The position numbers and the translations under genes are program-made. A stretch of 63,458 nt of DNA, the filler included, from Atractiella rhizophila (lineage: Eukaryota), in assembly GCA_021432655.1 (NCBI GenBank). It is 4 parts of 4 records of this genome, joined end to end, with 100 filler letters (N's around TTAATTAATTAA, not from the genome) between each part and the next. Parts side by side here need not be neighbours in the genome. Positions count along the whole stretch, not along the records: positions 1 to 30,676 come from MU271396.1; 3 more parts are not named here. One strand, given 5' to 3'. The notes below the pieces were generated by a model that was given only the letters and a program-made list of their open reading frames with translations, did no database searches and was not told the origin of the DNA. This document shows positions 1 to 63,458 of the stretch, one piece after another (the stretch's first letter is position 1; every line of letters starts with the position of its first letter).

Positions 1-1520
1 AATCAACAACGATGGACGGACAGAACCCTGCGGAAACATACGATTGTCTCCCTTTTATCGTCCTTCCTCATTCTAAACTCCTTCTCTTGGAACTCCTCAA
101 ACTTTGTCCCGGTAGAGAAAAACTACACAAAGGAACTCAACAAGTAATCGTTTGCTAAAGGTCATATCACGACCGAAGAGAGCAAAGGCGTACGAGCGAA
201 GCAGCGTCCTGTTCTTTCGAGCTGATGTATCTAGTCACCACCACGCTCTCACCATCCGTAACACAGAAGTTCAAGAGGTTGGGCTCTCGATGCCCATTCT
301 TGACGGGGACGGATTCGCAGAGCTCGTTAATCTGCGCTATGGTCACCAGCATTTTTTCTCTGAGCAATTGATGGGGAAAGGTCGGAGAATCGAGTGGCGC
401 CGCCTGTCGATTCCCTTTTGATCAGCATGTTGGGCAGGATGGGAAGAGGTGAAAAGTGAACCTTTTTGAGGTTTTCGAGGAAGAGAGCGAAACACCATTC
501 GCTGTCTGTGTTGCCGTTGACGAAAGAAAAGGTTTCATCTGACAACTTGGCTTGGAGAGAACGTTTTATGGCGGGGAAGTTGGATACGCCGCCTGTAATT
601 GGGGAGCTGATTAATAGTTATCGTTTCTCAGAGGATAGGAGGTACGCGCCATTGTGCATCCACAAAAGGGATTGGTAAGTCTAATGAGTCGTGTAAGAGA
701 GGGAAGATGGGCTGAGACGAGAACTGAGATACCCATGGATGGCCTGCCATTTCTTTAGTTCTCTGAAAGGAGAAAGAAGTGAAACTAACAATTCTCTTCG
801 CTAAGAACACCACTCGTGCTGGCCCTAACGTGCGCACTTCATTCGCAGACTTCTTAGCTAATTAAGTTCCATAACGCCGAAGAACTGCGTACAAGACGAG
901 GCGCGATTTGAGCTTTGAACAAAGTTGCTGCAGATTCTTATTTGCTGTGCGTCATCCATACACCAGTTAGTCCTTCAACATTATAGTGCCCCGAGAGTAA
1001 TAAGAGACATACACCATGCTGGTGTGATGGCCTTGAATATACCTATTTACTCATCCTTTCAGTTCAAGCCTCTGCAGCGGAATTGGAAGGGATTAACATG
1101 GCTTTGTGTCTCGCTCAAGCTCCAGCGATTCGCCCACAGATTCAGGATCATACCAACCGACACCGAAACCGTCAGCATTGATGGGCGGACCCTCTAACAC
1201 AACAGATTTACGTCAATTTTTGCACACCGTGAGTGGTGAAGAGGAATACGCACCGAGACGTAGACGGGAGTCGTAAGCCTGGTTGATGATTGAACTTTCC
1301 CAACCAATTAATGAGCACACTTTCACCGAGATGAGGTAGCATACTGGGCAGGCTTGGTGATCAGCTGAGAATATCATCAGTTTTTACACTGAAAACATGG
1401 GTTGAACGAGAGGCAGACGTGAGAAAGGAGGATGGGATCTGTTCCTTTGAACACGAGAAATCTGGTTCGCAGTCCGCCTTCTCAGACGACAGGATTTTTA
1501 TGTGGGACGCACCGACACAT
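1..1520 (-). CDS. DUG3: Class II glutamine amidotransferase, DUG3-like (multi-exon, 3' end runs off the window)
   Basis: Spliced N-terminus MCR|FLVFKGTDPILLSH (Cys2 Ntn nucleophile), SIINQAYDSRLRL, NGNTDSEWCFALFL, LLNFCVTDGESVVVTRY; ATG at 1520. Confidence 0.88.
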
Positions 1521-1809
1521 CTTAATTTGTACAGATGGTTGTGACTGAGTACTGAGAAAGGAGCTATGTAGGAGTTATGGCAGCAGTGATGATGCAAAGG
1601 CTGTTACAAAAGCAAGCGTCGGATATTTATCAACTGGAATGCTGCGGGCAGGAAGGAACGGATGACATGGACTATACATGATTTGCAAATTTTTAACACT
1701 CAGATACTCGTACTCAGGGGTAACCTCACGGATTTTGTTTGCCGCTGACTTATATTTTCGAAGTAGCTGGAGTCAAGCGATTATTGTTCAACATGATCGG
1801 CATGACCCG

Positions 1810-3015
1810 TTACATGAATTGGTCTTTGTTTTGCTTCGCCCATTCTTTCCAAGTCGTTAGCTTGGTATCTTTTAGAGCTGGATTGACCTCTGATTGCTTC
1901 GTGCCGAAGTCTAGGAGAATGAGCATTAGAAAAGACGCGAACAGGAACAGCTAGAAGACGCACAGCCGAATTCGTCCCAAGCTGCAAGGTTCTGTTCCAT
2001 CTGGAGCAGGAATTGTTCAGGGAAATGCTTTGCGAATTCACTCTCGCGAACTGGTACCTGAACGTACTCAAATGGTCTTCCAGTCACTGTGAACACAAGT
2101 CACCTCCTACTGGAAAGCACCCAAGCGCATAACTCACCTTCTTCGAGATCTTTAGCGGCATCATAAAGCGTTCGCGCATCCGCAAAAACATTGACAACGG
2201 TTCCAGCTTTCTCCGGTTGTTCAATTGCAGCACGCACAAAGAGTCCAAATTCTCGAATGTCGAAGAAAGGGATGGCGGTGTCAGGATTAGTGGAGAAGGC
2301 TAATTTGCCATGTCTAGGTTGGACCATTTGGGCGAAGCTTTGTATGTAGCTATTTGTGCTATTAGCCCTTGCACCCATGAAAAAGACGAAGGTTATCAGA
2401 TGACTTACAATCCGGACTGCACGACTGCGTAAGGGATCCTAGTAGTTGCTGATTTCTCAGCCAGGAAAACTGAAACTTCTTCCTTGCCATCTGCGTGTGC
2501 AACGTGAGTGTATTTTCCATTAGAAATCTTCTTGTAGCTTGGAAGACCGGACCAAATGAAGAGCTTTAGAGTTGACAAGTTGTAAGCAATGTCAACCACC
2601 ATTTTGCCTTCTTGGGTTTCCTTCAGCGGCAATTAGGGTCCGGGAGCGGAAAGGACAGGGTGACAACTCACTCTTTCAGCAGATCCGTGCTCCCAAAAGT
2701 TTGTCATGAGCTGTTCCTCCTGTCAGTTCGAATCGAGAAGCAAGTACTAGGTTATCAACGAACAAAAACAATCTCAGCACCTTCCAGAGACTTTCGCACG
2801 GCGTCTTCGTTGCCAACAACTAAGTTAACTGCCACCATCTCGACACCTTTCCCTTTCCATTCCACGCTCGTTTGCTTCTTTGTGTCTCGTGAGAATCAGC
2901 GCAATCTATACGGCTTGGGGGATTGGATAAGAGCTTTGGCGACGGAGGAACCTTGTCGACCTGTTATGCCTGTAATGGCAACTAGCGGAGCGGACGGATC
3001 GGAGGATAGAACCAT
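1810..3015 (-). CDS. NmrA-like NAD(P)-binding protein (multi-exon)
   Basis: LVAITGITGRQGSSVAKALI Rossmann start, LKLFIWSGLP...KYTHVAHADGKEEV, IPFFDIREFGLFV, ends LTTWKEWAKQNKDQFM*. Confidence 0.85.
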
Positions 3016-3947
3016 TGGGATGCTAAAGGTTAGTACCAAGGAGAGTACCGTGTTCCAGAAGACTCACGTCTGAGTTGCCGTGGTTTGAGGGCGTTTTATA
3101 CTTGACAGACGCTCTTCTCCTAATCTTTCCTCTACGAGATGTTTACTAAGTGAACCCATGTTGTCAGCTCCCAGAACCGATGGCAGCCTTATTTGTATCG
3201 CACATTCCGTTCGAAGTCTTGCTTGCCTTCATCTGTTCCTTGTAGTGCCTCGAAAGTGCTCAATAGTAAAGCACTGTATCTTTCGGACGACGGCAAGTTC
3301 ACTGTTGGGCGTCACGACGAGGTAGGACGGTAGATTGCTGGCTTTAAGGTGAATGCCCGCTACTGAATTCACAGGTTGATACCTATCTACATTCGACGTG
3401 TTAGGATGGATAATGGGAGCTCTTTAACTTACCGCATCCCGGCGCAAATGTCCAACAGCACACTGCGCGATGCTGCCGTGTTTCCTGGATTTACCGTCAG
3501 GCTTCTGCATGTTGAAGGAATACAGTGGTCAAAGAGGATCGCAAAACATGGGCTGCACTAAGCCACTACTGTAAGCCATGTAAAGCATACGTTTGCAAGA
3601 GCTCAGCTAAATGTAATCACGCTCGTACTTAACTCGCTTGCAGCCACGCCGAGACGACAAGGTTGGTCTGCTTCAAGTTTTCCGCATTGAAGACCTCAAT
3701 CAATTCTTCTTCACCTGGAATGTCCTCTTGCGCCGGCTGCCAAGGATCAAGTTGGCACAAGCGTCGAACATTTAATAGGGGAGTCATCACTGCCCATCGG
3801 TTGATTTGCTCATCATGAGGGAGAAAATGTTCGTGAAGTTCGTGACATTGCACTCAGAACCCATAAGCAACAAACAAATATATTCCAACGACATGAGAAA
3901 TCCCAGCAACATAGAACCCGAACGTCTACTGTTCTATCTATTCACTT

Positions 3948-6164
3948 TTATGCAACATCCCTCCTACCAGACTCGACGCTCCCAACATCATCACCATTCT
4001 CCTTAGAATCTTCATCTCCATACTTCTCCAAGTCGTGGCTATTCAGCTCCTTGACCCTTTCGGGCGTCGGTGGATGCATAACTCCCAATTCGTCCCGTGC
4101 ATCATCACCGAAGATCTGATTGATTTCTTCGAGCGATTTTCCTTTTGTTTCAGGGTAGAAGAAGGTGAATACGAGGGCACAGAGAAAGTTGACCACTGCA
4201 AAGATCACATAGTACTTCCACCTTTCAGAATAGGCAATGTTAGCCCTCGTTGGCATGAAAGAGCCTTCAGAGATGAAAGCAAGGTCCGCTTACCCAATGT
4301 GCTCTAGAGCGATCGGCGACACTTCAGTCAATAGGGTCGAGAAAAGGTATCCTGATGCTTGTGCTACACCATGGGCTTTCGCTCTCATTTGGACCGTGAA
4401 GACTTCTGGAGGGTAGACCCAGGAGACGGGTCCCGAGAATAGGGAATGGAAGACTGAGACTGAGAAGACACCTAGGTTTCGTCCAAAGATCGGAAACATT
4501 ACTATTGAAATCAGGAGAATGACGCACAGGCAACACTGAAACGTTGGGCTACAACGTTGACGTGTCTTTACGGCGCATTGGATTAGGGATGCCGTGAGGA
4601 GTGAGAGTCAAATAAATACTCACTCGGCTGTTGGTGGGTAACTCGCTGAGCTGCAGGATCAAGCACATTAGGCTCCAGATTACTGCGTGCAATAGAGAGG
4701 ATGGACTTACAGCGCCGCGATGACGGCGAATGCCGTACAATACCCATATGAAGTGATTGCTGGTCATCATGGCCAAAGGTCAAGCCAGTCTATCCGTGAA
4801 TCGAGAGTGGACCTACCCAAGAGCGGGACACGCCCAACCTTTTCTACGAAAGTTAGAGCGATAAGTACGCAAATAGGCGATAGACAACCGTAGAGACCTA
4901 ATTATGCGTTCGATCGGTATCTGCACATGCCGAACGTATCTCAGTGAAAAACACACCAGTCACGAGGAGTTGGGTATCAGCATTAAACTTCAAAGCCCTG
5001 TAGATGAATGGCTGGTAATACTGCACGAAGCTGAGCCCAGAAATAATGGTCGCAGTCCACACGAAAGTCCCGAGGAACAGACGGCGCAGAAGGCTTTTTG
5101 TCGTTAGGATTGTGTACCACGATGTGCCGTTCTTCATGTAGATAAGATCGGCGCGAACAGAGTCCCTGATGTGCGAAAAATATAGCTGTCAGCATCACAA
5201 ACATCTCGACCAGCAGCGGCAGAGGTTTTAGAGGGACAAAGATTGCTTACCGAATCTCGATGAACTCTGCGGTTACCGCGTCAGGATCGTCTTTGTGCCT
5301 GTACCAACGCAGGGACATTTCTGCTTCCTCCTCTCTACCTTTAAGACACAACCATCGTGCTGCTCAGCGTTGTTAGAATTCTGTCTCAGAGGGAAATGGG
5401 AGAGAAGCGAACGCGATTCGGGAATGAACATTACTCCAGCACCAAGGATGATTGCTGGGATGGCTGTAAGAGCAAAGCAGATCCTCCATGATCCCGCATT
5501 CTCCACAAACTTGAATCCATAACCCGTCCAAAAGGCAGTGAAGAAGCCCATGGCGACGAAGAATTGGGTCAGACCATTAGTTCGCGCTCGCTCAGCCTTC
5601 TTCGAAATCTCGGCTGAAAAAATGGGAGAAGCGGAGGTGATGGTTCTGTTGTTCCAGGTCAATTGCCGTCTTCTCACAAATCAGGCAAAACCACATACGC
5701 CACGCATCCTCCCTCGAATGCTCGCCCAACAAGCAGCATTCCAAGGTGTGCCGAACCGGCCATGAATCTTTGTTCCCCACAATGAGAAGAGAAGGGACGG
5801 TAGAATGTTGATCGCCTACCCAGCGCCGATGACTCCCAACACACATCCGAGGAGCACAGTCTTCCTCCTCCCCAATCGATTCCCCACCAGTCCCGAAAGC
5901 AGACCACCAAAGAAACCTCCTGCCTGGTACACGGACACGACAGCTCCCGTCACAGCTGACGAGGGGTGATGGAAATACTTGACAAAGTTGGGTTGCACGA
6001 GAACGGGAGTGGTGATACCGCTGTCGAATCCATACAGGAAACCGCCTATTCCTTCTTCAACCAAAGGAAAAAGCAATATGAGGAGTTGACGTACCAATGG
6101 CCAAGTAGAGAGAAATGAGAAACGGCCTCGTCAGGACAGTACGCTCCAGAAGAGAGGGAGCCAT
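3948..6164 (-). CDS. MFS sugar porter family transporter (multi-exon)
   Basis: GGFLYGFDSG, GNRLGRRKT, SPIFSAEIS...RAR, FIPES, GPVSWVYPPEVF...MRAKA, FFYPETKGKSLEEI. Confidence 0.93.
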
Positions 6165-7707
6165 CGCGTTCGCTATTAATATGAGGCGCTAAGCTCAAAG
6201 CAGCTTAGATATCGCGATGAAGAGATTGGCTCTTTGGCGTGTTTTTGAACGCTCAAGCTGCAGGAGCAGGATAAACAGAGGACGCTGCCTATTTTATGGG
6301 GTCGCGTTGCGGCAAGATGTGTGTGGAGGAGGCACTAAGGATTAGTTTGGACAATGCTCCGATCCGTCCATAACCACGTTCAAACCCTGAACAGGTTCAA
6401 TGGTTGCAAAATCCTGCACATCCATCGTTCTTTCGTCTGCTTCTGTAACGGATCAAGAGGAATCGTGAGCCGACACGCAAAGATCGCAGCAGCAGAGGGA
6501 TGAATTGCTGGTTTGGTAAGGTTTGCAAAATGACAACGTAACAATAAAATGCTTATCTAACGATCGACACGGATCTCAGACTGAACTGCACGGATTCGAG
6601 ATTAACAAACTTAACTTTGCCTGTCCCCTTGCATCGGAACATCAAGACCCCTGGAGCTGCAGAACATCATGTCCGACAAACCAGCAAAGTCATGAGCAAC
6701 GGAGGGATGCGTTCAATTCCCATTCCCCACCAACGTCCGTGTCGCGATTGCAAACCAAACAACCAGGGAGCAACAGATTGATTCTGGTTTCCCCTCATCA
6801 GCGATACAACACTGGAGGAATATTTGTCCCTCTTTCCGAAAGCGAAAACGAAAAGGAAGTGTTCTGAATATCACGGCGGCGGAGACTTCAACACAGCATT
6901 GCAGACTTCTTTCGTCACAGCAACAGGTGCCAACCGTGCCGGGAGCAGAGATGGTGAGGGACATACTGCAAAAAATGAATCAGGCACGGATGGATGTAGG
7001 CAGGTTGAAGCTTTGCAGCGTGTAAAAGAAAATGAAAATGTTCAAGTTGCTTGAGCCGAACCAGTCCATTTGGGAGAAACTTCCCGTCATTGACGAAAAT
7101 GAATCGTCGCACTTCTCGGGAGATTCCTTGCAGCAGGCATACTGTATCCGCGTTGCACCAGCTTGAACTTTCGAAAACTTTCATCGCTGCTCAAAATCGG
7201 CACAGACCCGATAATTATCATAAACTCAATGCTCTGCCAATAGTTCCGAGTCGCACACATCAGTCGGAAAGAGGCGAAGAAGAGCTCAACACCACAGGTA
7301 CAGTGCACTTATACCCTCTGGAACACATCAAAGCTCCACAATATTGTGACTGTGATATCGCGTCATAGAAGAGAGTCACATATTGGCGGGATAATATCAT
7401 CTCTCCTTTGACAGAAGGTAGGAACTTGCAAGCCTGGAAGCTTCTCATCTTTGATAAACCTTCCAACCTTCCTGCTGCAATCTTCCCAACAAGCGTAACT
7501 TCCTTTCATGGATGTTCATCACGCTACTTTCCTGCACCTTCTTGCAACACGACTCGCTCTTCCTTCACCTTCACCCTACATGGTCACACGCCTCGACCTG
7601 GCCACTCCCGGGTTCTATGACAAACACCTATTCATTGCTTACACTGCCGTTATATAGTATCCTTCTTTATTCCTTGTAAAGTCCAACGACACCAGAGATA
7701 GAAAGAA

Positions 7708-8276
7708 TCAGGCGACGAGCTTCTTGAGCTGGCCAGTCTGGGCGAGTATCTGAAGCTTGTCGTTACCTACACCCCCAACGAAACCAGTCAGTAACTCGGT
7801 CGAGTGACCGCCTCTCCATTCAACATTCCCTCCAATGAAACTAATATCCCTCCAGAACAAAAAGAGGACAGAAAACATACCTCCTACATGGTTATGGTTA
7901 ATAAAGATATTAGGGACGGTCCTCTGACCCGTCTTGCTCAACAAGTACGCCTGGATCTCATCCCCGTTGTCCAGCTCGTCGAGTTCGAAGATCTTCACGG
8001 GCTTGTCCGCTGGGAGGTTGAGTCCGGAAATCGTGCCCTTGGCTTTGCTGGTTCCATCCAGAGGGTTAGAGGGAGGAAGATGGATGGAGGGGAAGAGCGT
8101 ACCGACAGTAGGGGCAGTAGGACTTGGAGAAGACGGTGACGAAGTTGTCAGAGATGGCGCTCTGTACACCATTCAAGGTACAGTCAGCATCAACATTCGT
8201 TCCAACAATCTCCCTTCCAAACCAATCAGAGAGAGAAGGGAATACACACATCAACAAGGGAAGAGACCTGGGTCAT
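7708..8276 (-). CDS. Dithiol glutaredoxin (CPYC)
   Basis: [34 protein letters not shown]...IQAYL...[23 protein letters not shown]. Confidence 0.93.
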
Positions 8277-8774
8277 GGTGGCAGAGGAGTGCTTTTGTTT
8301 ACTGGATGAGTTACCCGTCTTGAAAGTGGCTCTGAGGAGCGGAAGAAGCGTTCTGGAGGATCGGAAGGAGGTGGAGAGCAGCAGGTTGGCTGTATATATA
8401 TACGAAGCGGTGGAGCCTGTGTCTATTGCCAAAAGACGCAATCAGTCAGCTGAATTCCGTAAGCTGAAGCGAGGATAGCTCAGCGAATGATTGAACGCAC
8501 ATCTACAGTTTCTAGACGACGGAGGAGTGGGCTGAGGGTGGCGAAGGCGGTGAGGTGAGCAACTTTGAGCTTGGTTGTGGTTGTAATGATGGAATCGTTT
8601 GCCTCGCACCCGAAGAGTGTCGGTCGGAAATGGCTCTTGAGAACGGCCACCTCATTCCTTCAGCGCATCTCGAGCTATCTATCGCACAGTCCGTCCCACA
8701 GCAAACTTCACAGCAAAGCGTCTCAGAGAGATCCTTGTCCTTTCACCTTCAACATCTTATCGTTTTTAGTCAGG

Positions 8775-10177
8775 ATGCGGTCCATCTCCCTCCCTGCGGT
8801 CATTACCTCGGTACTCTTCCTCCAGTCCCAATTCGGCGCGGTCAACGGTCATGGATCCCATGAAGAGGCCCATGGAATGACGGTAGACGATGATGCGTCG
8901 TATGCCCAGAAACATATGGTACAGGAACACCATATTTCAGATTTCGACTTGGGTGAGTTTGCAGCCTTTTATATACTAGATGGAGAGGGGAAGAGCTCGC
9001 AATGCGAGAATGGAGAAAGAGTAAAGGGTGCACCTGTCTGTCTGATGTTCCCTCGGGATGACAGAGGGACCAAATAAGGTCCATGGATGCGCAACAATCA
9101 AAGAGACGTGAAAACGGAGCTATAACATGTTGCCAAATGTTACAAACATACACAGTCAACTCTTGGGGCTATTTGGTAGATTGGATGAGCAACCGATGAG
9201 GAAGACAAGCGGTTTAAGGATGCAGCTACAAGGGAGGATAATCTCCTTCGTCGCCGAGCTGAAAGTGTTGCTGGCCCCCGTTATTTTGACTCCTACCCAG
9301 TAGGAACTTGTAAACAAGTAGCAGTAGCAGGGCAGAGACGTATCAATTCTCGAGCTCCAACTTGCGAGATGCTCATCTTCATTTTCCTTTTTCGTCAACT
9401 TAAACTGATCCAGTAAGGATCATGCTGACCTTTTTCTTCTGTACAGAATCTTTCTTCCACCTACATGACATGGATCGAGACGGAGTCCTCACGCCATCCG
9501 AGCTCGAGCAAATCTACGGCATCCACCATGAGACTTCTCAAGGAGAGTCTGGCTCCTCGGCCGATCATGAACGCAAGTCGAAGGAGATATTGGAGCGTGT
9601 GTTAGCCAGGCTGGACAAGAATGGAGATGGACTCGTCACTAGGAGGGAATTTGTGGAGGGTGGGATGGGAGGTCTGCCGGATTTCAAGAATATGAAGGGA
9701 TTGGGACATCACTATGGTGCGTTTTCTGTTTACGGGGCGACTCTCAACCGAATAGAAGAGAAAGAGAGAAAGAGACTGATGTTGACGTAACTGTTATGGT
9801 ATACAGATACGGAAGGCGAATACTTCCTCCACCACGAAGAGCTCTACCACTCGACTCCAGAAACCCAAACCGACGAATCCTACAACCACCCCGAAGACAT
9901 CGCGCACTTCACGCACCACGAACAGATCGAACTGGAAGAGGAGAACAAGGTGCGCCTGGCCCAAGGCTTGGATGCGCTCGACAAGGACGGAAGGGAGATC
10001 AAGGGGAGCGCGAGGGAGCACACGCAGAAGATCCTCGGGTTGAAGGAGGCGAAGCAGGAGGCCGATCGCAGGGGGTCGTGGGGAACCACCAGGGGTGGGT
10101 TTGGGAAACCGAAGGATACGGCGGATAGGTTGAGGAAGAGCGTGCCTTATAAGTATAGGGTTAAGACTAATTGGTGA
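8775..10177 (+). CDS. Secreted EF-hand protein, SSP120/nucleobindin-like
   Basis: Signal peptide MRSISLPAVITSVLFLQSQFGAVNG, HMVQEHHISDFDL|ESFFHLHDMDRDGVL, second EF-hand LDKNGDGLVTRREF, GLGHHY, EYFLHHEELYH, YNHPEDIAHFTHHEQIE. Confidence 0.85.
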
Positions 10178-10399
10178 GCTCTTCTTCCTTTGTTTGATAG
10201 GAAGTAGTGAGGCTGAGAGAATGATAGGTGGGGAGAGTTCTAAACTTTCGTTGAATGTGGCGGTTTCTTGCGGTCAGGATACATGTGGGGAACAGCGGAT
10301 TGTACCATATTCTTATCCTTCCTTTGTATGATGGAATCAGCATTCCATTTCTATTACACCTCATCTCGTAATGTGCCTATTGAATGAGACTCAGACGCC

Positions 10400-11635
10400 T
10401 CAACAATACCTATCATGCTTGACCTTCATCCGACGGTCTAACATCTTCTCCCTTAAATCTCCATCCTTCTTCGCCTTCTTCAATTCACCCACATCAGCCG
10501 TCGATCCCACAAACCTCCCACTACCCCTCGTATGAGCTTTCCTGATCTCTTCCTCCTCCACCCCCTCCAACCCAGCCTTCCGCTTCTTGCCCCCTCGCAC
10601 CCCTTCATCCTTCGGCTTTGCCGTTGGGAGCTTATCAGCCTGCATCCAGGCCCTCCAGCCTTGGGGCTCCTCTCCATCCGCCCTCGCTTCCAGCCTCCCA
10701 TCTACCGTTTCGTCGACCGTGAGGAACTTGCCGTAATGATTCTGGAGCCCGACCCATCCATTCCCGCCTCCATACGCGTCGGAGGAGAGAGGGACCAACG
10801 TCCACTCCTCTTGCACGCCTCGCGCCTCGCTCGCACAGGTGACCTCGCCGATCTCGGAGCTGGAGAGGTATCGATTGGCGGAGGAACGGAGCGTGATTTT
10901 GTCTTCGGAGTCGAGGATGCGCGTGCATACGAACACGTGGTGCACGCTCGTTGGGGGGACGAAGGTTGGGGAGGCGGATGAGGGGGAGGTGGAGAGGGAG
11001 AGCGTGGCGTCGGAGGGGAGGTCGAGGCCGGCGAGGTCGGTGGGCGTTATGGTTGGAGCAGCGGAGGTGGGGACGGAGGGCAGGGATGGGAGGATGACGG
11101 TTGAAAGGGTGGGATTGATGCCTAAGCAGACTCCGGTCGGCGGAGGGGAGGAAAGGTGCGTTGGGAGAGCGGAGATGGGAAGGGTGAGGTTGATCGGTCC
11201 GAGTAGGAGTGAGGCTGACGGTGTTGGGACCCAACCTGTGACGTATTGTCAGCATGCAGTCTTTTGGATATAAACTCTGAGAGACAAAGGTGCATTCTGT
11301 GTTCTAGATGCATTCCGGGAGATAGCTACCTCTCCTTTAGACAGGGATGACAAAGAACTACGAGAAGAAGAACAGAGCAATTGCACTATGAAGACCTTGA
11401 GCTTTGAAACAGCTCAGAACGATCACACATCCACCAGCCAACGAAGTAATGCAAAGATAAACGTACCGTCGATCTCGTCGCCACCAAACTGCCCTTCTCC
11501 AATCGTGTCAGCAGCCTCCATCGCTTCCGCCTTCCGCTTCCTGCTCTTCTCCTTCTTCTTCTGGTCCTGCAAGTTGGACCTCTCGCCTTTGAATTTCAAA
11601 GACTTTGACTTTTTAGAGGACTTGTCTTCTCCCAT
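10400..11635 (-). CDS. FRG1: FRG1-like protein (fascin-like fold)
   Basis: MGEDKSSKKSKSLKFKGE..KKKEKSRKRK, ITLRSSANRYLSS..GEV...EARGVQEEW, ELKKAKKDGDLREKMLDRRMKVKHDRYC*. Confidence 0.9.
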
Positions 11636-11786
11636 TTCTGTGCTTTTTCGGGTCTGCAACGAGTAACCAACTACTGCTACTGAATATTGTTGGGCCAAGC
11701 TGCTTGCGGCATGGCCCCTCGAGCCCTCAGGCTGAACCTTGGGGGACTGCAAACTTTGGACACCTGACTTGAAGAACGAAATCAGC

Positions 11787-11819
11787 TTCAATATTCAATA
11801 TTCAATATTCAATATTCAA
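11787..11819. repeat. Heptamer microsatellite (AATATTC)x~4.5
   Basis: ttcaatattcaatattcaatattcaatattcaa read directly. Confidence 0.9.
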
Positions 11820-11951
11820 CCCTTGTTGTCAACCAATATATTCTCATATCTATTCTAATCTCTGGAGAGAAGCCTATTAGATTAAGTACTCCTTCCATGG
11901 CGTTCAAAGGCAGAGGAAGCCGCGTATGGAAGCGTACGCTGGCCCGCAGAG

Positions 11952-12155
11952 ACGCGTTCTTGCAACGCGTCCCATGTACGCAACCCTATCCATTCACCTG
12001 ACAAGGACGCGTAGTTCTCTCATTAGCATTCAGAGCTGGGAGGTGTCTTCGTATGAATATGGGTACCTGAGGGGAAGAAACTTAGAGACGCAACGCCTAA
12101 TAGAAGCGCGTTTGTTCCTCTGTGTAGATGCAACGCAACGGGTCTCGCTACGCGT
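11952..12155. promoter_or_regulatory. Cluster of four ACGCGT (MCB-like) sites
   Basis: ACGCGT at 11952, 11965, 12007 and 12150, in the divergent intergenic region upstream of the TATAAAA at 12227. Confidence 0.45.
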
Positions 12156-12333
12156 TTCTTGAAGCAGACGCTTTCAAAAAACATCAACGAGTTGTGCTAT
12201 TGAGGTCGTAGGTATTGATTCAAAAATATAAAACCACGCCTGGGAACGGAACAGGCTCAACCACATCCTCCCTTCCTCTGTCCTCCCTCCTTCCTTTCTG
12301 TGAATTCGTACCCATCTTTTATTGTCCTAAATT

Positions 12334-12837
12334 ATGACCTTTTTACCACCAGACCAATCTACTCCCACTAGGAGGACCGTGCAGAGCTCCCTCGACGCAT
12401 TCCACGCCCTCAAACTTGAAACTGTTTCTCATAGAACCACACCTAAGAAAGGCCAGTCTCTCCGTTTCGGCCTTTCTCCTCGCAATTACTACATCAAATT
12501 CGTCAACGAGCGAAGGATGACCAAAGTGGACGTGCCTGAGGACGATTGCGGGCTGCTTGATAGACATCTATATCCAGCTATTGAAGTCTTTCAAGACCAA
12601 AAGTGGGTTCCCGTTCTGCCCACCGACAGCGATCCAGAGTCGCTTCGAACGTGGATAAAAGGCATGGGATTATGGGAATATCGTTGTTTGACCCTCGACC
12701 ACGGCACGGCACAGGCTCGTACTTTTAGTCCCATCAGAGGTGATTCAACTTTCAAGAGACCCAACCCCATTGCGAGATGGCTGGCCAAGAGCAGTGATGG
12801 ATTAATTGCTCGAATTGCTCAGGCTTATCTAAAGTAA
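12334..12837 (+). CDS. Hypothetical protein (167 aa; may be spliced further)
   Basis: ATG-initiated ORF downstream of TATAAAA (12227) and a CT-rich tract; no recognisable family. Confidence 0.45.
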   Translation: MTFLPPDQSTPTRRTVQSSLDAFHALKLETVSHRTTPKKGQSLRFGLSPRNYYIKFVNERRMTKVDVPEDDCGLLDRHLYPAIEVFQDQKWVPVLPTDSDPESLRTWIKGMGLWEYRCLTLDHGTAQARTFSPIRGDSTFKRPNPIARWLAKSSDGLIARIAQAYLK

Positions 12838-14209
12838 GTGGTTTGGTGTGGTGGGAGCGCTTGGATTGAGTGGAAGGACAGAATTTGGACAACCAAGTCC
12901 TCCGACTCGAGTGCTGATACGAATCCCGCTGAATCTGAATCTGAGAGCCACGAGCTCGTCTCCAATGCTGTTATTTCTCCAGCTACTTCTTCTGCCGAGC
13001 ATGAGTATGGAGCGGAGAGTGGACAAGCTTCGGTACGTTTCTGTCGCTGAAGAAAAGCAGTGCATCTGAGGGTCTGCATAGGACGATGCTGAATACAGCG
13101 AACTGAGTGATTTTTATCTAACTCTGCGAGAAGTGAGCAATACATTGCACTCTGAGCAATTACACACATGCTGGTGGGCGAGCAGATCGTCACTTCGTCT
13201 TATGCGTCTGATGATGCACAAGTTGAATTACTCCACCTGACCTGATGGCAACTGCGTCAGCGCTCCTTTCGTGCGTCTCTTCAAAAATCAATGCCAATAT
13301 TTGACAACAATTAGCCGAATATATAATGACCGAATTTTTGTTTTGATTTACCTTTCTCATTTCACAAAGCCAATGGTGTGGTACAAGTTGGAGGACTCCA
13401 GTAGATGAACCCGCTGGCGGAGGCAGTCGTTTCGAATTTACACTTCAATTGTGAAGTGTACTTTTCGAGATCTACTGGAGTAATCCAACTTGTGCTGGAC
13501 CATTGGAAAATGGGGTGAAGATTTGAAGATTTGTGATTTGTACGTCGTTTTCTGGCTTCATTACGAATGCGATGACTCAATGGAACTTTTATCAATTGTT
13601 TTTGGAAAGGGAGGCTCGTTCGGTCGCTTCACACCGTCGAGCGCTGATGTAACGTTCATCGTCTAGCTCGCGAAAGCTCAAACGACCTGTATATACATAC
13701 TTCTTCAGAATGATTGATGACGATTACGATTATAATGTTTGTTTTATCGCAGACTACGTGTCATTTCCCCCGCCTCTTACCTAAATCTACCGGTTGTTAT
13801 CTTCACTCGATACTGCACTCGTCGTTCACACCCTCTCCTGGTGATAATAATGCATTGAATCTTTCTGACAGACTTTGCAATCCACTACTATTGGCCGACT
13901 CGGAGGAGTAGAATATTACATTATCTGGCTTGGAATGTACATAAAATCTTAAATATTTTGATGGATGTTGGCAGTACTAGTAGTATAACTTCCGAGTTGT
14001 CTTTTTCTGGAACTTCACGATAGGACACAATAAAATTTACAGAGCACCCACCCAATATTACCGCTACATTTCCCATTATTAATATCAAAGTAATTCATTG
14101 TCCTCCTCCACCTGCAGACTCTCCCTGGCCGTGTAGACAGGACGATGCCAGAGACCCTCTCTGCCATATGGTAGTTCCGGTTGTATTTTGCGAAGGCTGA
14201 CTTCGACTG

Positions 14210-15812
14210 ATGACGACGAAGTTCAGTTTCAAACTCACGCGACGCCAGCTCCTCCAGACGCTAGTTTTCCTTTCACTCAGCTTGGTCGTACTCTTCGCTT
14301 ATACTTCTACGCCTTCCTTGTCTAAGCTAAAACCGACTCAGCGTACGAAGGAAGTGGACATGTCTGCAGAAAATGCGAAGGTAGAGGAGTTGAAGGAGTT
14401 CCTGAGGCGGAGTAAGAAGAGCTTCTTGGAGGATTTGGATGAGGAGAAGTGGGTTATTGTGGTCGGGAACGAAGCTGGAGGTACTTTCTTTTTCTGCTTT
14501 TGATCCAACTTTCCAAAGTTTTACATCTGTACAATTCGTCCTTTGATGACAATTCGAGCTTGCCGTGATTTACAGCTGCGTTAAGAAAGTGGATCGTGAA
14601 CAAGCGTCACAGCTGTTGCAACTGGCAAACGTTCTAACGCGGTCTGATCAGATAAAAGCAACTGACCTATGTTCGCAGATCTTGACACCCTCTCCTCCTC
14701 GATCTCCTACGCATATCTCTCCAGTATCACATCCTCGTCCTCTTCTGCATCCTACATACCTCTCTCCCTTACTACCCATAGCGACTTCTACCTACGACGG
14801 GAGAACCTCTACGCCCTCTCTCTCGCTGGATTATCGCACGAAGACATATTGTGCATGGATGACCTACCGTTGACTTTTGGGGAGAAGGAACGAAAATGGA
14901 CCCTTGTAGATCACAATCGATTGGATGGAAAACTGAAAGGAAAAGTGGTCGGGATACTAGTGCGTTGTCCACTTCCCATCTTTCATTGCTTTAATTCTTA
15001 TATGAGGACAGGATCATCATGCAGACGAGGAAGCACACTTGGAGGCCTCTCCAAGAAAAATCGAAGCTACAGGCTCTTGCGCCTCCCTCGTCACTCAGCA
15101 TTTTGCACAGCAAAAGCTTCCCATCCCGCCATCAGCGACTAAGCTGTTGCTCTCCGCCATCCTCATCGACACCAACAACCTAGCCTCGAAGGCGATAGAA
15201 GCCGACTTCTCTGCCGTCCAATACCTCCAATCTCAATCCTCCTCACCTACATCCGAACTCCAAACAAACACTGTATCTTCAGAACCGAGCAACGCAGCAC
15301 TAACTTCCCGCCTGAATGAGCTGAAACTCGATCTTGCAGGTCTGGAAGCTCGTGATCTCCTACGGAGAGATTACAAAGAGTATTCTTCCACTTCCGGTCT
15401 ACGATGGGGACTATCAACTGTCCCCATGCCTCTCACCGCCTTCCTTTCTCGCCTCTCGCCTTCCACCGTCGCCTCTCTCGAATCCTCCACCGCCTCCTGG
15501 ATGGCCGAACGCTCCTTGTCCCTGTCTGGCATCCTAACTACCTTCCGTGAGCCTGCAGAATCGGGAGGGAAGCATAGGAGAGAACTTATGATATGCGTGA
15601 AGGAAGGAGAAGGGTTGGATGATGTCTTTGAGAAGATGGAGGAAGACGGAGTGCTCGAGTTGAAGAAGTGGAAGGATGCTGATGGTGAGAAGGTGAAGAA
15701 GAAAGAGTACGGGGATCTCTGTAGGGTTTGGAGGCAGGGGAATACAAAGGCAACCAGGAAACAGGTCGCGCCAATACTCAAAGGAGTGTTAGAGCGTTTG
15801 GGCAAGCTTTAA
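14210..15812 (+). CDS. PPX1: Exopolyphosphatase, DHH/DHHA2 family
   Basis: VVGNEAG|DLDTLSS, LVDHN, ILDHH, TGSCASLV, LLLSAILIDT, LLRRDYKEY, WRQGNTKATRKQVAP; alternative ATG at 14360. Confidence 0.92.
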
Positions 15813-16079
15813 TGTGGCAGTGGTCATGAACTCTGCGCTATTATGACACCACTGGAAGTTCGGAAGTTTAGGTGCTGCATTGTACAAGTAAAATGTGTAC
15901 CTTGTAACGAATATTAGAATTAAGCACGAGACGAAACCGTGAGGACAACAAGCGGGCTATAAGACGAAGACGGAGGTGAGCCCCGGATATATACAGATGC
16001 TACTGTTTTCTCTATTACGGACGGACGCCAAACCTCTATCAATCTATCCACTGTCCATTCACTCAATCAATGCTGAGTC

Positions 16080-19000
16080 TCAAGAAGCTTTCCTCTCGTC
16101 CTTCCCACTCATACTCCTCGTCCTTGATAAGGGCTCTAGATTAGGCACGGCTGTGGGTATCGATAGAGTGTTGGCAGCACGAAATGAGGGCAGAGACCCA
16201 GGATCTCCGTGCTCTTCGGCTACCGACGAAAGATGGGATGGAGGAAGAGCAGAATGATGTCGAGGCGATGGGAGGGGAGAGAGAGCCGGAGATGTTGACA
16301 ATGACGAAGTTGAGGAGTGGATAGTGACGATATGAGGGAGCTCAACGGATTTCTTCTTCTTGTGTTGCCCCGTTAGACTGATGAATTCAAGGCTGCCGTT
16401 CGTCCGCGAGTGTCGGTCTTGACCTGTGGAACCGGACTCAATCCCTATCCCTATCCCGTTCCCCGTTCCTCCCTTCCCAACGTTCCCGCTCTGGTCCATC
16501 AACGCTGGGCGTGAGTCAAACAAACAGTCTTCATTTAAGGAGGTGACGAACCAGGTGAGAATGTCCGTCGTCCATTAGGACTGCGACCGTCAGACGGACC
16601 GAGCCAAGGCGAGTTGAGTGAAATGGGGGACGCTGCTCCGCTTGGACTCCCATCTGGATCGTATTGATCTAGAGCGGTGGTGCTTCTGCGCATCGACTTT
16701 CGAGCTGCCTGACGTCGCGAGGCTGTGGCGTTACTGAAGACTGGGAGAAGAAATCTGCCGAGACCATGAGCCCGAATACATCAGCAACTTGGGAAGGACA
16801 AACCGCTCGTCTAGGACAGTAAACCATTGCCCGTCACGCCAAACAGCGTTACCACCCATCGCAGGGTCAGCCCCTCCTTGGGGTAACACCTCATCCCCTG
16901 AATCCATGGAAGCGAGAGAGACGTCAGAATTCGACCTCGGCAAGCTTCGATGAGACTGTGCAGCCGCAGGATTGAGATGATCTGCGGTTTGAGTGGACTT
17001 TCTCCCCCCATACACTCCATCGTCCTTATATCCACGTTCGCGATCGCGATCGTCCACCATTCCATATCCTCCCTCCTGGAAATATCGCATGTCATCTTCA
17101 TCGTCACTGCTATCCTCCTCATCGACCACTCCTGTCCGCACGCCAACGACCTCAATCATCTTCATCGTCGTCCCTCCAAACACCATCATACTCAATACCA
17201 CATTCACAAGCACCGTCGTCCTCAAACTTTTCGCATGAGGTCCCTCAATGCCAGCAGCAAGAGCGACGTCGACAGCACCACGTAAGCCAGCCCAGAATAA
17301 CATCATCTGGTGCGCATGCGGGATCTCGGGTTGTGGCGTATGGTCATTGGCGTAAGGGAGAGCGCCAGACGAGGTCGCATGATGATGAGAGACGTTCGCA
17401 CCCAAAGCTTGATCTTTTGCGCGAAAGATCCAGTTGATGGCGTTGGACAGAGGGAAGACAGCACAATAGCGAGCCATGACGACAGCGACCTTTGAAAGGG
17501 TGTCAGCAGATGAATGTGACCCAGTGATGAATCTTACCGCAGTGACTGCTATGAAGAGCGGCTTATAAACTAAGTCGGTTTGTGTGAACAGTGTGAGGCC
17601 AAGGTAGATAAAGATGAAGTTCTCTGAAAGCTGCGAAAGAGTGTGGAAGATGTATTTCGTCGTCTTCTGCGTCTTGTGAGACATGTTGTGGTAGGCGTAA
17701 TGTTTTAGCGTGATACCACAGAAGAGTAGTGATACGATGCCTGCAAGAAGTGTGAGAACAAGTTTGAAGCTGAAACCGACAGAAAACTAACCGCTGACAT
17801 TGAGCGCATTGCTAAAGAAATAGCTGGTATAAGCGATGAGGAACACCAAACATGTTTCCGTATCTGGCCATTCGCCCAATCTGCACTCTCACGTTAGCGA
17901 CCACAACTTTAAGCCGAGATGGGGAAAGGGTACCTTGAATGCTTGAGCATCAAACTACATCCTAATCCAAACACAGCTCCAAGGAACATGGATATGGAGA
18001 ACACGAGCAAGAAGACGCCGACTCCGTGAATCACAGAATAAAGCGATGGTACCATGGTGTGAACGTGCTTCAGAGTTCTGCGATGTTGTCAGTCATAGAG
18101 ACAGAGGTACGAATAAGAGAGAACTCACTCGAACATGACGATGGCTACCGCATCATTGAGCAGAGACTCGCCAAATATGACGGAATAGAGTTTCGGTTCT
18201 ACCTTCAGAGCATTGAAGATTGCTAACGAAAGAGATGTTAGTATATGATTTCTGGCGTTTAAGCAGTTGAACACGGTTAGAGAATAGAAAGGCAATTTCA
18301 TTAGGGCAAAAGATAACCTCGGGTCATGGTCGCAAAAGCTGTGTTCAACTAGACTGAACCAGTTATTTTCAGTGACCCGTCAGAAACTTTGCCGGTATTG
18401 CAGCAATCAACTACCACCAGTCCTAATGTTTGCTGCCCCTGCGCCGGATTGGATAGCAGGGCTAGTCATGGTATGCTATCAACCCTCATCTGCCTTCGAA
18501 CAGCCTTCTGTCGTGGCGTAGGCTTTGCCTTTGTGCAAATGGTAACACGTTCATGCCACCCCTTCCGTTCTATTTGGACGCCTACAGAAAACAGTGCTCC
18601 ATGCTTCTCCATGGAAGCGAGGCAGGGAATACAACTCTCCAATGTCAATTGTCAACAGACTCAACAATAACTAGACTCCTTTCACGGATGCTAATCTGAT
18701 CTGGATGACCCTCCTAATTGGAGTTCTCCATGCAGAATGAAGAGAACAAAGCGAGACAAGTGAATGAGGCAGGAGCATATCCTCCGAGTATCTCTTCCTT
18801 GGCTGAGATACCTTCTCCTTTTGTCAGAAAAAGGAGGCACAACCAGGACGATCACTCCTTCCTCCTTTCACTGCGTGCTTTTCGAAGTCATACACCTTTC
18901 TTGGAACCCAAGCCTCTGCTCCTCTCTCTCCTCAGAATAGACACGCACCAAGAACAGTGACCGGATCCGTTGCACTCAAAGAACTTCCAAAAATCAAACA

Positions 19001-19596
19001 CTCGATGATACCCGGCTGGAGTCCTTCGAATCCCAGCTGAGACCAGAGGAAAACGACAAGACCGATGACCATCGCAGAGATGAAAGTCCCCTATCCCCAG
19101 CCAACAAGGTTAACGACTGCACTGTGAGTAAGGAAGGAGGTATGGAGGGACATACGACGAATGCGAAGCCCAATATGACTCCAAAGCTCCGGAAAAAGTG
19201 TCTTTGTTTCAAGTCGTACCCGCTGGATAAGATGATGGGCGGGAGAAGGACGTTCATCATGATGGTGTGTTTGAAAGAAACCATGGACTGGAGCCATGTC
19301 CCCGGACTGACTCTCAGCACGAGACCTACCACCATGCCCATGAGGAGGGCGATGATGGTTTCGTGGACGGTGCGTATGCGTCGGACGCGGAGGGTGTATG
19401 AAGTCCAGAAGGAGAGGATGAGTAAAAGGAGGACGAGGAGCAGGGCTATGTTTCCCATTTTCACTATGACTTTTGGCAACAAAGAAAGAAAGAAATACGC
19501 ACCGCGTGATGACCATAACTCTTCAGTCTCGGCGTCCATTGGCGGGAGGGTTGGGTTGTCAACTTCCTCCTCTGGATTGGGTAGATCGCGGTCCAT
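16080..19596 (-). CDS. NHX1: Endosomal Na+(K+)/H+ exchanger (multi-exon)
   Basis: VHETIIALLMGMVVG, VLLPPIILSSGYDL, FGSSLSATDPVTVL|AIFNALKVEPKLYSVIFGESLLNDAVAIVMF, LSENFIFIYLG, FWAGLRGAV. Confidence 0.95.
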
Positions 19597-20276
19597 ACTT
19601 CTGACCGTGGGCTGGTGCAAAGTCGTATCGTCCGTTAAAAATTCAATGTTAATTTAGGGGAGCTGTGCAGCAAAAAAAGAGGGAGCAGGGTTGCTGTGAC
19701 TGGTTGGATGGTGGAGGGTTGAAAAGGGTGTTGTCCTTATTTGCGTCTTGTTTGTTGGACTGGAACCGCCTTCCAAAGTTCTCACACTCTCCGGAACTTC
19801 TTCCAATTTACGAGGCGATATAAATATTTATTATTATCGTCACGTAGAGCGCCAAGTTATTGACGGGTTCTTCACACTTCTATCTTTCTTACTCGGTCGG
19901 GCATTGTCAGCACATTTACGTTTCTAGGCTGAATATGTTTATTTCTTTCAACAGGTCGTTCAATCCCTCCAAGCGAGACCCCGACCAACTTCATCCAGAG
20001 GGTTCTGGAAGAAGTTTATCATCGTAGCATTACATTATACTGTGCAAAAAGAGCATTATTTTGCATTAAAAAATATTGATTAACATCATAATGCAATGCG
20101 CCCAGTAACCTGTATATTATTTTCTCTGTGCTTCGTCTCCTCCGAGGGTTCCTTGTCAGCTTTTCCTTTCCTGTGTGGAAGTCTCGAACCGCTCGAATGG
20201 GAACTGTTCCCTGCGGCTTGCATACACTGGTCTTCCATCTCCTATCTTCCTTGTCATCCCTATTCAAACATTCCCC

Positions 20277-21240
20277 ATGGACGCGTATCTGCCAAACTTG
20301 ATTTACCTGACTCCACCGACACTACAATTGAAGGTTGCAACAATGGCACTCACCAAGTGGTCCTGACTCATATTTACGAGATAATATCGACTGAATCCGA
20401 CAACCCCAGAAACGAAACCGAAAACGACGTCGTCTGAATGTGTGACTGAGATCCTGAGTCGAGTCTACTGGTACGTCCACTTAACAAGCGGTCTCGCGGA
20501 GGGCAGGCGATTGTTCCATCCATGTTGTGGATGCTATTGGTTCAGTCCCCCGGTCTCCAACACCTCATATTCCCTTTTGACCGTCAGTCCATCGCCATCG
20601 AACGATTTGAGACCTTCCTTTCGACGGATCCACCTCCAACCCAGCAGCGATTCAGGAGCGGCAGCTCGGTATACAGTCGAGCGGAACATCTTCGTGTATA
20701 TGGCTCTGCCAAATCTCCTCCTCAGCAAGATCCAGAAGCTTGCGACGGTCTCCACGAACTCTCGCACTGTTGCAGGAACTCGAAGGATGCACAACGCGCG
20801 TCTCTTGATCTTGCTGGGATGAGAAGTTTTTTGCAAGTCCAGAGTTTAACTAACCAAGTTAAAAGGTTACCCACCTGAGAATTTTGTTCAACCTGAAAAA
20901 CTTCATCCTTCAGAGTTACGATCTCACTCTTACCCATCCTATCTCGATTTTTGGCAATAGCAAGACGTTACGTTTACCTCCACCACCATCCAGCGAAGAG
21001 CCTCACGTCCATCTGAATTATGAATTCGATTTCAACGACGGCGGAGCATGGGTGTTCCGGGGACATCTTCCAGGCACATAACCAACCTCATGCATGGGAT
21101 AGACGAGGAGAAAGAAGCGGTTACTTAGACTCGTAAAGGCTCCGTGTGGTCTTCCATCGCTGCCCCAACCGGTCCAAAAAAGGACAGTGTAGTCTTCGAA
21201 TCGGAGGGAGAGAATCTTCTATCAAATCCTCTATCTTAAC
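20277..21240 (+). pseudogene. Possible degraded F-box/LRR-like gene
   Basis: Protein-like, Leu-rich reading frames (LQHLIFP..., LFNLKNFILQSYDL) interrupted by stops and frame changes at the edge of the repeat block. Confidence 0.3.
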
Positions 21241-21399
21241 GTATGGTTGCTACAGTTTTCGCCCGCGGTACCTGGCCGAGTTTGTACCTTCCCAAGAAGG
21301 CGCACCCTAGGTTCAACGACTGCAACGCTAGGGTTACCTGGGACGATTTGGACGGCGCTCTAGTCTCTCTTACAGAGGTACGTCTAAGCAACGCTACTA

Positions 21400-24300
21400 A
21401 CATAGATCTCTAACACCTGACCGCCTGGTAGGCTGTGACGTTCACGTTCGTCACTCGGTACTCTACCTTGATCTACAACTCAAGGGTTTGTGTATGGCAG
21501 TACCGCAGATGCTCGTAGAATAGGGTGAAGTGTGGAAAGCGAAGTATAAGGAATGGTTGGAGTCGTCGTTAAAGCAGGGTTTCTTGGTAGGGCAAGGAAA
21601 CGCGTAACGAGAAGCAGTGGTGGCAGTGTTTAAAGAAGCCAGAGCACTCTCGGTCGGAGCTTAGGCTTCGCGTATTATGCAAGTTAGGGCTACGCTCACT
21701 TCTACCTTTCGAGTCAGGGCTGGAGCATGCCACAAGGTTGCACCCTCGCAGGTGGAACTGGACGTATGAGAGGATAACGGGTATAGGTGTTACTCCGGGC
21801 TAACGTCTTACTCTCTCTCTTTACAACGGAAGTGTCAAGAGAGCATACTAATGGGTTAGGTTCAGGGGGCCAAAGCACAAGCGTTCTCCTCTTCATTGCG
21901 GAAACTTTTAAAACCAGCCAGACTGCAACCGCATAACAACTTTACAAACTGCCTACCCTTCCTACTCGCTGGTCTCCCTTTATACTAGGCCTTGTAGACC
22001 AGTTCAGTTCCATTCGGTCTCACTTCTTAGGTCTTCGTCATGTTCAACTGACTTTTCATAAGTTTAACTGCTTGTCACTCAACAATACCAAAGTCTCCCT
22101 TTCGTGAAGTCATAGCCGAGAGTTGCGTTACGACGAAGTCTTACCACCCTCTTCTTTGTCGACGCACGCTTTGTTACAATTAAAAAGCGTCGTAACAGTG
22201 TATTCACCATTAATTAATAAAGCACCCCACCCTTACCACACTTCTATAGGGGTGGGGACGTTCCGTTTAGACACGCATGGAGAGCGAGGTTGTCGTGGTT
22301 TCTTTTATCGGAGTATAAAAGATTCGAGTAGTTCAGGAGGAAGCCCTTACATTATAGGAGAGAAGAATATTAAGAGTCTCCAGGTTAGTTTGAGAAAGGT
22401 GAGTTTTCTTTTAGGGAGCTGACGTCGTTGACGAAGATTGTGGAGTTAGGGCCGTGACTATTGAAGACCGGGTTAGGGTAGAGGTCCATATCTTCGCTAC
22501 GCTACATGAGCTCTGTATAACCACGACTAAACACGCACTCCTCTTACTCTACCGGTTCCAGCTAGCAGCGTTACTAACTAGCTCTGGGCTAACAGCCTCA
22601 ACACCTCTTGTAACGCGACAGCGCGCAGAAAGACGCGTTCGACTTGGCAACTGAAAACTATATAAAAATAAAAACTCCGCTAACTCAGAGCCATACGATC
22701 CTATCTCGTACCGAGTTCACAAGTTCGCGAGTTCATATTGCCTTCGTGTTAGTTTCTCACACAACACTATGGTACGTTAAGCTTAAAGTGTGAAGTAAGT
22801 TTCTAAAATAGTTGTTGGAGAAAATAATCGTCGGTCTCAGACCCGTTTCGAGGAGCGCCCTCATCGGTCCTAGAACAACGAAAGACGTTCTAGGCAAGGG
22901 GGTATCAGATACTTGAACGCAGTCACTAGCTAGAGTACTCTTATCAGCTCTTTGTCTGTAGGTTGGAGGGATTGCCGAGCTTTGTACCGCTGTTCCAAGC
23001 AACGATCGCGCTGCAAGACTACTGAGAACTGTTACGGTTTATTGTGAAGCAGACCGTAAAAGACCATTTGCTGAAAGAAAGGGCTTCGACAGTACGACGG
23101 ATTCAGGAGTTGAAACCTGAACCTTTATTCTTACATGGAAAGCGTTTGCGAAGACGATGGACACGGCCGCATTACATAGGACCTCGCCGCTTGTGGACAA
23201 ACTGAGGTAAGAGTTGTCGCCGTTGCTGTATAAAAGGTATCAGGAGACCCTACAGCTACTAACCTTCTCCGCACAGGCCTAGTTCCCACTTTCTTTCGTC
23301 TATCCTCGGTAGCAGAACGAACGCTCCCTACTCAGGTCTCTTCACCAACGACCGCATCGATGGTCCAACGTGTAGCTCCTGGCAGTAAAGACCCTAGCTA
23401 GATCGCATCAGGCAGTGAAGACGAAATCGTAGCTTCGACGCGTAGGTAGCAGTCGAACCCCTATCTTTTCGCCTCGTCTTTCTTTGAGTATGACCAGCTG
23501 AAAGTGTCAGGGAAAACACTCGAGAGGATCCAATCACTCCGGCCTGGTTTGCTTTCAGAAGTGCGGAAGTCGAAACCGTGGCAGGTGGACACGAAACGGA
23601 AGGCGTTTCACGAAATTCTCGCCATTCAGTTCTCGTGTGAGCTTGTAAGCTTTAAAATGGAAGAGCGCTTTTAAAAGCTGCAGTATTGGACTGTCACGTT
23701 GGCGCTTCTGCTTTAAACGCGGCCGTTTTCGTAGAGAACGAGGAAGTTCGCAAGGTTATAGCCGCCGCTGTTAAAGCGTAGGGAAACGTCGCTCTCGAAA
23801 CCGTCTGAGAAATCTTCCTAGTGCTCATTACCGAGACTGCGCCATCCGGCACCCTCTAACTCGCTCTCGAAACTAGTGACTCGGAGGAACGTAAGGTCAC
23901 CTTGGCTGCTGGCGCTTCTCACCCCGCCTACCTAGTAACGACTAACAGTATAGCTTCTCCTCATTTAGACCAGTCCCAAAGCTCACTGACATCTGATAAA
24001 AGCTACAATAACAACTCCACACTTAGCGAGCAGAGAGAAAATACGTGCCAACCATTGATGAGCGGCGGCTTCCTCGACTGCCCCGAATGCTCGGTTCAGC
24101 CTCCAGTAGCATCGACCGCCGGGGTCTGTGTCTTACGACTTACTTCACTTTCGAGCCCTTCCTGCCACTCACGGAAAGCTCACCTCTACCTACTTCAGGC
24201 ATAAGCCTCCACTTTCCCTTGAAGAAAGTAAAAGGAAGGTTTTGACGTCGCCACCAAGATGGATCTAACCGAAGTATCGTAGTGCATTCACTGTGGCTAT

Positions 24301-24620
24301 ACTTTCAAACCAGAGAACCAAAGGACGGTTAGAGAGGCCCTCTTTTTCTGCTCGGCCGCGTACCCGGTTGCTAGTTTCTTACGTCTGTTCGAAGAACAGT
24401 TTCTGTTAACGAAGCTGGACTTGGCCGTCTTAAGTTATAGGTTCAAGAAGGGTTAGCGCAACGGCTGAGCCTACACCTTCACATACGTCCATGCGGCCCT
24501 ACCAGCCCAGAGCATTAACACGGTGGCTGGGGCCTAACGTCCCGCCGCCCAATCTATACCTGCACTCCATAAAGATCGCGCCAACAAAGATAAGCTACTG
24601 TCGCTAACCTGGTTATAGAT
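21400..24620 (+). mobile_element. Heavily decayed non-LTR retrotransposon (LINE) remnant
   Basis: Collinear relics: gaaagggcttcgacagt (EKAFD-like, 23077), caggagaccct (QGDP-like, 23241), ctcttcaccaacgac (LFTND from LFADD by G>A, 23338), and a C-terminal CIHC...LFFC zinc-knuckle-like motif (24283-24351). Boundaries approximate. Confidence 0.5.
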
Positions 24621-25843
24621 AAGGAGATTCTAAGTACATAGCTAGGAATGGAGGTTAGGAATGGAGATTTTCGGTAGGAATGGATTCGGTAGACAAGAAC
24701 CGTACTCAGTATTTCGCGTGAAAACTCGTAAGTATGGAGGGAGTGGTCCGTATAACTTTGCTTTACTTAATGTGGTAGAATGACGTATACGAACGCGGAA
24801 AGACTTCGGCGCTCCTTTAAAATAAGACTTCCCCCATTTTTTTACGCAAAGTATGACCTGAGCTTGGGAGTGTTCTCAGTGTCATCCCAAGTTCCCCGAT
24901 AGGGAACGCTCATCCAACTGAACATGTAGAGTTTCAGACTCTCTTTCTCATGTGACCGTCACTGCTTTGTTCACGGTGAGTATACGTAAGGCGGAATAGC
25001 AGCAGGTGGAGGAAGGGATCTTGGTTCGGCGTTTGAGGACCGAAAACTCGCGCCTTTATCCCCGTTCTACCGCACCTGAGACTTTCGTGTTGTGTAACCG
25101 TTAACCATGTCTTAGTAAGACCAGGCGGTTTGGTTTGTCTCTCTGTGCACGGCTAAAAAACTCTAATGAAATATACTGCTCCACCACAAGGTATAAACCC
25201 ACTCGACTGCACCACCTGTGCTTTCTCTATTAAGTTAATAAGTGTGTAAAAGACGGTTAACGTCGGCTCCTCTGCCATCACTAAATATCAAACTATCTCT
25301 TCCTTCACCTTGTACTAGTTCGCCGTTTCGAAACCTACACCCGGTTGCTCGCTCATTAAGCGAGGCATCGCTCAGGAGGTTTCCTATTTCGACGGAGAAG
25401 TTTAAGACTTCGAGAACCGTGCGCAGGCCAGGTCGTGTCTGCACAAGATACAGTCGCCATACTTTCAGCTACTACCGCCCTCTTGGTAGACTAGAAGACT
25501 TCTACAACGTGCCTATATGCAGCGCCACGTTCTTCGGGTGCGCTACGTTACACTGATGCAAAAGGGTCTCAATGTAGGATAGTGTAGCATACAGTAATAT
25601 GCTCGGTTTCGTACCTACATTGAGTGAACAGTGAGAGTCCGTCGAACCTGTTTAAGAGGTGGAGGTAGGGGTGTAGAAGTTCCTCGTCTTTCATGTAGCC
25701 TATCGAAAAAGGGTCAACGGTCCGCGGTATACGAAGTCCTTGTTTCCTGTCCGGTATGGCTCGCTCCGCCGCTATCTGGCTATGAAGTACCTCGTACCAA
25801 ACAAACTCCGAAAGTAGTTTGCAGAAACGTTACTGACTGCGCC

Positions 25844-25868
25844 NNNNNNNNNNNNNNNNNNNNNNNNN
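25844..25868. other. Assembly gap
   Basis: N run. Confidence 1.
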
Positions 25869-25962
25869 CATCCAGTGTTCCATGTAGGTCTAATACGAAA
25901 AGTCAACGAAGACGACATCCCGGGCAGAGTCCAGTTGCCCAAACCGCCTCCGGAATTGGTGA

Positions 25963-26250
25963 ATGGAATTGAAGAATGGGAAGTGGAGAAAAATTGTCGA
26001 TGGAAAATGGTTCGGTACCCGAAATAGAGTTTTCAAATATCGCGTTCGATACAAAGGGTATTCACCATCTGAGGACGAGTGGATCAACATCGCAGATCTA
26101 GAAAATTCGCAGGACGCTATAAAAGACTATCACACTGCACACCCTCTCGCAGTTCGTCCCGATTCCATACCGAACTCCGCAAAAAATCGCCCAAATGCGC
26201 GTTTTCGTAACCTTCGACGAAAACACGCTGAAGGGTCTTCCTCACTTTAA
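25963..26250 (+). CDS. Chromodomain at the C-terminus of retrotransposon Pol/integrase (partial)
   Basis: (EW/VE)KIVDGKW...FKYRVRYKGYSPSEDEWINIADLENSQDAIKDYH; the frame looks broken just upstream, next to the gap. Confidence 0.85.
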   Translation: MELKNGKWRKIVDGKWFGTRNRVFKYRVRYKGYSPSEDEWINIADLENSQDAIKDYHTAHPLAVRPDSIPNSAKNRPNARFRNLRRKHAEGSSSL

Positions 26251-26599
26251 GGGGTCCAACACCCCTATATGCCTTGCCGGGTGAAATCCTAGTCTTTGAG
26301 ACTTAGGTCAAGGGCAAGGCGCCGACTTGCTCCTCAACGGGCAAGTCGGCGACTTGGTCGTTGGTGAGTCCATTCGTCGCCCGTCAAAGACGAATGCTCA
26401 TTGCGTTCTCGCACCATCACCAATGTCGCATTTACGAAAATTGCCCTCAATCGCGAGGTCCCCTCCCCCTCACTTTAAGAGGTCCTACTCCTCTACATGC
26501 CTCGCTGGGTGAATCCCTAGTCACATTGTTGAACATAGGTCTAGGCGAGGCGCCGGTCTGTTCCTCAACGGACAGATCGGCGACCGGTTTGTTGGTGAG
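26241..26599 (+). ncRNA. Two tandem ~130-nt structured RNA elements in the retrotransposon 3' UTR (26241-26368, 26469-26599)
   Basis: Same stems in both copies with compensatory changes, e.g. GGGG/CCCC vs GAGG/CCTC and GCCTTGCC/GGCAAGGC vs GCCTCGCT/GGCGAGGC. Confidence 0.65.
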
Positions 26600-26907
26600 T
26601 TGTCCAGCCCGTTTTCGCAGAATGGACACTTATTACACCAAAAACAACACCTGGTCAACTTCGAAAAATTCCTCAAATTGCGAGGTGCACAATGTCTCTT
26701 TGCTCCAACAATTTCATCTCTGCCCGCAGCGGCAACTGGTACTTCAGGCACTTTTCGCAAAATTGGCAAACCTTACGAAGCAGAAGTTTCTGCTTACTGC
26801 AAGCACCACAGAAACTGGGGGGTGTTGTCAGGTTTGCATCTTACGCAAATCGGCGCCCGTTCGCCGGATTGCGTCTCCTATCGCCCATTTGCGTTCCCTG
26901 CGAATCG

Positions 26908-27135
26908 GTCGCCACTGCGCGTCGCCACTGCGTCTGCGCCACTCTCCCGTCGCCCACTGCGTCTCCCGTCGCCACTGCGTCTCCCGTCGCCACTGCGTCT
27001 CCCGTCGCCACTGCGTCTCCCGTCGCCACTGCGTCTCCCGTCGCCACTGCGTCTCCCGTCGCCACTGCGTCTCCCGTCGCCACTGCGTCTCCCGTCGCCA
27101 CTGCGTCTCCCGTCGCCACTGCGTCTCCCGTCGCC
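26908..27135 (+). repeat. 18-bp tandem minisatellite (GTCGCCACTGCGTCTCCC)n inside the left LTR, ~10 near-perfect copies plus degenerate flanks
   Basis: Read directly; it generates the repetitive RRHCVS/PSPLRL/ASPVAT ORFs. Confidence 0.97.
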
Positions 27136-27431
27136 TATTTGCACGCAGTGCAAATCGGCGCCCGTTCGCCCGTTCGCCCATTTGCGCCTACATCACCACT
27201 TAGCCCAATTGTGCCTATCCTCCTCTTATTAACTCCGCGTAATCCCACTGTCACTTCCCCTTCTAGTTCTCTCACATGTTTCATCTGCTCTCCTCTACGC
27301 TCTGTGGCAGTGTTATTCCGCTTGTATATATAGATCAGAGAGTAGTGGAGGTGACCTCAGAGTATTCTCTTAGGTTCAAGGCGCCATGTGTTAGGGCTAA
27401 CACTATGTGCGGTCGCCGATAGGCGATGCGT

Positions 27432-27504
27432 CTGTAGTGGAGGTAAACCTAAGAGATAGTATGGCATGAGAAGACTAACCTGTAGTGGAGGTAAACCTAA
27501 GAGA
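27432..27504. repeat. 25-bp direct repeat CTGTAGTGGAGGTAAACCTAAGAGA in the right LTR
   Basis: Copies at 27432-27456 and 27480-27504. Confidence 0.9.
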
Positions 27505-28001
27505 ATACTCTGAGGTCACCACCACTACATCTCGATGTATATATACATATTTAAAAGCACTGCCATAAACTGTAACATACGATTCTTGAAACATGTAAGA
27601 TAGCTAGATCAGGAAAGCAACAAAGGGAATACTCGGAAATAAGGCATGTTGAACAGTACAAGTGAGAAAGGATAATAAGGCAATAATGGAGACGGTGCAG
27701 ACCGGCGAAATGTATAAGGTTTGCTGAGCGGCGATTCGTGTAAGATAGGGAAAGCGGCGATCAGCGCGTACGTGAGCAAAGCGGCGATGGGGGGGCACGT
27801 GATCCCATAACGTCGTGAAGTAGGTCACGTGACTTCGTGTGGTGCATTTCAATAATGCGTAGGGGCAAGCCTGACAACACCCCCAAATTTCTGACTAGTG
27901 TACGTGAGTCACGGAATTTTTTAAGGTTAAGGTTTGCGCTTGGTTGGGGCGAAATTTTTCCCAATTTTTCCACCATCACCTTCCCTTCTTTTCCTGCAAA
28001 A

Positions 28002-29498
28002 ATGTCTACCGACGCGCAACTCTTCGACTTCGTTTTGGCGAACAAAGATAGAAAGGAAACCACAGTTTACTGGGATGTGGAGAAGGCGAAAGAGGTAAAT
28101 TTTGGCCGATTCGCCGATGTGTTGGAGTGGGGTAGAAGGTGCTATCCTTTGTACATCAAATTTTGTGATGAGGTACAGGCAGAGGTGAGTTTCCTGTCTC
28201 GTATGATGCGGTTGAGCGTGTGTGGTAACTTGTCGGCGATGGAAAAGGTGCGATCGGTTTATGAAACAGCAAAAGGGTTTGGTGATGGGCGCAATTTGTC
28301 GTTTCCGCTGCGGATGTCTGTGGAAGACATGCAGGTCTTGCGGGATGAACTTCGGCTCTGGGTCGAACAAGCGGCGCTCGTCGCGGAGGAAGCGGCGAAA
28401 TTCGGTTTTCAGCCTTCTGAATCGGCGAATGGGGACCCTATTTTGCGAAAGAAGGAACAGGAACTTTTCCTGTCTGACACGAAAAAGCGTCTGGCTAAAG
28501 AGGAGGAGGAGCGAAAACGGGCGGCGCTTGAAAGTAGGCGTCGAGCGGCGGAGGAGAATTTGCGTGCTCAGAAATCGGGTGCAGCGGCAAAAGGACCCGA
28601 GGTTGGGGTAGTGAGGGCGTTATCCGATTATCTGGTGACTGCGACTAATTTTATTTTATCCTCGGCTTTGGGGGATCGAAACCCGTTCGCTGGTGCGCCG
28701 GTCGCCGAATTTGTTGTGCGTGACGGAAAAATTCAAATCGGCGAAAAGGAATTAGATGCGTCGAAATATCGGTACTTCTGGCCAGGTACTCGCGAGGCCT
28801 ATTCTCATGCTGCGGCAAACATCAATCTGGGTGAGCTAGAACTCGAATTGGTCATCACGACTCCCCGTGCAAATCCGCGTATTCTTCCCACATTGGCGAG
28901 TATCGGGACGCAGCGATGTAGCAATTGTACTGGCAAAGTTCGTGCGGCGCCTGTCAAAGCAGCGAAAAAGAAAGCCAAGGGCGACAACGACTCCCAGGTG
29001 TGCGACTTTTCTGCTGGGCATGTCGCAACTGCGTTCGGTCGTGTCTGCTCGCGCTGTCACAATTCCCGCAAAAGATGCGAGGTTTTGCCCTTGGGGTATC
29101 TGCGAGAGCTTTCGATGTTGGTCGTATTGTCGACTACGTTCCATCCTAAACGTGTCGGCGACGGGAAAAAACGACCTTCGGCTTTGGTCGAGAGCAACTA
29201 CGAGAATATTTCGGACGCCGACGAGGGATCCCCCGCACAATCGATGTTGAGCGCCGCTCGGTTGTACTCTGAAGCATTTAGCCTGGATTTTGCGCAAACT
29301 ATGCTCGCGGCCGCTAGGTTAAATGCACAAGCGGCGGCGGACGCTCTTAAGGCCGCCAAATTGCAAATGGAGTTGTACAAGAGGAGGCAGGATGATCGTG
29401 CCGCTGAGGATGGGGCTAGCGAGGGTTCTGTGGTGGAAGGTGTGATCGCCGACGTGACCGGTAGGGTAAGTTCATCCATTTTTCGGCGATCCGTCTGA
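28002..29498 (+). CDS. Intronless 498-aa retrotransposon antisense ORF: coiled coil plus atypical Zn(II)2Cys6 cluster
   Basis: ATG in AAAATG context at 28002; charged coiled coil (KKRLAKEEEERKRAALESRRRAAEE); C-x2-C-x24-C-x14-C-x2-C-x6-C at 28917-29078. Confidence 0.75.
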   Translation: MSTDAQLFDFVLANKDRKETTVYWDVEKAKEVNFGRFADVLEWGRRCYPLYIKFCDEVQAEVSFLSRMMRLSVCGNLSAMEKVRSVYETAKGFGDGRNLSFPLRMSVEDMQVLRDELRLWVEQAALVAEEAAKFGFQPSESANGDPILRKKEQELFLSDTKKRLAKEEEERKRAALESRRRAAEENLRAQKSGAAAKGPEVGVVRALSDYLVTATNFILSSALGDRNPFAGAPVAEFVVRDGKIQIGEKELDASKYRYFWPGTREAYSHAAANINLGELELELVITTPRANPRILPTLASIGTQRCSNCTGKVRAAPVKAAKKKAKGDNDSQVCDFSAGHVATAFGRVCSRCHNSRKRCEVLPLGYLRELSMLVVLSTTFHPKRVGDGKKRPSALVESNYENISDADEGSPAQSMLSAARLYSEAFSLDFAQTMLAAARLNAQAAADALKAAKLQMELYKRRQDDRAAEDGASEGSVVEGVIADVTGRVSSSIFRRSV

Positions 29499-30206
29499 CT
29501 ATCTAGATGTTGTGTAGGCATCGTAGGGCACCTGACCCATCGCCAGCTGCAGAAAATGCGTCGTATCGGCGAAATTGAGTTTCGACTAGGCGACTTAAAC
29601 CCTTCGTTGGCCCAGGAGGCCTATGATAATTCCAATTATGATGCCTATTCTGTTTCTTCTTCGAGCAGTAGCGATAGTGAGGAGTCCGTCCAGAGTGGTG
29701 ATTTTGATCTCTGAAATGTATGCGTTTCGCGTCTCCGTATTAGCGTCGAATTGCCGGGCGGCGACAGGTGTAAAATTGTCGTAGTGGCAAAGGAACACGT
29801 AGTGAGTGGGGAGAACAATGGCAAATAGGGTGCTGCAGGACTCACACTCCCCTGTCTAGGGGAGGACCCTCAGGCGTTCCTCCCACTAGCTACCCAAGCT
29901 TATTTTGGAGCTCGCAACCAAACAGGCCTGGGCCACGCGCTCGTGGACACAACGCGCGGTATAACGGGTCGGCGATTCGCGTGCACGTCGCCGGTCTGCC
30001 TTCTGCGTGGAAGAATGTGTTGTCGAGCGAACAAGCATGGGGAAGCAAAGGTAAAAGCAAAAATAGGAAACAATAATCATCAAAACCAGAACAGAGTGTA
30101 GCATAAGGGGAAGCAGTTGTGTACCTCGCAATCGAGGGATTTTTTGAGATTTGACCGGTATTGTTTTGGTGTAGTAAGCAACTGTTTGTGAAAATGGGGC
30201 GAGTAA

Positions 30207-30564
30207 CGCACCGACAAACCGGTCGCCGATCTGTCTGTTGAGGAACAGACCGGCGCCTCGCTTAGACCTATGTTCAACAATGTGACTAGGGATTCACCCA
30301 GCGAGGCATGTAGAGGAGTAGGACCTCTTAAAGTGAGGGGGAGGGGACCTCGCGATTGAGGGCAATTTTCGTGAATGCGACATTGGTGATGGTGCGAGAA
30401 CGCAATGAGCATTCGTCTTTGATGGGCGACGAATGGACTCACCAACGACCAAGTCGCCGACTTGTCCGTTGAGGAACAAGTCGGCGCCTTGCCTTGACCT
30501 AAGTATCAAAGACTAGGATTTCACCCGGCAAGGCATATAGGGGTGTTGGACCCCTTAAAGTGAG
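30207..30564 (-). ncRNA. Two tandem structured RNA elements in the 3' UTR of the right element (30438-30564, 30207-30337)
   Basis: Reverse-complement homologues of 26241-26599 with further pairing-preserving changes (GCTC/GGGC -> GTTC/GGAC; GCT/GGC -> GCT/AGC). Confidence 0.65.
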
Positions 30565-30676
30565 GAAGACCCTCCAGCGCGTTTTCGTCGAAGGTTACGG
30601 AAACGCGTATTTGGGCGATTTTTGGCGGAGTTCGGTATGGAATCGGGACGAACTGCGAGAGGGTGTGCAGTGTGAT

Positions 30677-30776
30677 NNNNNNNNNNNNNNNNNNNNNNNN
30701 NNNNNNNNNNNNNNNNNNNNTTAATTAATTAANNNNNNNNNNNNNNNNNNNNNNNNNNNNNNNNNNNNNNNNNNNN
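30677..30776. other. Assembly gap with TTAATTAATTAA spacer
   Basis: N run with an all-frame stop linker at 30721-30732. Confidence 1.
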
Positions 30777-30778
30777 GA

Positions 30779-31480
30779 TTGAAGAAGTTGGCATTGGTCA
30801 GGAATAGTCAGAGCGATTTCAACGGGACAACTGACCTGATTGAGTTCCTCAACCTCATTCCCAACTTCTGCCAACTGTCCGAACTCGAAGGCTTACACGT
30901 CACGCACGATTTTACAATTGGCTCAGTACCGTCAGAAGATCCTCAATTACGACTAAAGTCTCTGTCACTGGACCATGTACTACTGGACTATGAAGCATGT
31001 CGAGTGCTTTTCAAACCTTCGTCCGAAACACTACGTGACCTCAGTTTCAGCATTTCGTCGTTCGGAGAGAATCTGGACCAGTGCTACAACTTCCTCAACT
31101 TCTTCCAGAACTCTGTTCACAAAGTCGCCATCCTTACTTTCCGCTCTCCAGGCGTTGCCAAATCATTTGAGGCGCCAAGTCACCACGAGCGCAAAATCTT
31201 GGAACTGCTAGCAGGGTTCAAGAAACTCAAGATGCTGCTCTACAGGACATTGAGACCAGATCAATTTTTCGGAGACGGCACTTCTTCCACCCTCCCCATC
31301 TTCACCAACCTTCAATACCTCTCCCTCTTTGCCCGCAGTGTCCATGGTCGGCAAATCGATTTTGTGTCCAACTTGGTTAACACCTTTTCTCTAGCTGTCG
31401 AAGGGTTCGTGCACCAGTCCATCTCTCGTTCTCTATATTACCCACTTTTCCCAGTGATATTGACCAGACTTTTCATTTGA
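30779..31480 (+). CDS. Partial Leu-rich-repeat (RNI/F-box-associated-like) protein, 5' end in the gap
   Basis: Repeated LxxLxL units (LEGLHV, LKSLSL, LRDLSF, LKMLLY, LQYLSL); probably spliced near 31390. Confidence 0.5.
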   Translation: MKKLALVRNSQSDFNGTTDLIEFLNLIPNFCQLSELEGLHVTHDFTIGSVPSEDPQLRLKSLSLDHVLLDYEACRVLFKPSSETLRDLSFSISSFGENLDQCYNFLNFFQNSVHKVAILTFRSPGVAKSFEAPSHHERKILELLAGFKKLKMLLYRTLRPDQFFGDGTSSTLPIFTNLQYLSLFARSVHGRQIDFVSNLVNTFSLAVEGFVHQSISRSLYYPLFPVILTRLFI

Positions 31481-32566
31481 TGTAGCGGTTTCTTCCCCTC
31501 CTTGAGAGGCTTCGCATGTTGGGGGTGGGAGGAGAAACGATTTCCTGCCTACCGGGAGTGGTTCAGGAATAGGAATATCAAGCTGACAGCAGTCTCGAGG
31601 AAGAGGGTTCGATCGCAGTGGGACGATTGGGAGAAGTTGGTGGAGTCTCAGTTTTAAGTCCTGCATTCACACCGTACCAGTCGCTATGTTTTTGTGCCCA
31701 CAACTACCCCGTCTCGTTCCTATGATGGACACGGACACCTGCAACTTGTGTTGGATCGTTCGCAGTTGATCGTGATGTTACTGATAAAAACAACCAAAGA
31801 CCATGCCTTGCATATGTATCACGAAAAATGAAACGATAATCAACATGAGCGCTATGCTCAACTGCGCTGAATGAGAAAGATCCAAGTAAATGTCGACTGA
31901 GGGACGAAAGCGGGTAAAAGAAGACAGAGAGACGGACCTTTGGACACTCTATGTATGCAAAAAGGTAAGAGCAAATCAGACGAGGGCAACTTGACAACTG
32001 ATTGGTGAATGATTCCCAGAGGGAATCCAAGGTAGAAAGAGAAGTCTATGAGTGTTAAAAATCCATCGAAGTTACTTTTTTGTAAGCGATCGCAAAAACA
32101 GACGAAAAAGAAACTTCTATGGGTATTCAGAAGCCGAAACGGGAATCAGTCTGGAGTCAAGCAAGGTCAGAAAAGCTCTATGTCAGAATTAGGCGAGTAG
32201 ACGAAAAGTGAGATGCAATGTTTGGATATGAAGTCCAAGCTAGAAATTAAGCGTAGACGAAATTGAGACGATTAGGATAAAATGAAATGAGAAAGCATAT
32301 GTAATATCGACTAATAATTATTGACACTTTCCTTTGAATGATTGGCCATCTTTGACATCCTTGCGAAATTGGACGGAAAAAAATCAATGGGCGATGGCCA
32401 AACTAAGGTGATTGGATTGGTTGAAGTCATAAGAAAAACATGAATGTGGTATCCACTAATCCACAGATGTCGTTGCAAGATTGCGAGAATTGCTGGATGG
32501 ACGGACGGTTCGTGAACTGAACTGAGGAGGATGGGTTGAAATGAGACTATCGTTGTCGTGAGGGTA

Positions 32567-33410
32567 TTAGTTTGTGGAGTTAAAAACCAGTTCAGCGTGA
32601 GATTTTGATCGCGCTTTCAAATCACAACCGAAAGCCTTCGGATGACTAGTCACAATTATCTTTAATATTCAAACTCTGACATGATGAATATCCGGCGCAC
32701 CTTGACAGTCCACTGGTAAACTCTATTTCGGGGATAATCTCGTTTCCATCCTTGTCTTTTGGTCGTTGAACCTTCAAAGTAGCGAGAAGGGTAACGACAA
32801 TGATCCAGAGACTGTTGACAGCAAGATGCCTGCCTACGCAGACTCGTCGACCAAACCTGTATTAACATGAGACAGGTTAGTCCTTCGCCCGACTCGAAGG
32901 AAAGGAAGGTAGACGGACCCGAATTGACCAACGGGAATAGGTTCATTGTTTCCTCCTTTCTCCTTCGGGTAGTAGCGACAGGGATCAAACGTGGACGGGT
33001 CTGCGTAAACCTCGGGGTCGTGGCACATTGCCCTAGGCATGACGTCAACTCTTAGACTCCGTGAAATGCAGTAAGCTTACCATGCATTGGCAAACACAAC
33101 GGAACCCTTTGGTATGAGCATTCCACGGTAGTATTCATCCTCCAACGACTTGTGAGGAACACCTATGTATACCTTCAGTGCTTTTTCTTGCACAGTGAGC
33201 GAGCAGACTAACCAAGCGGAGAGACAGGTTGATACCGCATCGTCTCATAAACGATGTTGGTGCAGTAAGGGAGAGAGTCACGGTCCTCAAATTCTGGGAG
33301 TCTGTCCTTCCCAACGACCTCGTCGATTTCCTCCTGAGCTTTTTGGACGATTTCTGGGTGGAGAAGCAAGTTGAGGAGACAGATCATGACGGCAGCATGC
33401 GTCTAAATCC
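32567..33410 (-). CDS. Cytochrome P450, C-terminal exons (5' part in the gap)
   Basis: EEIDEVVGKDRLPEFEDRDSLPY...ETMR (ExxR), IPKGSVVFANA, FDPCRY (PERF-like), heme motif FGFGRRVCVG. Confidence 0.93.
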
Positions 33411-33510
33411 NNNNNNNNNNNNNNNNNNNNNNNNNNNNNNNNNNNNNNNNNNNNTTAATTAATTAANNNNNNNNNNNNNNNNNNNNNNNNNNNNNNNNNN
33501 NNNNNNNNNN
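33411..33510. other. Assembly gap with TTAATTAATTAA spacer
   Basis: N run with linker at 33455-33466. Confidence 1.
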
Positions 33511-36500
33511 CCCTCCCTTGATCATCCTGTAGTTGGTTCATCCATTAGCTCGAGCCGCCAAGGAAGAAAATCATGACATTGCTGTCGCCGCGTATGGCGC
33601 TCTATTGGCTTTCGGTAGAGACAGCGGACCAGTGTTCCTTCACTTCTCTCCAATAGTTGAGGCAGTAAGTTCATTCAGTCATGCAGATTCATGGCCCATT
33701 TCTAGCTAGCTGCTCGAGGATTCTTCACCGTACATCCGAGCCAGATTCCAAGATCAGTTTCAGCAGATAATGGATCGCCTTCTATCGGGCGAAACATGTC
33801 GAGATTTAAGGTATGACTGTCCACACCTTTCTCACTCAGTCTGACGGCGTCGGTAGACCCCCCGTACCTATCTCAACCAGTTGGGAAGTGGACGCCCCCA
33901 CATTGCGAATGCCTATAGATCAAAAGGTTTTTCAGAGCATATTGGAGCTGAGCGATCGAGCTCGAAGCGGTGACTGGAAAGATTGGCTCAAACAGCTATC
34001 TTCCCATCTCTTGAAAACGTCGCCCTCTCCTGTATGTTGGATTGAGGTTGCTTTCTTTTACTCTTTTTTGAGTCTGATCTATAGGCTCTACGTGCATGTG
34101 CCAATGTCACAGACACCTACCATCCCTTCTTTATGGATCTTCTCAACGCAGCCTACCTTTCCGTTTGGAGAGAGTTGAGCCCTCCTGATCAGGTGAGATT
34201 GATCGCGCCAAGGCGGATGATGATAACCTATCTGTGTTCAGATCGCAACGGCGGGGGTGATTGAAGCCGCGCTCACAGCTCCCTCTATCCCTCCTCAGAT
34301 CGTCCAATCACTTCTGAACCTTGCTTTTCATATGGAACATTACCTCGAACAGGCAACGGCTGAGGACCGTCGAGCTGGTAGTAATCCTGGTTCTACCCCC
34401 CGGCCGGCATATCAGGCTCTTTTTATCGATTTCAAGATTCTTGGAGCGTCCGCTCAACAATGCACTTCGTGGGCAAAAGCCTTACATTACAAAGAGCTCG
34501 AATTGAAGGAACAACCAACGGCTCAGATAATTCAAGATCTCATTCGCATCAACAACGAGCTTCACCACGACGACGCTAACCAAGGCATTTTGACGTATCT
34601 GCCTTCTGATGCGAGCGGGCCACTGCCAGAGACTTATTTTGAAAAGCTTGGGCAGTGGGACCAGGCGTTATCCCTGTACAACCAGAAGTTGCGTGATAAA
34701 CCGGATTCGTTCAGTGGGAATTTGGGCAAAATGCGCGCCTTGCATGCTCTAGGACACTGGGAAGAATTGTCAACATTGGCTGAGGGTATCTGGAAACTCG
34801 CAACGCTCGACATGAAGAGACGCATTGCTCCTCTCGCAGCCGATGCAGCTTGGTCATTACTTCAGTACGATCACATATCAAAATATGTTAGCGTTTTGAG
34901 ATCGGACAGTCCTAATCGCGCCTGGCTCAAGGCGATTGTGCATGTCCAGAAAGGTCAATACGATCAAGCTGAACGACAAATCTCGAAAGCAAGGGATCTT
35001 CTTATATCGGAACTGCACACTATGTTGGGGGAGAGCTACAGCCGTGCTTATAGGTAATGCATCCGTGTCCAGTGGTTTGGAGAAGCTCACCGGTTTCAAA
35101 GTGCTATTGTTCGAGTGCAGTTCCTCTCTGAAATTGAAGAGATTATCATGTATCAGAAAGCATTCAAGCATCACCACTTTGATAGAATGGAAGAGATGAA
35201 TCAGATTTGGAACAAGAGGTGCGTTTGAGATCGTTGTCATCCTCTAGATTACCAATGATGGATATAGATTGCTCGGTTGCGAGCGTGACGTGGATATATG
35301 GCAGCGTGCTCTCAAGTTGCGAGCTGTCGTTCTAGGTCGCGCAGGACCGCAGGATATTACGATCAAGTACGCAAACTTGTGTCGGAAGGCTGGTCGATAC
35401 ACCTTAGCGGCCAAAGCATTGGAACCTTTTCACATAAACTCTGGGGTTCGCATTTGGTCATGCTCGCGCTCCTTCTAATTCCAGTTTAGCCATTCCCATT
35501 CCCTCCCGACGTACAATATGCTCGACTTAAGTTAACGTGGGCGCAAGGCGATCGAATCAGCGCTTTTAAAGGCATGCAGAACGTTGTACAACGCCTCGAG
35601 GAAGAACGGCTTGCAGACCAAGGTCGCCCATCAAAAAGTCGGGACAAGCTCCTGAGTCGCTGCCATCTGAAGGTTGGAATGTGGACCAATTTTCTGCGGG
35701 ACAATCAAGTCGTGCGTCACCGAGACTATCCTTTCATACCCCAACTCAAACTGTTCCACCGCAGAGCCTGAATATGCCGGACCCTCTAGATTCCTTCTGG
35801 TTGGCTACCCGCTTCGATGCCTGTTGGCCGAAGGCTTGGCATCAATGGGCCCTCATCAATGCAGATATCGTTGCTTCGTTTGAGAAAGAGAGCGACGGAG
35901 TTCTTAATGCTGAGACCTTCGTGAACGTTGTTGCAGCTGTACAAGGTAGGTCTTATCCGGACTCTGACAAGTACTGACAGATAGTAATTCAAAGGGTTTT
36001 TTCTGGCGCTCCAATACGCGAAGGGCAGCACCTTGCAGTATTCTCTTCGGTTGCTCACCCTGTGCTTCAAATTTGGGAACCGCCCAGAAGTAATCAATAC
36101 CATCAAGGATCACATGGATCATGTTAGTCAAGAAACCTGGCTCCTCGTCATTCCTCAGGTAGGCTTTTATATTGCGTTCCATCGAGGGCTCAGATTGTTG
36201 GTAGCTACTGTCCCGCATCGATGTAAAAGACACGCCAGTTCAGTCATTTGTCCAAACGATCATCGTCAGACTGGGACTGGAGCACCCTCAAAGCTTGGTC
36301 TACCCGTTCGTGTTTTGATTGTGTGGGTGATTTGAAGGTAACTCTATCAAAGTTTGACTGTCGCGGCGAACTCATCGAACGAAAATCGAAAGCGTGCTGC
36401 TCGAGAGCTTTCAAACCAGATAAGGACTGTGTACCCACATCTCGTCGACCAGGTATGCAGATTGAACCACCTCTTTCCGCCTTGAAACCCATACGTTCTT

Positions 36501-38695
36501 GCAGGCGGCAACAGTGGCGAAAGAGCTCATTCGGGTATCAGTGGTGTGGCACGAACAATGGGAAATGGGCCTCATTGAGGCGTCTCGGCTCGACAAAGAG
36601 CATAATGAAGGTGCAATGTTTGAAACCTTGGATAAGCTCCATAACATGATCAAGAGGGTAAGCTTTGGTCGGTGCAACACGCAGCTCTAACCAACAAATG
36701 AAACAGGGACCAGAAACAGAGATGGAGAAGCAGTTTTCAGATCATTACCTGCGACATTTGAACAAGGCGAAAGAGTACATTGATCGCTTCCGTCTCAGCG
36801 CCGATCCCGCTGATCTCAATAAAGGCTGGGATGCCTACGTACCTGTAGGTGGATACTACTCTTGGGTAATTACTCACGAATGAACGAACTAGATCCTCCA
36901 ACGCATCTCGCATGAGAATAAGCGGCTACAAAAACTGGAACTTGACCGCGCAGCCCCTGCCTTGCTCGCCCTTCAAAACCAACAAATTGAAGTTGCTGTT
37001 CCTGGTAGGCAGTGCTCTTTCAGTCCGATTCTAATGACTTGACGAACATGTGCAGGTACTTACCAAACGGGAAAGCCCATCGTTTCGATCGTCAACTTTT
37101 CCCAAGTTCTCGACGTCTTCAACTCGAAACATCGGCCGAGGAAGCTTATCATCAAGGGAAGTGATGGGCACGATTACGCTTTCTTGCTCAAAGGTATGTC
37201 ATCCGTCACGTGAGATGAGTCCCAACCTGTGAACACACGGAGGCAGGACACGAGGACCTGAGGCAGGATGAGCGAGTGATGCAACTTATCGATCTTGTCA
37301 AGTGGGTTTTTCTTTTTCATGCCTCAGGCCCAGTCCTGATAACCAGGTAGCCCTCTTCTTTTGCGCGACGCTGATTCTTCTAAGCGACATCTCACTGTCA
37401 AAAAGTATCCAATCGTCCCACTTTCAGCTCACTCCGGCTTGATAGGCTGGGTCGAAAACACGGATACATTACATGGGATGATTTTAAAGCATAGACAAAT
37501 GAAAAAGGTTGCGGTCAACTTAGAACATCAACTCATGCTGACGGTTGGTATTATCCTTTTCGAGATCTGTGTCATCTCATGGACGGCATAGATGTCTGGT
37601 GGCGAGTATGACTTGTTGACGCTCATGCAAAAGATCGAGGTGTTCGAATTCGCTCTGATCAACACAGCCGATGCAGCAGACGATTTAGGTCAGGCTATGT
37701 GGCTTCGTTCGCCTTCAGCCATGTATTGGTTCATAAAACGCTGCAACTATGTCCGAAGTGTGGCCACGATGAGCATGATAGGCTATATTCTCGGTTTGGG
37801 TGACAGGCATCCTCTCAATATTCTTATGGAGCGTGGTACTGGGCGGGTCGTACATATCGATTTGGGTGATTGTTGGGAGGTGGCAATGCACAGAGAGGTT
37901 CGTCCGCTTTGTTTGCGAGGGTGACGCACTTAGCAATGAGTGCAGAGGTATCCCGAAAAAGTCCCTTTCCGTCTGACCAGGATGATCGTTGGGGCGATGG
38001 AGGCTAGCGGAACAGAAGGCACATTCAAGAGTTCGTCACTAATCCCTTCCACTCATGGTACTCTAAATGTCGTCACAGTCAGCTGCAACATTGTCATGAA
38101 AATCTTGCGAGATTATCGAGAATCGATTGAAGCGGTGATGGAGGCTTTTCTCGTAGACCCGCTTGTGAATTGGAAACTTGTCGCTCGTTAGTCAGCTCTT
38201 CAATCTATGAGCCTTGGCTGAAGGAAATTAGACGAATATGATCGAGCCCCACCAAATTTTCCTGGCGCAGCGACAATGGAAGAACGCGAGCTGTCATCTG
38301 TTTTCTCGCCTGGCAGGCATCCCTCAGATAGACCGCGGATAGATGAGAATCATGAACATGACGGTCCGTTTCCTGGAGTCTAAGTCATCCGCTGACAAGC
38401 AATGATAGCCGGGACAATCAATATTAAAGCCCAGGAAGTGATCAATCGTATTACGGACAAACTTACAGGTTTGCCCTTCCTGCCTCTTTCTCGAAAAAAA
38501 TTCGACATTGATTACTTTACTTTTAGGGCGTGATTTCAAAACTTCCCACAGTTTGACCGTCGAAGAGCAGGTACAAAAATTGATCGAGCAGGCGGTGAGC
38601 TATGAGCATCTCTGTCAGTGCTTCCTCGGCTGGTGCCCATTTTGTAGGTTTCACCCTGCACCTTGATCCAAAATGACTCTGGGTATGTAGGGTAA
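33511..38695 (+). CDS. TOR: TOR-family PIKK kinase (FAT-FRB-kinase-FATC), divergent; N-terminus in the gap
   Basis: [85 protein letters not shown]. Confidence 0.93.
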
Positions 38696-38833
38696 ATCAA
38701 TTGCTTCAGTGTGCAAGCGGTGCTTAGTGCCTAGGATTTCTGTACATCAAGGATGTTTAATGTACTAAATAATGGAACAAAAGCCTGCATTCTTGCGGGG
38801 TAAGTACAACTTGGACGACACCAGGATTCATTG

Positions 38834-41236
38834 CTACCCACCAAAGTTGGGTAATCCTTCAGACATAAACGTAGCCGCAGGGAGAAAAGCTTGAAGCCAA
38901 TCAAAGCTTTGATAAGCCTCGCCAGCCAAGTCAAACATGGCGGCCTGGTTGCTGGCTGATGGGGAGGTGTGAGTGCGCGCTTGCGAGAGCAGTGGTTGGC
39001 TCGGCTCATCGTGTAGGTGGATGCCGACACTCTTCCGTACCATGTCCAACGTTCCCGCCTCTACCAGCCTCTTCTTCTCCCCTATGACATCGATTCTCGA
39101 CCGAGCGACTTTGACGAGGCCGTGCATGAGAAGTGAGTGTCGAGCGAGCAAGTGATGAGGGCGTGATGAGGATGCGGCGGACTGAAATTGCTCAGCTAGT
39201 TGCTCGACAGCTGAGAGAAGGATACTTGACAGCTCCGCGTGCTGCCTTTTCTTGCTATTTTCTAGAAGATGAAACACACGGAGTGAAAAGAATGCACAGA
39301 AGGAGATCCAGTTGACGACAACATCTGGCATGCTATCAACCAATAAATGAGCTATTTTTGAGTTAGAAAAACGCTGAAGCACCTGTTGAGCCAACTCAGG
39401 TCACTAGCATGCACAACAACCCATTCGATGTTCTTGATGATTGTGCGGCCAAACGAAGTAAGGACATCGATGAGGCTTAGGGAATATGAGCTGTGTCGGC
39501 GCTGTGAGCGTAGTGAGAACTCTTCCTACCTTGCAGCCACAGCACATTCCTCTGCGGACCATTTCTCTCTTTGGCGGGAAAAGTACATTGGGAGGTGACG
39601 GAATCGCATGAGCATGTTTATCACAACTGCCCCTTGACATGCTCGATGTAGCACTTGTATTGAGTTGACATAGGGTTTGTTCGCACCAGCCTTCGCTGAG
39701 TCTGCCATCAGTTTCAGGAAACCGAAAAATATATAACGCACCTGCCAGCAATTCCAGCCTCGACTCTGTCTCCGAAAAGTCTCCCATAAACCGCATTATC
39801 GACCTTGCAACGTGATCTATCGAAGCAGTAGACCAATGAATTGGGGTGTCATCTAAAAAATTCAATGCTCGAAAAGCTGCTCTTATAAAGCAAAGCTGTG
39901 CGAGTAGAGTATATCGAACTTCAAAAGGGATTTCTGCCACGAAAACCACTGCTTCGAGAGAGGTGGCATCCTTGGTGCTCTCACCCCGCCCACGAAAAAT
40001 CTGATTGTACCCATGAGCCAGATAGACACTGCTCCACTGTTGAATGGCATGAGCTGATTGTAGGGGACCATAATCGACAGACCAGAAGCAATTTCTCCCC
40101 GAATCCAGGAGGTTGATTTTCGTTATCCATCTGCAACTTGTCGAGCCCTATTTGTCTACACAGTTTGACTGCAGTGTTCCGAAACATCGATGCATCTGGT
40201 AATCCGAGATGCTCATCCGTTGAAGTGAGGGGCATCCACTGTGCAAGGACTTCAAAAGCCTAGTACTTCTTGATTTTCTTTTCTTCAACGATAGAAAGAT
40301 GTACCATGATAGTGTTTAGGACGTCTTCCTCCCTCCACAAACTGACGTTCGCACTCAGAGCACGGAACACGTGTTGATTCACTATCGCCTGCAGGTTCGA
40401 CATTACGACTGGATCCGCCCATAGAGTATGTGAGGATGCTGTCAGCTGTATGACAGAAGCAAGAAAAGCGTTGGGTTGTGCAGGCATAGACCAAACATGC
40501 CATTTTGAATAAAACTGATCATAACTAATCGTGAAATTAATGCTCCACAGCACGCTTTGGGTCAGAAAACTCACATCTGGCGTAGTTCTTGTGCTTTAGT
40601 TTGGTCGAGAGATTGCGGTTGAACTTGAAGTTGCAATTCAGGTTTAGGTGACTTCTGCATTCCTTTCTCAAAATTTCTCAATACAGTGTCCAACAGTGAC
40701 CAAAGATCTCCATAATCCATAGCATCCACTGTTCTCTCATCCGCTTCCAACGGTTCGGCGGGAAACAGGTTCACGAATGCGTGCTTAAACTGGAAAGTGT
40801 CGGTCAAAACTCGTTCAGATTGTGGTGTCAAAGACGGCGTTGGCAAACGGGAACCTAGACGGAGGGATGCAGAGGGGGCCGCTGACTGCTGCATTCCCTG
40901 AGATGGAGAAGGCGTGAAAGAATCCGAAGTTGAGTTAACAGCGAAGGAGCACAGGATGCTCAAGACAGAACATCTGTGGCAAACAAGGGATCCTGATGAG
41001 CTCGGCTCACACCGAGTTTTCTGCTTGCGACCTATCCACGTTGGTTATGATGCGTGCTGAAATATTGAACTCCACGCGTACATTGTTCGCAAGCTCTTCA
41101 CAGGAGATTTAGGGCATTTCCTCCTGGAAAAGACGCTCAACACTCACTTGGTCGTTCGTGGGCGTTTAGCCCCAACCGCCATTCTTCCAGCTTGAGCAGC
41201 TGCATCTGGATCAACCAACCGTCTGCGTGGATCCAT
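38834..41236 (-). CDS. Zn(II)2Cys6 fungal transcription factor (multi-exon)
   Basis: Spliced ACEQ|CRKQKTRCEPSSSGSLVCHRCSVLSILCSF; middle-homology-like segment AFEVLAQWMP...AVKLCRQIGL...RLW. Confidence 0.85.
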
Positions 41237-42130
41237 CGCAGCCAGACCTTGACTTGAGCTCAAACAGGCGCGAATGAACAAAAAGATGATAGATGAATTG
41301 GGTAGCGCAACCGCCTTGGACGTGAAGCAAGATGGGTAAGCCACTTCTTCAACGCTACTGTCCGACGGAGGCTCTCATCGGTTCCGTCATGGACCATCGG
41401 ATTATGCCAGAGCGGTCGTCAAACCGAGGTGCTCGGTTGTGCTTGATCTCAAGCAAATCAGTGGAGCGTAATCAATCCACGATCTGAGTCACTTGGCGTC
41501 AAATAACCAACGAGCATATGCCAGGCTTGCTTCGACTTCATGAATCAATTAATCAGCGATAATCAGCCTTCTCTTTGTGTATTGTATAGATGCCTTCAAA
41601 GCATCAAAGAGACGGAAGATAAATGCTTGACAGTTTCAACGCCATGAATGAAAGTTTGAGATCTGCAAAGGTGGTGAACACTGAATTCTGGATCGACAAT
41701 GGTTTCTTATCCCGCAGCAGAGGTAATCGACCCCTTAATTTGGTGCATATCAGCCCTTCTCAAACCAGTCAAAACTCCAGCAGACCTGCTGAATTTCATC
41801 TCTTCTCCGCTGCGACATTCTCTCATGACAGGGAGGTAGTTGGTAAAACGTGGCATTACGGGGATAAGGTACTCAGCTATTGGAACAGCAAAGATCGGGA
41901 AGGCACAAAACGTCCGATCAGGCACTGAACGCTTTAATTGCACCATTCGCCAAAGAGATTCAGTCAGAGAAAAAACGAAACGGAATGTGTGGTTGAGGGA
42001 AGAATCGGAAAGGAATCAAGTCCATCCTTCTCCTCGAAGGTTCGGCGATCAGCATTGGTCGAAGGGAGGTCGCTCCATTAGGTGAAGAAAGTTCGGAACG
42101 TCAACGACCAGAGCAAGAAAGCAGAGGTGC

Positions 42131-43385
42131 TTATGGGACACCAGGGGCGGGGGTGCCTTCGCACGTCCAGGTACTATCCCTCTACACCCACCATCTCACT
42201 GTCAGCTTCATTCTCCCCGTGGAACGCAAGACACGGACCTTTCCGAATCCCTTTCCAGTCTTGACGTACGCCTTGGAGACATCACCGATACCCAAGCACT
42301 CCACGATGGTGTTCATCTTGTAACCCTTCTTCTTGATCTTTCCCACAACCTGCACGAGGCGTTCAATATATTAGGAAAGATATCGGGAAAGCATGAGACA
42401 GGAGGACAAACCTGGGCCATGTTCTCGACGCAAGTCTCCTGAACATCGTGGTTGAGGGTAAGATGAGGTTTGGGGAAGGTGGTGATGAGCTTGTTGTAAT
42501 TTGCAACCATCGTCTTGACGGTCGGTCGAGGAGTGTTGGTATCACCTGAAGCAAAGTCAGCCTCCTCACGTCCAAAACCGCGCAATTTGAACTCGCCCGA
42601 ATCGTAGTCCCAAGTGATGGCACCCTTGTAGCCTCGCTCGGCAGCAACTTCGAGGACGAGGTCGTTGTAGGATCCGAAAGGAGGTCGGAAGTAGAGCGGT
42701 CGAACTCCCAGAATCTTCTTCATCGCGTCTTCGACGAGCTTAAATTGCCGGTTGAGCTGGGCACGGTTGAGGGTTGCAAGGTCGACGTGGGACCTGAGAT
42801 TATAAGGATTGAATAGAGATTAACAAGATGAGAGGAAAGAGGGCAAACCAGGTGTGGGAACCGAGCATGTGGCCCTTTGTGAAACGCTCTTGGACATCTT
42901 CAGCCTTTCGAAATACATCAAGACCTAACTCAGGGCAGAACAAAGAAAAAAAAACAAACGAGATCGTAACTGGAAGAACATCAGTAAAGTACACTGTTGG
43001 CAAATGGAGAGGAACGGACATGCAGCGCCAGTTGTTGCCGTTCATGAAGAAGGTCCCACGAGCACCATGACTTTCAAGTGTATCGGTGATATTGTTGGTA
43101 AAAGGGTACGGCCCATCATCGAAAGCCATAGCCTATTCACCCACCGAAATATGACCGAAGAATGTCAACAACTCCTCTCACAGCTCGACAAGGAGGGTCG
43201 ATATTTCAGAGGGGGGAAAGGGGGCGCACCATGCTCTTTGACACCTTGCAGGTAGAATAAACAGGCACCTTCTTAGCGGCAGCTCTGGATTCGAGGACAT
43301 GGACGTGAGGCTTGGTCTCAAAGGCCATTTGTGCATTGGCTGCGATTGTTAAAAGAGAGAGTGAGAATGAGAGTAGGGACAACAT
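42131..43385 (-). CDS. Chitin/polysaccharide deacetylase (CE4), secreted
   Basis: Signal peptide MLSLLSFSLSLLTIAANA, AFDDGPY, GTFFMNG, GSHTWSH, YFRPPFGSYN, WDYDSGD, LNHD. Confidence 0.93.
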
Positions 43386-44258
43386 TTTTATGACTAGCTT
43401 TTGAAAAGAAAGTGAAAGTGGTCGAAGTCTTGGGAAAAGGAAAAAGACAGGAGTCCTTTTATACGCCTGCCTTCTTCCCACGAGCTTCGATTCTTGGAAC
43501 ACTAACGCGTCTCAATTGTCGAACCTTATCTGCTTCATTAGCCAACTCTAAATTTCATTGACAAGCCTGCAAGCCGAGCCAGCTTTCATCAACTAGACAG
43601 CCAAGGGGCATCAGATTCCGTCATACTATTAGTGGTAAGAGCATACTGGGTGTTGGGCGTTTGATAGGGGTCATATCACAAGGTGAGCGTGCCTTCTCTT
43701 CAGCCCTTGTGTGGGTTGTGGCGTCCTGTATTCTCCTGAACGAGCATTCCTGAAGTTTGGCACAACTGCGAGCAGCAACGCACTCTCCCGCACTCTCGAG
43801 TGCTCGCGTTCGCGTTGATTTGCGCCAGCCGGGAATTCCGCTGGAATGGACGGAATGAGAGGATGCTTTGCCTCAGCTTTACGCCGCAGAAGCGCTGCTC
43901 GTCACGCTGAGCTGCTGTGGGTACTTGCGTACATGAATCAATGACAAACAATAACGAATGGTCTACATTGAAAGGTTCTGGCGCTAACTAGCCTATGTCC
44001 GCTTGTTTTTACGATATTGATTCGAAAGCATGCGTATGCACCACGATGTTTCACACAATGGGGAAGCATACCCGAGGCGTGCGCAGGAGACTTTCTGAAC
44101 GAGATACCTTGAGTATATTGGATGCTTGAGATGCTTGAGTGTGGTAAATTACCCGTGAAGCTGCCTGTCAACTGACGGTTATTCCGCACCGCATATTTGG
44201 TGTAAACTCCAAACCCCATCCAGCTGAACGTTTTGTCTGGCACAGATAGAAAGCGGCC

Positions 44259-47200
44259 ATGTCGCTCGACCTCAACTCCATTGAGATCCCAGACCTCGAC
44301 TCATCTTCCTCCTTCCTTCCCGTCTTCGCTCCAACCACCGCTCCGTCTTCCTTCGGCGGCGCATCCCTCCAGTCACACCGCCGAGACACCTCTGGTTCAT
44401 CCTTCTCCTTTGCTCCCGCACAAACCAACCTTGACCTCATCCTCCCGGCGAACCACCCCGGTGGTGTGGAGAAGAAACCAGCGCTTGGGAATCTGAGGCA
44501 GAAGATCGTACAGCCTGCGTTTCATAGGGCTCATGGATCAAATGCCAGCATTACTTATCCTAATGACAAGAGAAGTCAGAGCAGTCCACTCGTTGGCTTA
44601 GCTGGTGTCGGCGCAGTTGGACAGCAGGGCCAAGATGGCGGAGTGCAGAAAAGGGAGGAAAAGAAGGGTCAGCCTATAGATATGGGTCTTAGGGCGGTAG
44701 GAGAAAAGTTCATGTCAAAGGCAGACACCAAAGTGAATGAAGCCGTCCAGAAGACGATGAATGTTCCTGGAGAGGTGGACTTCAAGACTATCCTCGGGCC
44801 TGGAGTGGATTTAGTCCTTGATACTCTCATAGAAACGCTGGCGCAAATGGCGAGACATCAACCCATCGGAGTGATTGACATGGTTCTAACATGGAGGAAG
44901 AATCAGCTGGACATGCTTGATAAAGAGGGGATCCAGATGTCCATGTTCGTCCACTCTCTTCCCTTTGTTTTCGCCCCTAAAGTTTGAGAAGTGCTTCGAG
45001 TCCCTCTCCGGCTACATCAAGGATTATGGCCGATAACCTAACAGGAGCAAGAGCCGTTCGTATCCCTTAATTCCGTTGCAAGTATGCGCAGATCTCATGG
45101 CTAAGCAGCTAGCCGCTATCTACCTCCTTGGAAGGTCGCTCCTCATCATCCTCGATGGACTCGCGCCGGAATCGCTTGGTGAAGATATCGGGGCACGGTT
45201 AGAAGAGACCATGTTTGGGACTCTACGAAATGGAACACCTTGGGCTGCTCAACGCTCGATAAACCGTCAGAACAACACCGAAATCTTTGCTCGAATACTC
45301 GGAAAACTTTCCCGGTTGCGATTCATACAGGTTACGGATAGGTTTCGATATGAGTTGAATGGCATCGCAACCGGAGCTGTGACGAAGGAAAACGAGCCGC
45401 GATTCGAGCACATGATACACTCCATGCGCTTCATCTCTCTACGCACCTATCCAGAAGAAGCCTTCGAAGAATCTGCGGACTTTCTAGAGAGCCTCGCTGG
45501 CCTTTTTGAAGCATCCCATGGATACCGCATCAAAGTTGCTCTAGCAGAGACACTCGTCAATATACTCAGTCCGGTTCTAGAAAGAGCATCGGCAGAGGTC
45601 AACGCTCCTGTTTGGAGCAAACCGTTGGAGAGAATACACGAGAAAGCACTTCAGATGCTTCAGAAACCGAGGTATTGGAGGCCCGCCGCCGCTCTCGCTT
45701 GTGTTACAGTTGCCGCTGGAAGCGAGGAGTTCATGCTGAATAACTTCGGCAGTTGTGTGGATTTCTGTATCGCCAAATATCGGGTAATGTTTGCCTTCCA
45801 TATACTGAGAAGATGTTAATGTGACGCTTTAGGAACGTGGATTGAGGATTACCGCTTTCAATGGCGTTCTTCAATTGCTTTGGGTCTATCTTCAGCGATG
45901 CCAAGATTCGTCCCAAACCCTTACAAAAAGGCTCGACCCGCTCATTAAGGCATCCTTCCCCCCATCCCGTGTCGGCGTTTTCCCTCACGAAGTCCACCTT
46001 GATTATATCGCGTACATCCCTCACTACCTAGCAACGAAGCAATTCACGAATGGCTCCGAGCTCATTCTCAACCTTCTCCCTCAGCCGAACGAGAGGATAG
46101 AGCAAACACCTCCTGAAAGAGCGTCCGTCGGTATACGCGCACTTCTTCTTGTCCTCAGTTCGATGGAGAAGAGCGAGGAACCAGAACTTCCTTCCATCTA
46201 CGCCAATCTTTCCATGCCTACCGATTTACTTTTGGATGCTAGTCCTCTCCCTCCTGCCCTCTCGAATCGACAAAGTGTCAGGACTCTAGTCGAAAAGGCA
46301 GGTGCAGCTATTTTCCGCTTCGCAGTCGCTTTAGACAACGCCCTAGACGCGTTTAACGTCTTCAACGATCAATACATCTACTTCAACGGCCAAACCCAAT
46401 TAACGAATGTCAAGGAAGAGATCGCTCAACTCTTTTATCAACGGCAACATGGTGGATTTAGGGTCATCTATCCAAAGGACAGGCAGCCGCAGTTTGAGCT
46501 CCTCAAAACGATATTCAATTCTTGGCCACGCTGTCTCATGAATGAGGTAAACGAGCCACAAGCCATAGACATCCTCCTTAGAGGGTTGATACACCTTGAT
46601 GCCGAAGTTGGTGTCGCTGCGAGGGATGCGCTGATGCGGATTGCGAGGTCAGGAAAGGCGCGGATTGTATCAGAGGCGTTCACCCATTTCATTGGACAGC
46701 CGGAATTTGCCTACCGAGATACGACAGTGCTGCAGGTTGCATCGATCCAGAAGTTGGAGAAGATGGCCAAATGGTGGACGGACATCTTGACCATTTGGGT
46801 GGAGCATAAAAATGCTGCTAAAAAGGAGGATGCACCTTCGCATCGACGCCCCTTCGGGAATTTGGAGGAGTCCACTCCTACGGCCGATCCTTTTCATGAT
46901 GACAAAGCTCCAGCCCCGAGAACAGTAGTCGAGATTGAAGCCACCGCCCTTTCCTTCCTCACCTCCAGTCATGCTCCCTTACGAAGGCTGGCCATTACCG
47001 CACTCCGCCTCGCCGCTAGTCTTGACGAGGGAACCGTGGACTCTTCGCCGAAGGATGGAAAGGTAACACGAGTGATACGAGTTATTGAAAATTGTGGCGG
47101 TATGGTGGATGACGTCGACGAAGACCTTTTTGCAAAAATCGACAAGAACAGAGTGTCGAAATGGAGAAAGTCGAAGCCACTCATCAAGCAGTTAGAAGTT

Positions 47201-50200
47201 GACAGCGCCCTGGACTTTGCCATCTGGCTAGCAGTTCTCGGCAACTTCTTCCAACATTGTTTTCTGTCGTGCCCGGTGCCACTTTCAATAATGAAGTCTA
47301 TCTTTTTCGGCAGATTCAACCGCATTCAACCCATTGCATCGTCTGCTGCTGGTCTCGCAGGAGGTCGAGGAGTGAATGGAACGGTCGGTAAAAATCCGAA
47401 TGCAACGGAATCTGCTTTCATGATAGACAGTTGGAGAGCGTGTATCATCGCCCTGTGCACCCTGCATTTTCCCACTCCAAACCTTCCACCAGACAGCGAA
47501 AGGGATCCTAGTGTTGCTCAACAGGAGAGCGTCATTGCGAAAATCATGCCTTTCCTCGTTTCAGACAACAGCACCATCCGCGAAGCGGCTATCAAATCTC
47601 TTGGTTGTGTTCATCCCGTTCTGTACCAGTTCCTTCTCAACAATCTTCGTCACATCGTCCTTTACCTCGGCGAAAACGATCGCAGTGGTGGCACAACCAG
47701 AACTGGTGTTCCCAAGCAAAGTCAGCGTCATGTGAGATTGCGGTCAGCCATTGCTAGGGTTCAGGATTTGTGCAGTCCATTGCTCTCTCGAGCGGATCAC
47801 CCAGTATCAGAAACGTCCATAAGTCTCGTGTCTGATTGGTTGAAGGAGATGCATGTTTATTTAAGGGAGAAAGATGGTCCTGAAGATGCCTCGACTCCAG
47901 TTCTTCGAAAGGGGTTTTGCACCGTGCTCAAGGCTATGATAGACAGTCCGTTTACGAAGAACGGGTTACCGAGATGGATCTCTCACGATTCCAAATCTGA
48001 TCTTTTTTCGATGCTCCAAAGTTGGTGCTTTAAATCCATGGATTCGTCCACTCCTCAACAGCAAAATGGACGATACAACAGCCCACAGTCCATTCCCAAA
48101 TCTCGCAGCAACCCCGGTGCTCCGACCCAACCAATGGTGGACGTCTTTCTACCAGCAGTGATGGCTATCGCTGCTCTCGCTGTGAGTGCCCATACCCCTG
48201 ATGGATAGTGACCTAACTGGCAGGAGTTCAGAATATTGACGTGAGCAGAAATGATATTCCACTCAAAGGCATTGAGCTGGGTGATGTGCTACGCTGGGCT
48301 CAGCCAGTTTTAGAAAATCCCAACTCTACCAGAGGCCCTATATATGCGCGGTAGGTCGATTATCGAGTAAGAGTTTCGCTGATGACAGAAATGAAGGCAA
48401 GCTATCAGAGGGACCATCCTCACGGCGATTTTGACTTCTGCGAGCTTTACTCAAGCTCTAGATGTGGTCATATCTCACTGCTTCGCTGAAACCGACAACC
48501 TTGGACTGGGACAAATGGCATTTTCAGTTCTAAGCGATCTTGTTTTAGAAAATCAGATCCCTAACGCGCGCGAATATCCTCCTCTAACTGCTCTGCTCAT
48601 TTACAAGCTTGGACATTCAGATATCAATACTCGCTATCGTGCCTTCGAGTTACTCATCCCTCATTTCCCCATTGAATCTCTGTCCGCAATGGAGTCGATC
48701 CAGAGCAGCGTTCACACTTCGTTTGCAGGTGTGTCATCCGCCGTCCAGCTTCGAGTCTCGTCCATGCTCCCAGCATTCCTTCGTCGACAGGCTTACGGTA
48801 TCGCAACTGAGTATGTGATGCGAGCGACGGCAGGCATTGGGCGACCGAGATCGATGCTTCGCTTGATTCCAGGTTGGTTGGCTGTGTTGGATCTTGTCGG
48901 GGATCTGGAGAAAGGTACACCTGTTGAAGCGGATCCACTACTCATCAAGTTATTCCTCCTTACTGTCAGGTTTGCCGACAACTGCTATCTAGAGGTCAGG
49001 GAGATTTGGCAGTCCTTAATTTCTCCTACCTCACCAACCTTGAATCAAGCGGCTATTCTTAAGTTTATTATTGACGAGACAACGCGGCGGGGCACAGAAC
49101 AATTCTTACGAGCTGGGAGGAAGATTATCGCCTCTTTGTGCTACACTGATGGAGGAGCCCTGCGCTTATTGTGCGACCTTGCCGAGCTGGTGGATCCAGC
49201 GGGTATGATTGCCCCAGCCGACTCCCTGGAAGGACTCAATCCTTCTTTTCTCCCTCCACCTTCATCACGGCGAAACGCCCTGGATGCACAATTTCCCGTC
49301 GTCGCGAAACGAGCTCTCTTATCTGTCTCCCAAGCAGCTCTTCTTTTATCTGTCGATGCATTGGTTCAACAAACGCATGCTTCTGAGACCCACTTACCTC
49401 TTTTCTTGCATGCCTTCGTCATGCATGCAGACCACCCCTCTTCTCTCTTACGGAACCAAGCTCAAACGTACTTAATCTACTACATGACGGTTCTCAAACG
49501 CTCTCTTTCTTTGGGAAAGAGTACCACTTCGGAAACCACATCCCTGGATGTTGCTTGGAAGTGGCGAAAATTTTGGGATCATGAAGAGCCACGCAAAAAT
49601 TCCAGGGGTTACCTCACAAATATGGAGTATCTGGTTCAGGACGTAGTCAACTTTATGCAACAAAAGTATCCTGATATCGCGAGGATTTGGGGAGAGATTG
49701 CGATCGACTGGGCCGTCTCCTGTCCCGCTCGTCACATCGCTTGTCGGTCCCTTCAGACATTCCGTCTGCTGTCTACACCGCTAGACCTTCGTATGATGGC
49801 ACCGATTATATCAAGGCTCTCAACGACAGCCGGAGACAGTAACCCGGAAATCCAAACATTTACTCGAGAGGCTCTCTATACAATCTCTTCTGCCGTCCCC
49901 CTCATAGGCTCAGCACCTGTTGAAGCCTGGCCGCAGATTTTTTGGACTGGATATGTCTTTCTAGAGAGTTCGAACGATTTCGAATTTTTAGAGGCGTGTA
50001 TCATCGTCCAGGACATCCAGGAAAAACTTGATCCATGCGAACCGGATGTCGATGAAGCTCTGGCTAACACGAGACCGGCAGAGTGGACTGATGCAAGCGC
50101 AAATTCGATCGTCAGATACGTGCTCTTAAAGGGTTTGCGGTCAGGAAGTACCGCCAAAGCCGCTTGGGGAGTGGTGAGAACCATGTTGCACAATCACGTT

Positions 50201-51436
50201 AGGGCCGGAAGTCAGGCCTTGGCCGGCAGTTTACATTTGCTTTTTGCAGCTTGCATTCCTTGGGCAATGCAGACGTTGGAAGATGGGACATATTGGGAAG
50301 AAATGCGAGGGTTTACAACGAATTTGTCTTCATTGGCTGAAGCTGAAGATATGACGAGCATATCCCGAGTGATGACTTCTTTTGCCAAATCAAAGTTCAG
50401 GAATAAGGACGACTTCCTCCGTCAAAGTCTTTCCTGCATCCGAGAATACTTTTCGCCAGATATTGGGCAAATCCTTCATCTCTACCTCGGGTTTCTGCAG
50501 AACACCTGGGAGTGGCTTCGTGAGCGAACATTGACTCTTCTTAAAGTCCTTTGCCGCCTGGTTGATCTCTCGACCATTGACACTCAGGATTTTGGGTATG
50601 ATTTCCTGGCCCCGCTTATCCGCCTGACTACGCATCCAAAATTTGCTCCGCTCGCCATCGAAGTACTTGAAGATCGTCTACCTCGAAGCGAGCCTGCACC
50701 TATTGGTATGAAGGGGAAAACTGCATTTGGGGTACCAAGCGAAGCTGGATGGAGCGTTCCGGACCCCGATGGAGCAAGCTCGTCGCTACGAAAGAAGTTG
50801 AAGGAGCAGTTAGACAGTTTCCCCACCATTGGATTCGACAGCATGGCGCCGTCGCCGGTCGAGTTCGCAGTGGAGGACTATGATGAGGGGAGGCAACAAA
50901 GCGACAACAAAACGCAGAGTGACTTCGGTGGCTCTAGTCACCTTGGAGAGATGGTTTCCACTCTGCATGACCTGTCTGCCTTTTTTGATGACAATGAGAC
51001 GTCAGAAACAAGTAACCGCTTCTCCCAAGGTATGAATTCTCGTTTTACACTGCTTCCATTGTTCATTTTCGAGTCTACAGGTCTTGGACCAGCGAAGGCC
51101 ATGGCGCATCTTCTTTCACGCCGGTTACGGAAGCGTTCTTATGACATGCGAGCATTTGACGGCCATGGTCTACGACTTCCTTCCTTCCGAGAGGAACCCC
51201 CTATCGACGAAGGAGACGAAGAGGAAGCAAGGTACGACGGATCCGATTCAGACAGCGACTGGGATGAGCGAGAATCGACGGAGGTGGGGCATGAGGCTAT
51301 GGAGGAGGGCATGAATGGGGATATCGTGGCTAGCAAGTGGATAGAAGAACAATCGCAGATTAACAAGACCCAAGAGGCCCAGGACGAGACTGCGGATGGG
51401 GGACGATTTTCGAGCTTCCGCTTCAGGCGTCGATGA
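44259..51436 (+). CDS. TAO3: Cell morphogenesis scaffold TAO3/Mor2/Furry (RAM network)
   Basis: Very long HEAT-like protein with IDMVLTWR, GKLSRLRFIQVTDRF, LRTYPEEAFEES, SAEVNAPVW, WAVSCPARHIACRSLQTFR, LLKGLRS. Confidence 0.9.
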
Positions 51437-51569
51437 TAATTTTGGCTCTTCTATTCGCACAATCCCAATATATTGGACACACATGGTGTTATTGTTTCGT
51501 ATATTTTGAACCAACCTGTAATTTACAATCTTTGCTGGATTAATTCTACAGAGTTTCTCATCACTTTGC

Positions 51570-52892
51570 TCAGGTTACAACTGGAGGGAGATGGAAGTCG
51601 GCATCTGACTTGGTCTGATTGAAAACTGCATCCTTCAGGATCTGGGAAATCAGGCCGTGCTGTGATTCGACTGCAATCTTCGTGCTGTCTTTGACCGCCT
51701 TCTGAAGCTGCGTTTCATCCTTCTTGTCTTTGTCTCCTTTCCCTTTTAGCCCACTGATGATGGGTGCGAGGTGGGCATGCGAACAACGCGTCGAGATACT
51801 CGATTCGCATCGATGGAACTTTTCTTGTAGATCTGAGATCTGGCTCGTCGTATACGCTCGGTTCTTCAGCCAGCTAGCTCAGTAAAAGTTGACCATGGGG
51901 AACACGACGAACAGAGATGAGCGGCGACTGTGACAGAGTCATAACCCAGTACTTGTTCCACAACAAGTCGAGGATTCGAGAATCGAGAGACGATTTGAAG
52001 TGTGAAATCTCAAGAGGATAATATTGAGACGCATGCACGCCAAAATCTTCAATTTTCGAAAGAGGAATAGATTGATATTCTGACGCTGTGGCATTGGGAG
52101 GAGTGTAGCCTTCCGGGTAGGTGCGGAAAGCACCGATGTCTACTCGACCGGCTGAGATAGTGCGGTTTGGATCGATCTAGTTGACGCGTCAAGAGCGAAC
52201 GAGACGGAGGAAGGAGGAGGAAATGCTCACCACAATGGCAAGGAAAGGATCAGTGTAAGTTTGGTTGGTCATTTGGGTCATGACATCAATTCCAGAGAGC
52301 CAGCATCCGTATCCGGGATGTGAGTGATACCACCCGACAATATTCTCCATCCTCCCCACCTGTATTCAAAAGCTCAATGACTCTCACCTTCACAAGCAAG
52401 GCACGTACGTGCTTCGAGCGATCGTTAAATTCCACCATGTACTCATACGCCTCATTGGCAGCGTTGACTCGCGTTTCCGTTCCTTCTACGGGCAGAGCAA
52501 AAGCATCCATTACGACGAAAGTATCTCCGTCGATCTTGCCTTGCATCATGCCCATGACTTCGTACGCGCCGCCTGAGCGAGCGTGCATTACCTTTCTTCT
52601 AGATTAGCGCAGGTACAACTAAGACCGCGGAACGCGTACCATTTTGATCAAAGCAATGGCGGAGATCTTGACTTTCTTGAAGTAATGAGGGTCCTGCTTC
52701 CATGGCTTCTGTCAAAGCAATGGCGGAGATCTTGACTTTCTTGAAGTAATGAGGGTCCTGCTTCCATGGCCTCTGCTCCAGTATCTTTCGCTGCTCGTCT
52801 CCATCGTATCGAAAGATTTTGTCCGCTTCGATGGGTTGGACATCGTTGGCAAGCTCCCAGGTGAGTTTTGAGGTGGACGCTTCCCCTGTCAT
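51570..52892 (-). CDS. CSN5: COP9 signalosome subunit 5 (JAMM deneddylase); frameshifted as assembled by a 64-bp duplication
   Basis: [71 protein letters not shown]. Confidence 0.92.
52648..52775. repeat. 64-bp tandem duplication in CSN5 exon 1
   Basis: 52648-52711 and 52712-52775 are identical except for one T/C. Confidence 0.95.
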
Positions 52893-53152
52893 GGTTCCTG
52901 TGAGCAATTCGAGTCTCAGCGAGAATCTGCGTCGCGGTTACTCTTAGAAAGATGTCCGAATCTTATCCAATGTCTCAACCTTATCTAGTTCTGTGGCAAA
53001 TGAACCAAGAGAAGGGAGTTAACACAAGCCAAGGAAGAAAGGGACCACAACGACCAATGGCTGCTCAAAAAGCTCCACCTCATAATCATTCACCTAGTTT
53101 TCCATTAAGTAATCTACACAATCTCTATCCACCTTGAAACACGACATTCAGA

Positions 53153-54961
53153 ATGCCCAGCACAAAAGTCGACCCAGCAGAAAAGAGTGAAAAGCGACGT
53201 GATGCTTTCAAAGCTCGAAAAGCATTCACGAGTGAAAATTTGAGGAGGAAACATGGGGAGAAAGACGTGCAGATACGGAAACAGCGGAGAGAAGAGACAT
53301 TATCGAAGAGGCGGAATCTGGATTTGGCAGATGCCGACAGCGATATGGAAACTGAGGAGTAGGTGTTCCCTCGCTGACTCGCAAGAAGAATTGGGCGAAC
53401 CAATCTCATGCTCGGCGAATAAGCACCATAGATTCTTTGCCCCTAATAGTTCCTTCCTTGAACTCGAATGATCCACAAATACACAGTCTTGCTGCATTAC
53501 GAGTGAGGAAGCTACTCTCTCGCGAACGGTCCCCTCCTATCGATATGGTCATCAACTCAGGTATTGTGCCACGCCTCATATACCTACTCACGTGCTCTCC
53601 CATTCCCGACGTACAGGTGAATATTTCTCTCGTTCCAAACGGAGTTCCCGAACATATCGCTGATCAAGAATATTTAGCAACAAGCAGCTTGGGCTCTCAC
53701 CAACATTGCGTCTGGTAATCAATGGCATGTCGCCGCTCTGTGTCAAAACGGCCTGGTGCCTCTACTCGTAGACATAATTGGATCACCTAGCGCGGCTCCC
53801 GAATTGAAAGAGCAATGCATTTGGTGCATCGGCAATATTGCTGGTGACGGTCCTTCCTCACGTTCGTGCTTTCTCTGTCCTGTTCTTGACAACATCAGCT
53901 GGTAACACCGTGAGCATGCAGGAGACCAAGTACTATCGAATGGGGCCATGCGTCCCCTCTTGAACTGGCTCAGCAACTATGAGCACATCCCGCTCACGGC
54001 AGTTCGAAATGGTGTTTGGTGCCTCAGTAACTTGTGCAGAGGAAAGGCACCTTGGAGTACTGTACGATATCTTCTGCTTTGACCGAAAACTGAGCTGAAA
54101 AGAAGAGAATAGGTGCGGGATTGTCTTCCGTTCATGTATCCGTTCGTAAACCACCCCGACCTCGAAGTGGTCACCGATGCTCTTTGGACTGTTTCCTATC
54201 TCGTCGATGGACCAGACGCCGTCATCCAGAGCATCATTGACGCTGCCATTGTTCCCAAACTTATCGACTGTCTCTCCCACCCTGCTCCTCAGGTTCATGC
54301 TCCTGCCCTTCGCGCACTAGGCTCCATCGCATCAGGGAGCGAGTCCCAAACCCGCTTTCTGCTCGAATCCAACGTTGTGCCTCCGGCTCACCGGCTGCTG
54401 GTCACGACGCCTCGAGAAGCGATCCGGAAGGAGGTAGGATGGATGATGTCGAACCTTGTAGTCTGTGAGGACGTGGATTGGGTAGAGCGAGTGGTGGACG
54501 AAGGAATATTCGAACCACTCATCGAAATCATGAGATATGCGGAGTACAGGACGAAGAAAGAATGTGCCTGGGCAATTTCGAATGCTTCTGCTGCCGGGCT
54601 CCAGCGGCCAAACATCATTCACACTTTGGTAAAGGGCGACTGTCTGCAGCCGTTTTGCGAGATGCTACCGTACGCTGATGCGAAAACCCTGCTCGTCATG
54701 CTAGATGGATTAGACAACATTCTGAGGATTGGAGAGTCAGAGAAAGTGGTGCTTGGTTATAACATGTATGCGAGGATCGTGGATGAATGCGGAGGCAGGA
54801 GAACGTTAGAAGAACTTCAGGATCATGAGAACGTTGATATCTATCACAAGACCGCTCAGCTGTTAGATCATTTTTTTACGGATGAAGATGACATGATGGT
54901 CCAGGAAACCGGAATAGATATCCAGACAGATCAACATGGCCAATTCGCTTTCAACCAGTAG
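53153..54961 (+). CDS. Importin alpha (IBB + ARM repeats), divergent
   Basis: IBB (VQIRKQRREETLSKRRNL), RKLLSRERSPPIDMVI, AAWALTNIASG, WCIGNIAGD, WCLSNLCRGK, TKKECAWAISN. Confidence 0.92.
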
Positions 54962-55063
54962 TTTGTCCGTAAGATGTAGAATCATTTCGCGTAGTACCCG
55001 AGGTTCAGATGTCATTTGAAGTCCAATAGGAATCTGATTGTATTGTGTGCGAGTTACAATGAA

Positions 55064-56235
55064 TTACAGTTTCCCCTTTGAATGCTTCTTCAACGTTTCG
55101 TCGTTGACTTTAAAGTCGTCCCATCCGTCTCCCCAACCTTTCCTTCTTCGTCAGCATCTTTAGGCACGGGCAGAAGAACTAACCAATTTCTCTTCTCTGA
55201 GATTCCAAAACGTTGAAAGTTCCTCCGCTAGCAACTTGCACATGATTCCTATGCGTCCCTACGCCATTCCCTTCCCCCGGATATTCTTTATCACCCGGTA
55301 AGATTGTATAAAGCTTCGAGCCTTCCATTTTCTTTACAACAGGCATAATAGGTCGCACCGTCCGGATAACAGAAGCGGCTTCCTCCCACTTCTTATATCT
55401 CAACAGCTCCGAAATCGAGTAAAATTGCGGAGGGGCGAGCTCGATCTTTCTCTCCAGTGCCAAACGGAGAGCTTCTGGAGGGGTGTGCCAGCTTAGAGCA
55501 ACTGTCTCCTTTCCGTCCACCTCCCACGTAGAATCGTGTTGTTGAGCCTGTGTCGTGGTAGATTGTGAAGGTAGGACTGTCAGAAAGAAGTGCGTGTCGA
55601 ATCGTCGCGGAACGGTAACTGGGGTTACCCAGTTAGAGCGGTGGGACAGGGACGAGATAGGAGGGGAGAGTGAGAGGAATTCGAAGAGATTGAAGAAGTT
55701 AGAAGCGTCTGAAATGACCTATGAACTCACTGTTGGGTCAACGGTCACGCTCAACATGGTACAACTCACTTTGGTCCGCCAATCTCGCTTGTTCACGTCA
55801 GAGAGTTTTTCCCATCGTTCTGATTGAGAAGGAAGGACCAGGATACCTGATTCTTCAAAAGTCTCTCGTAATGCCGTGATCTTGGCTTCTATTATCCTCT
55901 CCTCCTCTTCGAGGGGGGAAGGCAAGACTTTCTTCCACTGTTCGATGCTGTCAGCAGCATCAGTGTTTCCACCTGAATGGCGTCTTCAGTCGATTAAAGT
56001 CGTGGAGGAGCATGTGAGCACCCACCAGGGAATACGCTGTGACCTTTGAAACTGCCATTTTGCGAGGCCCGTTTGAGGAGAAGGAGACGATAGTTGTACC
56101 CTTCAGAGGAAAGCTTCTTGAGAGGGCTCAGGACTATTAAACTGCTCCAGTCATCAATATCCCTTTCGTTACCCAGTCACTAGACACTCACCTAGCTGAT
56201 GGGCGAGCTTTGGCAACCTGAACACTAGCACTCAT
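55064..56235 (-). CDS. NUDIX hydrolase, NUDT19-like
   Basis: ARPSAS, YRLLLLKR, VFPGG, ALRETFEESGILV, SNWVTP...RRFDTHFF, ELAPPQFY; spliced C-terminus ends ...SKGKL*. Confidence 0.88.
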
Positions 56236-56564
56236 CTTGGGGTCACGGTGAAGGTGTGCAGAGGCAATGTAGCTCGACGTCGTCCAGTTCAAGGTGCTGG
56301 TGCCAGTTGCAGAGCACCGGTTATCGAGGCTTCATGATGTAGCCGAACGCTGTTTGTCGGTTCACTTTTCGTTGCTTCCAGGGTTGAGGGTTAGAGCAGT
56401 TTCAGGCTGCTCGAGGATGGGCGGCCTTCCTTTGGGTACCCGTCAGATCATCAGAATCATGCCACGCAACACACACTCGACGCAGTGATCACTCATTCAG
56501 AACTGACAACGTCACAGCAATGTAAAAGCAGAGCTGCGGGTGAGACCAATCTAAAACTGATAGA

Positions 56565-58933
56565 TTAATCTACAATGTCGTCCTCTTTGACGAACCACTC
56601 CTCCTCTTCTTCTCCTTCGTCAAACTCCATCTCAAAGTCTTCGTCCCCACCTCCTTCGACGAAACCCACATCCTCCTCTTCCATTCTTTGACCTCGCTGA
56701 AGCGTTACCCGAAAATTGCTGATTTTCTTCACCTCCTTCCCTCCCCTCCCCATAGCACCCAAATATCCTATCCATTCAACCTTAGTCTCCTTCCTTTCTC
56801 TCCACCAACACTCCAAAAACCCATCACCACCTCGCCTTCCCATTTCCTCCACGCGCAAAGCATTCTCTGACAGCTCCCGAGCGCGGTCCCAATATGAAGC
56901 CTTGTGAAATGTTTGTCCGTTGTAAGGTGGGGGGGAGGGAAGGCAGAGGAGGAGAGAGCGAACGGAGACACTGTATGAGTAAGCAGAAGGGAGAGGGAGA
57001 GTGCAGAGCGAGAGATATTCGAGGATGTTGGCACATTCATCGATTTCGTTCGTGAATGGAGGATAGTTTTCGTGAATGTAGGTCAAAAACACCTCTGGGT
57101 CGATGGATCCTTCCTCGACAAGTCTCTGTATTATCGAACCATTCATCAATCAGCATTCCTAGCAGATTATTAGCATTAAATACGTACCTCTGGATCAACT
57201 TTGCTCGGCATACGCTTCCATTCTTTTCGAAGGTGTTTGGGCAACTTGTCAGTTGTGGATCTTTGTTTTATGCTTCCTCGTTTCAGATCCTTCTTATCGT
57301 CTTCCTCACGCTGATCCCATCCTGTCAGACGCGTCAACATGGAGCGTAATTGCCTGAGATTTACGACACACTTTTATTGTAGAGAACCTTGCCCAGAGCA
57401 TGAAAGAGAAATAATGAATCATCAGCGCCAGTATTGGGCAGTTTCAGCCTATGAGAGAATCAATGGTCGTCCCACGGAAGGAGAATTTCTCACAGTTCAT
57501 CCTTGTTCTTCAATTTCCGTCTATCCTTCTTGTCCATGCCACCTTCGCACTCCCCTCCCCAAACGAAGAATTGTAACATATTAAGTGCGGCTCTCATGTC
57601 CCCATTAGAGCCCATCAGCACTGTTTCAAGAGCTTTGGCTTCTGGTTTCCACTTCCCCACGAGTTCCCTGAAGCGTCCACTCTCGACTAGTCTACTCAGA
57701 GCTTTCTTCATCACGGTCTTCGCGACTGGATTGAACTTGATCTCTGCCGTTCCTACTGAGCCTAATATTTCTTCACCTGCCACCCGCCACGCGTTCAGCG
57801 TGCCGTCCATTAACCCTCCGCTCCCAGTAAACCGAGATTCATCGCTTTTGACTGTAGAGTTGGACACAATAAGCACCACTGGAGCACTGGGATGCGGAGA
57901 CAGAACGTGTGATTTTAGTGCGGCACGGAAAGAAGAAAGTTGTGCATAAGTAAAGAGCGGAGGGAGATCCTCGACGAGTAACAACGTGGAAGTTGGGTTG
58001 GAAACTGAGGTGGATGTAGCGCCTGCGGAATCAGAAAAAGAAAGGACGTTTGTAGACGACGAGCGATGGAGCCAAGATTCGAAGTCTCCTGCAAGCTTGT
58101 CACGATCTACTCCATCACCAATTCTCAGGGAAAGCCTACAATCATTATCAGATGAAACATACGTTCATTCGCATATTCGAGATTATGTAAATTTCTGTAC
58201 TCGAGCACATTTGCGCCAAGCTCCTCCGCGACACATCTAACGGTGGCTGTTTTGCAAGAGCCTGATGGCCCTGATAACACGAGCAACCGCTGTCTCAACT
58301 ATCAATTTGCAGACTCAAAAGAGGAAAAAGGAAATGACGTACGTGATATTTTCTCTTTGTTGATGAGTAGGAAGGATCCAGAGCTCTATTCAGCCAAGCC
58401 TTTACTTGCTCTATCTTCTTCGGTTGCACTGCGAGCTCTTCCTTGAAGATGCATTAGTGTCCACTTCAGTAGGTGAATGCAAGGCTGCACGCACAAGGCA
58501 CGTCGGAGGGAAACAATCAATCCACATTTGACCGTTATTACCCTCTATAAGTGCAGTTACTTGATTTACAGACTTTCCAATATTTTGACAGTAGGCTAAA
58601 GAACGCACCTGGATCTCCCTCACGTTGAAGAACCGCTTTCCCCTTGGCTTTCCCCTTCCCGTCTGTCGGCGTGACAACTACAGCCTGTACATCACTGTCC
58701 CAGCTAATATCTTCTTCCTCAATCTCCTCAACCTTTCGCTTTTTCGATTTCTTCGTGTACTTTATCTCTGCAGTCTCCGAAGTCTGTGAGGACGCGTCTC
58801 CAAAAAGAGCTGTTAGGGGTTTGAAAGCTCTCGGGTTCGCCGTTTTTTTCGCTAGTTTTGCAGCAGATGCTGGACGCTGCGAGAGCGGTGGTTTACTACT
58901 CTGTTTGTTGGGTTTTGCCTTTGCTGGTGGCAT
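56565..58933 (-). CDS. RAD17: Checkpoint clamp loader RAD17/Rad24 (AAA+)
   Basis: MWIDCFPP, LLVLSGPSGSCKTAT, LLVEDLP, IKFNPVAKTVMKKAL, NGDMRAALNMLQF, YIHENY. Confidence 0.9.
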
Positions 58934-59249
58934 TTTGAACAAGCTGAGGAGTGAGTAATGAGTCCTACTTCATCAAAGTTCGGAGCTTTCATACATTTGC
59001 AATGTTCATTGTCCTTGTCCAAAACGGCAAAGCGAAAGCGATTTTCTGAGAGAGACATGTCGCTTGAAGATGACCAAGAGCGGGCTGGGACATCGTCAGC
59101 AGGCCCTTCTGTGAGTGCTTCTTGCGTCTGGTTGAACTAGGGATGATGTGGAGCCCAAAGTGCTCAAAGAAGCAGTCTCCGGCCAGCACTTCACGATGGA
59201 AGACAGTCAGACCCTGGAAACCAATGGACGACTTCAAAGACAAGTATCA

Positions 59250-59349
59250 NNNNNNNNNNNNNNNNNNNNNNNNNNNNNNNNNNNNNNNNNNNNTTAATTA
59301 ATTAANNNNNNNNNNNNNNNNNNNNNNNNNNNNNNNNNNNNNNNNNNNN
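59250..59349. other. Assembly gap with TTAATTAATTAA spacer
   Basis: N run with linker at 59294-59305. Confidence 1.
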
Positions 59350-62050
59350 ACGGGAGAAATTGAAGGAACGGAAGTACCTTTTCTGTTAGAAAAGGTACAA
59401 ATACGTTCTCGCGGCATGGGGGAGAGACAGAGGTGGTGTTATAGTTAGTGTAGGAAGGGGAGAAGTAGAAAACCCATTCCAAAAGAGCTCTATCTTGCGT
59501 CAGACAGGTGGAAAGTGGGGCAGGACCCACGGCCTCTCCATTTAATCCTCCCAGGTCCAGCATGCTGTTGCTTCTCCTCTACCAACTCATTCACATTGCT
59601 CTAACCTTAGCAGTAGACAAATTAGACACACCAGTCAATAGGGTTTACTCTACAGTTCTCCCCGCTGTGAGTGTCACGAACAGCTTTTTAACCGGACCCT
59701 GCATAGCTATGTGGGACTATAAGCCTAAGTCTGGATGGTGGAGGAAGAGGAAGTGTGGCAGTGGGTCTTAGGGGAGTAAAAGAAGAGCAAGTTTCTTGAG
59801 AAAGTTTGGTGATAGGAGGGTGTTAGAGGAGCGTTTCCAGAGTAGTAGCTGGACTTTGGATAGCAACTTCGCGTGACGAAGAGGCGCAAAACCTGCCTGG
59901 CCTCATCAGCACTTTCCGTCGCACCTCTCTTTCCGTTATATCCAGAACGTATCCCCTGCTTCTCTTGTCGCTTCCCTACCAATGCTAAACAACTCCTTCC
60001 TCTTGCAACCGAAGCTCTACCGGTTTCCTAAAATACCGACCGGTTAGACCTCCATGCCGAAGGTTACGACCCCTTCGTCGCAACTGATGGCGAAACGGAA
60101 AGCTAAACTGCAACCAAAAGCACCGAAAGCTACCGTAGCACTACAGCTACATATAAACCAGCTCTACAACCCCAAACCTTTCGCCGCGTGGTTCGACCTC
60201 AACTGAACATATTGAGAAGTTGCACAATAAAAATCTCTATGTACCTCAATTAGGTTGAGGAGAGACGGTGTTTCCAACAAAGAACTGACACGCCGAGTGG
60301 CCTAATCGCGCCGAAACAGAAAGAAGGCAAGTTCTTGAACTTCGGCTTCCTCCTGCTGGTTACTCGTTAGGTTTCACACATAGTAGAATGATGCATCGCA
60401 GTTAGACTACCTGGAACAAGTCTAGACAGAAGAACCCTACCCCTCCAGAGACGTATCCATGCAACGGACAATTGTTTATAGGTAAACAGTTATTGATTGT
60501 TGCGAACTTTGTCACCGGCCGCGGTGTAAATAACCTAAATTCTCCTTGTACTTGGTTGCATCCGCACTCGTCGACTCCGCTCTCAGTCTTAGTCTTACAT
60601 ACGGTAGGACAAATTCCAGTGCACTAAATGTTAGTATTAGAAAGAGGAAAAAAGTCCCGCTCTTTTCCACGTGTTTCTGCTTTTCGTCAGTCTTTGCCAG
60701 CCCCATCGCCCGATTCTCAGGAAGACTAGGAGGCTTTCGTATTTACTAATAGACCAATATTACTATTGAAGGTTTTACAGTTATGCACGCAAAACTACGC
60801 CTTTTAAGTTACTTGTTAACTTCTCATTGTCGCTGTGGTAGGGAACGAGAGATATTGTAGGTAATATTGGGGTGCGTCGAGAGGATTTCAGAGTTCGGAT
60901 TTGTAACAACGAATGACCAGTGACTTTACGCACTGCTCTGTCGCCGCATGTTTGTTCCGGTTTCGGCGGTTTTGCAGTTGGTTTTTTAAGGATCGTGTTT
61001 CTTTCACTTGGTAAAAGACAGGGAGAGAGAGTTTTGAAGGATTCCAGTCAGTATTTAAGAGTTCAGGACACATTGTAAATGACTGGGCCATTTATCATAC
61101 AGTAAGAAGCCGTCTCCGAGGAGAAGGAGGAGGTTGTCGCCATGGTGGAGTCGTGAGAGTTGGCGATTTGGTCTACAGGTTCGAGTCCGCTTACGCGACT
61201 TCGTCCGATAAAGAGTTGTCTAACCACTGAATTAAAGACGGAGGAATGACCTCTTTCTGACTCTTTACACAGCCTACGTCGTTGCTGCTTGCGAGTCCAT
61301 GCCTAGAAAATAACAGAATAGCACTTTCTAAGTTAACGACTCCCCACGCCTACTGATCCCTGAATAACTACACTCAGGAGGCGATAGGTAAAGTAACTCA
61401 TAAAAACTGTGCTTGACCGCGGTCCGGCATTTGGTGTTTACCAATCAGTGGGGTCAAGACGAGCTACATAGAGAGTAGGAGTTAGGTTAATCAAAAGTTT
61501 TTACGCATTGCTTCGGAAGACTGTTCGATTCGAGTAGCCTCCTCCAAACGTGAGATAGAAGCGTATGGATTAATAATACAGGATTCCCAAACACGAAATC
61601 CCCACGGACCTAGCAACGTACGTTGCGATAGAGCTTCGAACACGCAACGAAGATAAAGAAAAGTCGGCAGTATTGACTGTAACTTTAAGAAGTTGGATGT
61701 CTGCTGTATTAGTTAGCATGGATCAATCAGAGAGGGAATTACGTCTCGTTTACTTTGACTTACGGGCTAATCATACCGAGCACAACGCTTCCTCGCCCTA
61801 CAGGTCGCTAAGCGGGGACGACCGTTACGTCTACTGCTCAAAGAGACTTGGATGTAGTAGTTATAGGAAAATTAAGCACTATGTAAGTAAGGGTATCCAT
61901 TATGAGAACCTTATTATACAAGTGGGAAGACTGTAAATAAGACGACACGATGCGTACCCCCAGACGGGACTAGTAAATGTGGAGGTTAAATGAAGGAACG
62001 GAGGGAAGCTAAAGGATGTAAGCTTGACTGGATCATTGTATCGCAACCGC
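59350..62050. repeat. Probable decayed transposon/repeat-derived sequence
   Basis: No long ORFs; stop-rich, TA-rich texture like 21.2-25.8 kb; family not identified. Confidence 0.35.
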
Positions 62051-62950
62051 TAAAATCAAAATGGATACTCAGGAGCGATTTGCTGGTGGTTGTCTGACCC
62101 AGAATATTTGTGAGTTGGATTTTTCATTGCATTTCGTCTCGTCTCGGTTTTTTCTCATGGTATATTCACGATATCTCTGCTCTCCTGCGAAATCTGGGAT
62201 CATCCCACTCCATACACGCGACTCTCGTCACAGGGGTGACTTCCTTGTCTTTCTTCACCAACCGACTGCTGCATGAAAGCAACACTATAGGAATGATGAA
62301 ATTGCTTTGATCTGAACTTCTTACGCATGTTGCTCACCTTCAATCCTCATATGCCTCACATATGACCTGCGAAAAAGCACTTTAGTGATGCTCTGCAAGA
62401 CAATTGGCACTGAAGGCAGGAAGTCATCAGGCGATGTCGACTCAAGCTTTTTGATCATGCTTTTTGTCAGATTATCATACCATAGTTTATATCACTCATC
62501 ACTCAACTTCCTAGAAGAGAATGAAACTTCGCGTGCTCACCTAACTCTTAACTATTTTGTAATGTGGTGATATGGAAGCGGAAACACGAGGGCTCTCTCT
62601 TGGATAAATGACAACCACGGCTGATTTGTGATGCTCAAGTGGTCTCATATACTCCCTTTATATATTCACATTTTTACGCTCCTCTCTAGTTCTCAGCGAG
62701 AGGTGGGAGCTCGAGTCAAGGAAACGAGTCACTGATGTGCATCTTTCTACTCCATTCCTCCACGAGGACAATTAGGGCTGCGTTCAAGAGATTTGACACA
62801 GGACTCGGCTCAAGCAGTCCTAACCCCAAATTTTTCCAAGGAGCAGCGTCGTCTCTGTTTTCGAACCTTCTAACTAATGTACCAATTAAATCCATTATTT
62901 ATTTACTTCATCACCTTTTGTTGCTTGGTTTGAAGACCCGAGTCTGTTTT

Positions 62951-63458
62951 TTATCCCATCACCTTTTGATTGTCTTTGAAACTGGAGTCTGCCTTGAACC
63001 TGAAATCATTTGAAGGCAGCGATACTGTCCACCTAGAATCAAGATCGCACAATGCTGGTTGCCACATAAATTGAGCCAGCGAAAGCTTAGCTGCTTTGTC
63101 TTCCATTCGTCGCATTCCGTGGCAAGTGTTGACTCGAGTCTTCACTTCCTCCCGTCCGTTAAATTTAGCCGTTACATTTCTGCGTGCCTTCGGGGCGTAA
63201 ATGGCATGCAATTCCAAGCTGTCAGCTCCAATGACTGATTGGATGGTTCCTTCAAATCTCTCTGAGTCTTCGAGTCGATGGAGAAGAACTTCTCTTCTTG
63301 AATTGAAAGCCAAACCGCATGATTTCAGCAGTCCTCCTACGAACCGCATTACTTCAAGGAATAGGCACACCAACTTCTAGTGGTAGCAACAATCAATTCC
63401 ATACCCTGGAACCCGAATTATTTGCGCGACTTGATCGGCGGACGAAAAACGTAGCGCG
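62951..63458 (-). CDS. Hypothetical protein fragment, possibly continuing beyond the window
   Basis: 140-aa open frame with protein-like composition and no recognised motif. Confidence 0.25.

Follow-up and report, generated by a model that had tools for sequence, protein, structure and literature searches.

Cis-acting RNA signals of LTR retrotransposons have been mapped in few model elements. In Ty3, the untranslated regions are needed for localisation and packaging, and the 3′ half of a bipartite primer binding site lies in the 3′ UTR, according to two accounts (PMC11381356, PMC4974528). The packaging and localisation signals of Ty3 are termed 'not precisely defined' in one of them (PMC11381356). 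In simple retroviruses, the direct repeats of RSV and ALV are hairpin-forming segments of ~100 nt located upstream of the 3′ LTR, of which RSV has two and ALV one; they act in the export of unspliced RNA, and the title of a cited paper locates a packaging locus in them (PMC9143442). The same source describes the RSE of RSV, a CU-rich sequence directly downstream of a termination codon that precedes a long 3′ UTR, and the CTE of MPMV, a structured RNA that acts in cis from the 3′ end of the genome of a simple retroelement and is recognised by a host factor (PMC9143442). In plant Sireviruses, the linker preceding the 3′ LTR contains a cluster of non-coding motifs that are conserved (PMC2829016). 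Flaviviruses carry tandem duplicated structured modules in their 3′ UTR, both copies of which are kept (PMC6325252). For the linker between pol and the polypurine tract (PPT) of fungal chromoviruses, a limited literature search returned no description of a conserved structured module.

Here, a tandem pair of 229-nt units, A and B, is described just past pol, which is the final gene of a Ty3/gypsy chromovirus present in high copy. Two such pairs occur in the window, a term that denotes the whole 63,458-nt stretch of DNA that was analysed. The units are best read as a duplicated, lineage-specific cis-acting RNA module of the chromovirus genomic RNA.

Results

Genomic setting and host elements

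The window represents a eukaryotic draft scaffold that has been stitched together, in which host-type genes flank the repeat units on both sides. These genes include those for a sugar transporter, a glutaredoxin, an EF-hand protein, FRG1, a Na/H exchanger, a TOR FAT domain, a polysaccharide deacetylase, MOR2/PAG1 and importin-alpha-like Arm repeats. The sequence is interrupted by a gap of 25 N (25844-25868) and by three artificial linkers (N44, TTAATTAATTAA, N44) at 30677-30776, 33411-33510 and 59250-59349. The repeat units lie on a contig of their own, 25869-30676. No RT or integrase domain was detected with Pfam in the ORFs of 18941-25553, which belong to a different contig.

Element 1 opens with the 3′ end of Pol (25869..26250, plus strand), which was identified by Pfam and three-frame translation. 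It consists of the integrase C-terminus (HPVFHV...), a motif just upstream of the chromodomain that we take to be the integrase end, and of the chromodomain (Pfam Chromo, E 1.6e-07, 31.5 bits vs a cut-off of 25.1). A reading made beforehand from the bare sequence, referred to below as the sequence-only reading, had placed the Pol stop codon correctly (TAA, 26248-26250), but the gene is present only as a 382-nt 3′ fragment behind the N gap, with a frameshift near 25990. Past the repeat units, and on the same strand, come a variable remainder of the 3′ UTR (26699..26809), which is without counterpart in element 2, the PPT AGAAACTGGGGGG (26810..26822) and the 3′ LTR (26823..27378, TG...CA). The LTR was delimited by a jump in depth, by loose contig ends and by alignment with an inverted LTR; within it, an 18-nt unit is repeated in tandem 10.7 times (26943-27135). 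With a chromodomain after the integrase end and a PPT adjoining a TG...CA LTR, the host element is a Ty3/gypsy chromovirus.

The summed contig depth of run X1 (942 contigs), which is not a copy number and was used for boundary placement only, amounts to 15-47 thousand over 25869-26603, 2-6 thousand over 26604-26778, and 91-151 thousand from the bin at 26814. In 18 X1 contigs, the sequence before 26826 is unlike the window, with an agreement of 0.39. Since the depth is alike over the pol end and the A-B block, drops after 26604 and jumps at the LTR, the module belongs to the element. The positions of the pol stop, the PPT and the LTR place the units in the internal 3′ linker, or 3′ UTR, and not in the LTR.

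The PPT/LTR junction recurs inverted at 27856-27893. A diverged LTR of opposite orientation, with a preceding polypurine tract, spans 27492..27885 on the minus strand and presumably represents the 3′ LTR of element 2. It is 84.6% identical to element 1 in a 39-nt stretch at the PPT/LTR junction and 72.7% identical in a 150-nt stretch at the end of the LTR, and no alignment is obtained in between. The inverted junction and the diverged LTR indicate that two elements are arranged tail to tail. In element 2, ~2.2 kb separate unit B (B2) from the PPT, including an antisense ORF (27819-29498) that matched no Pfam family and whose best score in a protein atlas (0.81) is at noise level. The end of the chromodomain frame of element 2 (30555..30676, minus strand; stop 30557-30555) is cut by the N linker at 30677. 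Both elements in the window look dead, with a shifted chromodomain frame and broken pairs in B2.

Extent and conservation of the repeat units

Four copies had been counted in the sequence-only reading, and four are present: A1 and B1 on the plus strand in element 1, and A2 and B2 on the minus strand in element 2. Their cores are located at 26241-26369 (A1), 26470-26599 (B1), 30436-30564 (A2) and 30207-30336 (B2). The repeat had been taken to be ~130 nt long. The actual unit is 229 nt, since the ~100-nt spacers that follow the cores are homologous too, with 51% identity. The core, which comprises hairpins P2, P3 and P4, is 74.6% identical between A1 and B1, and the 3′ half 51.2%. Unit A1 (26241..26469, 229 nt, plus strand) consists of this core followed by a 3′ stem domain, P5, with a small CCUC/GAGG hairpin near 26445-26458. 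Unit B1 (26470..26698, plus strand) has the same core, with P5 at 26582-26656. On the minus strand, unit A2 spans 30337..30564 and unit B2 30111..30336.

A covariance model (R1) was built from the four copies. When it was run over the 63-kb window with filters off, it retrieved exactly these copies with 145-153 bits; the next-best matches were their own antisense overlaps (18 bits), and everything else scored at most 11.2 bits.

The end of pol is 95.5% identical between elements 1 and 2; the values for A, spacer A and B are 96.9%, 98.0% and 96.9%, vs 66.7% from 26600 onward. Alignable homology between them stops at 26692 in element 1 and 30117 in element 2, and the highly conserved, abundant block stops directly after the GGTGAG of B. 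Through either selection or recombination, the A-B block has stayed as tight as the coding sequence, whereas the remainder of the tail has drifted.

Predicted fold

In the best reading, the sense strand of the 229-nt unit is predicted to form three adjacent hairpins, P2, P3 and P4, followed by the long and less conserved 3′ stem P5. The stems and motifs of the sequence-only reading were all found in place. CTCACT (26241-26246) can pair with GGTGAG (26363-26368) to give a closing stem, P1, whose strands in B are located at 26469-26474 and 26594-26599. The chromodomain stop does lie inside copy A, between P1 and P2 of A1. P2 is a hairpin with the stem AGGGG/CCCCT (26250-26266), which reads AGAGG/CCTCT in B. 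In P3 (26271-26320), GCCTTGCC (26271-26278) pairs with GGCAAGGC (26313-26320); the corresponding stem is GCCTCGCT/GGCGAGGC in B1, and AGCGAGGC is found in B2. The internal loop of P3 carries the motif GGGTGAA (GGGUGAA in RNA) at 26279-26285 and 26507-26513. P4 is a 12-bp hairpin (26321-26350; 26552-26581 in B) capped by the loop CTCAAC (26333-26338). All four copies in the window bear out the description of this loop as invariant, whereas a T is seen at 26569 in one contig of run X13.

Compared with dinucleotide shuffles, the MFE is low in all copies: -63.5 kcal/mol (z -6.1) in A1, -50.0 kcal/mol (z -3.0) in B1, -56.7 kcal/mol (z -5.29) in A2 and -48.7 kcal/mol (z -3.44) in B2. The apical loop of P3 contains UUGA in 4/4 copies, as UUGAG in A1 and as GUUGA in B1 and B2, and this UUGA is complementary to the P4 loop CUCAAC. 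A loop-complementary 5-mer of this kind was obtained in 417/20000 and 301/20000 loop shuffles. As the loops of A and B are homologous, the P3/P4 complementarities are not independent events.

Conservation of base pairing

A1 and B1 differ by 27 substitutions. In a placement test, the MFE pairs of one copy that survive in the other type were counted and compared with the numbers left when these substitutions were scattered at random over letters of like kind. The differences between copies mostly preserve pairing, as had been noticed from the sequence: 42 of the 46 pairs of the A1 fold are kept in B1, with 30/20000 random placements being as good. Conversely, 42 of the 44 pairs of the B1 fold are kept in A1 (1/20000), and P2-P4 alone keep 34 of 37 pairs (22/20000). 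On the antisense strand, the A1 fold keeps 37 of 45 pairs in B1 (926/20000, a weak pass) and the B1 fold 35 of 38 pairs in A1 (3/20000, a pass).

In the consensus of 41 pairs, 98.8% of the 164 cells are paired, vs 28.6-43.3% after the 3′ partners had been slid along by 1-3 columns. Both sides are changed in six of the 41 consensus pairs vs none in all six slid controls. When columns were shuffled, six double-changed pairs were reached in 31/500 cases, and the observed covariation score or percentage paired in 0/500. B2 has two broken consensus pairs, and its GGUGAG is changed to GGUGCG. One such compensatory pair separates the A copies, 26330/26341 being C/G in A1 and U/A in A2; contigs of X1 and a single contig of X13 also contain both alternative letters at these positions, unphased. 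The basis for covariation consists of two independent types, A and B, which are paralogues within one young family, plus this extra A1/A2 pair, and four sequences are too few for R-scape-grade statistics.

The stem cells that are not Watson-Crick pairs are G-U on the sense strand. Antisense B has a z of -1.69, with 13/200 shuffles folding equally well, vs a z of -3.0 for sense B. The placement tests, the poor antisense fold of B and the sense-strand G-U pairs together indicate that the structure is conserved and that the sense strand is modestly favoured. The strand preference of the sequence-only reading is thereby upheld, with z -3.0 vs -1.7 in B and 42/46 vs 37/45 pairs kept.

Closing stem and 3′ stem

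The closing stem of the sequence-only reading, P1, would turn the ~130-nt fold into a four-way junction. This picture is not supported: P1 is without covariation, is broken in B2, and is outcompeted in the 229-nt context. CTCACT/GGTGAG is unvarying in three copies, and an A at 26595 in one X13 contig breaks the stem as well. In favour of P1, the longest stretches that A and B share without a difference, CCTCACTTTAAG and GTTGGTGAGT, are the two strands of this stem, and the end of the conserved, abundant block directly after the GGTGAG of B also speaks for it. The 3′ strand of P1, GGUGAG, is taken up by P5. When the four full units were folded either unconstrained or with P1 forced, energies of -89.8 vs -85.2, -78.1 vs -70.1, -83.0 vs -78.4 and -69.8 vs -63.1 kcal/mol were obtained, so that P1 loses to a P5-type fold by 4.6-8.0 kcal/mol in 4/4 copies.

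P5 extends over 26350-26428 in A1 (-28.5 kcal/mol, z -3.85) and over 26582-26656 in B1 (-24.2 kcal/mol, z -2.95). The letters of its outer stem differ, with CGAC/GUCG and UUGGU/ACCAA in A and GACC/GGUC, GGU/ACC and UUGU/ACAA in B. A covariance model (R2) of the P5 of A finds that of B at the right places, with 9.7 bits in B1 (E 0.46) and 6.8 bits in B2 (E 2.2). With such weak scores, P5 is a lead rather than a result.

Searches for known RNA families and relatives

The comparison with Rfam by cmscan, which had been suggested along with the sequence-only reading, gave no family match. Rfam 15 has 0 matches in the whole window at the gathering score, and at E<=10 over 26100-26800 only chance-level matches to mir-1677 (18 bits vs a gathering score of 84) and STnc320 (14.7 vs 50) were returned. 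Failure to fit a ribozyme consensus had also been noted, and rightly so. The hammerhead core consists of CUGANGA and GAAA around a three-way junction, and CTGANGA is absent from 26200-26830; nor is a hammerhead family among the rows returned from Rfam. No row at E<=10 over 26100-26800 was returned for the HDV-like, twister, twister-sister, hatchet, pistol and hairpin ribozymes, all of which presumably have families in Rfam. ARAGORN found 0 tRNA or tRNA-like genes in 25800-30700, and no conserved pseudoknot was found in the units.

Cyclisation by pairing of the core with the LTR of element 1 was considered as a separate matter and rejected, the duplex energies (-85.0 and -86.9) being at chance level with respect to shuffled means of -85.1 and -81.1.

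Relatives were found in Logan contigs of three runs. A piece corresponding to 26212-26594 is present in a rhizosphere metagenome (X3), with 4 other letters and one gap, and a piece corresponding to 26467-26643 in X6, with 0 other letters. X13 contains 26105-26402 with 8 other letters and 26535-26643 with 13. Stretches that no contig covers in X3, X6 and X13 carry no information. All relatives found are 88-100% alike. In prokaryote genome contigs, a pattern scan gave 68 loci, none of which was real according to R1 (best 16.5 bits, E 0.1), and a second pattern gave 0 loci. A pattern made of the three unpaired motifs only gave 12 loci in metagenome contigs, with 0 matching R1 at E<=1. In viral contigs, a protein scan was without relative and pattern scans gave 5 loci, 0 of which matched R1. 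No longer protein containing the chromodomain fragment was found at E<=0.001. The module is so far known from one young family and its near-identical relatives.

Discussion

The module is real, it belongs to the element and not to the LTR, and its base pairs have been maintained while the sequences diverged. It is an unannotated and probably functional RNA module of one young chromovirus family. Of the earlier idea of an unannotated functional RNA, the unannotated fold and the conserved pairing stand, and the functions proposed with it (export, packaging, NMD protection, ribozyme) are putative. That the structure has been selected as a cis-acting RNA is judged somewhat probable.

The invariant loops GGGUGAA and CUCAAC, set on covarying stems, would be protein recognition sites. 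The binding protein would most likely be the Gag/nucleocapsid of the element itself, or else a host RNA-handling factor. The two copies could act together as a bivalent platform and steer the unspliced genomic RNA to capture or packaging, or to cytoplasmic accumulation and stability. Such a role would parallel that of the 3′ direct-repeat and transport elements of simple retroviruses. Within a selected RNA structure, packaging or capture is the most favoured of the putative roles, though itself tentative; a putative role in export or stability is less likely, and other putative roles are about as likely as the latter.

The units might instead have arisen by neutral duplication of a hairpin-rich 229-nt linker, as is often seen in the pol-to-LTR region of LTR retrotransposons, and have no function. 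The stems would then persist through the youth of the family or through a template-switch 'correction' of quasi-palindromes by RT; template switching within a quasi-palindrome can yield compensatory-looking double changes in one step and without selection. This fits with relatives that are all 88-100% alike, with contig searches that returned no distant homologue, and with one antisense placement test being passed, as it would be by DNA-level palindromes. Tandem repeats are moreover common in this region, where the 18-nt array of 10.7 copies lies nearby, and plant elements reportedly have them between pol and the LTR. However, 42/46 pairs survive (30/20000) although the cores have drifted to 74.6% and the spacers to 51.2% identity, the surviving mismatches are sense-strand G-U and not A-C, and the A-B block is conserved like the coding end whereas the sequence just past it is 66.7% alike. 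A purely neutral origin is regarded as possible but rather unlikely. It is also conceivable, though unlikely, that the unit edges are splicing signals, with spacer A (26364-26479, 116 nt) being a 3′-UTR intron, or else decoys hidden in hairpins. GGTGAGT (26363-26369, 26594-26600) would be the 5′ splice site, and the pyrimidine tract, CTCAC and AAG (26459-26479, also 26236-26251) the branch point and 3′ splice site. These signals coincide precisely with the two longest stretches that A and B share without a difference, an 18-nt pyrimidine run stands ahead of B, and the cores are more conserved than the spacers, as exons are relative to introns; gaps in host genes of the window, inspected by eye, seem to carry GTGAGT and GTGCGT, as well as CTAAC or CTCAC shortly before AG. 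Yet among the four joints listed for the 942 X1 contigs none links 26363 to 26480, and stops in all three frames mean that the cores are not coding exons. The motif pair is also plainly self-complementary, as stem P1, and the compensatory changes in P2-P4 would be left unexplained.

Binding sites at the DNA level, of an enhancer or antisense promoter, could account for GGGTGAA and CCTCAAC being invariant in both units and for the antisense ORF downstream of the units in element 2; palindromic repeated motifs in Sirevirus LTRs have been read as transcriptional elements (PMC2829016). Such sites need no compensatory changes in stems of 8-12 bp, however, and the G-U strand bias points to RNA, which makes this account quite improbable. 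Even less credence is given to each unit being a new ribozyme whose self-cleavage would process the transcript in its 3′ region. The compact multi-helix fold, the invariant unpaired motifs and the tandem arrangement within a retroelement would suit a ribozyme, but there is no Rfam match at E<=10 over 26100-26800, no CUGANGA and no conserved pseudoknot, and cleavage upstream of the PPT and 3′ LTR would presumably destroy the template for reverse transcription.

A variant of the selected RNA structure is a two-state switch, which would be a retroelement RNA device of a new kind and in which GGUGAG, a motif resembling a consensus 5′ splice site, would pair either with the upstream CUCACU, forming a four-way junction, or within P5, in combination with a loop-loop contact between P3 and P4. 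This switch is considered improbable. If it were true, the contact could take place within one RNA or between two genomic RNAs, and an intermolecular contact would mean dimerisation or packaging from the 3′ UTR, and not from the 5′ leader as in Ty1, Ty3 and retroviruses.

The compact duplicated module has clear stems, invariant loops and natural compensatory variants, and it belongs to a very abundant chromovirus. These traits make it a ready target for studying how such elements mark their genomic RNA. Its reach is limited, with one young family known and a putative function. The finding is of moderate interest, and both the four-way junction and any particular function are putative.

Among the systems described, the structures of flavivirus 3′ UTRs, which are linked to exonuclease resistance, offer an analogy only, as they belong to an animal RNA virus and have an unrelated fold. 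The linker motifs of Sireviruses, which are Ty1/copia elements, comprise repeated polypurine tracts together with a short inverted repeat, unlike a 229-nt multi-hairpin unit. Ty3 is of the same superfamily as the chromovirus, but its 3′ UTR is the U3-R of the LTR, whereas the module lies upstream of the PPT and outside the LTR. The CTE forms a single long hairpin that has two symmetric internal loops, whereas the units consist of three separate hairpins and a 3′ stem and have no Rfam match. The resemblance to the RSE is that unit A begins at the pol stop and that an 18-nt pyrimidine run precedes unit B. Unlike the RSE, however, unit B has UUUAAG 229 nt from any used stop; as this motif is kept so far from a used stop, the tie to termination looks incidental and a termination-linked role less likely. 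With respect to the direct repeats of RSV and ALV, no likeness in sequence or fold is established, the RSV copies flank a gene while the present units are in tandem, the host is fungus-like, and the chromovirus element is not known to be spliced. Of the features of a retroviral 3′ transport or direct-repeat-type element, position alone is found, and no membership is claimed. What the units have in common with the RSV and ALV repeats is a location upstream of the 3′ LTR and an organisation as hairpin repeats.

Hairpin loops and edges of the repeated units

Each of the four copies of the structured core, two in element 1 and two in element 2 (tail-to-tail Ty3/gypsy chromovirus copies), keeps the tetranucleotide UUGA in the apical loop of hairpin P3 (26293–26304 and 26521–26536 in the two cores of element 1). 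This tetranucleotide could pair with the complementary CUCAAC loop of hairpin P4 (26333–26338 and 26564–26569), so that a contact between the two loops is possible, judging from the sequence, either within one molecule or between two RNAs.

The edges of the units resemble splice signals at the sequence level. The heptanucleotide GGTGAGT lies at the 3′ edges of the cores (26363–26369 and 26594–26600), and an 18-nt pyrimidine run, followed by CTCAC and AAG, is found ahead of the second core (26459–26479). Similar splice-like signals were recognized by eye in gaps of host genes at about 35055 and 48182.

LTR region and antisense open frame

The LTR of element 1 contains an array of an 18-nt tandem repeat (TCTCCCGTCGCCACTGCG; 26943–27135, 10.7 copies, 99% matches) that is missing in the inverted, diverged LTR at 27492–27885. 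The facing LTR ends, whose stretches 27296–27376 and 27494–27574 were set against each other, are separated by a gap of 113 nt. An exact direct repeat of 25 nt in this gap (27432–27456 and 27480–27504), a fragment of the LTR end, may reflect nested or rearranged insertions.

Between unit B2 of element 2 and that element's polypurine tract and LTR, the strand antisense to the element carries an open frame of 559 codons (27819–29498, plus strand, methionine at residue 62). No Pfam family was found for it, and the top score against the protein atlas, 0.81, was at noise level. It may be an antisense gene of element 2 or an unrelated insert.

Scaffold composition and sequence variants

Because the window is a scaffold of stitched pieces, contigs that adjoin within it may not be true neighbours. 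It includes three artificial linkers (30677–30776, 33411–33510, and 59250–59349), each consisting of 44 N, TTAATTAATTAA, and 44 N, which are the families D2 and I3–I5 of the repeat finder, and a gap of 25 N (25844–25868). At 52648–52775, in the region of an importin-alpha-like gene, there are two tandem copies of a 64-nt unit (98% matches).

Among the 942 aligned contigs of sequencing run X1, the variants within 25869–26900 are rich in transitions: C>T at 19 places, G>A at 21, A>G at 10, and T>C at 9. Such a pattern would be expected from cytosine deamination or from a process that mutates repeats.

Follow-up and report, generated by a model that had tools for sequence, protein, structure and literature searches.

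A candidate antisense accessory gene in the 3' internal region of an LTR retrotransposon subfamily from an Atractiella-like basidiomycete

To our knowledge, antisense accessory genes occur widely among LTR retrotransposons, and none has an established function. Trans-regulators encoded by an element or virus include Tas of foamy viruses and VANC of plants. [quoted passage not shown] Retand is classed as a non-chromovirus in PMC11963269. A fungal case is Boty (BcGypsy1) of Botrytis cinerea and Sclerotinia, a Ty3/gypsy element with the antisense gene brtn (PMC7264820 and PMC8365987, citing Zhao et al. 2011, Virology 417:248), and the HTLV antisense promoter (HBZ, 3' LTR) is mentioned in PMC7264820. 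Our literature search found no paper on Atractiella retrotransposons, except for one incidental listing, and no paper on a zinc-cluster gene inside a fungal LTR element.

An antisense ORF between pol and the 3' LTR is a layout already known from the plant elements and from Botrytis Boty, and is not new. Here we describe such an ORF in the window, which is the whole 63,458-nucleotide stretch of Atractiella rhizophila DNA that was analyzed. Two related elements meet at this locus, E1 on the plus strand and E2, the carrier of the ORF, on the minus strand. We consider it fairly probable that the ORF is a genuine antisense accessory gene in the 3' internal region of one LTR-element subfamily of an Atractiella-like basidiomycete, the element itself probably being a Ty3/gypsy chromovirus.

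Element 3' ends flanking the ORF

Table 1. Coordinates of E1, E2, and ORF features in the window
Feature	Position	Strand	Remarks
E1 pol C-terminal tail with chromodomain	25963..26250	+	stop at 26248-26250
E1 segment A (pol end and 3' UTR)	26129..26692	+	inverted repeat of 30117-30676
E1 polypurine tract (PPT)	26810..26822	+	agaaactgggggg; 117 bp past segment A
E1 3' LTR	26823..27388	+	starts TGTTGTCAGG; truncated at 27388 by end of E2 LTR
E2 3' LTR	27389..27879	-	491 bp; 5'-TGTTGTCAGG...CCCTAACA-3' on minus strand
U3 repeat block	27703..27831	.	four (A)GCGGCGAT-type units, CGGCGA in each, CGTG core after each
E2 PPT	27880..27892	-	agaaatttggggg on minus strand; inverted match to E1 PPT and LTR start
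Antisense ORF (P0001)	28002-29498	+	498 codons, uninterrupted frame
Six-Cys cluster	28917..29078	+	aa 306-359, C-x2-C-x24-C-x14-C-x2-C-x6-C
E2 segment A (pol tail and 3' UTR)	30117..30676	-	stops at contig end

The ORF is carried by an LTR element, based on the PPT and TGTTGTCAGG LTR start, the heterogeneous flanks at the LTR end, and the pol tail with chromodomain in a 93%-identical sister segment. The E2 LTR has ends of the TG...CA type and its PPT abuts the 3' LTR, as in LTR retrotransposons. An earlier note on this DNA had placed the ORF, in antisense orientation, between the 3' UTR and the PPT and 3' LTR of a minus-strand element; the coordinates agree, with the pol tail and 3' UTR running from 30676 to 30117 and the PPT and LTR from 27892 to 27389. 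The LTR edge lies 3 bp from the 27876 given there, and the LTR/PPT geometry holds.

Segment A of E2 contains the last 39 pol codons and their stop (30674 to 30555, stop at 30555-30557, minus strand), followed by the 3' UTR, where hairpins lie at 30440-30494 and 30209-30264. It matches segment A of E1 over a 565-bp alignment at 93.1% identity, and the E1 hairpins (26312-26366 and 26541-26596) have folding energies of -33.1 and -28.4 kcal/mol (z, -5.3 and -3.6). An Rfam scan of 20000-30676 (E<=0.1) gave no match. The E1 pol tail, which begins just downstream of a scaffold gap of 25 N at 25844-25868, matches the Pfam Chromo domain (PF00385, E=1.6e-7, above the gathering score), and a search with this tail against longer proteins gave no relative. 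For E2, the contig has only the last 39 codons of pol, with the DNA within the segment 93% identical to that of E1, and E2 is termed a probable chromovirus from the 565-bp match to the E1 tail.

An intact chromoviral element is not supported: the contig ends at 30676, cutting E2 and leaving its 3' end only (the linker at 30677-30776 reads N44-TTAATTAATTAA-N44). No gag, protease, reverse transcriptase, RNase H, or integrase was found in any window ORF of at least 110 aa, which we attribute to this contig end, that is, to missing sequence and not to absence from the element.

Between segment A and the PPT, E2 has 2,224 bp and E1 only 117 bp, so the 2.2-kb ORF module is present in E2, absent in E1, and optional between these two related elements. 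The PPT and LTR start of the two elements give an inverted match of 39 bp at 84.6% (26809-26847 versus 27893-27856). The E1 LTR has an 18-nt tandem array (10.7 units, 26943-27135). It also has a TATA region near 27325, and this TATA/R region (27225-27376) matches 27643-27494 in inverted orientation at 72.8%. The inverted repeats initially suggested a DNA transposon with long terminal inverted repeats, an idea dropped because of the chromodomain, the PPT and LTR starts on both sides, and the heterogeneous flanks at 27389. We also rejected 27389-27879 as the 5' LTR of a plus-strand element because the PPT is on the opposite strand, no primer-binding site of the TGG-type form follows 27879, and the TATA/R region is inverted relative to E1.

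Frame, relatives, and copies of the ORF

The ORF was described in the earlier note as an open, intronless 498-codon frame starting about 125 bp outside the LTR. The frame is indeed open, within a stop-to-stop frame of 559 codons at 27819-29498, and its ATG lies 122 bp outside the LTR edge. The description as intronless is doubtful: there is a probable in-frame intron at 28185-28247 (63 nt, GTGAGT...AG), skipped in gene models P0005 and P0006, and a second probable intron with a GTAAGT donor at 29466, ahead of the stop codon. Beyond this donor, the frame stays open to 29714 and encodes a Ser/Asp/Glu-rich tail. In gene model P0004, the first exons map to 27686-27718 and 27748-27804, within U3. 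The minus-strand (element-sense) ORFs beneath the gene (27930-28619, 28839-29318, and 29201-29620) had no match in a Pfam search.

The ORF appears to be a real protein-coding gene, judging from its 559-codon frame, its relatives, and the mostly synonymous differences among copies. Six relatives, all hypothetical proteins, share 55 to 86% identity with its product, and the four with a source name all come from A. rhizophila. By phmmer against 1.84 billion representatives we found three close relatives and no others, and a word-indexed search with the whole protein and with aa 215-375 returned the same four Atractiella proteins and nothing else. Among the sequences searched, the family is confined to one organism. 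No match was found in NCBIfam, two metagenome scans (with the ORF protein and with alignment A2) gave no relative, and a PDB sequence search returned coiled-coil-type noise only (best E=0.005, a phycobilisome linker). Most database relatives are truncated or chimeric, one of them (P0007) with a weak DUF4218 match. The family is now labeled "hypothetical protein" and should be recognized as transposon-borne.

Other copies were found in contigs from public runs, of which 1906 and 2963 pieces were placed on a 3.5-kb stretch; the runs are possibly the window's own source and hence not independent. The earlier expectation of a multicopy sequence, as opposed to a single-copy host gene, is supported, as at single positions of the ORF the alternative letter is found in 12 to 19 distinct contigs per run. 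At the LTR end (27388/27389), loose contig ends disagree (agreement, 0.37 to 0.44; 10 + 18 in X1, 26 in X2, and 1 in X4), and differing flanks in 28 contigs of X1 and 26 of X2 are those of dispersed copies, with the same proviso on the source of the runs. The ORF-LTR junction recurs in diverged copies, in line with the linkage proposed before: one contig of 921 nt, at about 13% divergence, spans 27866-28188 and 28295-28790, and another contig of that sample also spans 27866-28188. Summed contig depth, which the tool warns is no copy number, was about 1.2 to 7k for the ORF, about 4.6 to 39k for segment A, and up to 378k for the LTR core; taken at face value, this places the gene in a minority of element copies.

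A gene of this kind could also be a passenger, a fragment of a host gene or of another transposable element captured at the DNA level, amplified, and now decaying without a role. The absence of the module from E1, its apparently lower abundance than that of flanking element parts (a rough measure), the retained introns, and the truncated or chimeric state of most relatives would all fit. However, searches of 1.84 billion representatives and of 5.8 billion clusters gave neither a host-like nor a foreign homologue, and the long open frame is kept in the window copy and in P0004 despite about 13 to 25% divergence among copies. Selection across copies, raised in the earlier note, could be addressed to the extent of a hint: of 629 differences between the window and other copies, 10 of the best-supported 40 fall in ORF exons, and 7 of these 10 are synonymous and 3 are not, at sites picked by the tool's ranking. 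We consider a passenger unlikely.

Cysteine cluster, U3 repeats, and possible function

If the ORF is a genuine accessory gene, it would retain two spliceosomal introns through retrotransposition, presumably because they are antisense to the genomic RNA of the element and so are not removed. Transcription would start in the 122-bp spacer beside the U3 edge, and the U3 repeat block, with its GCGGCGAT units and CGTG/CACGTG boxes 100 to 300 bp upstream of the ATG, may serve as a two-way upstream activating region. The predicted product is Lys/Arg-rich and probably nuclear, combining a coiled coil with a six-Cys, probably metal-binding module. It may act on expression or chromatin of its own element, as the poorly understood aORFs of Grande, RIRE2, Retand, and Boty may do.

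The periodic CGGCGA motifs and two CACGTG boxes reported for the LTR are present. CGGCGA occurs at 27703, 27729, 27755, and 27782 (spacing, 26/26/27 bp) and CACGTG at 27796 (previously about 27797) and 27826, and Tandem Repeats Finder (TRF) detects a period-27 repeat at 27751-27802. The number of U3 units differs among copies, as joints in run contigs skip 24, 81, 94, and 243 bp. Over the plus strand of 27389-30676, CGGCGA is the top over-represented 6-mer (13 observed versus 1.58 expected, a first-order Markov mean), and 1,000 simulations gave at most 7. The array is present, but the motif is not confined to the LTR and is enriched beyond it too: there are seven plus- and three minus-strand copies in the ORF region (28002-29714) and two and one in the downstream spacer (29715-30116).

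The spacing of the cysteines and the coiled coil noted earlier were also found, the latter as a long helix at aa 146-194 (AlphaFold2 pLDDT, 72 to 84) that is compatible with a coiled coil. The complete six-Cys pattern is present in two of the seven family members (P0001 and P0004). Canonical Zn(II)2Cys6 clusters have the spacing C-x2-C-x6-C-x5-12-C-x2-C-x6-8-C, and two of the five spacings of P0001 fall outside this range (24 and 14 residues versus 6 and 5 to 12). The Pfam profile Zn_clus (PF00172) matches none of the seven members at E<=10, with no match for P0001 at E<=1 or for an 87-aa Cys piece at E<=10. Structure prediction of the cluster, suggested in the earlier note, was carried out, with low confidence (mean pLDDT, 47.0 for the Cys piece alone and, from an alignment of 7 rows, 39.5 for the full-length protein). 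The earlier label is unsupported; the product is not demonstrably a Gal4-type Zn2Cys6 protein.

The product might be an element-encoded, sequence-specific DNA-binding factor, built of a coiled-coil dimerizer and a divergent six-Cys zinc module, that recognizes GCGGCGAT and drives or protects transcription from a two-way U3 promoter. This motif is in about 8-fold excess over U3, the ORF module, and the hairpin stems of the 3' UTR. We regard this reading as improbable. If it were true, the swap of U3 arrays between ORF-bearing and ORF-less relatives would represent coevolution of factor and site.

The proposal of the earlier note, a Tas- or VANC-like product with a Gal4-type Zn(II)2Cys6 cluster that binds CGGCGA of its own LTR and activates or de-silences the element, seems quite improbable to us. 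It draws on the six cysteines with their C-x2-C-x6-C second half, the Lys-rich first loop (KAAKKKAK) beyond the first C-x2-C, the CGGCGA excess, and the different U3 array of ORF-less E1 (one CGGCGA in 26693-27388 versus five in the E2 LTR). A cluster named "Zn(2)-C6 fungal-type" is also among the weak ESM Atlas neighbors, at 0.79; DUF3716-bearing clusters score 0.76 to 0.84 and the best scores are 0.81 and 0.87, all below the lead threshold of 0.9. Against it stand the missing profile match, the aberrant loops, and the position of the cluster, which is C-terminal to the coiled coil, not N-terminal. The U3 repeat units contain no CGG-Nx-CCG pairs, CGGCGA is found in several frames across the coding sequence and is partly due to Ala-Ala codons (GCG-GCG), and tandem U3 repeats upstream of the LTR TATA are ordinary enhancers of sense transcription. 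At the CxxC knuckles, the low-confidence Cys-piece model has beta hairpins instead of helices, a weak hint in the same direction.

Alternatively, the antisense RNA itself could be the functional product, acting as dsRNA or siRNA against the element 3' end or by transcriptional interference, with the ORF incidental. The gene does overlap the element 3' region on the opposite strand, and possible regulatory roles of antisense transcripts from LTR elements are among the topics discussed in PMC7264820. A 498-codon frame conserved as protein, with a synonymous excess, is unexpected for a noncoding RNA, and we judge this explanation very improbable. An assembly artefact, with the contig being chimeric or palindromic and its ends inverted over 565 bp, is barely credible: the right arm stops exactly at the contig end and the left arm starts 260 bp after the 25-N gap, but there is a 7% difference between the arms, mirror symmetry is lacking in the inner parts (117 versus 2,224 bp, and LTRs alike at about 73% over 152 bp only), and both diverged contigs and the P0004 model have the LTR-ORF junction.

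Comparison with known systems

As a compact fungal example, an antisense accessory gene in this element would be more tractable than those of maize or rice, given the ORF-less sister, the repeated motif, the putative metal-binding domain, and the apparently retained introns. It would also show why spliceosomal introns can persist in antisense cargo across retrotransposition.

With the plant aORFs of this position (aORF-3R), as they are described in the literature consulted, the ORF shares its site between pol and the 3' LTR, its antisense orientation, and its lack of similarity to known proteins. The plant carriers are described as non-chromovirus elements, whereas here the pol tail is of the chromodomain type and the host is a basidiomycete. 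The module is apparently found in a subset of copies, in contrast to the plant aORFs, which are said to occur in most, and it has a six-Cys cluster and probable introns; this comparison is by description, not by sequence. Boty, compared likewise by description, is also fungal and Ty3/gypsy and has an additional antisense gene, brtn, but belongs to an ascomycete.

With the Gal4-type cluster (PF00172), the product shares the number of cysteines, one C-x2-C-x6-C half, basic residues after the first C-x2-C, and a coiled coil; it differs in a loop of 24 instead of 6 residues, a linker of 14, a reversed domain order, and the lack of a profile match. The likeness to foamy-virus Tas, HTLV HBZ, and plant VANC is in concept only, HBZ being the one described as antisense from the 3' LTR.

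Tail-to-tail arrangement of two LTR elements

The region of the antisense ORF is flanked by an inverted repeat of 565 bp (26129-26692 versus 30676-30117, 93% identity), which holds the end of pol and the 3' UTR and is here called segment A. At its left side, the plus strand codes for the C-terminal end of pol, which includes a chromodomain (stop at 26248-26250; Pfam PF00385, E=1.6e-7), and the minus-strand copy has the same tail, with 39 codons and a stop (30674 to 30555). A second inverted match (26809-26847 versus 27893-27856, 85%) has on each side a polypurine tract (PPT) and then TGTTGTCAGG, and a third (27225-27376 versus 27643-27494, 73%) spans a TATA-containing stretch. Since segment A, the PPT/LTR start, and the TATA stretch are all inverted, the region comprises two LTR elements placed tail to tail, E1 and E2. 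A 2,224-bp segment of E2 contains the ORF on the opposite strand, a module that E1 lacks. This is the geometry described in the earlier note, a minus-strand element with an antisense ORF between the 3' UTR and the PPT/LTR, and it was right to within 3 bp.

Features of the window by position
Feature	Strand	Position	Remarks
E1	+	PPT 26810-26822; LTR from 26823	Order: chromodomain, segment A, 117 bp, PPT, LTR
E2	-	pol tail and segment A 30676->30117; 2,224-bp segment 30116->27893; PPT 27892->27880; LTR 27879->27389	In this order
Antisense ORF	+	28002-29498	498 codons
E1 U3 tandem array		26943-27135	18-nt unit TCTCCCGTCGCCACTGCG, 10.7 copies, 99% matches
21-bp direct repeat		26845-26865, 27150-27170	Brackets the 18-nt array of E1
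Segment A hairpins, E1	+	26312-26366, 26541-26596
Segment A hairpins, E2	-	30440-30494, 30209-30264
TOR-like gene		34227-37921	FAT + PI3_PI4_kinase (Pfam); separate contig from ORF
MOR2/PAG1 gene		45037-51433	Separate contig from ORF
Host gene fragments	+	9404-9787, 15006-15809, 53356-54958	Ordinary (Pfam)
Host gene fragments	-	3951-5680, 7711-8172, 10403-11248, 16734-19653, 42316-43132	Ordinary (Pfam)
Tandem duplication		52648-52775	64 bp, 2 copies, 98% identity
Scaffold gap		25844-25868	25 N
Linkers		30677-30776, 33411-33510, 59250-59349	N44-TTAATTAATTAA-N44; contig joins

The LTR of E2 ends at 27388/27389, where contigs from public sequencing runs diverge into mutually unlike sequence (28 in X1, 26 in X2, and 1 in X4) and consensus agreement falls to 0.37-0.44. 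Such flanks typify the edge of a dispersed repeat, and with the LTR end fixed here, E2 appears to have inserted into the 3' LTR of E1. Contigs of X1 and X2 also join 27389 to 30285 and 30607, so that the LTR end meets the interior of segment A in other copies; insertion into related elements is thus a repeated event in this family, and E2 appears to be a case of it. The contig carrying the ORF stops at 30676, and no gag, RT, or integrase was found in any window ORF of at least 110 aa. By the near-identity of its tail to that of E1, E2 may be termed chromoviral.

Each copy of segment A holds two hairpins (-26 to -33 kcal/mol, z -3.6 to -5.3), whose stems of 13-15 bp enclose a loop of the UCCUCAAC type, and paired stem changes separate the two (ACUUGC/GCAAGU versus GUCUGU/ACAGAU). 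They had no Rfam match and may represent a conserved RNA structure in the retrotransposon 3' UTR.

Because the window is several contigs joined, genes across a linker are not physically linked, and the TOR-like and MOR2/PAG1 genes are thus not neighbors of the antisense ORF. From first to last along the window, the eight host gene fragments matched sugar transporter, glutaredoxin, EF-hand, FRG1-like, DHHA2, Na/H exchanger, polysaccharide deacetylase, and armadillo-repeat (importin-alpha-like) families. The ~6 kb before the scaffold gap (19700-25843) held zero ORFs of at least 150 aa, zero Pfam matches among 12 plus-strand ORFs tested, and no likeness to E1 or E2 by sequence comparison; it may be a degenerate repeat or non-coding sequence.

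The antisense gene, its product, and its relatives

The ORF is probably an accessory gene that one subfamily of an LTR retrotransposon carries in antisense orientation, and it is restricted to a single lineage. Its frame is open throughout, as claimed, and begins, stop to stop, at 27819. The start codon at 28002 is supported by the N terminus MSTD(A/T)QLFDF, common to all seven family members except P0004 (upstream extension) and P0009 (truncated). The gene had been described as intronless, and two features speak against this. An in-frame segment of 63 nt (28185-28247) starts with GTGAGT, ends with AG, and is left out of the P0005 and P0006 gene models; it is a probable intron, and in both runs the ORF has its lowest depth in the bin 28202-28319, which covers most of this segment. 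Shortly before the stop, a GTAAGT donor at 29466 is followed by CTGAC-type branch sites, with the same frame open to 29714, and an intron of 81 or 87 nt here would append a Ser/Asp/Glu-rich tail. Introns of antisense cargo would be expected to outlast retrotransposition, because the genomic RNA of the element is the other strand. GC skew on the ORF sense strand is strong at 28001-29000 (+0.22), well over most of the window.

The claimed pattern C-x2-C-x24-C-x14-C-x2-C-x6-C is present at residues 306-359 (28917-29078), and the claimed coiled coil fits a helix at residues 146-194 (pLDDT 72-84), the only confidently modeled part of the protein; the AlphaFold2 models as a whole were unusable (mean pLDDT 39.5 and 47.0). 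The Gal4-type (Zn2Cys6) label is unsupported. Pfam Zn_clus matched neither the whole product nor, at E<=10, the isolated Cys piece or any of the seven family members. Two of the Cys spacings fall outside the canonical Zn2Cys6 pattern, and the cluster lies C-terminal to the coiled coil instead of preceding it. Language-model neighbors of the protein were all under the lead threshold. The Cys domain is best described as a module of six Cys that probably binds metal, with no assigned fold.

Only six relatives were found in a search of 5.8 billion clusters and 1.84 billion representatives: four in the clusters, all Atractiella rhizophila "hypothetical proteins" (55-79% identity, BLASTP), and three among the representatives (83-86% identity), one being common to both sets. 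Contig pieces matching 27140-30676 (3.5 kb, at least 80% likeness) numbered 1906 in X1 and 2963 in X2, runs of one sample that is possibly the window's own source. Per run, 12-19 distinct contigs had a non-window letter at single ORF positions (17 and 19 at 29453). The link of ORF to LTR is seen again in further copies: one contig of 921 nt, at ~13% differences, spans 27866-28188 and 28295-28790, and the first exons of the P0004 model map in U3 (27686-27718, 27748-27804). Among the best-supported 40 of 629 differences, 12 fell in the ORF, including 2 within the probable intron; the 10 exon differences were synonymous in seven cases and non-synonymous in three. These counts, from a small, tool-selected sample, are a hint that the window copy's lineage has been under purifying selection.

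Several observations argue against a core function for the ORF in the element. Its summed depth (~1.2-7k), a figure that is not a copy number, is several-fold below that of segment A (~4.6-39k) and far below that of the LTR core (up to 378k). E1 does without the module, all six Cys are kept in only two of the seven family members, and one member, P0007, is a chimera with an N terminus from this family. The P0007 tail (residues 284-358) matches DUF4218 below threshold (E=3.3e-4, 20.9 bits versus a cut-off of 27) and is probably a neighboring or nested DNA-transposon fragment.

The CGGCGA motif

The CGGCGA copies claimed for the LTR were found at 27703, 27729, 27755, and 27782, and the CACGTG boxes at 27796 and 27826. 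In register, the four units read (A)GCGGCGAT, with a CGTG core within a few bases after, and Tandem Repeats Finder gave a period of 27 nt at 27751-27802. The motif is real and striking, and it occurs outside the LTR as well. In 27389-30676, no 6-mer is more over-represented than CGGCGA: the plus strand has 13 occurrences, whereas the Markov mean is 1.58 and none of 1000 simulations exceeded 7. E2's four motif-holding parts have 3.6-10 copies per kb versus 0.3-0.5 per kb in the remaining window, and the 122-bp PPT-ATG spacer has none. Positions 28002-29714 hold seven on the plus and three on the minus strand, in different frames, some stemming from Ala-Ala GCG-GCG codons, and the motif forms the 3' arm of both strong hairpins in each segment A copy. 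CGGCGA/TCGGCGA is ~8-fold enriched over the whole 3' part of E2, coding frames included, not the LTR alone.

The array lies 150-330 bp upstream of the LTR TATA (near 27540-27551, minus strand), and its unit number differs among copies, with contig joints that skip 24, 81, 94, and 243 bp. On the plain reading, it is an ordinary U3 enhancer block of variable unit number. It may serve both directions, since the array also precedes the ORF ATG by 100-300 bp. The earlier note suggested that the ORF product may bind the LTR and act on its own element. In keeping with such self-regulation, the ORF-less E1 has another U3 array (18 nt x 10.7) and a single CGGCGA in 26693-27388, a comparison of one element on each side; we consider the mechanism very unlikely. 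The observations of that note largely stood, and its interpretation held in geometry only.

Antisense genes in known elements

Apart from one incidental listing, a literature search of limited scope turned up nothing published about retrotransposons of Atractiella, and nothing about fungal LTR elements that carry a zinc-cluster gene. The layout itself, an antisense gene between pol and the 3' LTR, is already known. Passages of a review describe antisense additional ORFs at this place in maize Grande, rice RIRE2, Silene Retand, and Phaseolus PvRetro13, note that Grande gene23 has a promoter of its own and that its product is nuclear, and raise a regulatory protein as well as dsRNA as possible roles (PMC7264820). 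A non-plant case in the passages concerned is Boty of Botrytis and Sclerotinia, with the antisense gene brtn (PMC7264820, PMC8365987).
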